From Clostridiales bacterium (GTDB taxonomy: Bacteria; Bacillota; Clostridia; Christensenellales; UBA1242), in assembly GCA_015055745.1 (NCBI GenBank), contig SVHS01000001.1, forward strand, positions 74,094 through 138,093: DNA of 64,000 bases. The letters are read 5' to 3'. Made by a program: the position numbers and the translations under genes. Below, one piece after another: positions 1-64,000 of the stretch. Each line of letters starts with the position of its first letter. The first letter of the stretch is position 1. Below the pieces are notes generated by a model, which was not told the origin of the DNA, ran no database searches, and saw only the letters and a list, made by a program, of their open reading frames with translations.

Positions 1-44
1 TTATTATCTCAAGTCAATCTATGGATTGATATAAGGAATAATTT

Positions 45-1163
45 ATGATGAAAAAATTATTTAGTATATTATTAATAGCCGTATTATTCATTCCTTCAAT
101 GATGTTGTTTTCTGCGTGTGGAAAAAATAAAGGATATGATTTGTCAAACTTAAGTACAGATTTTTACAGTATCGCTGATAAAAATAACAATATAGTCAAA
201 GTGGCAAATAAATTGAAGTTTGACTACAGCCAGCATCAAATATCAGGAGATACATATTTACTCGAAACAGTTTATACTGTAAAGCCATACACTACTATTA
301 AGGATTACAATCTAGTGTTGGATAATGTGATGGCATTTGTATACACACATATTGACTTGTGTAGCAATAATTCTATAGCAATTGATTCGGAGTACAAAAG
401 TAAAGTAAAGAGTGATTTAGACGCTTTTAGCGAGGCGATGAGCGATACCAATATTCATGTAAATTATTTTGCCGAAAGGATAAAACAAAGCTATACAGAC
501 TCTAGCATTGCTATCACTAGTTCAGCTTGTTTGTCTAGGTATCAAAATTTGTTAGATTCATATGACAATTTGTATCAGACAGCTATCAATTTTAGCAATA
601 CATTATCAAATATATATTTTAACCATGCATTAAAAAATGCCAACCCAAATGTATACGATATAGCAGTGGAGGATTTTGACCCGAATATTGTGGTTAATAA
701 ATTGAATAGTAGGATCAAATATCAGATTAGCAACCTAAGTGAGACATTTGTGGAAATGTATATCAATGGTGGAAAACTATCTGAGAGTATTGTGACTAAA
801 GTGGGAGATGCTTTTGGTAGTTTCAATTTAAATAAATATAATTATATCGACAAAGTAAACGCTATCGATGTGGAGATAGATGAAAACACGGTATTGGGAA
901 AGATTAGAGAAAATGGTGTATTGAAAGATAGTTATTCAGAGTTTTATGACTTGTCTATCCAAGCTTACAATTTGCAGACTATTCTAATGAATGATAATGA
1001 AAAGTTTTTATCAGCTAGTAATGCTATTGATTATTTGACAGCTAAAGCAAACACTGATGCCACAGCTTATGATAATATGTGTGTGAGAGTCATAGAAGAT
1101 TATGATTATGCTATCAGCTCATACAATACAGTATTAGTAGATATGATAGCTTTGATAAAATAA
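45..1163 (+). CDS. putative lipoprotein, unknown function
   Basis: 372-aa ORF; signal peptide with lipobox (MLFSAC-GKNK); AGGA RBS upstream; no catalytic motif recognised. Confidence 0.7.
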   Translation: MMKKLFSILLIAVLFIPSMMLFSACGKNKGYDLSNLSTDFYSIADKNNNIVKVANKLKFDYSQHQISGDTYLLETVYTVKPYTTIKDYNLVLDNVMAFVYTHIDLCSNNSIAIDSEYKSKVKSDLDAFSEAMSDTNIHVNYFAERIKQSYTDSSIAITSSACLSRYQNLLDSYDNLYQTAINFSNTLSNIYFNHALKNANPNVYDIAVEDFDPNIVVNKLNSRIKYQISNLSETFVEMYINGGKLSESIVTKVGDAFGSFNLNKYNYIDKVNAIDVEIDENTVLGKIRENGVLKDSYSEFYDLSIQAYNLQTILMNDNEKFLSASNAIDYLTAKANTDATAYDNMCVRVIEDYDYAISSYNTVLVDMIALIK

Positions 1164-2848
1164 TGACGGAGAAGAAGATGACAGAGAAAGAATGTTTAGA
1201 ATTAGCAGATTTGTTGTATCCAAAGCATTTGGATACAGCTTTTTACTTGGACAAATACCAGCCGAGAGATATAGCAGGAGAGGTGACTCGTATCGCTCCT
1301 AGCCCTACGGGTTATCTACATATAGGACAGCTTTATCAGGCAGTAGTACATAGAATGTTGGCGGACAAAACTGATGGTATTTTCTATATCAGATTAGAGG
1401 ACACTGATGGTAAACGTGAAGTACAAAATGCTGGACAAATAGCCTATGATATGCTTTGTCGTTTTGGTCTAAAAGCTGATGAAGGATACAGAGGTGATAA
1501 TTTAGAAGAAATTGGAGATTATGGTCCATATGTGCAGTCTCAAAGATTGGAAATATATCGAGCTTTTGCACATGAATTAGTAAAGCGAGGCAGAGCGTTT
1601 CCTTGTTTTTGTGAGATGACCAATGGCAAGGAAGAGATCCTAAAGCGTCGAGAGGAAGAGCTCGAGGAGTCAAATGATTTAGAGGTAAAAGACCCATGTA
1701 GAGATTTATCTCTAGATGAGATCAAAGCAAAATTAAGACAAGGAAAGACTTTTGCTCTTAGATTAAAATCAGAAGGGAATACAGATAAGACATACAAATT
1801 TAAAGATGCTATCAAAGGTGATAGAGAAATAAGAGAGAATACAAAAGACGATGTGCTTATCAAATCAAATGGTGTGCCGGTTTATGCCTTTGCGCATGTG
1901 GTCGACGATACATTGATGCATACTACTACAGTAGTCAGAGGTCAAGAATGGTATCAGTCATTGCCTGTGCATATAGAGTTATCAAAAGCATTTGGTTTTG
2001 TACCATTTAAGTACGCACATACTCCGAACATTTGTGTATCTGATGAGAATGGTAACAAACGTAAAATCAGTAAGCGTAAAGATACTTTTGCAGATGTACG
2101 TTTCTTCTTGCGCACAGGCTATCCTACTACTGCAGTCATTGAATATTTATTAAATCTTTTAAATAGTGATTTTGAGATTTGGAGAAAAAATAATCCAGAT
2201 TTGCATTATACCGAATTCCCTTTTAGTATCAAGAAAATCGGTGTCACCAATCCTATGTTTGATTTTATGAAGCTCAATGATATTAGTAAGACTATCATCT
2301 CAAGATACACCACTGAAGAAGTGTATCAGAATCTATTATCATGGGCAGACGAATGGAATCAAGATGCTCACAAAATCATAGTAGAAAATAAAGATGTCTT
2401 GATGAAAGCCTTATCTATCGATAGAGGTGGAGTACGCCCTAGAAAAGATATCACTTACTTTAGCGAAGTGTTGGATTTGTATGCTTATGTATTGCCAGAT
2501 TTTACGGCAAAATTCGATATAGATTTAGGCTTAGCAAATAAAGAAAAATTGGTGGCATTTTTATGTGATTATGCTGACAATTTCACCGAGTTTGAAGACA
2601 ATCAAGTATGGTTTGAAAATCTCAAAAACATAGCATTAAAATACGACTTTGTAGACAATAAAACATATAAGCAAAATCCAGAGGCTTATGCAGGTAGTGT
2701 GAGTGACGCGTCTAAGTTTGTGCGCATTGCTATCACAGGTAGAGAAAACAGTCCAGAGCTTTATTCTATCATGAAGATTTTAGGTGTGGGTGAATGTAGA
2801 GAAAGAATAGGAAAATTAATTTCTTATTTAAAAAATAAAAAAATTTAA
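1163..2848 (+). CDS. gltX: glutamate--tRNA ligase (long, 561 aa)
   Basis: Class I aaRS signature PSPTGYLHIGQ (HIGH) and KISKRK (KMSKS-type); start overlaps upstream stop (TAATG). Confidence 0.85.
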   Translation: MTEKKMTEKECLELADLLYPKHLDTAFYLDKYQPRDIAGEVTRIAPSPTGYLHIGQLYQAVVHRMLADKTDGIFYIRLEDTDGKREVQNAGQIAYDMLCRFGLKADEGYRGDNLEEIGDYGPYVQSQRLEIYRAFAHELVKRGRAFPCFCEMTNGKEEILKRREEELEESNDLEVKDPCRDLSLDEIKAKLRQGKTFALRLKSEGNTDKTYKFKDAIKGDREIRENTKDDVLIKSNGVPVYAFAHVVDDTLMHTTTVVRGQEWYQSLPVHIELSKAFGFVPFKYAHTPNICVSDENGNKRKISKRKDTFADVRFFLRTGYPTTAVIEYLLNLLNSDFEIWRKNNPDLHYTEFPFSIKKIGVTNPMFDFMKLNDISKTIISRYTTEEVYQNLLSWADEWNQDAHKIIVENKDVLMKALSIDRGGVRPRKDITYFSEVLDLYAYVLPDFTAKFDIDLGLANKEKLVAFLCDYADNFTEFEDNQVWFENLKNIALKYDFVDNKTYKQNPEAYAGSVSDASKFVRIAITGRENSPELYSIMKILGVGECRERIGKLISYLKNKKI

Positions 2849-2860
2849 AAAAATTTCGAC

Positions 2861-2897
2861 AAGAAAGGTCAAATCAAGTGACTTTTCTTTTTTTTTA
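2861..2897 (+). terminator. intrinsic terminator after gltX
   Basis: 11-bp stem (aagaaaggtca / tgacttttctt, one G-U), 7-nt loop, T9 run. Confidence 0.75.
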
Positions 2898-2927
2898 TTT
2901 TATTATTAATATAAATACGGAGGGGTA

Positions 2928-4082
2928 ATGGAAAAATATATTTTTAACGAGTGTGTGTATTTAGGGGCTAATGCACGTACTTGCTTAAAAGACGAGCTCA
3001 AGAAACGTAAGCTCAAGAAAGTATTGCTCGTGTCTGATGACAATATCATCAAGAGCGGTGTATTACTAAAAGTCTCAAATGTACTTGATGAGGCAAAAAT
3101 CAAGTATAGTATCTATTCAGACATCAAGCCAAATCCTACAGTGGAGAATGTACAGAATGGTGTAATGGCACTCAAGAAATCAAAAGCTAGTGTCATCATT
3201 GCGGTAGGTGGCGGTAGTGTCATCGATACAGCTAAAGGCATGGCTATCATCGCTACAAACAAAAAGTATGCTGATGTAGTGAGTCTAAACGGAGCAGTAA
3301 ATACTCCAAACAAAGCATTCCCTTTGATTGCTTTACCTACTACAGCAGGTACTGCTGCAGAGGCTACTATAAATTATGTCATCACTGACACCAAGATTCA
3401 GCGCAAGATGGTATGTGTAGATCCACACGATATACCGATGATGGCTATAGTAGATGCGGAGCTAATGGTGACTATGCCAAAGGGTTTGACTGCTAGTACA
3501 GGTATGGACGCTCTTACTCATGCGATAGAGAGTCTAGTGACCAAGGGCGCTACACAGTTTAGTGATATGTTTGCTCTAGAGGCTATCAGGACTATAGCAG
3601 AGTGGCTACCTAAGGCTTATAAAAATAGTGAAGATATCGTAGCTCGTGAAAAGATGGCATATGCTCAGTATGTAGTAGGTATGGGCTTTAGTAATGTCGG
3701 TTTGGGGCTAGTGCATAGTATGGCACATCCTTTAGGTGGTAGATTTGATATAGGTCATGGTGTCGCTAATGCAATGCTATTGCCTACGGTAATGCAATAT
3801 AATGCAGAGTCAGATGCAAAGCTAAAGTATAGAAAGATAGCAGAGTGCTTTGGCTACAAGACAGAAAAATTGTCTGATGACAAGTGTGTAGCGTTGGCTA
3901 TCAATGCGGTGAAGAAATTGGCAGACAAATTGGATATACCAAAATCATTGAAAGAATTAGGTATCAAGCAAAAGGATTTAGATGTGCTTAGTCAAGACGC
4001 TTTTGCTGATATATGTACAGGTGGCAATCCACGTGAAACTAGTGTAAAGGACATCAAGTCTCTTTATAAATCATTGCTTTAA
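2928..4082 (+). CDS. iron-containing (group III) alcohol dehydrogenase
   Basis: 384 aa; GGGSVIDTAK NAD-binding loop and His cluster HSMAHPLGGRFDIGHG typical of Fe-ADH; GGAGGGG RBS. Confidence 0.9.
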   Translation: MEKYIFNECVYLGANARTCLKDELKKRKLKKVLLVSDDNIIKSGVLLKVSNVLDEAKIKYSIYSDIKPNPTVENVQNGVMALKKSKASVIIAVGGGSVIDTAKGMAIIATNKKYADVVSLNGAVNTPNKAFPLIALPTTAGTAAEATINYVITDTKIQRKMVCVDPHDIPMMAIVDAELMVTMPKGLTASTGMDALTHAIESLVTKGATQFSDMFALEAIRTIAEWLPKAYKNSEDIVAREKMAYAQYVVGMGFSNVGLGLVHSMAHPLGGRFDIGHGVANAMLLPTVMQYNAESDAKLKYRKIAECFGYKTEKLSDDKCVALAINAVKKLADKLDIPKSLKELGIKQKDLDVLSQDAFADICTGGNPRETSVKDIKSLYKSLL

Positions 4083-4105
4083 TAAAAAGGAGGGGGAAAT
4101 ATTTT

Positions 4106-5275
4106 ATGAAAGCATTAACAGGTTATAGTATAAATAAAGACGCTTACAAAGCAGGTAAAGAAGCAGCTAAAATGGCTGGTAGAGACAAAGATGCGAAGTT
4201 GGTATTCGCATATATGAGTTGTGATTATGATGTAAAAGAAGTCATCAAGGGTATCAAGGAGATTTATTCTTGTCCAGTCATCGGTAATACAAGCTTTACT
4301 GGTGTGATAGTACCAGAAGGTTATATCGGTGGAGACAAGCCATTCGTAGGTATCATGGTGATGTCAGATCCTAGTATGGTAGTCGGTGTAGGTTTCGCAG
4401 ATAGAAAAGCTTATCAGAGTGCTAGAGATGCAGGTGAAGCAGCTACTCGTGATGCTCGTATTATGACTAAGATGCCTATGGGAGATGAGCCAGATTTGAT
4501 GTATATGGTAGCTAGCCCTACAGAAGAAGAATTTTTCCTAAAGGGTGCTAATAGAGTAGTGGGTCGTGTTCCTTTATTCGGTGGTAGTGCTGCAGACAAC
4601 ACTATCTCAGGAAACTGGAGTCTATATTTAGATGGCAAGTCTACAAATGAAGGTGTCGCTGTAGCATTGATGTATATGAAGGGTGGATTTAAAAATGAAT
4701 TCACAGGAGCATATAGAGAGACAGCAGATATGGGTATCATCACAAAGATAGAAGGTACTCGTAGATTGGTGGCTATAGATAAAGAACCTGCAGTGAAGAA
4801 ATACGCAAAATGGCGTGGTATGAAGACTGCTGATCTAATGGGAGACAAGCTTTTAGTAGAGACTATCACTAGTCCATTGGGAGTAAAAGATAGATTGGGA
4901 GATCTAGTAGCTATCCGTCACCCAATGTTTGCAAACGATGACTTCTCTATGAACATCGGTGCAAATCTAAGTGTAGGTACTACAGTGATCCGTATGGAAG
5001 CAAGCGTAGATGAGCTAGTAGCATCAGTAGGCAAGACTATCAAGGCTTTGAAGAAACAATGTAAGAAAGAGATCGTAGGTTATCATTTGGTACACTGCGG
5101 TGGTAGACGAGCTGGTATCGGTGATAGGATTCACGAAGTACACAAAGAGATCAAGAAAAACGTCGGTGGCGTACCATATATTATGGAATTCACTTTCGGT
5201 GAATATGGATTCGTAGATGATGGTAGAAATACTACAGGTGGTTTGATGCTAAGCTTCACAGCTTTTACTAAATAG
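4106..5275 (+). CDS. stand-alone FIST-domain protein
   Basis: 389 aa; N-terminal pattern (KDAYKAGKEAAKMA..KLVFAYMSCDYDVKEVIKGIKE..CPVIGNTSFTGVI) fits FIST_N, remainder FIST_C-like; no output domain; strong RBS. Confidence 0.7.
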   Translation: MKALTGYSINKDAYKAGKEAAKMAGRDKDAKLVFAYMSCDYDVKEVIKGIKEIYSCPVIGNTSFTGVIVPEGYIGGDKPFVGIMVMSDPSMVVGVGFADRKAYQSARDAGEAATRDARIMTKMPMGDEPDLMYMVASPTEEEFFLKGANRVVGRVPLFGGSAADNTISGNWSLYLDGKSTNEGVAVALMYMKGGFKNEFTGAYRETADMGIITKIEGTRRLVAIDKEPAVKKYAKWRGMKTADLMGDKLLVETITSPLGVKDRLGDLVAIRHPMFANDDFSMNIGANLSVGTTVIRMEASVDELVASVGKTIKALKKQCKKEIVGYHLVHCGGRRAGIGDRIHEVHKEIKKNVGGVPYIMEFTFGEYGFVDDGRNTTGGLMLSFTAFTK

Positions 5276-5283
5276 GAGGCTGT

Positions 5284-6717
5284 ATGCAAAATATCATCAA
5301 TGGCAAGCATGTAGACGCTAGTGATAAGGCGACTATCAATATAGTCAATCCTTACACTGGTAGAAAGATAGACACTGTGCCAAATAGCACTCCAAAAGAT
5401 GTAAATCGCGCAGTAGAATGTGCAAAAAAGGCACAAAAATTGTGGGTAAAAGTGCCTGTCAGTAAAAAAGTAGAATTATTAAAGATTTTCTTGGGTGATG
5501 TCGATGAAAATAAAGATGATTTGGCTAAGACTCTCTCAAAAGAGACTGGTAAGCCTATCGCTCAAGCGTACGCAGAGATAGCTAATATACGTATTGGCTT
5601 TGAAGCGTTTATGGAAAAGGCAAAGCACCTATATGGCAATGTTATCCCAGCGGGTACAGAGGCTGGTCAGGATAAGACTATCCAGATGACTGTACGTGAG
5701 CCACTAGGTGTCATGGCTGCTATTATTCCGTTCAATTTCCCTTGTGATTTGTTTGACCAAAAGGTCGCTCCAGCTATCCTTGCTGGCAACACTATCATAG
5801 TAAAGCCACCTCACCAAAATCCACTCACTCTTATCAAGCTAGTGGAATTGATGCATCAAGCTGGTGTGCCAAATGGTGTGGTGCAAGTAGTGACTGGTGA
5901 GGGTAAGGTTGGAGAGGCACTTGCAAAGCATCCTGATGTGCATGGTATTACATTTACAGGTTCTACTAGAGCTGGTGTGTCAGTGTATCAAAATGGTGCT
6001 TCACACTTGGCTCATGTGGGACTAGAGCTAGGAGGTAATGATGCGTTTATCGTATTGAGCGACGCGGATATCGACCTTGCTGTAGAAGAAATGGTCTGGG
6101 GTAGAATGTACAATACTGGACAAGTATGTTGTGCTAGCAAGAGATTTATCGTAGATAAGACTGTACTAAAGCAATTTGAGACAAAGGCTGTCGCTAGATT
6201 GAAAAAACTCGTAGTCGGCGACCCTATGAATAAAAAGACAGATATCGGTGTGTTGGTCACAAAACTTGCTTGCGAAAAAGCTATGGGACAGATCAAAAAT
6301 GTAGTAGCTCAGGGTGGTAAGATTTTATTAGGTGGCAAAGCAAATGGTGCTCAATTACTCCCTACTGTAATTACCAATATTCCAAAGACTGCTGATGTGG
6401 CAAAAGATGATGAAATCTTCGCTCCAGTAGTGAGTATTATCCCATGTGATGGAGTAGATGAAGCTGTAGAGATAGCTAATCAATCTAGCTATGGATTATC
6501 AGGCTGTGTATTTACTAGCGATATGAAGACTGCATTTGATGTATGTTCTAGATTGCAATGTGGTGGTACTGTTATCAATGGTGCTAGCTTCCATAGGAGT
6601 TTTGAGATGCCTTTTGGTGGATACAAACATTCTGGTATCGGTACAGAAGGAGTCATGACTACTTTCGAAGAAGTGACTAAGATAAAGACTATTACTTTAA
6701 AAAATATTTTAAGATAA
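5284..6717 (+). CDS. NAD(P)-dependent aldehyde dehydrogenase (SSADH-like)
   Basis: 477 aa; ALDH hallmarks FTGSTRAG, ELGGNDAFIV, catalytic Cys in GQVCCASKR; 8 nt after FIST gene. Confidence 0.9.
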   Translation: MQNIINGKHVDASDKATINIVNPYTGRKIDTVPNSTPKDVNRAVECAKKAQKLWVKVPVSKKVELLKIFLGDVDENKDDLAKTLSKETGKPIAQAYAEIANIRIGFEAFMEKAKHLYGNVIPAGTEAGQDKTIQMTVREPLGVMAAIIPFNFPCDLFDQKVAPAILAGNTIIVKPPHQNPLTLIKLVELMHQAGVPNGVVQVVTGEGKVGEALAKHPDVHGITFTGSTRAGVSVYQNGASHLAHVGLELGGNDAFIVLSDADIDLAVEEMVWGRMYNTGQVCCASKRFIVDKTVLKQFETKAVARLKKLVVGDPMNKKTDIGVLVTKLACEKAMGQIKNVVAQGGKILLGGKANGAQLLPTVITNIPKTADVAKDDEIFAPVVSIIPCDGVDEAVEIANQSSYGLSGCVFTSDMKTAFDVCSRLQCGGTVINGASFHRSFEMPFGGYKHSGIGTEGVMTTFEEVTKIKTITLKNILR

Positions 6718-6741
6718 AAAATTTAATTATTAATAAAAAAT

Positions 6742-6771
6742 AGGCACATTGGTTTTTCGTGTGCCTTTTTT
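6742..6771 (+). terminator. intrinsic terminator after ALDH gene
   Basis: aggcaca / tgtgcct 7-bp stem followed by T6. Confidence 0.75.
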
Positions 6772-6861
6772 ATGATGAAATTAATTTTTTACAATTTTTC
6801 TTCATATGTTTGGAGCAGGTAAAAGATTTATGATATAATATTTGCATTAAAAGGGGGATTT

Positions 6862-7380
6862 ATGGCGACAAGGAAAACAGCTAGCAAGACTAGTAAAAAA
6901 GTAACATTTGATATTGACGTTGATTCGAAGTCTTCTAAAAAAATGTCTAGAAAAGCTAGTAAACAGCTCAAGAAAGTTAGCATTGGTGCTATTTGTATTG
7001 CTGTGTTGCTCTTGGTTGTGGGTGCGGTCGGCGGATATTTTGGTGTCAAGCTAATTAGTAAAAACGATTGCTTTGTATTGAATGGAAATGACGAATTGAC
7101 CCTCACTATAGGTCAATCATACACTGACCAAGGTATCACAGCAGTAGCGTTTGGCAAAGATGTATCTGATGATGTGATTATCGAGACCAATCTGACAAAA
7201 AATGATGACGGTACATACACTGCTACAGAGGAAGGTACATATTATATCACTTACAAAGTAAATCATTTTAAGTACAATAGTATATTTAAGGTACAGAAGA
7301 TCAGATTGGTAAGTTTTGTCGAGCCTAGCGTAGAGGAAGAAATGGAGGAGGATAGCGATGAAAAAGTCCAAGTTTCTTAA
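6862..7380 (+). CDS. membrane-anchored protein with small Ig-like ectodomain
   Basis: 172 aa; K/S-rich N-terminus, one TM helix, beta-rich domain (GTYTATEEGTYYITYKV), acidic tail; AAGGGGG RBS. Confidence 0.6.
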   Translation: MATRKTASKTSKKVTFDIDVDSKSSKKMSRKASKQLKKVSIGAICIAVLLLVVGAVGGYFGVKLISKNDCFVLNGNDELTLTIGQSYTDQGITAVAFGKDVSDDVIIETNLTKNDDGTYTATEEGTYYITYKVNHFKYNSIFKVQKIRLVSFVEPSVEEEMEEDSDEKVQVS

Positions 7381-8644
7381 TATCTTAATTTGTATCTTGG
7401 CGCTAGTGGTAGGTCTGGCTGGTGGCGCAGTAGGTGTCACTTATGCTACCATGCCAGATACAGAAGAGCTTATTGTCGGCGAAGAGACATATTATTCTTA
7501 CAATGATCATGGAGATATACAGACGGTCGAGCTTACAGGAGATGCGGGAGAGATGTCTATCCATTTCCTTGAGCTTGGCAATAAATATACAGGTGACTGT
7601 ACATACATCAAGATAGGAGATGTAGATATCCTTATTGACTGTGGCTCAAAGTCCAGCAGTATCTCTACAGTGAGTGCATATCTAGACAAGTATGTGACTG
7701 ATGATACCCTTGAGTATGTCATCGTCACTCATGCTCATCAGGACCATTATGCAGGTTTTGCTACTAGTGCCAAGATAGATAGTATATTTGATTTGTACAC
7801 TTGTGAAAAAATCATCACATTTGCTACTACCAATCAAAAAGCTAGCTCTACATATAGCGGAAACAATATCATATCATATGCTCCAGCTAGCAAGTCTGAG
7901 TCTACGATGTACAACAATTTCAATAGAGAATTAAATGCCGAAGTCAGCAATGGTGCTACTCATATCACAGTGGCTCAGATTTTGGCTGATGATATCACTT
8001 ATCCAGACGGTAAAATCGTACTTGATGCTACCAATAATGTCAATATGCAGATTTTGGATAGTAAATATTATTATGAAGAAGCAGAGAGTGAAAATGATTA
8101 CTCAGTATGCACTATGTTCAATTATGGCGAGAGATATTTCTTGATGACTGGAGACCTAGAGGAAGACGGAGAGGAGTCTCTAGTAAGTCTCAATCCTATA
8201 TTTACTGACCTTAAAAATGAATGTGTGGCTGGCACTAGAGAATACGGTGTAGAGCTATATAAGGCAGGTCATCATGGTAGCAAGACATCTTCTAGTGAGA
8301 TTTTGCTCGACCATATCCGTCCAAATGTGGTGGCAGTATGTTGTTGTGCAGGTAGTAGTGAGTATACTAAGACTGTAGATAATCAATTCCCTACTCAAGC
8401 TTTTATCACTCGTGTAGCTAAATGGACAGAAAATATCTATGTCACTACTATGTGTGTGGATTATAAAAATAATGAGTTCCAGTCAATGAATGGAAATATT
8501 GTCATAGTATCTACACAGACAAATGTGGGTATAAAGTGCTCAAACAATGATACAAAGCTTCGCTATACTGATTGGTTTAGTAAACTGGTGGTCGATGAGA
8601 CTGGTACCGAGCGACCAAATCGTGTCTGGCCATCAAATTCTTAA
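7358..8644 (+). CDS. membrane-anchored extracytoplasmic MBL-fold hydrolase (ComEC C-terminal-domain type)
   Basis: 428 aa; N-terminal TM anchor; HxHxDH motif (VTHAHQDHYAGF) and ComEC-like YKAGHHGSKTSSS; overlaps the upstream gene by 23 nt. Confidence 0.8.
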   Translation: MKKSKFLNILICILALVVGLAGGAVGVTYATMPDTEELIVGEETYYSYNDHGDIQTVELTGDAGEMSIHFLELGNKYTGDCTYIKIGDVDILIDCGSKSSSISTVSAYLDKYVTDDTLEYVIVTHAHQDHYAGFATSAKIDSIFDLYTCEKIITFATTNQKASSTYSGNNIISYAPASKSESTMYNNFNRELNAEVSNGATHITVAQILADDITYPDGKIVLDATNNVNMQILDSKYYYEEAESENDYSVCTMFNYGERYFLMTGDLEEDGEESLVSLNPIFTDLKNECVAGTREYGVELYKAGHHGSKTSSSEILLDHIRPNVVAVCCCAGSSEYTKTVDNQFPTQAFITRVAKWTENIYVTTMCVDYKNNEFQSMNGNIVIVSTQTNVGIKCSNNDTKLRYTDWFSKLVVDETGTERPNRVWPSNS

Positions 8645-8660
8645 CGCGCAGGTGTTATTA

Positions 8661-8690
8661 AAAAAAGGACTGAAGACAGTCCTTTTTCTT
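8661..8690. terminator. bidirectional intrinsic terminator
   Basis: A6-ggactg-aaga-cagtcc-T5: hairpin flanked by an A-run and a T-run. Confidence 0.75.
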
Positions 8691-8736
8691 TGTTTATCTA
8701 GAGTGGGTGCTCGAGGAATTTACCTTTCACTCTTCT

Positions 8737-8812
8737 GTCATCCTGAGCATAGTCGAAGGATCTAAAGAGATACATTCAGCTACGCAAATAAATTTGCTTC
8801 GCTCAGTATGAC
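8737..8812 (+). repeat. hairpin-type intergenic repeat, copy A
   Basis: gtcatcctgagc...tcgaaggatct...gctcagtatgac; terminal inverted repeat; second copy at 36109-36200 in the same orientation. Confidence 0.7.
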
Positions 8813-8823
8813 ATGTTGCGTGT

Positions 8824-9408
8824 CTAATCTTTTCTAGTAAAGAAATTTATAAATTTAGCAAACTTTAATGTAATATCGTTGGCGTGTTTGATAGCAAATC
8901 TCTTAAAAGCTGCTTTACCAAATATCGTGAGTCCTGCTATGATAGCTGATACTATAGAAGGTATCAGTATCGACAAAAAATCACCACCAGAGATAGCTAG
9001 TTTTACCAATATACTAGCACCAGCAGCACCTGACAAGATACCGCACACATCACCTATGACATCACAGCAGATAGAGGATACTTTATCTGCATTTTTGTTT
9101 AGGGCAATAGCTTGCTTGCTACCTTTGATTTTCCTCGCTGCCATAGCAGTAAAATGCTCGATATTGCTACTGGCTACTGCTAAGCCTAGCATATCAAACA
9201 ATACACTGATAAATATAAATACAAATATTATAATGATAGCTATAGCTACTACAGTGTCTTGTAGTATCAGTTCACTCAAGATACTAAACGTCAGAGAAAG
9301 AAAAATAGCCAAAAATAGTACCACTACTGGCCAAACCCATGCTTTTTGAGATTTTTGTCTGTGATTTTTTTGTTTCATATATAAAATGCTTAATGCATGA
9401 AAATTCAT
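8824..9408 (-). CDS. oapA: OapA-like (OLE-associated) four-TM membrane protein
   Basis: 194 aa (about 21 kDa); 4 predicted TM helices, basic loop ARKIKGSKQ, DxxxD motif (CCDVIGDVCG), basic C-terminus; directly downstream of the structured RNA; alternative start at 9378. Confidence 0.55.
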   Translation of the reverse strand: MNFHALSILYMKQKNHRQKSQKAWVWPVVVLFLAIFLSLTFSILSELILQDTVVAIAIIIIFVFIFISVLFDMLGLAVASSNIEHFTAMAARKIKGSKQAIALNKNADKVSSICCDVIGDVCGILSGAAGASILVKLAISGGDFLSILIPSIVSAIIAGLTIFGKAAFKRFAIKHANDITLKFAKFINFFTRKD

Positions 9409-9411
9409 ATT

Positions 9412-9984
9412 ACGAAGGCAACACTTTGAGTAAACCTTGCGGCATAAGGTTCGGTTGGATTTCCCAATTTTGCACTTTTCCGTTACCAGAAAAGCAGTTT
9501 CCTTTTACGCAAAACTTGCACCGAATCGCCACTGAGACCACACTATAATCCCCAAAGTGCCTCGACACGCGAACAGTCTAGAAGATTTCCTTGACAACAT
9601 TGACTAAGCTTATCTTTATTTTGCGGATAAAATTTCAAAAGCCACTCATTACTAGACTAGTACTACATCTAGATACTGAGTTCCCGCCTTATCCCGATTA
9701 GTCCACTCAAAGCAGGCTACTCTGTACACAACTTTCGTCGCATACAGGTTCTGTCCTTAGCGGTAATAGCGAATCTGATAATCCGTGTCTCACCCTCTAA
9801 GGTCTCCGCGATAATTGGGCTTATGTATGTATGCCATTACACACCACCCAAAAATCTTAACTCCCAGCACCAGCCCCAGTTTGGGCAACCAAAGCCAGCA
9901 CCAGAAACTTCATAGGTGTGCCAGCGATGCTTGTTTCAGCATCCTCGATTAGTCTAGTTGACTAGAATACTGCACCTTCGTGAT
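9412..9984 (-). ncRNA. ole: large structured ncRNA, candidate OLE (ornate large extremophilic) RNA
   Basis: ~570 nt with no credible ORF; GC clearly above flanks; own promoter; ends closed by ACGAAGG/CCUUCGU; many hairpins including an 11-bp stem with a GAAA tetraloop (9722-9747); immediately upstream of the oapA-like gene. Confidence 0.6.
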
Positions 9985-9990
9985 AATAGT

Positions 9991-10019
9991 ATATTAGCAT
10001 ACTTAAGACAAAATGTCAA
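9991..10019 (-). promoter_or_regulatory. sigma-A-type promoter of the large ncRNA
   Basis: Minus strand: TTGACA (10019-10014), 17-nt spacer, TAATAT (9996-9991); predicted TSS about 9984. Confidence 0.65.
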
Positions 10020-10153
10020 ATATAAAAAATAATTAAAAAATGTATTAAAATTGTACATTTCAGCATAATATAAATAATGTCGACAAATTTCTACAAAAAG
10101 ATAACATAATGACAAATAATTAATGAAAATTTAATACAAGAATTAATAAATGT

Positions 10154-10182
10154 TTGCTTTTTCACGTTTATTTTGTTATTAT
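10154..10182 (+). promoter_or_regulatory. promoter of the beta-helix lipoprotein gene
   Basis: TTGCTT, 17-nt spacer, TG-n-TATTAT (extended -10). Confidence 0.5.
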
Positions 10183-10216
10183 CATTACAACAAATCCAAG
10201 TGTAAGGGGGGATTAT

Positions 10217-12412
10217 ATGAAAAAATTTAAAATTGCTATTTGTGCTTTGCTAGTATTATGTAGTAGTTTTATCTTTGCTGCGTGTGGCGAAGATAAAAAG
10301 GATTTTGATGTTAGCAAGATCGTAGCAGATCAGACAAAAGAGTTTGTCTATGATAGCACAGCTAAGACTGTGTCTGTAAACTATCCTGATGTAGATTTTG
10401 AGGTGGAGTATGCACTCGAGTCAGATAAGTATAACTATATGTCAGCTAGTGAGCTAAATATGGTAGACGCAGGTACATACAAAGTTTATTACAAATTGAC
10501 TGCTGATGGGTACAATGACTACATTTCTCCAGAAGAAAAAGTCATCACTGTCAAGATTGCTCCAAAGCCTGTGACTGTAAATATATTTGACAATCTATAT
10601 TTCAAGAGTAAAGGATCACCTATCAATATTCGAGATAAAAAGACAGGAGTGGTAAATAATGATAATTTAGGTATCACATATACTGTAAAGAAAGAAAATG
10701 GTGATGAGATCAATACTGCTACTGCTCAGCTTGGTGAAGTATATGATATCATAGGTAGCTGGACAAATACAAACTATGCTGTCACATTTACACCAGCTAA
10801 ATTGAAAGTGACTGAAGCTGTCGAAGTAGTAAAAGGTAATACTACTACATATTATTCAGACTTTACTACAGCTGTATCTGAGGCATTGAGTGGCTCTATT
10901 ATCAAATTGAATGATAATGTTCGTTTGACTAGTCAGTTGACTATCGATAAATCTATCACTATTGATGGTCAAGACAAGTTTGTGATGTATGCAAGTTCAG
11001 AATATACTGATGATCAAATGATATTATTGAATAACACTAGTGCTACACTAGAGCTAAAAAATATCACTGTAGATGCAAAGAATAAAGCAAGAGTTATCAA
11101 GGCTAGTGCTGGTACTCTAAAGATAGAAGAAGGTACTACCATTACTAATGGTAAATCTAATAGTTTTGTAGGTGGTGTGTTTATTACACAAAAAGCTAAC
11201 TTCATGATGAACGGTGGCTCTATCACAGGAAACTCATATGTAGGTGCTACTGAGAATGATGAGTACTACAAGATTTACAGTACAGACTTGTGGATTGGTG
11301 CTAATGCAACAGGTACATATGCTTCTGTCAATGCAGGATACGTAGGTAATGCTTATGTAAATTCTAATGAATACAGTGCGTATGGTGCTGGTAAATTTAC
11401 AATAGAAGCTGGCGTGATAGATAATCTATATGTAGAATATGATGCTGGATTTGGTGCCAAATTTGAGTATAAGAATGGTACTGTAAATAATCTAATGGTG
11501 TCTACTACTGTATCTGGAGAATATGTGACTCTAGAAGTAGTAGAAGGTCAAGAAAAGACATACAATGGTGGTATTATCGGTACTATCACTACTGATGGTG
11601 TAGTACATGAGTTTACTAGTCCTGCGGATTTGATTGCTTATGCTACAGAGCACCCTACAGACTATAGAAAAGCATATCTAGCAGATGAGACTAATTTCAG
11701 AGCATATGCTCATCTTGTAAATGAAGTAGTATTGATCGGTGATCTTGAATTGTCTGAAATGTATACATTTACTACTAGTGCTGTCATCAATGGTCAAGAT
11801 AAATATACAATCTCAGCTAGTGATTCATTTACTGGTAATCAAATGTTCTTGGTACAAGGTACTAATCCAGAAGTGGTATTAAAAGATGTCACTTTAGATG
11901 GTAATCAAAAGACAAGAGTAATTAGAGCAGAGGCTGGTAAATTGGTAGTCGATGGTGCTACTATTACTGGAGGTATGTCTGCTTCATACATTGGTGGTGT
12001 ATATATCACATATAGTGCAAGCTTTGAGATGATAAGTGGCTCTATCACAGGAAACTCTTATGTAGGTGCTACTGAAACTGATGAGTACTACAAGATTTAC
12101 AGTACAGACTTGTGGATTGGCTCAAATGCTTCTGGTACTATGGCTGCTATCAATGGTGGTGAAGTGGGTAATATGTTTGTCAATTCAAACTCTTACAGTG
12201 CACAAAATGATCCAGATCATGTATCATTCGTGATGAACAATGGTGAAGTGGATAATGTGTATGTAGAGTATGATGAATATGGAGCTAAGTTTGTGTTTGT
12301 AGGTGGTAATATTGATAATATGTACTTGTCTACTACTACAGCTGGTACTTATGAGACTATCGACACAGTCACTGCAGGTACATATGTAGGTGGTGAAGGA
12401 GAAGTAGCTTAA
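10217..12412 (+). CDS. surface lipoprotein with MBG-like N-terminal domains and a duplicated right-handed beta-helix module
   Basis: Start chosen at MKKFKIAICALLVLCSSFIFAAC-GEDKK (lipobox) behind an AAGGGGGG RBS; two ~330-aa paralogous halves (..GQDK..ITGNSYVGATE.DEYYKIYSTDLWIG..). Confidence 0.8.
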   Translation: MKKFKIAICALLVLCSSFIFAACGEDKKDFDVSKIVADQTKEFVYDSTAKTVSVNYPDVDFEVEYALESDKYNYMSASELNMVDAGTYKVYYKLTADGYNDYISPEEKVITVKIAPKPVTVNIFDNLYFKSKGSPINIRDKKTGVVNNDNLGITYTVKKENGDEINTATAQLGEVYDIIGSWTNTNYAVTFTPAKLKVTEAVEVVKGNTTTYYSDFTTAVSEALSGSIIKLNDNVRLTSQLTIDKSITIDGQDKFVMYASSEYTDDQMILLNNTSATLELKNITVDAKNKARVIKASAGTLKIEEGTTITNGKSNSFVGGVFITQKANFMMNGGSITGNSYVGATENDEYYKIYSTDLWIGANATGTYASVNAGYVGNAYVNSNEYSAYGAGKFTIEAGVIDNLYVEYDAGFGAKFEYKNGTVNNLMVSTTVSGEYVTLEVVEGQEKTYNGGIIGTITTDGVVHEFTSPADLIAYATEHPTDYRKAYLADETNFRAYAHLVNEVVLIGDLELSEMYTFTTSAVINGQDKYTISASDSFTGNQMFLVQGTNPEVVLKDVTLDGNQKTRVIRAEAGKLVVDGATITGGMSASYIGGVYITYSASFEMISGSITGNSYVGATETDEYYKIYSTDLWIGSNASGTMAAINGGEVGNMFVNSNSYSAQNDPDHVSFVMNNGEVDNVYVEYDEYGAKFVFVGGNIDNMYLSTTTAGTYETIDTVTAGTYVGGEGEVA

Positions 12413-12446
12413 TAAAAAAACGGTGTTTGATTACACCGTTTTTTTA
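12413..12446. terminator. bidirectional intrinsic terminator
   Basis: A7-cggtgt-ttgatt-acaccg-T7 between convergent genes. Confidence 0.8.
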
Positions 12447-13190
12447 TATCAATAACAATATTAGGCTCAATATTACGAGATAAATGCTGAAGAAATAAAG
12501 TTTATTTTTCTTTACAGTCTTTAGCATAATCTTTATAGATAATATACCAAATATAAATGATGTCACCATGACTATAAATATACCTAACCAGTTTATTGTG
12601 ATTTGAGAGGAGAAAAGCTTTATGCATTCGTATACAGCACTAGCTATAATGATAGGTATGCTCATTAAGAATGAAAAGTCTAGCGCTTCTTCTTTATTTA
12701 CTCCTAACAGTAATCCACAGGCAAGTGTCGTACCACTACGAGAGATGCCGGGTAGCAATGCAAAGCCTTGAGACACTCCCATGATGAAGGCAGATTTTTT
12801 ATCCAAATATTTATTTTTCTCTTTTTTTAAGTCGGCGATGAGCAGTAGTATAGCAGAGGCCAAAAATCCCCATACAAGTGTGCTAGTATTGAAATTGTCT
12901 TCCAAAAAGTGATTGAATAATAGTACCATAATCACTGTAGGTATAGTAGCTATTATTAGATTGAGATTGGTCTTATTTTTTGGATAACGGACTAGCTCAG
13001 TGAGTCTGTTTTTATAGCAAAATATGACTGCAAAAAGCGTGCCGATGTGCGCCACTACGCTTAGCAGTAGTAGGTTGTCCAGCTCAAATAATGAGCCAAA
13101 TAAAACTATATGACCACTGCTAGATATGGGTAAAAATTCGGTCAATCCTTGAATAATTCCTATTAAAATATAGTTAAATATTGTTTTCAC
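12444..13190 (-). CDS. uppP: undecaprenyl-diphosphate phosphatase
   Basis: 248 aa polytopic; BacA signature QGLTEFLPISSSGH and PGISRSG; GTG start. Confidence 0.9.
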   Translation of the reverse strand: MKTIFNYILIGIIQGLTEFLPISSSGHIVLFGSLFELDNLLLLSVVAHIGTLFAVIFCYKNRLTELVRYPKNKTNLNLIIATIPTVIMVLLFNHFLEDNFNTSTLVWGFLASAILLLIADLKKEKNKYLDKKSAFIMGVSQGFALLPGISRSGTTLACGLLLGVNKEEALDFSFLMSIPIIIASAVYECIKLFSSQITINWLGIFIVMVTSFIFGILSIKIMLKTVKKNKLYFFSIYLVILSLILLLI

Positions 13191-13254
13191 TTGAAATTTT
13201 CTTTAAATTAGTATATTATATAAGCATAAAAATTATTACTAAAAGGAAATTTAC

Positions 13255-14349
13255 ATGAAATTAGGAGTAGTAGGCTTACCAAATGTAGGCAAAAGCACGT
13301 TGTTTAATGCTATCACAAAGGCTGGAGCAGAGTCTGCAAATTATCCATTTTGTACTATCGAGCCAAATGTTGGCGTGGTAGATGTGGCGGATAGTAGATT
13401 GGACGAACTAGCAAAATTATATAATACAAATAAAATCATTCCTGCTCAGATAGAGTTTGTAGACATTGCAGGACTAGTAAAAGGCGCTAGTGAGGGCGCA
13501 GGACTTGGAAATAAATTTTTGAGTCATATAAAAGAAGTAGATGCTATAGTTCATGTAGTGAGATGTTTTAAAAATGATAAGATTATCCACGTAGAAGGCA
13601 ATGTCGATCCTATCAGAGATATCGATACTATCAATTTAGAGCTTATCTTGGCAGACATAGACAGTGTCACTAAGAAAATAGATAAAATAAAGAAAGTAGT
13701 ACATGGTGGATCAGCTGACTTGCAGACACAGAAAGAGTATGAGCTTCTCAATAAAATCATGGATTTATTAAAACAGCAAAAGCCAGCTAGATTGCTCGAG
13801 TGTGATGCTGAAGAGAAGAAAATTGTAGACGGATTTTTCCTCATCACTACCAAGCCTATCATATATGTGGCAAATACTTCTGATGAAATAGATGATTATC
13901 AGAAACAAAATATAGAGAAGATCAAAGAAATCGCAAAAGTAGAAAATGCAGAAGTTATCTCTCTTTGTGCTAAGACTGAGGAAGAGCTAGTCAATATGCC
14001 AGCAGAGGACAGAGAGATGTTTAAGATGGAGCTAGGTATTGATTTGTCTGGATTGGACAAGTTAATCGTAGCGAGTTATCATCTTTTGGGTCTTATCAGT
14101 TATATTACTGCAGGAGAGAAAGAAGTTCGTGCATGGACTATCAAAAAAGGCACTCTTGCACCTCAGGCAGCAGGTAAAATTCACACAGACTTTGAGAGAG
14201 GCTTTATCCGAGCTGATGTAGTAAAATATGATGATTTGATTACACTTAGAGATTATAATGCATGTAGAGAAAAGGGTAAAATCATCAGTGCTGGCAAAGA
14301 TTATGTAGTGCAAGACGGAGACATTATCGTATTTAAGTTTAATGTATAG
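13255..14349 (+). CDS. ychF: redox-regulated ATPase YchF
   Basis: 364 aa; GLPNVGKSTLFNA P-loop, FVDIAGLVKGAS, C-terminal TGS-type domain. Confidence 0.95.
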   Translation: MKLGVVGLPNVGKSTLFNAITKAGAESANYPFCTIEPNVGVVDVADSRLDELAKLYNTNKIIPAQIEFVDIAGLVKGASEGAGLGNKFLSHIKEVDAIVHVVRCFKNDKIIHVEGNVDPIRDIDTINLELILADIDSVTKKIDKIKKVVHGGSADLQTQKEYELLNKIMDLLKQQKPARLLECDAEEKKIVDGFFLITTKPIIYVANTSDEIDDYQKQNIEKIKEIAKVENAEVISLCAKTEEELVNMPAEDREMFKMELGIDLSGLDKLIVASYHLLGLISYITAGEKEVRAWTIKKGTLAPQAAGKIHTDFERGFIRADVVKYDDLITLRDYNACREKGKIISAGKDYVVQDGDIIVFKFNV

Positions 14350-14355
14350 GAGTAT

Positions 14356-14913
14356 ATGAAAAAAGACAAAGACGATCTTAAGATCGGGAAGAAAATCAGA
14401 AGTATCAAGATCAACGAAAGACAGCATTTCCTATTTTTTGTCGTTATGTTGATATTGTTTAATGTTGTGCTATTTTCATCAGTGACTACGCTCCTTACAT
14501 TTGTACAAGAGTGGTATGTCTGGGTGATATGTGGTGCCATCGTTTGTGTGTGTTTTGGTTATACATTTAGAGCTTATTGTAATATCAAAAATTTTCACAA
14601 ATGTGAGCTACACGAAAATTGCATAGTATTTAGCTCTATATGGTGTGATATTACTGTAGATATGAGACAAATATATAATGCTGTACCGATAAAATCATTT
14701 TTAGATAAGCTATTCAATCTAAAGACCATGAGCTTAGAAATCTATATTAAGTCAAACAAAAGGACAAAATTTACTCTTCATTTTATCGAAGAAGATGTGA
14801 ATAATCTTAGAGATGAAATCATGGCTTTATCGATAAAAAATAGAGAAATAAATTTAAAAAATACAGAAAATAATATTGACAATAATATAAAAAATAAAAT
14901 TAATAAAAAATAA
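14356..14913 (+). CDS. membrane protein, bacterial PH-like (YdbS/YdbT-type) domain suspected
   Basis: 185 aa; two TM helices then a ~90-aa soluble domain; AGGAG RBS; K/N-rich tail. Confidence 0.5.
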   Translation: MKKDKDDLKIGKKIRSIKINERQHFLFFVVMLILFNVVLFSSVTTLLTFVQEWYVWVICGAIVCVCFGYTFRAYCNIKNFHKCELHENCIVFSSIWCDITVDMRQIYNAVPIKSFLDKLFNLKTMSLEIYIKSNKRTKFTLHFIEEDVNNLRDEIMALSIKNREINLKNTENNIDNNIKNKINKK

Positions 14914-14935
14914 TTAATTTTATTTAAATTAAAAA

Positions 14936-14969
14936 GCAAAAAAAGTGCTAAAATTCAGCACTTTTTTTA
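14936..14969. terminator. bidirectional intrinsic terminator
   Basis: aagtgct-aaaattc-agcactt hairpin with flanking A-run and T-run, between convergent genes. Confidence 0.75.
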
Positions 14970-14970
14970 A

Positions 14971-16200
14971 TTATTTTATTTTAATTAATAAATAATTTTT
15001 CTTACCTTTTTTAAATAATATTCCGTCTAATAATTGCTCTTTTTTGATAGACATAGTAGCATCTTTTATTACTTCGCCGTCCATAGATAATCCGTTTTGC
15101 TCTATCAATCTACGAGCTTCGCCTTTTGATTGTACAAACTTAGCATTTACTAGCAAATCCAATACACCGATTTCATTTTCATTCATATCAAATTCGAATG
15201 TCGGAGCATTGTCTTTATTGATACTATTGCTTGCAAATAGATTTTCACTCATATTTTGAGCTTCTATAGCATCTGCTTCACCACGGATAAATTTAGTGAT
15301 TTCGAAAGCTAAACGTTTTTTACTAGCTACGATATTTGTTTTTATCATTTCACGTACTTCTACCATAGGTATGTCTGTAAATAGGGCATACATCATCTCG
15401 ACACAAGCATCTGGAGTCTGATAGATACCTTGATAAAAGTCATATGCAGAAATTTTTTCTTTTTCTATCCAGATAGCACCTTTTTCGGTCTTGCCCATTT
15501 TCTTACCCTCTGGAGTGAGTAGTAGAGGATTGGTTGCTCCGACCATGACGCGATTTTTACCGTCTAGGAAATTCATTTTCCTGCCTAGCTCTGTGCCTGC
15601 TACGATATTTCCCCATTGGTCAGCGCCACCCCATTCGATATTACAGCCATATTCTCTATTTAAATGTAAGAAGTCATACGCTTGCATTAGCATATATCCC
15701 ATCTCAAAGAAAGTAAGTCCGCCTTCTTCCATACGCTTTGAGTAGATTTCGTTAGTAATCATTTTATTTACATTAAAATGTACACCCACATCGCGCATAA
15801 AGTTTACATAATCATATCCTTGGAACCAATCAGCATTATTGACTATTACTGCAGGATTTTCACCGTCAAAGTCTAAGAAATGGCTATATGCTTTTTTGAT
15901 GCCTTCGATATTGTGAGCGAGTTGTTCACGAGAAAGCATAGGGCGCATATCTGTCTTACCTGTAGGATCGCCGATAGCTGCAGTAGCACCGCCTACTAGT
16001 ATCAAAACTTTGTGACCAGCTTGCTGAAATCTACGCAAGATTGTGCAAGGGACACAGTGTCCGATATGCAAGCTATCTGCAGTAGGGTCTGTGCCACAGT
16101 ATACAGTAGCTTTACCTTCATTTAGTAGTTTTTTTAGAGTCTCTTCATCAGTCGTTTGGTACAATAAATTTCTATCTTTTAGTATTTCGTATAAATTCAT
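14971..16200 (-). CDS. tyrS: tyrosine--tRNA ligase
   Basis: 409 aa; HIGH motif (SLHIGH), KMSKS-type KMGKT, C-terminal S4-like domain. Confidence 0.95.
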   Translation of the reverse strand: MNLYEILKDRNLLYQTTDEETLKKLLNEGKATVYCGTDPTADSLHIGHCVPCTILRRFQQAGHKVLILVGGATAAIGDPTGKTDMRPMLSREQLAHNIEGIKKAYSHFLDFDGENPAVIVNNADWFQGYDYVNFMRDVGVHFNVNKMITNEIYSKRMEEGGLTFFEMGYMLMQAYDFLHLNREYGCNIEWGGADQWGNIVAGTELGRKMNFLDGKNRVMVGATNPLLLTPEGKKMGKTEKGAIWIEKEKISAYDFYQGIYQTPDACVEMMYALFTDIPMVEVREMIKTNIVASKKRLAFEITKFIRGEADAIEAQNMSENLFASNSINKDNAPTFEFDMNENEIGVLDLLVNAKFVQSKGEARRLIEQNGLSMDGEVIKDATMSIKKEQLLDGILFKKGKKNYLLIKIK

Positions 16201-16212
16201 TTTTATTTCCTT

Positions 16213-16986
16213 TTAATCTCTAGATTCCCATAGTCCAGATATCCATTCTTGGATTACATTGCCTTCTATGACATAGTCTTCTATTACATTGTTTGTCTGA
16301 GTGTATACAAATTTTTCTATATGAGTATTTTCTACTACTGGTTTGATGACATTATTTACTGTAGGTACTAAAGATAGTCCCACCATCATACAGTTTATAG
16401 CTATCACTATTATGCCAGCTTTGAGTACTCCTAGTACCAAGCCGAGTATTTTATTTAATCCGCCCAATATCTTGATACGCTCAATATTATCAAATAGCTT
16501 ATATAACAATGCTACTATGAGCTTCAATACAATGAAAATCAATACAGCAGTGATAATAAGCATACATATATGTCCTAGACTGGCACCTACTAAAGAGCCT
16601 ACGGTCTCCGCACTTTCCATATTTACAGCAGTGTTGCTAAATACTGCTGACACGAGCTGCTTTAAGAGGCTATTTATATCTAAGCTATTTAGAGTAGAGA
16701 GTATTTCATCTTTGCTAGCGAAAGAATTGATAGTACGTGCAAAGAATTCATTTGTGTTTTGCAAGGTATTTGAGATACTTGTACCTATTAGGTTGCTAAA
16801 ATCAAATATACCGTTTATCCATGAAGTTACATATTTTGTAGTAAATACTGCGACGGCTATACATACTATCCAACTAAATAAAGATAATATAGATTTTAAA
16901 AAGCCTTTTTTTAGTCCGATAATACCGAATATCAATACTATGACGATAATGGCGGCATCGATGATTAGGCCAATAGTAGATAACAT
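16213..16986 (-). CDS. cvpA: CvpA-family membrane protein
   Basis: N-terminal IIDAAIIVIVLIFGIIGLKKGFLKSILSL pattern; 4-5 TM; ATG at 16986 is 5 nt after AAGGAG (the track ORF starts 6 nt earlier at a GTG). Confidence 0.6.
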   Translation of the reverse strand: MLSTIGLIIDAAIIVIVLIFGIIGLKKGFLKSILSLFSWIVCIAVAVFTTKYVTSWINGIFDFSNLIGTSISNTLQNTNEFFARTINSFASKDEILSTLNSLDINSLLKQLVSAVFSNTAVNMESAETVGSLVGASLGHICMLIITAVLIFIVLKLIVALLYKLFDNIERIKILGGLNKILGLVLGVLKAGIIVIAINCMMVGLSLVPTVNNVIKPVVENTHIEKFVYTQTNNVIEDYVIEGNVIQEWISGLWESRD

Positions 16987-17194
16987 ACACACTCCTTTTG
17001 ATTTAAATATTTTAGCACAATGCTATCGATTTGTAAACTTTTTTACTTTAAAATAAATGTTAATTTATCGTATATCTCTATATATAATAGTCAAAGATTT
17101 AGATATTTAATGCAAGATTTTGAAGAAACATAGGTTATCTATCTTACAATATAACACAAATTCGTATGAAATTGGTTAGCTTTGTGCAAAATAT

Positions 17195-17223
17195 TTGCTA
17201 ATATTTTAAATTCGTGATATAAT
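17195..17223 (+). promoter_or_regulatory. ftsH promoter
   Basis: TTGCTA, 17-nt spacer, TG-a-TATAAT. Confidence 0.6.
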
Positions 17224-17242
17224 ATGATTTACTGAGGTGAAT

Positions 17243-19438
17243 ATGGATAAAAAGAAAAAACAACAACCGTGGAAGTCGATATTGATATATGGTGTGATAC
17301 TTTTAGTCGCAGTATTGTTGATATATTGGCTAGTAGCGGACAATAACAAAGGCAAAAAGATTACCTATTCTGAGTTTGAGCAGATGGTGGAGGCTGGTCA
17401 GGTCGCCGACATTGACCTATATGGTTATACCGTCCGTATTAGGAAAGTAGATGGTGTCAAAGAAGAAGCTTTCCCAAAAAGTGTAGATGCTTATTGTACA
17501 GTCATGGATTATAGAAAAGTCCATGATTTGATATCAGAATACAATGATAAATATTCTGTAAAAGATGGAGAAAACTTTACATTCGACGAAGATGGCAATA
17601 GAGTCATGATGGAAGGTCGAGTATATATCGACTATAACGAAGAGTTTGAAGGCGAGTCACTCCTTAGTAGCTTGCTTCCATACGTGAGCGTGATAGTAGT
17701 GATCGTGCTTGGTGTATTCTTGTTTAAGTCTATGTCAGGAAATAGCAAAGGCTTTGGCTTCGGTAAATCAAAGGCAAAATTGGTGGTATCTTCAAACGTT
17801 AGATTCAAAGATGTGGCTGGAGCTGAGGAAGAAAAGCAAGAGCTAAAAGAAATAGTAGAGTTTTTAAAGAACCCTACTAGATTTACAGAGTTAGGTGCTA
17901 GGATTCCTAAGGGTGTATTATTGGTAGGTCCTCCAGGTACAGGTAAGACTTTGCTTGCAAAGGCTGTAGCTGGTGAGAGTAAAGTACCTTTCTTTAGTAT
18001 CTCTGGTAGTGATTTTGTAGAATTGTATGTCGGTGTCGGTGCTAGCCGTGTGAGAGATTTGTTTGAAAATGCAAAAGCAAATTCACCATGTATAGTATTT
18101 ATAGACGAAATAGATGCCGTAGGTCGTCAGCGTGGAGCAGGTCTCGGTGGCGGAAATGACGAGCGTGAGCAGACACTAAATCAATTGTTGGTAGAGATGG
18201 ACGGCTTTGAGTCAAATAGTGGTATCATTGTGCTAGCTGCTACAAATAGAGCAGATGTATTGGACCCCGCTCTCACTCGTCCAGGACGTTTCGATAGACA
18301 GGTGTATGTACACCTTCCAGACGTAAAAGGTAGAGAAGAGATTATCAAAGTCCATGCTAAAAATAAGCCAATGAGCGACGATGTAGACTTCCAGAGGATT
18401 GCTAGACTTACTAGTGGATTAGCTGGTGCAGATATCGAAAATTTATTGAATGAAGCAGCATTGCTTACTGCTAGAGATGGCAGATACAAGATCACAATGG
18501 TGGATATCCAAGAAGGACTAAATAAAGTCTTGATGGGACCGAAAAAAGTATCTCGTGTTATCAAAGAGCAAGATAAAATTATCACAGCGATCCATGAGGC
18601 TGGTCACGCGATATTAGCGCAGGCTTTGGAAAATTGTGACAATGTACAAGAGATTTCTATTATCCCACGTGGTCATGCTGGCGGATATACCTTGACTTTT
18701 GACGAGCAAGATAGAAGTCATATGACTAAAAATAAACTTTTAGACACTATCACTATGATGTTAGGTGGTAGGACAGCGGAAGAAATCATGCTAGATGATA
18801 TCACTACTGGTGCATCAAACGATATTGAGCGTGCGACAAAAGTAGCTCGTAGAATGGTGGCTGAGTGGGGTATGAGTGATGAGATAGGCTTGATTAGCTT
18901 CGGCGAAGGCGGAGAGATTTTCGTTGGTAGAGATTATCAGAGACAAGTACCTTATGGTCAAGAGCTCGCTAGTAAAATAGATAAAGAAGTAAAAGACATC
19001 ATAGATACAGCTCACGCTACAGCTAAAAAGATCATAGAGAGCAAGCGTGATGTATTAGAAAAAGTAAGAGATATTTTGCTAGACAAAGAGACTATCTACA
19101 AAGAAGAGTTTGAGATGATTTACAATGGTGCTAGTGTGGAAGAAGTCAAGATTGCGATAGACAAAAAAGAAGAAGAAAAGCGCCAGATGCAAGAAAAGGC
19201 AAAGAAAGAGGCTATCGAAGAGCATAAAAATAGAGATATTAAGCAAAGAGTAGAGACAGCTGAGGCTTTGGCTAAGGCTGGAGTTATCTCAAAACAAGAC
19301 CTAGAAAATATCAAAAAAGAAGCAGAAAAAGAATACAACGAATTGAATAAACAATTGGCAAATGAAGAAACTAATACTGAAGTAAAAGAGAACACAGAAA
19401 ATCAAGATAAGCCACAAGACGAATCAGACAAAAAATAA
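17243..19438 (+). CDS. ftsH: ATP-dependent zinc metalloprotease FtsH
   Basis: Walker A GPPGTGKT, Walker [17 protein letters not shown] zinc site; K/E-rich C-terminal tail; ATG 5 nt after GAGG. Confidence 0.95.
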
Positions 19439-19503
19439 TGATTTTACTTGCAATTAATCGAAATTTAGTGTATTATAAGTACAACAACTGGTAGGAGAAA
19501 ATT

Positions 19504-20070
19504 ATGGCAAAAAAAGTAGGAGCGATAGTTAGCTTATCAATCATCGGTATATTGATCATAGCTACTATTATTATGGCAAATGTAAAGGTAGATTACGGTA
19601 TCAAATGTGGTACACCGGATTCTATCGTAGTAAAATATGGCTCAAAAGCCGAGCGAGTAGTGTCAGATGTGCAGGCAGATAGTATAATTGATATCATTAG
19701 TAATGCTTGCAATGAAAAAAGTCTTACAGCATTATTTAATGGTAATCTTGGCAAGAAAGCTACTGTGGTATTAGATAGCACAAAAGGTAAGACATTGCCT
19801 ACACTTAGTGATGGTTTTTATGTAAGATATCATTATCAAAATACTCAAGATCTAAAGCAAGGCAATAAATTGTACCAAGACAGTGAAGGAAATAGATATA
19901 CTTACGAGGCATTGGTCTATACAATAAAGAATATCGATGGTGAGGCAGAAGTGACTGTATATGTGATTCCTGATTTGGACAATGCAAATACTTATACACA
20001 TTATTACAAATTGGACGCTGATTTGGGTGGTCTATATGACTATCTAGTAGAGCAAGGTTTCAATAAATAG
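19504..20070 (+). CDS. membrane-anchored hypothetical protein
   Basis: 188 aa; N-terminal TM helix; AGGAG RBS; TTGCAA-17-TATTAT promoter upstream. Confidence 0.6.
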   Translation: MAKKVGAIVSLSIIGILIIATIIMANVKVDYGIKCGTPDSIVVKYGSKAERVVSDVQADSIIDIISNACNEKSLTALFNGNLGKKATVVLDSTKGKTLPTLSDGFYVRYHYQNTQDLKQGNKLYQDSEGNRYTYEALVYTIKNIDGEAEVTVYVIPDLDNANTYTHYYKLDADLGGLYDYLVEQGFNK

Positions 20071-20074
20071 TAAA

Positions 20075-20108
20075 GAAAAAATTTGTGGATTATCCACAAA
20101 TTTTTTTA
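20075..20108. terminator. bidirectional intrinsic terminator
   Basis: A6-atttgtgg-attat-ccacaaat-T6 between convergent genes. Confidence 0.8.
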
Positions 20109-20119
20109 TCTAAACATAT

Positions 20120-20347
20120 TTATTTCTTTAAGTTTTTGATATAGTTTACTACATCTTCGATAGTCTTCATTTTGGCTACATCTTCATCAGGAAGTGTTAT
20201 ACCAAATTCATCTTCAAAAGCCATGATAAGCTCTACTACATCTAGACTGTCAGCACCTAAATCTTCTATCAGACGGCTATTAGGTGTAATATCTTCTTTT
20301 TTCTTATTTAGCTTCTCTGCTACCAATGCGATAATTTTCTCTTCCAT
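20120..20347 (-). CDS. acpP: acyl carrier protein
   Basis: 75 aa; phosphopantetheine site LGADSLDVVEL; GGAGG RBS; no fab genes adjacent. Confidence 0.9.
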   Translation of the reverse strand: MEEKIIALVAEKLNKKKEDITPNSRLIEDLGADSLDVVELIMAFEDEFGITLPDEDVAKMKTIEDVVNYIKNLKK

Positions 20348-20529
20348 GTGTTCCTCCTATTATTATTTTATCTTAAATGTATGAAAAAGTAAAGCAAAGT
20401 GACATAGATTGCTTATCAGACACTTTGTTTATTTTTAGTAGTATAAATCGTCAATAATAGTCATACATATGCTTTTTATCCTATATTTTTTGTATCATTT
20501 GTGAGATTGGGTGTGATAGTATTTTTAGT

Positions 20530-21471
20530 ATGAAGATTTTGTATCAAGATTTTATCACAGAAATTAAAAATACAGTACAGACAAAGGCAAAGTATCAGAA
20601 AGTAATGCTTTTGTATGATGAAAATGTGTCAGAATTGCAAACTATGGAGATACGCTCTGCTGTCAAAGAGATATGTATATTCAATCAAATGAAAATCACA
20701 GATTTAGATTATATGGAGATATATAATGGCTACAAGCTCGTCATATATCTATGTAGAGTAGATAGTTTTTTGAGGCTGGATATTCATAGAGAGGATTTTG
20801 ATAATCTATATATCCCACAGGACGAAAATTTATTACCTTATTTTTTGGACGATAAAGAAAATATGAGTGATTATTCTGACTATCTAGTGATATGTGATGC
20901 CAATATAGACATCGCTATGATGAGTAGTGTAAACTTCAATAAATTTTACAATTATTTCAAAGAAATATTATCTTTTCAAAATAGAGATATAGAGTTTTCT
21001 TTTGAAAATGAAGAAATCACTCAGTACAATTCACTAAAACTCATGACAAATCTTCCTTCAAATATGGAATTTATAGATATCAGGATATTAAAGGAGCAGG
21101 ATATAGAGTACAAATATTTACCTATCGTCGACTTGCTACTTATCAATGCTTTTTTATTACTTATAACCTCTATAAAAAATCATGATTTGACATTGGTAGA
21201 TGTATACAAAGGAGCAAAAGACGACGATAATTTATTAGATAGATTGTATTCTATGTGTAATAATGATGCTTTTTATAATATCATCACTTTGAATTATAAT
21301 TGTCTATATCATGCAGTCCAAAAGACCAAACAAAAGATTTTATCTTATATAAATAGTGACGGCATTTCAAATCAACAGATAGAGGAAATTGTCACTAAAG
21401 TGAAAAACTTTACAAAAAATAGCTCAAATTTTATGTGTAGTCTATATCTTCACAATATTTTCTCAGTATAA
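20530..21471 (+). CDS. hypothetical cytoplasmic protein
   Basis: 313-aa ORF with coding-like composition; no motif recognised; no SD. Confidence 0.55.
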   Translation: MKILYQDFITEIKNTVQTKAKYQKVMLLYDENVSELQTMEIRSAVKEICIFNQMKITDLDYMEIYNGYKLVIYLCRVDSFLRLDIHREDFDNLYIPQDENLLPYFLDDKENMSDYSDYLVICDANIDIAMMSSVNFNKFYNYFKEILSFQNRDIEFSFENEEITQYNSLKLMTNLPSNMEFIDIRILKEQDIEYKYLPIVDLLLINAFLLLITSIKNHDLTLVDVYKGAKDDDNLLDRLYSMCNNDAFYNIITLNYNCLYHAVQKTKQKILSYINSDGISNQQIEEIVTKVKNFTKNSSNFMCSLYLHNIFSV

Positions 21472-21519
21472 GGCAAAATATTACGATTAAAAAAGTATTT
21501 TTGGCAATATAATTTATGT

Positions 21520-21939
21520 ATGAAGAAGATGCTTTTGGTAGTGATTATATTTATGATATTGATCAGTGGTGTGAGTGAAAATTCGGACTTTACTCTTCTA
21601 GATTATTTTTCTGGACAATATTCGGCTTATACCTCAGTCGATAGTGGAGAGGAAAGTGTAGACTTAGGCTTTTGTTATATAAACTCTGCACCTGTCAAAG
21701 AAAATGTGGTGGGAGAAAGTATGGTGATAAATAATCTGGAGGTTGGTAGTGCACTCTCTGCATTGAATGCTAGAGTGGTAAAGACAGAATATCTAGACAC
21801 TGGCGCTACAGTGATATATGCATATACCAATCTCATATCTCAAGATGTGAATATAGACAATGAAAAAGTAAATCTCCAGATAGCTCATTATGGTGATTAT
21901 TCCGTCATTGGTTGGCCATTAATTTTAGGAAGTTTTTAA
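21520..21939 (+). CDS. secreted hypothetical protein
   Basis: 139 aa with N-terminal signal peptide MKKMLLVVIIFMILISG; TATAAT lies 6 nt before the ATG, no SD. Confidence 0.55.
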   Translation: MKKMLLVVIIFMILISGVSENSDFTLLDYFSGQYSAYTSVDSGEESVDLGFCYINSAPVKENVVGESMVINNLEVGSALSALNARVVKTEYLDTGATVIYAYTNLISQDVNIDNEKVNLQIAHYGDYSVIGWPLILGSF

Positions 21940-21992
21940 GTTTGTTGTATAAAAAGTAAAAATCGGTCTATCATTCTTCCGTAGGAGGAAAT

Positions 21993-22586
21993 ATGGAAAG
22001 ATCAAACCCTACACAAAAGAAAAAAATTGTTTTAAATTACATTTATGCTACTGTCATTGGATTGCTTATCATTGCTTGTGCTGTAGTGATAGCTGTGGTG
22101 AATGCAAACTCTACTACATCTACACAAGGAGTCGTGACACCTAATGAAAATGTACAAGTATCAGTCACCACTTTCGTAGTGCCTGTAAAAAATGCCACAG
22201 TGGCAAAAGACTACTCAGGTTCAGAGCTCCAATATAATGATACTTTAAAACAATGGGAAATACACAAGGCGATCGACTTTGTAGCCAATGAAGATAAAAA
22301 TGTCTATGCTGCGACTGATGGTACGGTATCTAATGTGTATACCAATTATTTGGAAGGCACAGTGATAGAGATATCTCATGCAGATGGATTGGTGTCTGTA
22401 TACAAGTCATTGAGCGATGCTGTAAATGTATCGGTAGGGGACAAAGTCAGTGCAGGTAGTATCATTGGTCAGGTGAGTGAGTCTATGGCTCAGGAGCTAA
22501 ATACTGGTGCACATCTACACTTTGAGATGACTAAAAATGGTGCAAAAGTAAATCCTAATGATTATATAGATTTAGGCAATAAGTAA
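21993..22586 (+). CDS. membrane-anchored M23 (LytM-type) peptidase
   Basis: 197 aa; TM anchor; HKAIDF (HxxxD) and HLHFEM (HxH) zinc motifs; GGAGG RBS. Confidence 0.8.
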   Translation: MERSNPTQKKKIVLNYIYATVIGLLIIACAVVIAVVNANSTTSTQGVVTPNENVQVSVTTFVVPVKNATVAKDYSGSELQYNDTLKQWEIHKAIDFVANEDKNVYAATDGTVSNVYTNYLEGTVIEISHADGLVSVYKSLSDAVNVSVGDKVSAGSIIGQVSESMAQELNTGAHLHFEMTKNGAKVNPNDYIDLGNK

Positions 22587-22602
22587 ACAATTTAGATGCA
22601 AT

Positions 22603-22632
22603 AAAAAATGGACTGATAAAAGTCCATTTTTT
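22603..22632. terminator. bidirectional intrinsic terminator
   Basis: atggact-gataaa-agtccat stem-loop with A-run and T-run. Confidence 0.8.
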
Positions 22633-22633
22633 A

Positions 22634-23236
22634 TTAGCCTGCAGCCGCTGGAGAATAAGTGTCCAACCAATCAGAAGGAGCTGTAGTCCATACGCTATTT
22701 GCTGCGTTGTTGGCTTTTTGGATAGTCTCGACTACTACTTCAATGCTATATGTTTTGTTAGCATCGGCATTTGTTAGAGTGGTAGGTACAGTGATAGCTG
22801 TAATGAAATCAATACTATTATTAGCAGTCACTGATCCTTCATAGTAGTAATAGTCATCGTCACCTGCTACCCAGCTGTCAGTAGTAGTAGCCTGTACAGC
22901 AGTACTAGCACCATCAGTATTTGTGATAGTTAGTTTTGCTCTCATGAGAGCTTCTGTCATGTCTGCTGGGGCAGTCACACCGATAGTCTGAGAGTATACA
23001 GTGCCAGGTAGTGCATCGCCGCTAAATGTAAGAGATGTAGCGGTAGCTCCACCTTGTGTGATACTAATAGTGACAGGGTCACCCAATGTGATATTACCAG
23101 CTACATTTGTACTAGCGGTAAAGTAAGCCAAGGCTACTCCTATACCAATAGACGCTAGTAGCAAAATAGATAATGTCACGATAGCAATAGTAGATGTCGA
23201 AACTTTCTTTTTTGTTCTTATGTTTGTAGTTGCCAT
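22634..23236 (-). CDS. TasA/CalY-like protein with a SipW-dependent-type signal peptide
   Basis: 200 aa; KKKVSTSTIAIVTLSILLLASIGIGVALAYFTAST matches the SipW-cognate signal class; Ala/Thr-rich beta-rich body. Confidence 0.6.
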   Translation of the reverse strand: MATTNIRTKKKVSTSTIAIVTLSILLLASIGIGVALAYFTASTNVAGNITLGDPVTISITQGGATATSLTFSGDALPGTVYSQTIGVTAPADMTEALMRAKLTITNTDGASTAVQATTTDSWVAGDDDYYYYEGSVTANNSIDFITAITVPTTLTNADANKTYSIEVVVETIQKANNAANSVWTTAPSDWLDTYSPAAAG

Positions 23237-23329
23237 ATTTATCTCCTTTTGACAATAGTATTTTGTGAGGAGATAAATTTTTTATACACGATTTATAATA
23301 AAAAAAGTGAACCTTGTCGGCTCACCTTT

Positions 23330-25183
23330 TTATATATTAGCTTTTGTGGCTTTTATTTTGTCAGTATTTCTTGTCACTTTTGATTCCCAAGTATCTACGA
23401 TACCCTTTTCAAATGATGTGTAATTATTATTAGAAGTATACACTTCATCACTATTTGCAGGATATACTATGTCAAACAACATATCAAAATATGTCTCTCC
23501 TGTCAAAGGGTTTATAACTTTTGTAAATAAATTTACATACTCAGAGCCCTCGATATCTTTTGGCTGGATATAGTAGTTTTTGCTACTATTATAAGGTATA
23601 TCATACGCACTTACATCGTCTATATAAAATAAGAAATGAATGCCGTACTCTGTGATACACATATCGCTCAAGTTGTCTAAGCTGACCTCAGACATAGCAC
23701 CACGCTCTTGTTTCATCAGTTTTTCTGCCTCGGTGTTAAACTCTTCTACCATGGCGCTATTGCCATCAGTACCCACCACATAAGGCATACCACTTACTAA
23801 AGTAGAAGTAGCGTCTCCTGTGTATTTAAACATAAATTGAGTAAATGCAGATAATCTTTCTTTATAATCTGTAAGTTTTGTGATTTGATTATATTCGTTT
23901 ACTATATTAGATAAAGAAATGTCTTCTGCATTTTCTTCTACTAGACCAGTAGTAGCATTTCTTGCTTTGGCAGTAGTCTGATTAATGATGTTTGTAAAGT
24001 CTACATTGTCATTTGTCCTATCTGCCTTGTCGATAGCTTTTAGAGCTGTCTTTTGAGTGTCATTAAAGCTAATCAATGTATGAGTAAAATATCCAAATTG
24101 AGCATCTGTATTAGGGTGATACAATATAGTGTCTCCGTCAGTGCCGAAATCTTTTATGTCTGACTTGTAAGTAGAAGTATCGTTTTTGTATTTGTTGTAG
24201 CTAATAGTAGATAATCTTTGATATTCGTCTAATAAGTCATTGATATTCAAATTGTTTGGATTTTCTAAATATACAGTGCGTACATTTTCGATATATAGGG
24301 ACTGGATTTGACTATCAAATGTCCTCTCAAAGTATCTATTCAATAAATCACTAGTCAGTTTATTGTAAGCTTTGCCTTTGCTATCACGAAGGTAATACTC
24401 ATAATCTATCAAGTCTTGAGCAAACAATGAGATTGCTTTATCATAAAGGATATTTGCTTTTTCTTTTTCATCTGCATTTAACCTTTCTTCAAATCTTGTA
24501 AGATAAGCTTCTTTTAGCTTACTTACTACAGTAGTATCATTAAAGTCTTCCAATAAATTTTTATCGATATAAGGAGTACCGATACTTGGCTCTTCTTCGA
24601 CAATATATTCTATATAATATTCGACGCCAGTATAGGCTGTCTCAGTAGTAGATTTGTGCTCCTTTGTGGCGTCAGTGTAGTAGACTGTACGCTCTTTTAC
24701 TGTAGCTCTGCGTTTATAAACATAGTCTTCATATTTATAAGCTGTTTCATTATCAGTGTTTTCGTCACTATCTTCTACTATCTCGATATCCAATATGTTT
24801 TTAGCAGTTTCGATATAAGTATCCATTTGCTTGTCTAGAGAGTCAAACATCTCACCGATAGCAGTATTTACTTGATATGCACTAGGCTTGTAAGTGTCTC
24901 CCTCTGATAAAGCATATTGATATAGTGATTCACGGTCTATGAGTAGCTCGAGAGTCTCTTTGATAGCTTCATCTTCACTCATGCCTTGCTGTGTCACATA
25001 ATAAGTCTGACCGTAGCTGTTGTATGCGGTCAATACATCAAATCTAGTGATGGCTGTGTCTCCTACGGTCGCCAATATTTCGTTGTAATACTTTTCTTTA
25101 TTTATAGAAAATGTAGCACAACCTGCGAGCCCTGCTGTCACAATCATCAATAAGCAAACTAAAATAGCTGAAAATTTCTTCAC
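23330..25183 (-). CDS. PrsA/SurA-like foldase lipoprotein
   Basis: Start moved to the GTG (MKKFSAILVCLLMIVTAGLAGC lipobox), 6 nt after GGAG; SurA-N-like segment; C-terminal parvulin-like remnant (ITEYGIHFLFYID). Confidence 0.6.
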   Translation of the reverse strand: MKKFSAILVCLLMIVTAGLAGCATFSINKEKYYNEILATVGDTAITRFDVLTAYNSYGQTYYVTQQGMSEDEAIKETLELLIDRESLYQYALSEGDTYKPSAYQVNTAIGEMFDSLDKQMDTYIETAKNILDIEIVEDSDENTDNETAYKYEDYVYKRRATVKERTVYYTDATKEHKSTTETAYTGVEYYIEYIVEEEPSIGTPYIDKNLLEDFNDTTVVSKLKEAYLTRFEERLNADEKEKANILYDKAISLFAQDLIDYEYYLRDSKGKAYNKLTSDLLNRYFERTFDSQIQSLYIENVRTVYLENPNNLNINDLLDEYQRLSTISYNKYKNDTSTYKSDIKDFGTDGDTILYHPNTDAQFGYFTHTLISFNDTQKTALKAIDKADRTNDNVDFTNIINQTTAKARNATTGLVEENAEDISLSNIVNEYNQITKLTDYKERLSAFTQFMFKYTGDATSTLVSGMPYVVGTDGNSAMVEEFNTEAEKLMKQERGAMSEVSLDNLSDMCITEYGIHFLFYIDDVSAYDIPYNSSKNYYIQPKDIEGSEYVNLFTKVINPLTGETYFDMLFDIVYPANSDEVYTSNNNYTSFEKGIVDTWESKVTRNTDKIKATKANI

Positions 25184-25262
25184 GATAAACTCCAATTAGT
25201 ATATATAATATCATTGACTATTATAATAGAAATTATAATAAAAAGCAAGAGATTTGACCCAT

Positions 25263-28200
25263 TTAGACACTTAAAAACTCTATAAAATAATTCATAGCAT
25301 TTTGTACATTGTAAAAATTGGTATCTAGCACTATGGTAGGGACTATACCTTTTTCAAATTTGAAGTGTGATTTGGTGACTTTTGTCATCAATTTTTTGAT
25401 ATCTATATCATCATAAAATACTATAGACATTTTAGCCTTTGTGATAGTGATATGTTTGATATTATGCTTGATGCCGAGCGCTTTTAATAGAGAAATATTG
25501 CATAGCTGGTAGATTTCTTTTGGTAGTTTACCATATTCGTTTAGTAAGGCAGATATGGTAGCGCGAGCTGTTTCTTTGCTATCTATATTTGATATCTTAG
25601 CGATGATTTTTAGCCTTTCGGACTCGTCTGCTACGAAAGTATAAGGTATCTTTGATGAAATAGCGATATCCATCTTGATTTCGCGCTCGATGTTGACTTT
25701 TTCACCCTTTAGCTTACGCAATGTTTCATTTAGTAGCTTTGTATACATATCGTATCCAATTTTTATAATGTGACCATGCTGTATTTTGCCGAGCAATTCT
25801 CCAGCGCCTCTGATTTGCAAGTCTCTCATGGCGATCTTAAATCCACTGCCAAGTTCAGTATTTTCTGCCAAAGCTTGCAATCTGCTCGTAGACTCTTCTG
25901 TGAGGATTTTTTCTTTATTGTAGGTGAAATATGCATAAGCTTGTTCTTTATTTCTACCCACGCGTCCACGTAATTGATATGATTGACTGAGACCTAATCT
26001 ATCGCTGTCGATGACTATGAGAGTATTTGCACTAGGTAAATCTACACCATTTTCGATAAGGGTAGTGGAGACAAAGACATTTGTTTCCTTGTCATATAGT
26101 CGCTTGATAGCGTTTTCTAGGGCTACTTCACTCATTTGTCCATGGGCTATATCAAATACAGCCTTGTCGTTGCCCAATTTTTCTCTTAGTCTATTGCAAA
26201 GGATAGGTAATTGCTCTACATTGTTGTATACTATCAATACTTGACCACCGCGATTGATTTCATCGTTTATAGCGTTGACGACGATGTCTTCGTTGTATCC
26301 CATGACATATGTCTTCACAGGTAATCTATCCACTGGAGGAGTGTTGATGATGCTGATATCTCGGATAGACATCAGTGACATACTGAGTGTCCTAGGGATA
26401 GGAGTAGCTGACAAAGTCAAAACATTTACATTATTTTTTATTTGTTTTATTTGCTCTTTAGCTTTGACACCAAATCTTTGCTCCTCATCGAGTATCAATA
26501 ATCCAAGATCATCAAATACCACATCTTTTGACAATAATCTATGAGTACCACATATAACATTTACTTTACCAGAGCGTAGATCGGCCAGTATCTCTTTTTG
26601 TTCTTTTGTAGAGACGAATCTATTTAGCATTTTTACATTTACGCCAAAATCTTTTGTCCTCTTTTGTGCGGTCATATAGTGCTGTAGGCTAAGGATAGTA
26701 GTGGGGGCTAGGACCGCGACTTGCTTGCCACTTTCCACTGCTTTAAACAATGCACGCATGGCCACCTCAGTCTTGCCAAAACCAACATCTCCACAGATTA
26801 GCCTATCCATCACTTTGCCTGAAGTCATGTCTCGCTTGATATCCGCTATGGCTTGTAGCTGATCGTCAGTCTCGGTGTACTCAAATGCATTTTCAAATTC
26901 TGTATATAGATAATCATCTTCAGGGTAGACATATCCTTTGGCTGCTTTTCTCTTGGCATATAGCTCTAGTAGCTCTTCGCTCATATCCTCTATAGATTTG
27001 ATTGCTTTTTGCTTTAGATTGCTAAATTCTTTTCCGCCGAGCTTGTTTGTAGTCACAGCATTTCCCTCAGCCATATATAGTGATAAGCAGTCTGCGTTTT
27101 CATAAGGGACATACAAGATGTCTCCACCACGATAGCTAAGCTTGAAATATTCTTTGTCTACACCAGATACAGACACAGTGACTAGTCCTTCGCACTTAGC
27201 GATGCCATGAGTGGAGTGTACCACGTATTCACCTGCTTTTGGCAGATATTTTATAGTTTGTTTTTTTTCTTTTTTGACTTCTTTTTTATGAGCGAAATTT
27301 GATGAGCCAATATATATTTTATCCTCGTCCTCAAAGCAAATATTGTAAGGGATATTTAAATCTGTCAAGATTATACCAGTAGAATTTACATTAAGTGAAA
27401 AAGGTATATTAGTTTCGCTAAATATTCTTTTGATAGAGCCTAGTGTCTCTTGGCTAGAAAGGCATAGATAAATTTGTTTATTTTTGTATTTGTTTAGCTC
27501 AATTTGTAGTGATTCTAGATTGTATAAAAATGATGGAAATTTAATGGATTTAAAATCAAAGTTGATAATATTTTTTGTATTAAATTTTATTTGTAAATCT
27601 GTATTTTTTAAATCAAAATTATCAAAAAATATTAAATTTTTAGCAAAATTAATATAAAAATCATTAATTTTTAGTATTTTTTCATTATTTTTATATATTT
27701 TTATTAAATTTTCTTTTTTAAAAGTTTGATTTATTTTATCAGTAAAATATTCGTATGAATTATTGCAGCTAGACTCAAACTGTATAGCGTTGGCTATTAC
27801 TATAGGTAGATCTATATCTTTTAGTGTGTAGATAGAGTCCGTAAAAGGATACAAAAATTCTAAAGGGATATCTTCATCTCTTTCGATTAGATTATAAAGT
27901 TCAAAAAATAGATTGTCGTCTATCTTTAGTTTGTTTAGATTTTTTAAGATATTTTCTTTTGTTTCACTATCAAATAATGTGATTTTATTTGGTACAATAT
28001 CTATCTGATTTAGTTTGGTTAGTTTTTCAAAAGAGATATTGTCATAAGTGTATATTTCTTCGATATTAGAGTCAAAAAAATCTATACGCGTAGGGTAGTC
28101 ATCGATTGGAGTAAATATATCCAATATATCTCCACGCCTAGCGAATTCTCCAGCTTCTATAACACTATCTACTTTTTTATAACCAAGGTACACGAGTTTC

Positions 28201-28604
28201 TTTTCTATTTCTATGATGTTATATTCATTTATTTTGTCTAGAGATATGATATTTTTTTTAAAAGTCTCAATGTTTGGTACAAAAGAAAAAAGAATCCTTG
28301 GAGTAGATATGATGATAGGCGTGGATTTTGCGAGAAGATAACAAGCTTTTATTATATCTTTCAAATTTTCACTACTTTGAAATTTGGATAAAGTGAATGG
28401 CTTGTCAAAATCATCTATAGCGACACAAGTCTTGCCGAGTGCAGTGAGCTGGTCTCTCATCTGATGCACTTGCTCTAGATTTGGACAAATGTATAGTGCT
28501 CTATCTATCTTGCTAAGTATTGCACCTTGCTCACCTATACCAAGGTTATTGCAAAAAATTGTGTTTGTATTTATTTTTGATATTAGATCGTCGTATCTTG
28601 GCAT
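25263..28604 (-). CDS. mfd: transcription-repair coupling factor
   Basis: 1113 aa; CarD-like domain, SF2 helicase motifs GDVGFGKTEVA, DEEQRFG, TATPIPRT, TRG-type QLRGRVGR. Confidence 0.95.
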   Translation of the reverse strand: MPRYDDLISKINTNTIFCNNLGIGEQGAILSKIDRALYICPNLEQVHQMRDQLTALGKTCVAIDDFDKPFTLSKFQSSENLKDIIKACYLLAKSTPIIISTPRILFSFVPNIETFKKNIISLDKINEYNIIEIEKKLVYLGYKKVDSVIEAGEFARRGDILDIFTPIDDYPTRIDFFDSNIEEIYTYDNISFEKLTKLNQIDIVPNKITLFDSETKENILKNLNKLKIDDNLFFELYNLIERDEDIPLEFLYPFTDSIYTLKDIDLPIVIANAIQFESSCNNSYEYFTDKINQTFKKENLIKIYKNNEKILKINDFYINFAKNLIFFDNFDLKNTDLQIKFNTKNIINFDFKSIKFPSFLYNLESLQIELNKYKNKQIYLCLSSQETLGSIKRIFSETNIPFSLNVNSTGIILTDLNIPYNICFEDEDKIYIGSSNFAHKKEVKKEKKQTIKYLPKAGEYVVHSTHGIAKCEGLVTVSVSGVDKEYFKLSYRGGDILYVPYENADCLSLYMAEGNAVTTNKLGGKEFSNLKQKAIKSIEDMSEELLELYAKRKAAKGYVYPEDDYLYTEFENAFEYTETDDQLQAIADIKRDMTSGKVMDRLICGDVGFGKTEVAMRALFKAVESGKQVAVLAPTTILSLQHYMTAQKRTKDFGVNVKMLNRFVSTKEQKEILADLRSGKVNVICGTHRLLSKDVVFDDLGLLILDEEQRFGVKAKEQIKQIKNNVNVLTLSATPIPRTLSMSLMSIRDISIINTPPVDRLPVKTYVMGYNEDIVVNAINDEINRGGQVLIVYNNVEQLPILCNRLREKLGNDKAVFDIAHGQMSEVALENAIKRLYDKETNVFVSTTLIENGVDLPSANTLIVIDSDRLGLSQSYQLRGRVGRNKEQAYAYFTYNKEKILTEESTSRLQALAENTELGSGFKIAMRDLQIRGAGELLGKIQHGHIIKIGYDMYTKLLNETLRKLKGEKVNIEREIKMDIAISSKIPYTFVADESERLKIIAKISNIDSKETARATISALLNEYGKLPKEIYQLCNISLLKALGIKHNIKHITITKAKMSIVFYDDIDIKKLMTKVTKSHFKFEKGIVPTIVLDTNFYNVQNAMNYFIEFLSV

Positions 28605-29113
28605 AAATCACCTGCGATAAATTGCTCTATTAATACACTAGCTTTTTCATAAGCTTCTTGCATAGTGGCTTTACTAGTAGGATCCAAAGTAGACAAGACA
28701 TAATCTCGAAGGGGTATATTTTCATCTCTGCCGATACCTATCCTTAGACGAGGGGTAATACCTACTTTATTTACGATATCTCTAAGTCCATTGTGAGTAC
28801 CAGCGCTACCCTCCATACGATAACGAATCTTGCCTTTAGGTAGGTCGATGTCGTCCAATATAATCATGATGTCACTCAGTGCGATCTTAAAATACTTGCG
28901 CAATTCTTGCACACTGTCTCCGCTAAGATTCATATATGTGTTTGGCTTCGCGATGATATAGCCGTCGCCTTTGCAAATCTCAGCACGACACTTTGTAGTG
29001 GTGAACTTTAGACCATTTTTCTTCACAAAAAAATCCACTGCATTAAATCCAGTGTTGTGATAAGTGTTTGTATATTTACCCTCAGGGTTTCCCAATCCTA
29101 CTATTAACTTCAT
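28583..29113 (-). CDS. pth: peptidyl-tRNA hydrolase
   Basis: 176 aa; LIVGLGNPG-type start, THNGLRD-like motif (GTHNGLRDI); overlaps the mfd start by 22 nt. Confidence 0.95.
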   Translation of the reverse strand: MKLIVGLGNPEGKYTNTYHNTGFNAVDFFVKKNGLKFTTTKCRAEICKGDGYIIAKPNTYMNLSGDSVQELRKYFKIALSDIMIILDDIDLPKGKIRYRMEGSAGTHNGLRDIVNKVGITPRLRIGIGRDENIPLRDYVLSTLDPTSKATMQEAYEKASVLIEQFIAGDLCQDTTI

Positions 29114-29119
29114 GATATA

Positions 29120-29147
29120 ATTATATCATAAATATAAAATATTTCAA
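29120..29147 (-). promoter_or_regulatory. pth-mfd promoter, leaderless geometry
   Basis: Minus strand: TTGAAA, 16-nt spacer, TG-a-TATAAT, then 6 nt (tatatc), then ATG at 29113; no SD. Confidence 0.6.
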
Positions 29148-29228
29148 TATGTTTAGTTTTGTTTTTTCAATTAATTTGCATAGAAATAATAAAAAATCTC
29201 CGTTTTTAGAGATTTTTTTGTATTTTAT

Positions 29229-30494
29229 TTAGATTTTATCCAATTCCTCAATGATTTTTTTCTTATCGATTTTTTGTCCAATGAATACTAGTTTGATCAT
29301 TCTATCACCATAGACTTCGTCCCAATCTTTTCTAAACTTCTCATCATTCAATAGTAATTGTTCTATCTGATGTCTAGGGAGGGTGGCATACCAAGGGCCG
29401 TTTTCTGTGAGGACTCTTTGTCTGCCTGCTTGCTCGTAGATGTAGGACATTTTGTTGTCGTTTGTAAAGTATACCAAGCCTTTTGTCCTAATGATTTGCT
29501 TGCCGTAGTCTTTGTTTGCCCAGTCTTCAAATTTTAGCCTATCAAAAGGTTTTCTTCTATAGTAGACAAATGTGCCGATACCGTATTCTTCAGTCTCTCC
29601 ATGCTCATGACAGTGGCAATGCTCGTGGTCGTGGTGATGTCCATGGTGGTGCTCGTTGTGGTCGTGACAATGACACTCTTCACCGTCTTCGTGATGACAG
29701 TGGCATTCTTCATCGTGATCGTGACAATGTTCATGCTCATCAAGGTCATTTTCTTCCATATCTTTTTCTATCTCTTGGAACCAACCAGCAGATGTCAACA
29801 CATTTTCCATATCAAATAGATTGGTATCTAAGATCTCTTTTAAGTCTACATTAGAATAATCTGTCTCGATGAGCTTTGCTTTTGGTTGTAGATTTCTGAT
29901 GATTTTTTTCACGCGAGATAGTTCTTCTGGAGACACTTCACTCACTTTGTTCATCACTAGGATATCACAAAATTCGATTTGCTGTATCACAAGATTTTCT
30001 ATATCATCTTCGCCGATTTCTTGTTTTACAAGCTCGTCACCACAGCCAAATTCTTGCACCATACGAAGAGTGTCTACAACACTCACTATTGCGTCTAACT
30101 TGCAATATATAGGCATACCTTGTTGCTCAAAACTTTGAGTCAAAAAGTTTATAGTCTGTGCGATAGGAATAGGCTCGCATATACCGCTAGCCTCGATAAT
30201 AATATGGTCAAATTTTCTTTGCTTTACGATATCGTGTATTTGTTCTATGAGGTCTTGGCGCAATGTACAGCAGATACAGCCGTTTTGTAGGGCGACAAGA
30301 CTCTCTTCGCGTTTGTTTACGATACCACCTTTTTCTATGAGCTCCGCGTCGATATTTACTTCACCGATATCATTGACTATGACAGCGCATTTGTACCCTT
30401 TTGTGTTATTCAAGATATGATTTAAAAGAGTGGTCTTACCACTACCTAAATATCCAGTCACCAATGTGATAGGAATTGTTTTAAATTCTGACAT
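29229..30494 (-). CDS. COG0523 (CobW/ZigA/YciC-type) GTPase metallochaperone with His/Cys-rich insert
   Basis: GYLGSGKTTLLNHIL P-loop, GCICCTL (CxCC) motif, ~48-aa EHEHCHDHDEECHCHHEDGEECHCHDHNEHHHGHHHDHEHCHCHEHGE insert, CobW_C domain. Confidence 0.9.
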   Translation of the reverse strand: MSEFKTIPITLVTGYLGSGKTTLLNHILNNTKGYKCAVIVNDIGEVNIDAELIEKGGIVNKREESLVALQNGCICCTLRQDLIEQIHDIVKQRKFDHIIIEASGICEPIPIAQTINFLTQSFEQQGMPIYCKLDAIVSVVDTLRMVQEFGCGDELVKQEIGEDDIENLVIQQIEFCDILVMNKVSEVSPEELSRVKKIIRNLQPKAKLIETDYSNVDLKEILDTNLFDMENVLTSAGWFQEIEKDMEENDLDEHEHCHDHDEECHCHHEDGEECHCHDHNEHHHGHHHDHEHCHCHEHGETEEYGIGTFVYYRRKPFDRLKFEDWANKDYGKQIIRTKGLVYFTNDNKMSYIYEQAGRQRVLTENGPWYATLPRHQIEQLLLNDEKFRKDWDEVYGDRMIKLVFIGQKIDKKKIIEELDKI

Positions 30495-30665
30495 AATTTC
30501 TCCTTTTTGCTTTTATGGATATGATTATATCACTAAATAATGAAAAATTTAATACTTTTTTTAAAATTTCTTAAAATTTTATTTAAAATTATTTAAAATA
30601 AAATATTTTTGTCGTTTTCTTTGCGTCTGCGTTGTAGATTTATATTTATTAGATTAATTTTTGTC

Positions 30666-30694
30666 TTGAAAAATGAGATAAGATATGTTATAAT
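30666..30694 (+). promoter_or_regulatory. U32 peptidase gene promoter, leaderless geometry
   Basis: TTGAAA, 17-nt spacer, TG-t-TATAAT, then 6 nt (gctttt), then ATG at 30701; no SD. Confidence 0.6.
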
Positions 30695-30700
30695 GCTTTT

Positions 30701-32629
30701 ATGAGTATGAAAATTTTATCACCTGCTGGAGATTTTGAGAGTCTTAAGCAGGCTGTATACAATGGAGCAGATGAAGTATATCTCGGAGTAAAAGATTTCA
30801 ATGCAAGAAACATTGAAGGTTTTTCGCTAGCTACATTGAAAGAAGCGGTGGAGTTTGCGCATATTTATGATGTAAAAGTGCATTTGACGGTGAATATTCT
30901 TTTTAGTGATGAAGAGATGCAATCTGCTTTGGACCTAATAGTCGATGCATACAATCTTGGTGTAGATGCGTTTATTATCCAAGATATAGGGCTGATGAGT
31001 ATAGTGCATGAGTATTATCCTGAGATAGAGATACACGCTAGTACGCAGATGGGTATACATAATCTCGAGGGTGTGAGGCAGGTAGAGAAGCTAGGTGCAA
31101 AGCGTGTAGTACTATCGCGCGAGACACCACTCGAAGAAGTGGCGAGGATTAGAGCAAATAGTGATATAGAGATAGAGTACTTTGCTCAAGGGGCGTTGTG
31201 TGTGAGTTTTTCTGGAAATTGCTACCTAAGCTCTTATCTTCATGATGCTAGCGGGAATAGGGGAAAGTGTAAGCAATTATGCAGATTGCCATATGCTTTC
31301 AAATATGAAGATAAAGAAATTGCAAATGGATATTTACTCAGCGCGAAAGATATCTGTATGTTAGATAGATTGGAAGATTTAGAAAAAGCAGGAGTGACAG
31401 CTCTTAAGATAGAGGGTAGAGCGAGACGACCGTATTATGTAGGAGTGGCTACCAAAATTTATCGCAAGGCTCTAAATGGTGAAGATTTTGACATAGATGA
31501 GCTGAGATTGGCATTCAATCGAGGGTATACGGCGGGATATTTTGATGGAAATGGTGATATTATTTCCAATAGACAAAATCATATCGGTATAGAGATAGGT
31601 AGGGTAGAAAAATTTGTCAAAGGCAAAAAATTTAATGAGATATTTATATCTAGCGATCGTGAAATTACGCCAAAATCCACTATTAAATTTATTTATAACA
31701 ACGAAGAGATTACAATATCTGCTTATGATATCTCTAGGAGAGGAGGCTTATATCGTATCACTACTATGCAAACTGTAGAAGTGGGAGCAAAAGCATATAT
31801 TATCTCAGATTTTATGCGAGAAGAAGAGATGAAAAAATTTGTTTTTCGTAGACCTGTAGAAATCTCTATCTTGGCAAAAATCGGCGAGCCAATACGCGCA
31901 GAAATTAGTCTGAAAAATCACGAAATAATAATAGAAGGTGATGTATGTGAGGAGGCTAAAAATCAGCCTCTGACAGAAAAAGATTTCATTGACAATTTCC
32001 GCAAAAGTGAGCTGTTTGATGCGATATTGTATTGTGATATAAATGCTGTCTTTATGCCGAAAAAGAGTCTTAATGATTTTAGGCGAAAAGTATATGATAT
32101 CATCAAAAATGAATTGATAAAAACAGATAGAAATCTATTGAATAAAATATCTCTTCCAAAGTACAAGGAGATAGAAGAGATAGATAGTGCTTTAGATCTT
32201 TATATTCCTGAAGTTTATAATGAAATAGATATTGTGAAAAACAAAGATAAGATATTGTATTTGCCGATATTCGCTACCACACATGATGTGGAAATGCTAA
32301 AGCAAATTGTGGAAAAAAATAAAATCCCAGTACTTGTAAATAACTTGTATGCATTAGATTTTGATACTGAGAAATATATCGGTGGCGGTATGAATGTCTA
32401 CAATGGGTATACGGCGCAATACTTTGGGCGTCCATATTTTCGAGCTGAGGGAGGAGAGTATCAGATGCCATATATGACACTACGTCACTGTCCTATGAAG
32501 CAACATTTGGGAGCAGACTGTGTTCATTGTCCTTATCGCGAAGGCTACGAATATGTTATGCCAAATGGTAAAAGAATGAAACTCAAGAGATCCAAGATGT
32601 CATCATGTACATTTTATTTGACGAACTAA
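30701..32629 (+). CDS. U32-family peptidase-like protein (RlhA/TrhP/PrtC family)
   Basis: 642 aa; N-terminus MKILSPAGDFESLKQAVYNGADEVYLG typical of U32; conserved E..ALCVSFSGNC region; Cys-rich C-terminus; the family-typical start would be ATG at 30707. Confidence 0.85.
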   Translation: MSMKILSPAGDFESLKQAVYNGADEVYLGVKDFNARNIEGFSLATLKEAVEFAHIYDVKVHLTVNILFSDEEMQSALDLIVDAYNLGVDAFIIQDIGLMSIVHEYYPEIEIHASTQMGIHNLEGVRQVEKLGAKRVVLSRETPLEEVARIRANSDIEIEYFAQGALCVSFSGNCYLSSYLHDASGNRGKCKQLCRLPYAFKYEDKEIANGYLLSAKDICMLDRLEDLEKAGVTALKIEGRARRPYYVGVATKIYRKALNGEDFDIDELRLAFNRGYTAGYFDGNGDIISNRQNHIGIEIGRVEKFVKGKKFNEIFISSDREITPKSTIKFIYNNEEITISAYDISRRGGLYRITTMQTVEVGAKAYIISDFMREEEMKKFVFRRPVEISILAKIGEPIRAEISLKNHEIIIEGDVCEEAKNQPLTEKDFIDNFRKSELFDAILYCDINAVFMPKKSLNDFRRKVYDIIKNELIKTDRNLLNKISLPKYKEIEEIDSALDLYIPEVYNEIDIVKNKDKILYLPIFATTHDVEMLKQIVEKNKIPVLVNNLYALDFDTEKYIGGGMNVYNGYTAQYFGRPYFRAEGGEYQMPYMTLRHCPMKQHLGADCVHCPYREGYEYVMPNGKRMKLKRSKMSSCTFYLTN

Positions 32630-32660
32630 AAAAGACTAGTGAAATTGCTAGTCCTTTTTT
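32628..32660 (+). terminator. intrinsic terminator after the U32 gene
   Basis: gactag-tgaaattg-ctagtc hairpin followed by T6. Confidence 0.75.
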
Positions 32661-32779
32661 AAAAACCTATACATTCAAAATAACAAATCTATCTAAAAGT
32701 GTGTCAAAAGTGTGTCAAATTGAATATTTTGTATTTCTCTTAACCCTTTGTAGATATCTATTTTGTAGGGATTTTTCGA

Positions 32780-32856
32780 TGGTTGCGGGAGTTGGATTTG
32801 AACCAACGACCTTCGGGTTATGAGCCCGACGAGCTTCCGAGCTGCTCTATCCCGCG
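32780..32856 (-). tRNA. initiator tRNA-fMet (CAU)
   Basis: 77 nt, CGCGGGATAGAGCAGCTCGGAAGCTCGTCGGGCTCATAACCCGAAGGTCGTTGGTTCAAATCCAACTCCCGCAACCA. C1:A72 mismatch, three G-C pairs in the anticodon stem, CAU anticodon, encoded CCA. Near-identical to the E. coli tRNA-fMet core as I remember it. Confidence 0.95.
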
Positions 32857-32866
32857 CTGTGATATA

Positions 32867-32895
32867 TTATTACCATATTATTATTGATTTGTCAA
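32867..32895 (-). promoter_or_regulatory. tRNA-fMet promoter
   Basis: Minus strand: TTGACA (32895-32890), 17-nt spacer, TAATAA (32872-32867), about 10 nt before the mature 5' end. Confidence 0.55.
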
Positions 32896-33029
32896 TAAAA
32901 TTCTAAAAATTTATCGAAAAATTTTCAAGTTTATATAAAATTTTATATTTTTTTGGATAATTTGGTATATTCTCCTGGTAATGTTATTTGTCACATTGAA
33001 AAGAGAGCTTATTTTCGTATCAAATAAGT

Positions 33030-33058
33030 TTGACAAAAGATGTCGAATGTAATACAAT
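33030..33058 (+). promoter_or_regulatory. promoter of the small membrane protein gene
   Basis: TTGACA, 17-nt spacer, TACAAT; GGAGG RBS downstream. Confidence 0.55.
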
Positions 33059-33078
33059 TAATTTGGAGGAAGGGAAAT

Positions 33079-33444
33079 ATGGCATATATTTTGACAGTAA
33101 AAAAATACAAAAAGTTAGATGAACAAAAAACACAGCAATTACAGCAAATCTACAATGAGCTTTCTAGTGAAGATCAGACAAATGTCGTAAAGCAAGGTAA
33201 AAAAGTAAAAAATATATCTTTGTTTTGCTCAGGATTATTTTCACTTGCATTGATTGTGTTTGGCATTGTAGGTATTTTCTTACCAGATATCGGCACAATT
33301 ATGGGTATCGTCATCATGTTGTGTTCTATACCGACATTGTGGTATTTTTATTGCGCTATGACATGGAACAAAGTAGAGCCTTATGAATATTTGCGTTTGA
33401 TTGGGTCTCAAAAAGTGCAAGCTATCATATCTAAAGAAAACTAA
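33079..33444 (+). CDS. small two-TM membrane protein, unknown function
   Basis: 121 aa from the ATG behind GGAGGAAGGG; Q/K-rich N-terminus then two hydrophobic helices. Confidence 0.55.
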   Translation: MAYILTVKKYKKLDEQKTQQLQQIYNELSSEDQTNVVKQGKKVKNISLFCSGLFSLALIVFGIVGIFLPDIGTIMGIVIMLCSIPTLWYFYCAMTWNKVEPYEYLRLIGSQKVQAIISKEN

Positions 33445-33445
33445 A

Positions 33446-33478
33446 ACAAAAAAACTAGCATTACGCTAGTTTTTTTTC
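33446..33478. terminator. bidirectional intrinsic terminator
   Basis: A-run-actagc-attac-gctagt-T7 between convergent genes. Confidence 0.8.
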
Positions 33479-35488
33479 TTAAAACAAATCATCGTCATCA
33501 TCTTGGTCATCGCCAGATTTGCTTGCCATGACTGTATTACGATTTTTGATATCGTAGTATACTTTGTCTTCATCAAACATTCTTCTTTGGATATATGTGC
33601 CTTGTACTTGAGTAAGGTCATAACATTTTGCTTTATATGCTGGTGTGATGACTGTCTTCAATGCGGCATTTGGAGTAAATGTCTTGATGATAAGCTGACC
33701 CTTATCTCTAAATGACATCAATTCTTCTGGATAAGCGATAGGGATAGACTGGGTCTGCTTGCTGGTGGATTTTGTTTCTTTTCCGTCTGGACCAGTACTC
33801 TTATTTTCGCTAGTGATTTCGATAGTCTTTTTACCGAGTAGTTCACTAAATTCTTTATTGGTAGTCATATCTTCTGATGCGACATATACTTGGATAGGAC
33901 AGTTATCTTTGATGATTTTACCTTCGTCTTGACCATAATTTTGGTATAGCTGAGAGTAAGATTGTACGCATAGAGTAAAGAATATACCACGGCTACGACC
34001 TACTGCCATACTTGAACCAAACTCAGGGAATTTTGGCATATTACCAAATTCATCTAGCATAAAGTACACATTACGTTTTAGTCTGCCGCCTTTGCCTTGA
34101 GCCTTGTCCACTAGTCTCTTGTATAGCTGAGTGACGAATAGTATCGCCAATGGATATCTTGTACGTATCTCATCTGGAATAATAAGGAATATAGCTGTAG
34201 GTTGCTCATCTATGCAAGTAAAGTCTACCTCTGTATGGCTGGTCATAAAGCTGATGCCTGCGTCACTAAATAGAGCCATCATACCTGTAGCAAATCCCAT
34301 GTAGTTTTTAGTAGTATTTTCGGCATTTTGTAGAGCTGTAGATGCTAGGTCAGGTACTTTACTAAACTTGTCTCTATAGTCAAATAGATATTTCTTTAGA
34401 GTAGCGTAAGTATCTCTGCCGCTATCTGTCATGTTTACTATTTTATATACATTATATAGATTGTATTTGTCTCTAGTCATACCGAGCTCTGGGATAAGAC
34501 TATCTTCTAGCATTGCCAACATGATGGCGTGTAATAGTCTTCTAGCGGTCTTTTCCCAGCTTGGGTCTTTTGCACTTTCTACTGGTGCTAGTGTATTACA
34601 GATGTCTCCTAGAGCTGAGTAAGTCTCATCTTGGAGTGCCTTAGATGTCACACGCATATCGTTTTCTAGCACTTGCCTATCTACATATGCTGTGCCGTTA
34701 AATTCAAACCAAGTATTTGCATCATGGTCAAATGCTCTTTGGATAATAAGGTTATAATTTTTAGGGTTGTCGCCAGCAGGGTGTACACGCACTTCTTTTT
34801 CTAGATTGAAGCTTCTATGATAAGTGTCGTAAGGATAGGTGAGTGGATTCCACTGCATAGACATAGATGGATTACGAAGGTCTAATACTTTTACATCATA
34901 GCCCTCTTTTTTCAATTTATTTGAGCATGTATTGTACAGCTCACCTTTTGGGTCTGTGATCACAAATGAAGGTTTTGAAGCTGTCATGCTCATGAGCTGT
35001 AGAGTAGGGATAACGAATCTCCAAGTCTTACCAGAAGAGGTAGTACCGACTACTAATGTATGGATAGGCTCTACAAAGTTTATATCCATATGTGCGCCTT
35101 TTTCTTCTGCGCGCACTAGTATACCGTCTTTTTTGCTAGACTTTAAGGAAGATAGAGTGTTGTAATTAAATGATTTGTTTTTCTTTAGATCGTCGTCAGT
35201 GACAAAGTCTTTGTCGAAAAATTGTTGCGTGTCCTTGCCCTTGCTGTCCTTTACCTTGTCGAAGCTGACACTTTTTTTCTTCTTGCCATTCAATAGACTG
35301 ATTAGATCAAATATCAATAAGAAACCTAATGCAAAGAATGTCACTACGGCTGGCCACATTGTACCAAAATACTTAGGATTAGGAGCCCAGCTACCTTCAT
35401 TGAAATAAGTACATAATACGACAGTACCCAAAAAGGCTACTAGACCGATAATGATATACTTTAGTGCTACCTTAAAAAAACTCTTCAT
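33479..35488 (-). CDS. type IV coupling protein (VirD4/TraG family ATPase)
   Basis: 669 aa; two N-terminal TM helices; Walker A VVGTTSSGKTW; Walker B VYFMLDEFGNMPKF; CVQSYSQL motif; acidic DDQDDDDD tail. Confidence 0.85.
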   Translation of the reverse strand: MKSFFKVALKYIIIGLVAFLGTVVLCTYFNEGSWAPNPKYFGTMWPAVVTFFALGFLLIFDLISLLNGKKKKSVSFDKVKDSKGKDTQQFFDKDFVTDDDLKKNKSFNYNTLSSLKSSKKDGILVRAEEKGAHMDINFVEPIHTLVVGTTSSGKTWRFVIPTLQLMSMTASKPSFVITDPKGELYNTCSNKLKKEGYDVKVLDLRNPSMSMQWNPLTYPYDTYHRSFNLEKEVRVHPAGDNPKNYNLIIQRAFDHDANTWFEFNGTAYVDRQVLENDMRVTSKALQDETYSALGDICNTLAPVESAKDPSWEKTARRLLHAIMLAMLEDSLIPELGMTRDKYNLYNVYKIVNMTDSGRDTYATLKKYLFDYRDKFSKVPDLASTALQNAENTTKNYMGFATGMMALFSDAGISFMTSHTEVDFTCIDEQPTAIFLIIPDEIRTRYPLAILFVTQLYKRLVDKAQGKGGRLKRNVYFMLDEFGNMPKFPEFGSSMAVGRSRGIFFTLCVQSYSQLYQNYGQDEGKIIKDNCPIQVYVASEDMTTNKEFSELLGKKTIEITSENKSTGPDGKETKSTSKQTQSIPIAYPEELMSFRDKGQLIIKTFTPNAALKTVITPAYKAKCYDLTQVQGTYIQRRMFDEDKVYYDIKNRNTVMASKSGDDQDDDDDLF

Positions 35489-35672
35489 ATCAAACCTCGC
35501 GATTAATATGCTTTATTCTAATACATTTAGTTAAATCTGTCAAATATTTTATTGGATTATTGTATAAATTATCTTTATGATACAAAGAATAAGGATATAT
35601 ATTATAAAGGAAAGCAAAAAATAATTAATTATTAAAAAAATAAAAAAATTTCAAAAAAACATATAAAATTAG

Positions 35673-35701
35673 TTGATTTTAATTTTTTAACTTGATAATA
35701 T
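35673..35701 (+). promoter_or_regulatory. promoter of the T4SS structural-gene operon
   Basis: TTGATT, 17-nt spacer, TAATAT; divergent from the coupling-protein gene. Confidence 0.55.
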
Positions 35702-35715
35702 ATTGTCATGATTTA

Positions 35716-35736
35716 GCACAAAATATCGTTTTGTGC
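35716..35736 (+). promoter_or_regulatory. perfect 8-bp inverted repeat at the predicted 5' end of the T4SS transcript
   Basis: GCACAAAA-tatcg-TTTTGTGC, located between the predicted TSS (about 35708) and the RBS (AAGGGGG). Confidence 0.5.
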
Positions 35737-35754
35737 AATATAAGGGGGAATTTT

Positions 35755-36081
35755 ATGAATATGAATACTATGATGTTGGCTCCAGCATGGTTGACCACAT
35801 TGACTACGACTCTTAAAAATATTGTAAATCCTATTTTGGGCGTGGTAGCTTTAGTGGGTGTTATTTATGCTATTTGGGTTGGTGTCAAGTTTGTTAAGGC
35901 TGATAGTAAAGAAGAGCGTGAAGAGGCTAAAGCTAAGCTTATCTCAGTGATCATCGGTATAGTAGTGACTGGTGTATTGATTGCTTTATTCTACTGGTTG
36001 TCATGGATGTTTGAAAATGGCAAATTCGGTTTCGATAGTGCTATTCCTACAGAAATGATCGGATACTTCCTTCATAAGTAA
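35755..36081 (+). CDS. VirB2/TrbC-like small membrane protein (pilin-like T4SS component)
   Basis: 108 aa from the ATG behind AAGGGGG; signal-like N-terminus plus two hydrophobic helices separated by a charged loop (KADSKEEREEAKAK); position in the T4SS cluster. Confidence 0.5.
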   Translation: MNMNTMMLAPAWLTTLTTTLKNIVNPILGVVALVGVIYAIWVGVKFVKADSKEEREEAKAKLISVIIGIVVTGVLIALFYWLSWMFENGKFGFDSAIPTEMIGYFLHK

Positions 36082-36084
36082 AAT

Positions 36085-36108
36085 AAGAGAGCTTGGGCTC
36101 TCTTTTTT
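36085..36108 (+). terminator. intrinsic terminator (possibly an attenuating, intra-cluster one)
   Basis: gagagc-ttgg-gctctc followed by T6. Confidence 0.7.
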
Positions 36109-36200
36109 GTCATCATGAGCACTCCATGTCATCCTGAGAGAGTGAAGCGATTCGAAGGATCTCATAGATTCTTCGACGCACTTCGTTTGCTCAGAATAAC
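36109..36200 (+). repeat. hairpin-type intergenic repeat, copy B
   Basis: gtcatcatgagc partial head, then gtcatcctgag...ttcgaaggatctcatagattcttcg...ctcagaataac; homologous to 8737-8812. Confidence 0.7.
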
Positions 36201-36365
36201 ATATGTATTTGCTGTGTATGTTATATTAATCTCAATATTCTCAAAAAACTCTTTATATTTGTTTGTTTTTTATTAAAAATTTTGTTAAAATAAATAATAA
36301 TATTTGATATTATTAATTAATTTGTAGATTTTAGCAGACAATAAATAAAAGGAGGGGAGATATTT

Positions 36366-37859
36366 ATGGCTGATGAAGAAAATCAAATACCAGAAGGTCA
36401 AGAAACTCAAGCATCACCTCAGGGCGATCATCAGTCCCCTCTTTTAGCACGATTGCAAGAGAATGCTGATATGCGTAAGGGAAATAAGACAAAGTCAAAG
36501 CTTGAGACCATACGAGAGCGCCTCTCTAGAAGTAAATCTCCTACTTTAAAATTTTTTGAAAAGCGTACAGTAAATAAAGCAAAAGCATTTGCTAAGCCAT
36601 CTCGAGATAGAAAAGACTCGGCAAAAGTCAGTGCATTAAAAAAGAATATCAACAGCATTTTATGGCAGATAAATGTCTTAACAAAGGCTAATGTTCCACC
36701 TACAGTATCCAAAGGTATATCTATGACTCCTGCGCTATTTTGGATATGTGTCATTGCGCTAGGTATCCTTATAGTAGCTGGTTTGGTTTTGAGTATAGCT
36801 GACGCTCTAGGTGAGTCTGATGATACCCCAAATGCCCCAGCTCAAAGTGCTCTCGGTATTACTGGTGATGATTTTTACGGGGCGAGATTTGTATATCGTG
36901 ATGCTACGCTAGCTAGAGAATCTATCATAGAGGATATCGTAGATATAGTAGACCAGGGTATTGCTACAGCTGAGGGTATTACTACTATTACCAAGGATAG
37001 CACGACATACGATGTCACTATAGATGTGTCTATAGCTGTGCCTGATGAAGACTACTCATATTCGGGTTTTGATGAGACAAGCTTTGGTTCTGACTATCCT
37101 ACATTGTATCCAATAGTTAAAGATATAGCGAAGTCAGTATATATGGTGGACAATTCTATAGAGCCTGCTAGTGAAAATCTAGTAGATATAGTAGACGGTA
37201 TCAAATATTTTGGCTTTAATGCTGATATCATGACATATGTATCTAGCGATATAGCTACATTGATAAATAATAATGTTACATTCACTTCTACAAACAATAC
37301 AGACCTTACTCTAGCTGATGTGCAGGCAAAAGTGTCTAGCGATATATCTAATATATACACTGATGCTAAATATACCACTAGGACAGAGAAGGTGTTTATA
37401 CAAGACAATATATTAGATGCGGAAGAAGATACGTTGTCCGTTGCTAGGAAGCAATATATTGCTATGATATTTATGCCAAAGACAGATGTGAAGTTTACAT
37501 ATTTTTCATTTGTCGTGAGTGGTGCCGATTTTAATACATTTAGCATGGACATAAGACATGGCAATGATTTAATAAATGTAGAGAAAGATGAAGAAAGTCT
37601 GAGCTCTAGCGAAGAGAAATATTTATACTATGCAGAAAATGTCTCAGTAAATGCTAGTAAATATGAGTTTATTGATGAAAATAATCTTACAGCGTTGAGC
37701 GAAGGTATGTCTCTATACGATATCTTGGCACTTAGTAATCATTCAATGTATTTAGACAATACAAGTCGTATAGTGACCTACAGAGCAGACGGTGTCACAG
37801 TAAGTATGAATAATACAAATGTTATTAGATTTGTAGAATTCTCTACAGATTGGAAATAA
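36366..37859 (+). CDS. bitopic membrane protein of the T4SS cluster, unknown function
   Basis: 497 aa; ~120-aa basic cytoplasmic N-terminus, single TM (ALFWICVIALGILIVAGLVLSI), ~350-aa acidic ectodomain; AGGAGGGGAG RBS. Confidence 0.6.
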   Translation: MADEENQIPEGQETQASPQGDHQSPLLARLQENADMRKGNKTKSKLETIRERLSRSKSPTLKFFEKRTVNKAKAFAKPSRDRKDSAKVSALKKNINSILWQINVLTKANVPPTVSKGISMTPALFWICVIALGILIVAGLVLSIADALGESDDTPNAPAQSALGITGDDFYGARFVYRDATLARESIIEDIVDIVDQGIATAEGITTITKDSTTYDVTIDVSIAVPDEDYSYSGFDETSFGSDYPTLYPIVKDIAKSVYMVDNSIEPASENLVDIVDGIKYFGFNADIMTYVSSDIATLINNNVTFTSTNNTDLTLADVQAKVSSDISNIYTDAKYTTRTEKVFIQDNILDAEEDTLSVARKQYIAMIFMPKTDVKFTYFSFVVSGADFNTFSMDIRHGNDLINVEKDEESLSSSEEKYLYYAENVSVNASKYEFIDENNLTALSEGMSLYDILALSNHSMYLDNTSRIVTYRADGVTVSMNNTNVIRFVEFSTDWK

Positions 37860-37921
37860 ACAGCAAAAATATTTGATAATTTTAGATAAAAATTATATAA
37901 TTCAGATAAAACGGAGGATTT

Positions 37922-46095: not shown

Positions 46096-47598
46096 ATGAA
46101 AAAAAATAATTTAATGTCAGGCGCCTTGATTCTTTCTATTGGTGGAGTGTTGGCGAAAGTGTTTAGTGCGATATATAGGATCGGGCTCACTAGGATATTA
46201 GGTGGTGAAGGTATAGGTATATATCAACTGGTCTTTCCTTTTTATTCTCTGTGTGTGGTGTTAGCTACAGCAGGATTACCAATGGCTATATCAAAAGTTA
46301 TATCTAAAAATCGGGGTAAAGAAAAAAGTGTAGTAAAAAAATGCATGATTTTTACGAGCATAATATCGCTGATAATTACGTTTATCTTGCTCACGTGTAG
46401 TCATGGATTGGCTGGATTGCAAGGTAATAAAGATATAGCGATTTGTTATGTGATTTTGGCTCCTACGATTATCTTGGTGAGTGCTACGAGTGTATTGAGA
46501 GGGTATTTTCAAGGAAGGCACGACTTTACACCTAGTGCTGTATCAAATATCTCTGAGCAGTTTGTAAAGCTGGTCGTAGGATTGGTGCTTAGTCTAGCGT
46601 TGCTGGGAGTGAGTGTCATGGCGAGTATTGTTGGAGCGATGATAAGTATCGTGATTAGCGAGGTGATATCGATTTTTGTTTTATTGGTTTACTTCAAAAA
46701 AGAGCCAAAGTCTGATGCTCAAGCAAAGGTCAGTATCAAAGAACTAATGAAAGATATTGCTCCTATTACGCTTACAAATATTATATTACCGATATCAAGC
46801 TTTATTGATAGTGTGTTGGTAGTCAATCTGTTGTCTGTAAATTTTTCAAATCAATTATCTGTATTTTTGTATGGGCTAGAGAGTGGAGCTGTGTCAAGCC
46901 TTGTGAGTCTACCTACCATATTTTCGTTTGCAATTGCAAGCGTAATTTTACCAAATCTTGCGAAAAGTGAGCATAAATTTAATAAAAATGAAAAAATTTC
47001 CATATCAATTAAAATTATTTTGATCATTGCAGTGCCTACTGTGCTTTGCTTCTTGCTGGTGCCAGATAGAGTGATAAGGCTACTATACGGTAGTAGATTA
47101 AATGGATTTAATATAGCTGGCACAGCTATTGCGTCACAATTGTTGGCGATATCTAGTCTTGGAGTGGTGTTTTTGTCTATCAATCAAATTTATTCTAGTA
47201 GTCTGCAAGCAATAGATGAGCGTTATGTTACGATCAGGAATATTACTATTGGTGTAATTTTAAAATTTGTGATAGAGCTAATTTTCTTGCCTAGTAAACT
47301 GCTCAATATATATGCGCTAGCAGTGGCAAATACTGTATGCTATGTGACTACTATGGTACTAAATCATATGGAAATCCGAGAAAATTTCTCTTTAAATATC
47401 AGTCATGTGTTTGTAGGTAAATTATTGATATCAAATAGTGTGATGCTGATAGTATTACTCAGTGTTTTGAGTATTAGTGATACGTGGAGTAATACTTTAT
47501 TAGCGTTGATTTGTGGGGTAGTTTTCTATTTCTTTAGTTTGTTTTATTTCAAAATTTTTGATAGAAAAGAAAAAGCCATGTTAAAATATAAAGTTTAG
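46096..47598 (+). CDS. MOP-superfamily flippase (SpoVB/MurJ/YabM-like)
   Basis: 500 aa, about 14 TM; N-terminal GALILSIGGVLAKVFSAIYRIGLTRILGGEGIG pattern typical of SpoVB-type polysaccharide biosynthesis proteins. Confidence 0.8.
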   Translation: MKKNNLMSGALILSIGGVLAKVFSAIYRIGLTRILGGEGIGIYQLVFPFYSLCVVLATAGLPMAISKVISKNRGKEKSVVKKCMIFTSIISLIITFILLTCSHGLAGLQGNKDIAICYVILAPTIILVSATSVLRGYFQGRHDFTPSAVSNISEQFVKLVVGLVLSLALLGVSVMASIVGAMISIVISEVISIFVLLVYFKKEPKSDAQAKVSIKELMKDIAPITLTNIILPISSFIDSVLVVNLLSVNFSNQLSVFLYGLESGAVSSLVSLPTIFSFAIASVILPNLAKSEHKFNKNEKISISIKIILIIAVPTVLCFLLVPDRVIRLLYGSRLNGFNIAGTAIASQLLAISSLGVVFLSINQIYSSSLQAIDERYVTIRNITIGVILKFVIELIFLPSKLLNIYALAVANTVCYVTTMVLNHMEIRENFSLNISHVFVGKLLISNSVMLIVLLSVLSISDTWSNTLLALICGVVFYFFSLFYFKIFDRKEKAMLKYKV

Positions 47599-47643
47599 TG
47601 TTTAAATTTTTATCCGCTGGTAAATATCTAATCGGAGGATAAT

Positions 47644-47916
47644 ATGAATAAAAATGAGTTTGTAAATGAAGTTTATGCTAGAGCGGGATTAAGTAAGAAG
47701 GATTGTAAACTTTGCTTAGACACCATATTGGAGGTCATAAAAGATGCACTCAAAAATGGTGATAGTGTGACATTATCAAATTTTGGTAAATTTAAAATCA
47801 GTGAGATAAAGACAAAACCAATGTACAATTTTAAGACGCATACTACCGAGATGGTCGAGGCTAGAAAAACCCCTTCTTTTAAGGCTAGTGATAATCTAAA
47901 ACAAATAGTAAAATAA
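47644..47916 (+). CDS. hup: HU-family DNA-binding protein with a divergent beta-arm
   Basis: 90 aa; MNKNEFVNEV..LSKKD..ALKNGDSV.L..FGKF core matches HU; the arm lacks the RNP motif. Confidence 0.8.
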   Translation: MNKNEFVNEVYARAGLSKKDCKLCLDTILEVIKDALKNGDSVTLSNFGKFKISEIKTKPMYNFKTHTTEMVEARKTPSFKASDNLKQIVK

Positions 47917-47954
47917 AATATAAAAATATTTTTAAAAATACTATTAATTTTATT

Positions 47955-47991
47955 AAAAATACGAGAAAAACATTTTTTTCTCGTATTTTTT
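47955..47991. terminator. bidirectional intrinsic terminator
   Basis: atacgagaaaaa-catt-tttttctcgtat 12-bp stem plus T-run, between convergent genes. Confidence 0.8.
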
Positions 47992-48002
47992 ATATTTTTT
48001 AA

Positions 48003-48449
48003 TTAATTTTTCTTTTTTCTTCTATTTTTAAAAAAGTCTTGAATTAATTTTTTATTTTCTTCTTCATATTCTTTTAAATGAAAACTTTTAGTGGTATGAT
48101 TGAGAGTATTGTTTAATAAATCAAATCGAGATATTCCTCCGTTATCTTTGTCTTGCACAGCATAGTAAAGATTTTTTATCCTAGCATTTAATATTGCACC
48201 TGCACACATTGGACATGGCTCCAGTGTGACGTAAATATCACAGTCGTCCAGTCTCCAAGATTTGAGTTTTTTGCAGGCTTTTTCTATAGCTAAAATTTCT
48301 GCGTGATGAGTAGCGATTTGACTTTTTTCTCGAGTATTGTATGCCGATGCGATGGTTTTATTGTCTTTTACTATCACTGCTCCTATCGGTATTTCTTCTA
48401 GCGAACCTGCTTTGTATCCTAGAGATGTAGCCTTTTTCATTGGATTCAT
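48003..48449 (-). CDS. tadA: tRNA adenosine(34) deaminase
   Basis: 148 aa; HAEILAI and PCPMCAGA zinc motifs; alternative start at 48440. Confidence 0.9.
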   Translation of the reverse strand: MNPMKKATSLGYKAGSLEEIPIGAVIVKDNKTIASAYNTREKSQIATHHAEILAIEKACKKLKSWRLDDCDIYVTLEPCPMCAGAILNARIKNLYYAVQDKDNGGISRFDLLNNTLNHTTKSFHLKEYEEENKKLIQDFFKNRRKKKN

Positions 48450-49362
48450 GTTTCACTTCCTTATTATTATTTTGCACTATTGGAGTCATAAAGTCAATCT
48501 GATTTGCAAATTCTTTTGCTTTTTCTAGTGCGACTAGAGGTACATCTTTGTTTCTTGCATAGATTTCTGGCAGATTTTCCACTCCGATAGGGTGTGGAAG
48601 GTTTTCATCTCCGACTTCGATGGTATAGGCAGGTATTTTTAGTTTATCAATGCACCAATCTTTGTATCCGCCAGTAGAGTTTTCAGTAAAGATAATTGGA
48701 TAACCTGTCACGCCACTCAAAGCCTCTCCGATCTGTCTATCTCGATCTATATCTTTTTGACTTTGATTTTCAAAGCCATAATATATTACATTTCCTTTGC
48801 TATGATAAGATATGGTGAGGAGAGGTTTGTTTCTGAGAGTAAAATTAATAAGGCTTTGCACTTCGCGTTCACTATTTGGATAAAAACCTATAAAATTTTC
48901 ACTATTGGGGCAGAAGACGTTTTGACTACCTCCTCCCCAGCTGGCGTCAAAATTTGTATTTAGGTCGACTTGATTGATATTTGCCTTATATTGTGAAAAA
49001 TCTGTGCTCCCGTTATTTCCATTGATGAGATAGTTTCTAGTGATTTCGCAGTCTACAGTGTCTATACCGTCCAGTACTATCTCTACACCGTCAGGGTCGG
49101 TAATAAATATGATATATATTCCCCCGTCATGTACCAAGTCATTGTTGTGTAGATTTCTGGCTAACTCTACAGCGAGTAGAGCAGTAATGTATTCTCGAGC
49201 ATGGATAGCAGATTGGATCACTATTTGCACACCGCTATAGTCACCCAAGTGTGTCGCAAGGATATCTTTACCAAGGACAGATTTTCCCACACTAAAAATC
49301 TCCAACCCTTCTTCTTGTAGTTGGAGAATAGTATTGATTAATTCTTGATATGTCATATTCAC
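48358..49362 (-). CDS. M14-family zinc carboxypeptidase (gamma-D-glutamyl-meso-DAP peptidase-like)
   Basis: 334 aa; HAREYIT (HxxE) zinc motif; 3' end overlaps tadA by 92 nt. Confidence 0.8.
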   Translation of the reverse strand: MNMTYQELINTILQLQEEGLEIFSVGKSVLGKDILATHLGDYSGVQIVIQSAIHAREYITALLAVELARNLHNNDLVHDGGIYIIFITDPDGVEIVLDGIDTVDCEITRNYLINGNNGSTDFSQYKANINQVDLNTNFDASWGGGSQNVFCPNSENFIGFYPNSEREVQSLINFTLRNKPLLTISYHSKGNVIYYGFENQSQKDIDRDRQIGEALSGVTGYPIIFTENSTGGYKDWCIDKLKIPAYTIEVGDENLPHPIGVENLPEIYARNKDVPLVALEKAKEFANQIDFMTPIVQNNNKEVKHESNEKGYISRIQSRFARRNTDRSSDSKRQ

Positions 49363-49364
49363 CT

Positions 49365-49835
49365 CTATTTGTGATATGAAATTTTATGGATAATTGTGAA
49401 TGCACGATATAATTGCTCCAAGAAAATTACTCGCATTAATTGATGAGGAAATGTCATGGGCGAAAATGAAAGCTTTTCTTTTGCGAGAGTTTTTATCGAT
49501 TCGTCTATGCCGTTTGATGCTCCGATGATAAAAGTTATCTCGCTGGCAGACAATGTAATATTTTCGATTTTTTTACTAAATTCTTCGCTAGAATACATTT
49601 TTCCACAAATGTCTAAGCAAAAAGCATAACCTTTTATAAATTTTTTCATTTCTTCAGCATCTTTTTTGAGTGCTGATAATATGTCGGCACGGCTAGATGA
49701 CGCTGGTACGTTTTCTTTGAACTCAATGATTTTTAGCTCCGCGAATCTTGATATTCGCTTGCTGTATTCTGCTATGGCGTCTTTTAGATATTTTTCTTTG
49801 ATATCTCCCATGCAGACTAGATTTATCTTTAGCAT
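49365..49835 (-). CDS. rlmH: 23S rRNA (pseudouridine1915-N3)-methyltransferase
   Basis: 156 aa from MLKINLVCMGDIK; SPOUT fold C-terminus (FSPMTFPHQLMRVIFLEQLYRAF); ATG overlaps the upstream stop (TAATG). Confidence 0.85.
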   Translation of the reverse strand: MLKINLVCMGDIKEKYLKDAIAEYSKRISRFAELKIIEFKENVPASSSRADILSALKKDAEEMKKFIKGYAFCLDICGKMYSSEEFSKKIENITLSASEITFIIGASNGIDESIKTLAKEKLSFSPMTFPHQLMRVIFLEQLYRAFTIIHKISYHK

Positions 49836-50875
49836 TAGATTATCCCCCAAATAAAACTTGAAATTGTGATCAAAGCACCAAAGATGATGCTGGATATCAA
49901 GAACGATTTATCCAAAAAAGTCGAAGGCTTTTTATTTTCTTCAGATGCGATTTTTTGTTCGTGTAGAATTTTATTTATTTCATTGATACGAATTTGAGCT
50001 TCAGGCAAAGTCAATTCATTTAATCTCAATAAACGGACTATAGTGTGTACATCGTTTTTGGCTTTTTCTTTTATTAGCATTTTAGTCAGGTATCGATACA
50101 GGTGTATACATATAGATATTGACAATACTATCACCAAAACAAATGCTATAATATCGCTTAGTAGTATCGCTCGAATGCTATTTATAAATGTGGCGAGAGG
50201 TAAATTTAATCTGCTGCCATAATAGAAATATGAGCTCAAGAAATTGTTCATAAAATGTATAATCATACAAGGAATGATACTATCCGAAGCTAGAGATACA
50301 TAACCTATCAGATAACCCAAAATCGTGGCATAGAAAAATTGACGAATATTTAAATGCGTGAGGCCAAATAAAATAGAGGAAATGATGAGGCAAAATCTAG
50401 TATTGGTATATTTTTTATTTGCGTGTAGCATGATGCCTCTATGTAAGATTTCCTCACAAAATGCAGGTAAAATGCAAGTCAAAATCAAATCTTTTAATAG
50501 TAGACCATAAGTGATAGTACTCTCAGATGCAGATGAAATATTTTCGTATCCCAATAGGGAAATAAAAGCACTAAATACGTCTGCAATAAAGCTATTCAAA
50601 AAGTACAATACAAAACCAAGCGCGATAGATATAATGACGACTTTTGCACTGATTTTCTTTAGTCCGATATCTTTTATGGTGTTGCCAAAATTTTTACTGA
50701 CTATGAGTGTATACATTAGCATAGGGATTGCAAACATAGTGACGATTTGTATCAAAAATGATGATAAAAATTCATTTACCAATACACCAGTGTGACCCAA
50801 TACAAAAACTACAGCCACACATAAAAGAGCTGTGAAATAAATGATATTAATCTTAAAGAAATTTTTATTTTTCAT
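49835..50875 (-). CDS. CPBP (CAAX-type) intramembrane metalloprotease family protein
   Basis: 346 aa; motifs CEEILHRG, FGLTHL, IIHFMNNF; extra C-terminal TM/coiled region. Confidence 0.8.
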   Translation of the reverse strand: MKNKNFFKINIIYFTALLCVAVVFVLGHTGVLVNEFLSSFLIQIVTMFAIPMLMYTLIVSKNFGNTIKDIGLKKISAKVVIISIALGFVLYFLNSFIADVFSAFISLLGYENISSASESTITYGLLLKDLILTCILPAFCEEILHRGIMLHANKKYTNTRFCLIISSILFGLTHLNIRQFFYATILGYLIGYVSLASDSIIPCMIIHFMNNFLSSYFYYGSRLNLPLATFINSIRAILLSDIIAFVLVIVLSISICIHLYRYLTKMLIKEKAKNDVHTIVRLLRLNELTLPEAQIRINEINKILHEQKIASEENKKPSTFLDKSFLISSIIFGALITISSFIWGII

Positions 50876-50876
50876 A

Positions 50877-51761
50877 TTATAGTATATTATTTAATAGCCA
50901 GATTATAGACATTATTATAAGAGAGCAGACCAAAAATATTTTTCCACTTCTGTCTATAGGGTCTTCCTTTTTGTTGTCTTTTAAGATACATATCAAAAGT
51001 ATGCTGATAAATATCACTGCCAATACGATAGCTAGCATTATATATGTCCAATGATTGAATATTAGACTCACTCCAGCGTATGATAATGTAAGAGAAATAA
51101 AATTGTTTATCATGTGTATTAAAATGCAATAAATAATATTGTTTTCACGATACATTACGAAGCTTAGCAATAGTCCCATGAGTAGAGGATACACTGTTTG
51201 GCTGATAGATAAGTGGAATATGGTAAACATCACTGCTGTTATGATGATAGAAAATGCTTTTCCATGTCGCTTTAATCCCTTAAATATCAAACCTCTAAAC
51301 AAAAGTTCTTCGCAAATAGCTGGTGCTATCACGAGAGAAAATATGGAGAGAATATAATTTTTAGTATCTAAAGTATAAGGTATGGAATTTAGCGATATAC
51401 CACATTTGATGAGTAGACTATCTGCACAGATAACAATAGGATATAGCATAAAGAATGAAACTATAGCGATACCTGTGTAAACTAATATTTTCTGGATCGT
51501 TGGCTTTGAGATGATTTGATTTTCTTTGTGTTTGTTGAAAAAGAAAAATACACAAAGTAGACCAATATTCATGGCGAATGCGCATATGAGATAACCGATG
51601 CCGGTATTTATAAATGTGAGTAGTGTGTCACTATCTATATTCATTATATTACCGATGATAGATATGATGCAGGTGGCTATTATCACTGCAAACTGAGAAA
51701 ATAAAAACCCGACAAAAAAAGCGAGTGAGCTATCCTTTACAGTTAGTTTTTTTATTTCCAT
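50877..51761 (-). CDS. CPBP (CAAX-type) intramembrane metalloprotease family protein
   Basis: 294 aa; motifs CEELLFRG, FTIFHL, LIHMINNF. Confidence 0.8.
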   Translation of the reverse strand: MEIKKLTVKDSSLAFFVGFLFSQFAVIIATCIISIIGNIMNIDSDTLLTFINTGIGYLICAFAMNIGLLCVFFFFNKHKENQIISKPTIQKILVYTGIAIVSFFMLYPIVICADSLLIKCGISLNSIPYTLDTKNYILSIFSLVIAPAICEELLFRGLIFKGLKRHGKAFSIIITAVMFTIFHLSISQTVYPLLMGLLLSFVMYRENNIIYCILIHMINNFISLTLSYAGVSLIFNHWTYIMLAIVLAVIFISILLICILKDNKKEDPIDRSGKIFLVCSLIIMSIIWLLNNIL

Positions 51762-51767
51762 ATTTAT

Positions 51768-51796
51768 ATTATACTAAACTTTACATAATTTAGCAA
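51768..51796 (-). promoter_or_regulatory. CPBP operon promoter, leaderless geometry
   Basis: Minus strand: TTGCTA, 17-nt spacer, TATAAT, then 6 nt (ataaat), then ATG at 51761; no SD. Confidence 0.6.
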
Positions 51797-51888
51797 TAGT
51801 AATTGAAAAAGATTTTGAAAACATTTTTCTTATTAGAAACATAATACAAGACCAAAAATAATTAAAAAACACGCTTTTATGCGTGATT

Positions 51889-52440
51889 TTAGCGAGATTT
51901 TATAAATTTTTTATAATTTTCATAAATTTTTTCAGCTATTTCTTCTGGTGTAAGGTTGGCGCTATCGATGATGAAATCATAATTTTTACTATTTAGATTA
52001 TCGGTAGAGTAGAGCTCTTGATATCTATCGTTTTCTGTATGCCAACGATTTTTCAATGCGGTAATAGCTTCGTCCAGTGAAGAAACTTTTTCACTATCAC
52101 GATTAGCTGAGATGAGTCTTTTGCCTGCTGTTTCCCAGTCTATATCTATAAATACCTTAAAAGAATTTGGGATAAAGTGCCATGCTAGTCGAGAGTCGAG
52201 TACGATATTTTCATCAAGTCTAGTCTTTCCGATTTCGATAGTGCGATTGTCGACTAGGTTGTCGATAATCTTTACTCGTTCGTCGTGTTGGAAATCTAAA
52301 ATATTGTCAAAGCCATATTCTTTGGCAAATTGTCTAAACATATCTCCTGTACACATATATTGAAAATTATACTTTTGGCAAAATATTTTGCTTACTGTGC
52401 CTTTACCGCTGCAAGGCTTACCTGTGATAGTGATGATCAT
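51889..52440 (-). CDS. P-loop nucleotide kinase (cytidylate kinase-like family)
   Basis: 183 aa; MIITITGKPCSGKGTVSK P-loop; ATG overlaps the upstream stop. Confidence 0.65.
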   Translation of the reverse strand: MIITITGKPCSGKGTVSKIFCQKYNFQYMCTGDMFRQFAKEYGFDNILDFQHDERVKIIDNLVDNRTIEIGKTRLDENIVLDSRLAWHFIPNSFKVFIDIDWETAGKRLISANRDSEKVSSLDEAITALKNRWHTENDRYQELYSTDNLNSKNYDFIIDSANLTPEEIAEKIYENYKKFIKSR

Positions 52441-52664
52441 TATATATACCTCGTGATTTCGATAATGTAGTCGGTGGTGGATACAGCTTTGTTTTTATAA
52501 AAGTCGATTTCTTTATTTAATTGCTCTATTTGTTCTCGCTGCTTTGCGATTTCTTCTTTAGCTTTGTTGATTTGTACTATTTGTATGATAGATATCACAA
52601 AAAGAGATACTATCAAGGTGATAGCACCGATTATCATTAATTTAACTTTTGTGTTTTGATTCAT
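52440..52664 (-). CDS. DivIC/FtsB-like septation protein
   Basis: 74 aa; one TM plus a coiled coil (KEEIAKQREQIEQLNKEIDFYK); follows yabP-yabQ as in Bacillus. Confidence 0.5.
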   Translation of the reverse strand: MNQNTKVKLMIIGAITLIVSLFVISIIQIVQINKAKEEIAKQREQIEQLNKEIDFYKNKAVSTTDYIIEITRYI

Positions 52665-52980
52665 GCTTAATGATATTATACCACTTATTTTCTAAAAACA
52701 CAACTAAATTTTTACATGCTTTGTTTATCCAAATATATCCAATCAAATAAACAAGTATAAGTGAAATAGAAAACTTGCCAAAATTAAAAATATTTAATAA
52801 AATTACAAAAAATATGCTAAAAAATGTGTAAAAAACACCATCTAATGTGTAAATTATAAATTTTTTTTGAAATTTCTTTAGAAAAAGTCCAAAAAATATT
52901 ATAGAAATAATACCTAATATAATTCCAAAAAATAAAAATACAAATAGACAGTTAAATTGATGAGTGGTAGAAAATATCAT
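52642..52980 (-). CDS. yabQ: YabQ-like membrane protein
   Basis: 112 aa; 3-4 TM; LDGVFY..LNIFNFGKFS pattern resembles the YabQ family; 4-nt overlap with yabP. Confidence 0.55.
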   Translation of the reverse strand: MIFSTTHQFNCLFVFLFFGIILGIISIIFFGLFLKKFQKKFIIYTLDGVFYTFFSIFFVILLNIFNFGKFSISLILVYLIGYIWINKACKNLVVFLENKWYNIIKHESKHKS

Positions 52981-53273
52981 TTAAAAATTTTCCTCAAAAG
53001 TGGCTCTTTCGATTTGGTTGTCACAAATTTGATAGACTCGACAGCTCCCGAGATTTCTGCTCGAGTAGTAGTATTGTCTAGCTTCACTAGCTCTAGATTT
53101 GTGCCTGTGATTACTAGTCCTCCGTAGTTTGTATCTAGCTGGATTAGATCGGGCTTTAGGCTGATTATTTTTTGTGTGCCACTGACTGAAAGATTGGTTT
53201 TGTTGCTTAGTACGATAAGCTGTTCTTTGTTGGTTTTTTGTTTGTCTTGATAATCATAGTTATTTTTTTCCAT
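52977..53273 (-). CDS. yabP: YabP-like protein
   Basis: 98 aa; LSNKTNLSVSGTQKIISLKPDLIQLDTNYGGLVITGTNLELVKLD matches the YabP family pattern. Confidence 0.7.
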   Translation of the reverse strand: MEKNNYDYQDKQKTNKEQLIVLSNKTNLSVSGTQKIISLKPDLIQLDTNYGGLVITGTNLELVKLDNTTTRAEISGAVESIKFVTTKSKEPLLRKIFK

Positions 53274-53359
53274 TAATTTTTCCTTTTTTACATTATATAA
53301 ATCTTGAAAATTAATTATGAATAAAATTTATTTTATTTGACAATTAAATTCTTTTTTAT

Positions 53360-53389
53360 TTGACATGGTGTCGATTTTTAATATATAAT
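53360..53389 (+). promoter_or_regulatory. promoter of the giant lipoprotein gene
   Basis: TTGACA, 18-nt spacer, TATAAT; a second TTGACA lies about 25 nt upstream (ttttatttgaca direct repeat). Confidence 0.5.
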
Positions 53390-53452
53390 TAAATTATTAA
53401 TTATTTAAAATAATTTGATGCATTTTAGGTTAAATTATAAGTAGGGGAAAAG

Positions 53453-56400
53453 ATGAAAAAATTCTATAGTTTTGCATTGATCATTATATCGATCTTATCG
53501 TGCTTTATTTTTTCTGCATGCGGAAATAAGTACGATGATTTGTCTATGAGTTTTTATTCACAAGATGGCGTAGCTATCGAGTCTGTGGATTTGGTGATAG
53601 ATGACACTGGAGAATATGCTACTACAGAAGTAGGTGTAAAATTTTCTGGAGTGAAACAGCAAGATATAGGAGAGGTGTCTATCAGTTCATCACCAATCGA
53701 GCTAGCGACTATCAAGAATTATAGTTATAGCGGAGATATGTGTTATGTGACAGTGACAGCAAACATGACAAGTGATGTGGGCAGTAAATTGAAAGTGACA
53801 CATTTGGCGTCAGGCAAGACTGCTACTATAGACCTAAATATCAAAAGAAAATCAAATAATGTCATATTGAAAAACGACAAATACATAATCTCTATCCCTA
53901 ATACTGATATAAATGAGCATATCATCAATGCAAAATCAGCATACACAATGCTCCCTATGGGTAGTAGTGATGATATTTATTTTAAGATAAAGGGAAATAG
54001 TGCACTTCCGCAGAATGTGACAGTCATAGAAGAGACAGTGGGTGAAAACAAATATATCACAGGCTTTAATGTTCCAAAGAGTGTGTCTGATGGTAGTTAT
54101 ATAGATCTATATCCTGTGACTGTGATGAATGGCTACCCTGACAAACATTATGAGTCAAAGACTGTCAGAGTTTATTTCAAGAAGATACTATCTGCAGACG
54201 ATGTGTCTTTAGAGTCAAATATCTCTAAAGACGGCATGATGGTCAATGATAGTACCACTATCTATCTAGTACAAAACGATACGAAGCTAAGTAGTACGAG
54301 TATTTCATTGATGGGTGGAAATGAGCGTATCAATGGCGATTTTTATGACTTGTACAGGTTAGAGACATCTACTGATAACAATCTTATCACTAGCATGGTA
54401 GTGTTAGGCAATGATGTATTGGTGCAGGCGAATGCATATACTGCAGATCCTGTGACTGTGACTATATCGTTGGTGCCAAATGGATATGTGGGAGATATCG
54501 CTACCATTACTAAGACATTCAAAGTAAAAGCCGAGCTCTCTGCTGATGGTATCAATGTCAAGAAAAACAGCAAGCCAATAGATGTGAGTAGCAATATAGA
54601 TATATTTGATTATTATAGTGAAGGAAATTCTCTAGGCTCATTATTCAATTTTATCCCTTACACAAATAGCGGTATAGCGGTAAATAATAATCTAAACAAA
54701 ATGCAGATAGTGATAGATCCTAAGATTTTGGGTACTGGTAATAAAGTATATGAGTCTTTAGATTACAATGTAGTGAAAAGTGATATTGGTCAGGCGACCA
54801 ATATGTATGTATTGGATATATCATATTTTAGTAGCCCATTAAAATTTTATTATGATAAAAATTTGGAGAGATGTGTATCTCAAGAGATCACAGATTCTGC
54901 GAAAATTTATGTAAAATATTCACCTGTCAATGGTGGGTCAGGAGATATAGGATTATCTTTTGATGTACGTACAGTAAATCATGGAGTAGAGTATTGGGAA
55001 AGTGTGGCTAAAGCTAGCACTACGCTCACATTTACAAAGCAAAAAGGTGTAAAATCTGTCGCAGTATATGGCGGTTATGTTTATAACAATACTATCACAC
55101 CATACAAGGAAGAAGATGTACAAAATATTTATCTAGATAGGACAAGTGAAAATAAAGAATTGATATATATTCCTCAAGGAAATGTCCTCGATGATAACAA
55201 TCAAACTGTAGTAAATGCTATATTTGATATTGAATTAAAGCCTATATTAGTCACTGGAGACAAGTATTTAGCCTTAAAAGTCGGCGACGTTGATAGTGCG
55301 GAGACTGATTGCCTATTTGAATTTATATACAGCGGTACAAATACAGCACTAGCATTTGCGTTTGACGATGATACAGCAGTGGGTAGCTATCGTATCACTA
55401 TCAAGCAAGAAGAAGAGATTAAGAAGGCCATCACGGTGTATGTATATGATAGCCTTGTTGCTGACAATATTACAGCCCAGATGTCTTCAAATGTAAATGT
55501 TTTTGAAAATACTGATTGGAAAGGCAAATATAAATCTACTCATATCGCGCAGGCAGGAGAATCTATTGATGTGACGCTTGGTATACCTCAATCAGTGATT
55601 GATTCAGGTATAGTAAAAGGTTATACATTTACTTATGAGATCAAAGATGAAAATAATAATGCGTTAGACAATAAAGAAATCTATTTTGATATTGATTCAG
55701 ACGACACAAAAAATACAGCTACTTTCCATTTTAATAAAGGCACATTCAAGGACAAAAATTACTATGTATATGTGACTATGGCTGTAGAGACTAGACAGTT
55801 TTCAAACATAGTGACTGAAGAAGTAGAGCCAAAGCCTGTGGTGTATGGCAATGAGCTTTCATACTTTATTTATCAGCCTGCTACATATAGCAATATATCA
55901 ATAAATAAAACTAATGATATCAAGTATATCCAAGACTACTTGGGAGCTTATCATAAAGATGAGGCTAAGCTGAAGCTTGCGTTAGAATTAGATGAGGATT
56001 TGAAAAACTATATTCACTCTATAGAGTGGAAAGAAGACGAAACATATCTAGCTGAAGGTTGTTATGATATTTCAAAGACTTATGAAAAAGATATAAATAA
56101 GCCTAATGAATACAAGTCTACTATTTCTGCTATGGTGACTCAGTTTGGTAAAGAATTGGAATTTGTATGCAATGTAAGCGTGAAAAGACCTATTATATCA
56201 GAGAGAGTGATAGTAAATAGTAAAGTGAATATGACTGATGATGAAAATCAATCATATTATATCAATTTGAAAAAAGGTGACAAATACTATATTGACGCTA
56301 CAAACTATAGCAGTAAAGGCAAAGTCACTCATGAAGGTATAGAGATAGCTGTGGCAAATAAAGATGGCACCACTGCAGATACTGCTACTTACTTTACAGT

Positions 56401-64000: not shown

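Follow-up and report, generated by a model that had tools for sequence, protein, structure and literature searches.

The minus strand of the window (the whole 64,000-nucleotide stretch of DNA analysed here) almost certainly holds, from 8655 to 10019, a complete ole-oapA transcription unit. The locus is a new copy of the already known OLE RNA family, accompanied by the gene for its partner membrane protein, oapA. The features are given below in the direction of transcription, with the basis for each in brackets.

9991–10019, minus strand: sigma-70-type promoter, TTGACA-17-(TG)cTAATAT (motif score, conservation)
9399–9994, minus strand: Rfam envelope of OLE (RF01071)
9412–9981, minus strand: OLE RNA from the P1 5′ strand to the P1 3′ strand, 570 nt (RF01071, covariation)
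9975–9981, minus strand: P1 5′ strand, ACGAAGG (pairs with 9412–9418)
9962–9973, minus strand: 5′ strand of a long-range helix, GCAG..UCUAG, with a CUAG palindrome inside (alignment)
9517–9519, minus strand: P13-less site, where GCA joins P12.2 to P14 (Rfam alignment, homologue alignment)
9475–9494, minus strand: hairpin CUUUUC-UGGUAACG-GAAAAG, capped by a GUAA tetraloop (Rfam alignment, covariation)
9412–9418, minus strand: P1 3′ strand, CCUUCGU (pairs with 9975–9981)
9379–9411, minus strand: A/U-rich OLE–oapA spacer, 33 nt, without a Shine–Dalgarno (SD) sequence (start-context comparison)
8824–9378, minus strand: oapA, 184 aa, start codon ATG at 9378 (homologue lengths, start context, BLASTP, Pfam CNNM)
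9049–9063, minus strand: DxxxD codons, D106-V-I-G-D110 in the 184-aa numbering (alignment)
8655–8690, minus strand: intrinsic terminator, AAAAAGGACUG-UCUU-CAGUCCUUUUU plus a U-run (stem 8662–8687, folding)

From the covariance-model search, it is clear that the candidate OLE locus proposed in the initial annotation is genuine. RF01071, the Rfam OLE model, matches 9994–9399 on the minus strand with 364.3 bits (cut-off 50, E 1.9e-103), and the alignment is not truncated, spanning model positions 1–616 of 616. Ten related loci score between 298 and 425 bits with the same model. The region between 9409 and 9990 had also been described as free of credible ORFs and richer in GC than its AT-rich flanks, and both descriptions hold: the ORFs there are all of 45–69 aa, and the GC fraction is 0.42–0.49 over 9400–9999, against 0.18–0.29 in the upstream spacer and 0.30–0.35 at the 5′ end of the ORF.

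The OapA protein and its start codon

The oapA gene lies immediately downstream of OLE on the same strand, as it does in Halalkalibacterium (Bacillus) halodurans and Clostridium acetobutylicum, and starts here 33 nt after P1. The initial annotation had described it as a 194-aa ORF; this ORF does exist, but its first ATG, at 9408, is not conserved, being out of frame or absent in the related loci L001, L002, L004 and L009. The relatives and the gene callers use the second ATG, at 9378, the homologues are 184–185 aa long and their start context is conserved; the in-frame ATG at 9408 probably goes unused. Because the start is at 9378, the RNA does not end 3 nt before the start codon, as had been supposed, and the gap from P1 is 33 nt. 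The reported lack of an SD sequence is confirmed, and is not special, since roughly one in three genes of the window has none either.

The identity of the protein is carried by BLASTP against the OapA of Kretsch et al. 2025 (Supplementary Table 4), which gave 31% identity over 175 aa (E 6e-26) in an alignment that includes the motif C-x-DVIGD-x-x-GI-x-SG, with Asp106 and Asp110 invariant in 43 sequences. The DxxxD motif is distinctive of OapA (PMC11332333). It had been recognised earlier (CCDVIGDVCG), together with a basic loop and four long hydrophobic helices, and all of these are borne out by the alignment and by an AF2 model (mean pLDDT 79), in which the long helices span residues 15–39, 44–70, 97–128 and 135–164, in agreement with the hydropathy segments. 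The sole credible Pfam match is CNNM (33.7 bits, cut-off 28.4), the other being a sub-threshold DUF6594 at 17 bits; no CBS or CorC domains are present. None of the NCBIfam models recognises the product, giving just spurious sub-threshold matches.

By Foldseek, the model comes closest in the PDB to MtCorB (7m1t/7m1u, probability 1.00, TMq 0.49–0.57), with CorC (7cfg, TMq 0.53) also among the top matches, and CorB is likewise the top structural match of H. halodurans OapA (PMC11332333). A sequence search of the PDB returned the same two CorB entries, 7m1t and 7m1u, as its best, weak matches (E 0.075), and no solved OapA structure was found in it. The window protein thus resembles published OapA in its sequence identity, its DxxxD motif, its four transmembrane helices with the basic loop between TM2 and TM3, and its CNNM-like, CorB-matching fold without CBS or CorC domains; it differs in being slightly shorter, in its Lys/Arg-rich N-terminal tail and in the lack of an SD sequence at its gene. 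The CNNM-family Mg2+ transporters MpfA, CorB and CorC share the fold of the transmembrane domain, but have three transmembrane helices plus CBS-pair and CorC domains, no DxxxD motif and no RNA partner, and genomes that have OLE tend to lack them (PMC11332333).

Promoter, spacer and terminator

The promoter predicted in the initial annotation (TTGACA, 17 nt, TAATAT, 10019–9991) is present and scores 10/12, tied at the top of four in the region, and it alone among these four top-scoring matches combines a perfect TTGACA with a TG-extended −10 element. Since promoter-like matches are common in AT-rich DNA (15 found in the AT-rich region against 8.2 expected), a single match is weak as proof. An equivalent −10 element, however, lies 2–28 nt upstream of P1 in all of the 32 homologous loci scored, TG-extended in 28 of them, and promoter scores of at least 9/12 were obtained at 24 of the 32 loci compared with 9 of 128 control windows. 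Transcription would then start at about 9984, 3 nt before P1. A promoter of its own had been taken as a departure from the norm; it is not unusual, because experiments on B. halodurans OLE have demonstrated a dedicated promoter directly upstream of P1 (PMC3413148), and nearly all of the relatives examined keep one. At the other end of the unit, the terminator forms a 13-bp hairpin within a structure of −35.7 kcal/mol (z = −3.0), and is bidirectional, common to oapA and the convergent MBL-fold gene; its motif, like that of the promoter, is conserved.

The spacer between OLE and oapA carries a weak 4-bp palindromic hairpin (9398–9386). Hairpins of other sequence occupy the equivalent spacer position in L001, L002, L004 and L009, which makes five species in all. 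Considered as a terminator or processing signal, these folds are weak, with energies between −2 and −5 kcal/mol that are no better than those of shuffled sequences (z about 0).

Neither a strong terminator nor an evident signal for processing is seen in the spacer of this locus, and OLE could remain joined to the oapA mRNA. Together with the single promoter serving both, a distance of just 33 nt and a translation start which, lacking an SD sequence, could depend on upstream structure, this is what would be expected if the 570-nt OLE-fold element acted mainly in cis, as a 5′ leader controlling the translation or stability of oapA, rather than as a separate stable RNA. We consider this improbable. 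The missing SD sequence is shared with about a third of the genes of the window; in L010 and L011, OLE is made as a separate product, a clear intrinsic terminator dividing it from oapA with an SD sequence after the terminator; and in B. halodurans OLE runs as one band near 600 nt, is abundant and very stable, and acts together with OapA as a particle (PMC3413148).

Fold of the OLE RNA and loss of P13

The fold was examined in 30 homologous RNAs from uncultured gut Clostridia, using the Rfam OLE structure with P1 and P2 added, and with slid alignments and 500 shuffles as controls. In this alignment 84.6% of cells were paired, compared with 40–44% in the slid controls, 114 of 167 pairs showed compensatory changes, and the covariation score was 0.421 against 0.08–0.12 in the controls; none of the 500 shuffles reached the observed values. 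In an independent RNAalifold run on 30 homologues, compensatory changes were seen at 100 of the 152 pairs predicted. The earlier proposal that ACGAAGG and CCUUCGU close the domain is well founded, since this helix (P1, helix 1) is 93.7% paired, changes on both sides in 5 of 8 pairs, and appears across the relatives as GAAGG/CCUUC, GGUGG/CCACC, GACGG/CCGUC and GAUGG/CCAUC. Just inside it, the strand at 9962–9973 pairs with CUAGACUGU near 9569–9577 in a long-range helix (helices 2–3) that is more than 99% paired and changes from U-A to C-G and from G-C to U-A in L007, L017, L034, L039 and L040; by inference, we equate it with the published OapA-site region of P2 (PMC12265935).

Six local hairpins had been listed in the initial annotation, and four of them match Rfam OLE helices. 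Three of these, the 11-bp GAAA-capped stem (9747–9722), UUUGG/CCAAA and CUUUUC/GAAAAG, are paired in 81–94% of the homologous cells, with 91.8% pairing and 7 of 9 pairs covarying for CUUUUC/GAAAAG (helix 22); the fourth, GAUGCU/AGCAUC, is weakly supported at 42% pairing in the Rfam-mapped register, although compensatory changes are still present. The remaining two, UCUAG/CUAGA (9953–9966) and AACCUU/AAGGUU (9433–9451), show zero compensatory changes in the 30 homologues, with one of them paired in only 54% of cells, and compete with the real fold, because the same bases form covarying long-range helices.

With its full-length model match, the same helices and the P1 closure, the window copy is like the OLE of H. 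halodurans and C. acetobutylicum. It also keeps all of the highly conserved OLE positions (about 150 columns are invariant in the 30 sequences), including the J4a/5 and J5/6 stretches (UGAAG, GAGUUAAG). In the model organism, these stretches form the OapC/bS21 kink-turn. Published OapC and bS21 (RpsU) sequences found no tblastn match in the 64-kb window, and no L7Ae or KOW proteins were detected by Pfam among essentially all of its ORFs, which says little about the genome.

The most distinctive feature of the locus, overlooked in the initial annotation, is the complete absence of P13, the docking site of OapB. In the RF01071 alignment, 21 model positions of P13 are replaced by 2 nt, and the hairpin that marks typical full-length OLE, including that of H. 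halodurans and C. acetobutylicum, with its GNRA tetraloop and one bulged base, is missing from the window copy. The same junction, GGU-GCA-AGUUUUGC, is found in the window, L001, L002, L003, L004 and L009, and with the hairpin gone only three of the four arms of the junction are left; most of the other loci have a 20–24-nt hairpin with a GNRA loop at this site. The P13-less form is kept in at least six species-level genomes, and in four further genomes, which retain the canonical gene context, P13 is replaced by 5–7 unpaired nucleotides. Its absence does not disqualify the RNA as OLE, since P13-deficient OLE RNAs have already been described (PMC11332333).

Deletion of the docking hairpin suggests that the OLE particle is probably formed without OapB at the P13 site. 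The GUAA-capped hairpin at 9475–9494 is the counterpart of the published P14.1, which OapB binds weakly in vitro as a secondary site (PMC7936274), and is retained; loss of the docking hairpin may nonetheless mean independence from OapB altogether. A comparable case is OLE variant 1 (TANB77-type; Fernando & Breaker 2024, PMC11332333), which, too, is without the OapB-binding nucleotides of P13, and both it and variant 2 (RF39-type) come, like the window copy, from uncultured gut bacteria; OapB and OapC are largely missing from both variant clades (PMC11332333). The window copy is neither of these. It lacks all of P13 and not only the tip; its P7, P8 and P9, which are shortened in variant 1, are about consensus length (putatively 48/26/101 nt against 44/29/98 consensus positions in the RF01071 alignment, the helix names being assigned by inference from PMC9723947 and PMC11332333); and it has both the P7 and P8 hairpins, which variant 2 is without.

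Loss of P13 and relocation could also be signs of a decaying, non-functional relic, and the Rfam scores of 331–364 bits in the window's clade are lower than the approximately 400–425 bits of the P13-containing relatives. We regard this as very unlikely, since the highly conserved OLE positions are all kept, compensatory changes maintain the helices within the clade, oapA is intact with its motif invariant, the promoter and terminator are intact as well, and the P13-less form recurs in at least six species-level genomes, besides the four with the canonical context. That the element is some other large structured RNA (ROOL, GOLLD, RNase P, tmRNA, a group I/II intron or a riboswitch leader), for which its size and GC enrichment and nothing further would speak, is refuted beyond practically any doubt by comparison of the entire window with each of the 4227 Rfam 15 families at its gathering threshold, which returned OLE and one tRNA and left every other family below threshold.

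Genomic context and the possible working of the unit

OLE lies directly upstream of oapA, on the same strand, at 36 of the 42 loci with an OapA relative; oapA is the commonest, though not a universal, downstream neighbour of OLE. The isoprenoid/DNA-repair operon named in the initial annotation as the canonical context is indeed seen in the more distant relatives, with xseA or ispA upstream and dxs, tlyA or nadK downstream (canonical order xseA/ispA–OLE–oapA–dxs/tlyA). At the window locus, unlike those of H. halodurans and C. acetobutylicum, which lie in the xseA-xseB-ispA...dxs-tlyA cluster, the neighbours are unrelated, as noted initially: the pair is flanked by an MBL-fold gene and a lipoprotein/uppP region, both on the opposite strand. 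L001 and L004 are arranged as in the window, and in L009 these flanks enclose the cassette in the opposite orientation. In this small clade the ole-oapA pair has left the xseA/ispA–OLE–oapA–dxs/tlyA cluster.

A bolder reading, to which we give a shade under even chances, is that the clade possesses a naturally minimised, self-contained module (own promoter, P13-less OLE, oapA, own terminator) that works without OapB and that was excised from the ancestral isoprenoid/DNA-repair cluster, re-inserted beside uppP and later flipped in place in one lineage. On the main and much firmer reading, that of a complete ole-oapA unit, the strong extended −10 promoter would start transcription about 3 nt before P1, and the first 570 nt of the transcript would fold into OLE RNA, followed by the 33-nt spacer without an SD sequence, oapA and the bidirectional intrinsic terminator. 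By homology with H. halodurans, OapA is most likely a membrane protein of four helices that forms dimers and is akin to the CNNM/CorB Mg2+-transporter domain, and would bind OLE RNA, which is bound at 2:1 by accepted OapA proteins, and hold it at the membrane. The particle would most likely, by the same homology, help the cell to withstand stresses that include short-chain alcohols, cold, too much Mg2+ and poor carbon sources; transcript processing, membrane localisation and a stress function of the window OLE and OapA are putative.

OLE is among the largest conserved bacterial RNAs still without an assigned biochemical function. The window copy adds no new class, and is a clean natural variant of OLE: every conserved core nucleotide and oapA are kept, the whole OapB-docking hairpin is lost, and so is all linkage to the isoprenoid and DNA-repair genes usually cited as functional clues. 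The ole-oapA pair here behaves as an autonomous unit. If the minimised-module reading is true, OLE and OapA by themselves would make up the core functional particle, which could do without linkage to the canonical cluster; comparison with the close P13-containing relatives could help to define the minimal particle. For annotation, the start codon of oapA is corrected, and attention is drawn to an RNA gene that annotation pipelines built around proteins would overlook.

The closest relatives are uncultured gut Clostridia MAGs, for example Candidatus Onthoplasma (Christensenellales). Judged from these, the host falls within the anaerobic or extremophilic Bacillota, as an uncultured gut member of the Clostridia rather than a cultured extremophile like the hosts of the model OLE RNAs. 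SpoVT and YabP, typical of spore-forming Bacillota, are also encoded in the window.

Identity of the RNA and its partner protein

The locus is a known RNA-protein system, correctly identified by the initial annotation, in an uncultured gut Clostridia lineage: the RNA is OLE, a large membrane-associated bacterial RNA, the protein is its membrane partner OapA, and the expression signals are intact. Its modestly interesting specifics are the deletion of P13, the hairpin that docks the helper protein OapB, and the relocated, autonomous gene pair. When the entire window was scanned against all 4227 Rfam families at curated thresholds, OLE (RF01071) matched 9994..9399 on the minus strand over model positions 1-616 of 616, with 364.3 bits against a threshold of 50 (E 1.9e-103). 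The second and last match was a tRNA (32856..32783, minus strand); ROOL, GOLLD, RNase P and tmRNA, which are all in Rfam and for which the same scan served as control, gave no match in the window. As had been noticed from the sequence, 9409-9990 holds no credible ORF (those present are just 45-69 aa), and its GC content of 0.42-0.49 exceeds that of the upstream spacer (0.18-0.29) and of the 5' end of the downstream ORF (0.30-0.35).

The downstream protein shares 31% identity over 175 aa (E 6e-26) with the OapA of Kretsch et al. 2025 (Supplementary Table 4), as well as the block F-x-AMA...KG-x-KQA...C-x-DVIGD-x-x-GI-x-SG. Aligning 43 sequences shows no variation at D62, G65, D106, V107, D110, S116 and G117, which include both aspartates of the expected DxxxD motif (D106-x3-D110). 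Homologues in a collection of 5.8 billion proteins are almost all 184-185 aa long, one being 100% identical across 184 aa, and the identical 184-aa protein occurs, beside the same MBL-fold gene, on eight metagenome contigs. The Pfam CNNM match is marginal (33.7 bits vs 28.4), exactly the behaviour described for OapA (PMC11332333). The AlphaFold2 model (mean pLDDT 79, pTM 0.70) has four long hydrophobic helices and short connecting helices, in agreement with the four predicted TM helices. The PDB structures that it matches best are MtCorB (7m1t and 7m1u; probability 1.00, TM 0.49-0.57) and the CorC transmembrane domain (7cfg), the same proteins as the published top structural matches of H. halodurans OapA.

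A single scan of GTDB species genomes with this protein gave 42 loci (L001-L042), all from uncultured gut or rumen Clostridia such as Candidatus Onthoplasma, 'Christensenella sp.' UBA MAGs, Candidatus Stercoripulliclostridium, Faecousia and Ruminococcus bicirculans. By nhmmer with the window RNA, 36 of the 42 have an OLE homologue directly upstream of the gene and on its strand, and Rfam confirmed OLE in 10 of 12 loci tested (298-425 bits). Among the other six, the contigs of L006, L015 and L029 stop just upstream of the gene, nhmmer found no match in the 2.7 kb upstream of the gene in L036, and Rfam found no OLE within about 6 kb either side in L035 (R. bicirculans) and L042. The OapA homologues of these last two (6001-6504 and 5251-5784, respectively) retain a CCDVIGDICG motif. 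The loop between their TM2 and TM3 is more acidic (e.g. KAERENDKG) and no longer has the conserved AMA-x-[RK]K motif. Both proteins may be paralogues of OapA working without, or far from, OLE.

RNA fold and the missing P13 hairpin

The fold was checked on an alignment of 30 of the homologous RNAs, with about 150 invariant columns. RNAalifold predicted 152 pairs, and 100 of these show compensatory changes. The consensus structure was taken independently from the Rfam OLE match and mapped onto the alignment; P1, the helix closing the 5' and 3' ends, and a long-range helix of GCAG..UCUAG with CUAGACUGU were added. Standard pairs fill 84.6% of cells in this structure, compared with 40-44% after sliding the partners by 1-3 columns; both sides change in 114 of 167 pairs (57-66 in slid controls), the covariation score is 0.421 (0.08-0.12), and none of 500 shuffles reached any observed measure.

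The proposed closing helix, ACGAAGG (9981-9975) with CCUUCGU (9418-9412), is indeed complementary, and P1 covaries clearly: the window's clade has GAAGG/CCUUC, most others have GGUGG/CCACC, L017 and L034 have GACGG/CCGUC, and L039 and L040 have GAUGG/CCAUC. Of the six hairpins originally listed, four coincide with Rfam helices; three of these helices are well supported by the alignment, and GAUGCU/AGCAUC is only weakly supported in the register mapped from Rfam, where 42% of cells pair, with compensatory changes still present. The other two, UCUAG/CUAGA (9953-9966) and AACCUU/AAGGUU (9433-9451), were not accepted, since they show no compensatory change and their bases belong to covarying long-range helices.

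From the Rfam alignment, 21 OLE model positions after the P12.2 5' strand are reduced to 2 nt in the window, and the junction reads GGU-GCA-AGUUUUGC in the window, L001, L002, L003, L004 and L009. L005, L007, L010 and L011 have 5-7 unpaired nucleotides and no hairpin at this site, and in most of the other loci it is occupied by a hairpin of 20-24 nt whose loop is of the GNRA type, such as GUAA, GCAA or GUGA. The hairpin absent from the window OLE is P13, which in B. halodurans needs its GNRA tetraloop and single-base bulge to bind OapB with high affinity (PMC7936274). A GUAA-capped hairpin (9494-9475) is kept; it corresponds to P14.1, a secondary site of weak OapB binding. We infer that the window OLE particle would assemble without OapB docked at P13.

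Fernando & Breaker described an OLE 'variant 1', often without the P13 tip and with short P7-P9, and a 'variant 2' missing P7 and P8, both from gut lineages mostly without OapB and OapC (PMC11332333). In contrast to these, P7, P8 and P9 of the window RNA are of about consensus length (48 vs 44, 26 vs 29 and 101 vs 98 consensus positions, counted from the Rfam alignment, with helix names inferred from the numbering in PMC9723947), and the RNA is therefore full-length except for a clean loss of P13. This loss probably preceded relocation of the gene pair, because L005, L007, L010 and L011 also lack P13; in L011 the gene before OLE (394-397 aa) is xseA, and genes of the same size stand at that position in L005, L007 and L010.

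In H. halodurans, OapA, which is similar to CNNM Mg2+ transporters, binds OLE as dimers and places it at the membrane; OLE dimers have been seen by cryo-EM, and the particle is required in alcohol, cold, Mg2+ and carbon-source stress (PMC12265935, PMC3413148, PMC10898510, PMC11332333). Since the J4a/5 and J5/6 nucleotides, UGAAG and GAGUUAAG, are invariant or nearly so in the alignment, the sequence suggests that the kink-turn site for OapC/bS21 is retained. No oapC or rpsU gene was found within the 64-kb window, an uninformative result for a mere part of the genome.

Transcription, translation and gene neighbourhood

Surroundings of the ole-oapA pair (window positions)
7358-8644, MBL/ComEC-like gene, downstream, convergent with ole-oapA
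8690-8655, strong bidirectional terminator, common to ole-oapA and the convergent MBL-fold gene
10217-12412, lipoprotein gene, upstream, divergent from ole-oapA

With these neighbours divergent upstream and convergent downstream, the pair must be transcribed on its own. The promoter recognized earlier, TTGACA-17-TAATAT (10019..9991, minus strand), is present; it is one of four tied top scorers in the region and alone combines a perfect -35 with a TG-extended -10. All 32 loci scored have a promoter-like element 2-28 nt upstream of P1 (TG-extended -10 in 28), and scores of at least 9/12 were reached in 24 of the 32 compared with 9 of 128 control windows. These elements match the proximal OLE promoter shown experimentally in B. 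halodurans, with its start site at the beginning of P1 (PMC3413148). The own promoter and unrelated neighbours are both real, and the promoter is thus ordinary for OLE; the one unusual point is that no co-directional genes flank the pair.

The window arrangement recurs in L001 and L004 and partly in L002 and L003, and in L009 the cassette (5407-6546; 8824-9981 in the window) is inverted between the same flanks, the MBL-fold gene and uppP-ychF. More distant relatives have co-directional neighbours in 18 of 22 loci, and those neighbours that were scanned form the canonical context named at the outset: upstream xseA or ispA, downstream dxs, tlyA or nadK. In the window and in L001, L002, L004 and L009, OLE is no more than two genes away from uppP, the undecaprenyl-diphosphate phosphatase gene (window 12444-13190, minus strand). 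Outside the ispA/dxs cluster the pair is thus again beside a polyprenyl-lipid gene, which may be coincidence.

The oapA gene is 8824-9378 (184 aa) and not the 194-aa ORF from ATG 9408 first proposed, because the start context uauauAUGAAAcaa of ATG 9378 is conserved in L001, L002, L004 and L009, whereas relatives do not conserve ATG 9408 or have it out of frame; P1 accordingly ends 33 nt, not 3 nt, before the start. The absence of an SD sequence holds (duplex energy +0.4 kcal/mol), as for about one third of window genes, several of which appear leaderless. Four without an SD, 28583-29113(-), 30701-32629(+), 45072-45986(-) and 50877-51761(-), carry a TATAAT-like box 6-7 nt upstream of their ATG and look like sources of leaderless mRNAs.

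A small palindromic hairpin (9386-9398, minus strand) 8-10 nt before the oapA start is found in the same place in L001, L002, L004 and L009. Its sequence differs across the five species (AUGC/GCAU, AGCU/AGCU, GUGC/GCAC, CAAUUG/CAAUUG), and its predicted energy in them is no better than that of shuffled sequence. In L010 (about 5935-5990) and L011 (about 5885-5945), a clear intrinsic terminator, GGCACUUGGUGCC with a U-run, separates OLE from oapA, and an AAAGGAG SD sequence and a GTG start come after it; judged from these signals, OLE is probably released there by termination, with read-through into oapA.

Other features of the window

A 3412-aa ORF (53453-63691, plus strand) matched nothing in Pfam at E up to 1e-4. 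Next to the tRNA gene 32783-32856 (minus strand) lies a set of type IV secretion/conjugation genes (32783-43088), probably an integrated conjugative element.

Genes in the conjugation set (window positions)
33479-35488, minus strand, VirD4/TraG coupling protein
35692-36081, T4SS pilin
40344-43088, VirB4-like ATPase

The lipoprotein divergent from OLE (ORF 10154-12412, plus strand, likely start ATG near 10217, signal peptide MKKFKIAICALLVLCSSFIFAAC) has no match in Pfam or NCBIfam, and about 230 aa of it are duplicated internally in tandem, at 50% identity (E 3e-68).
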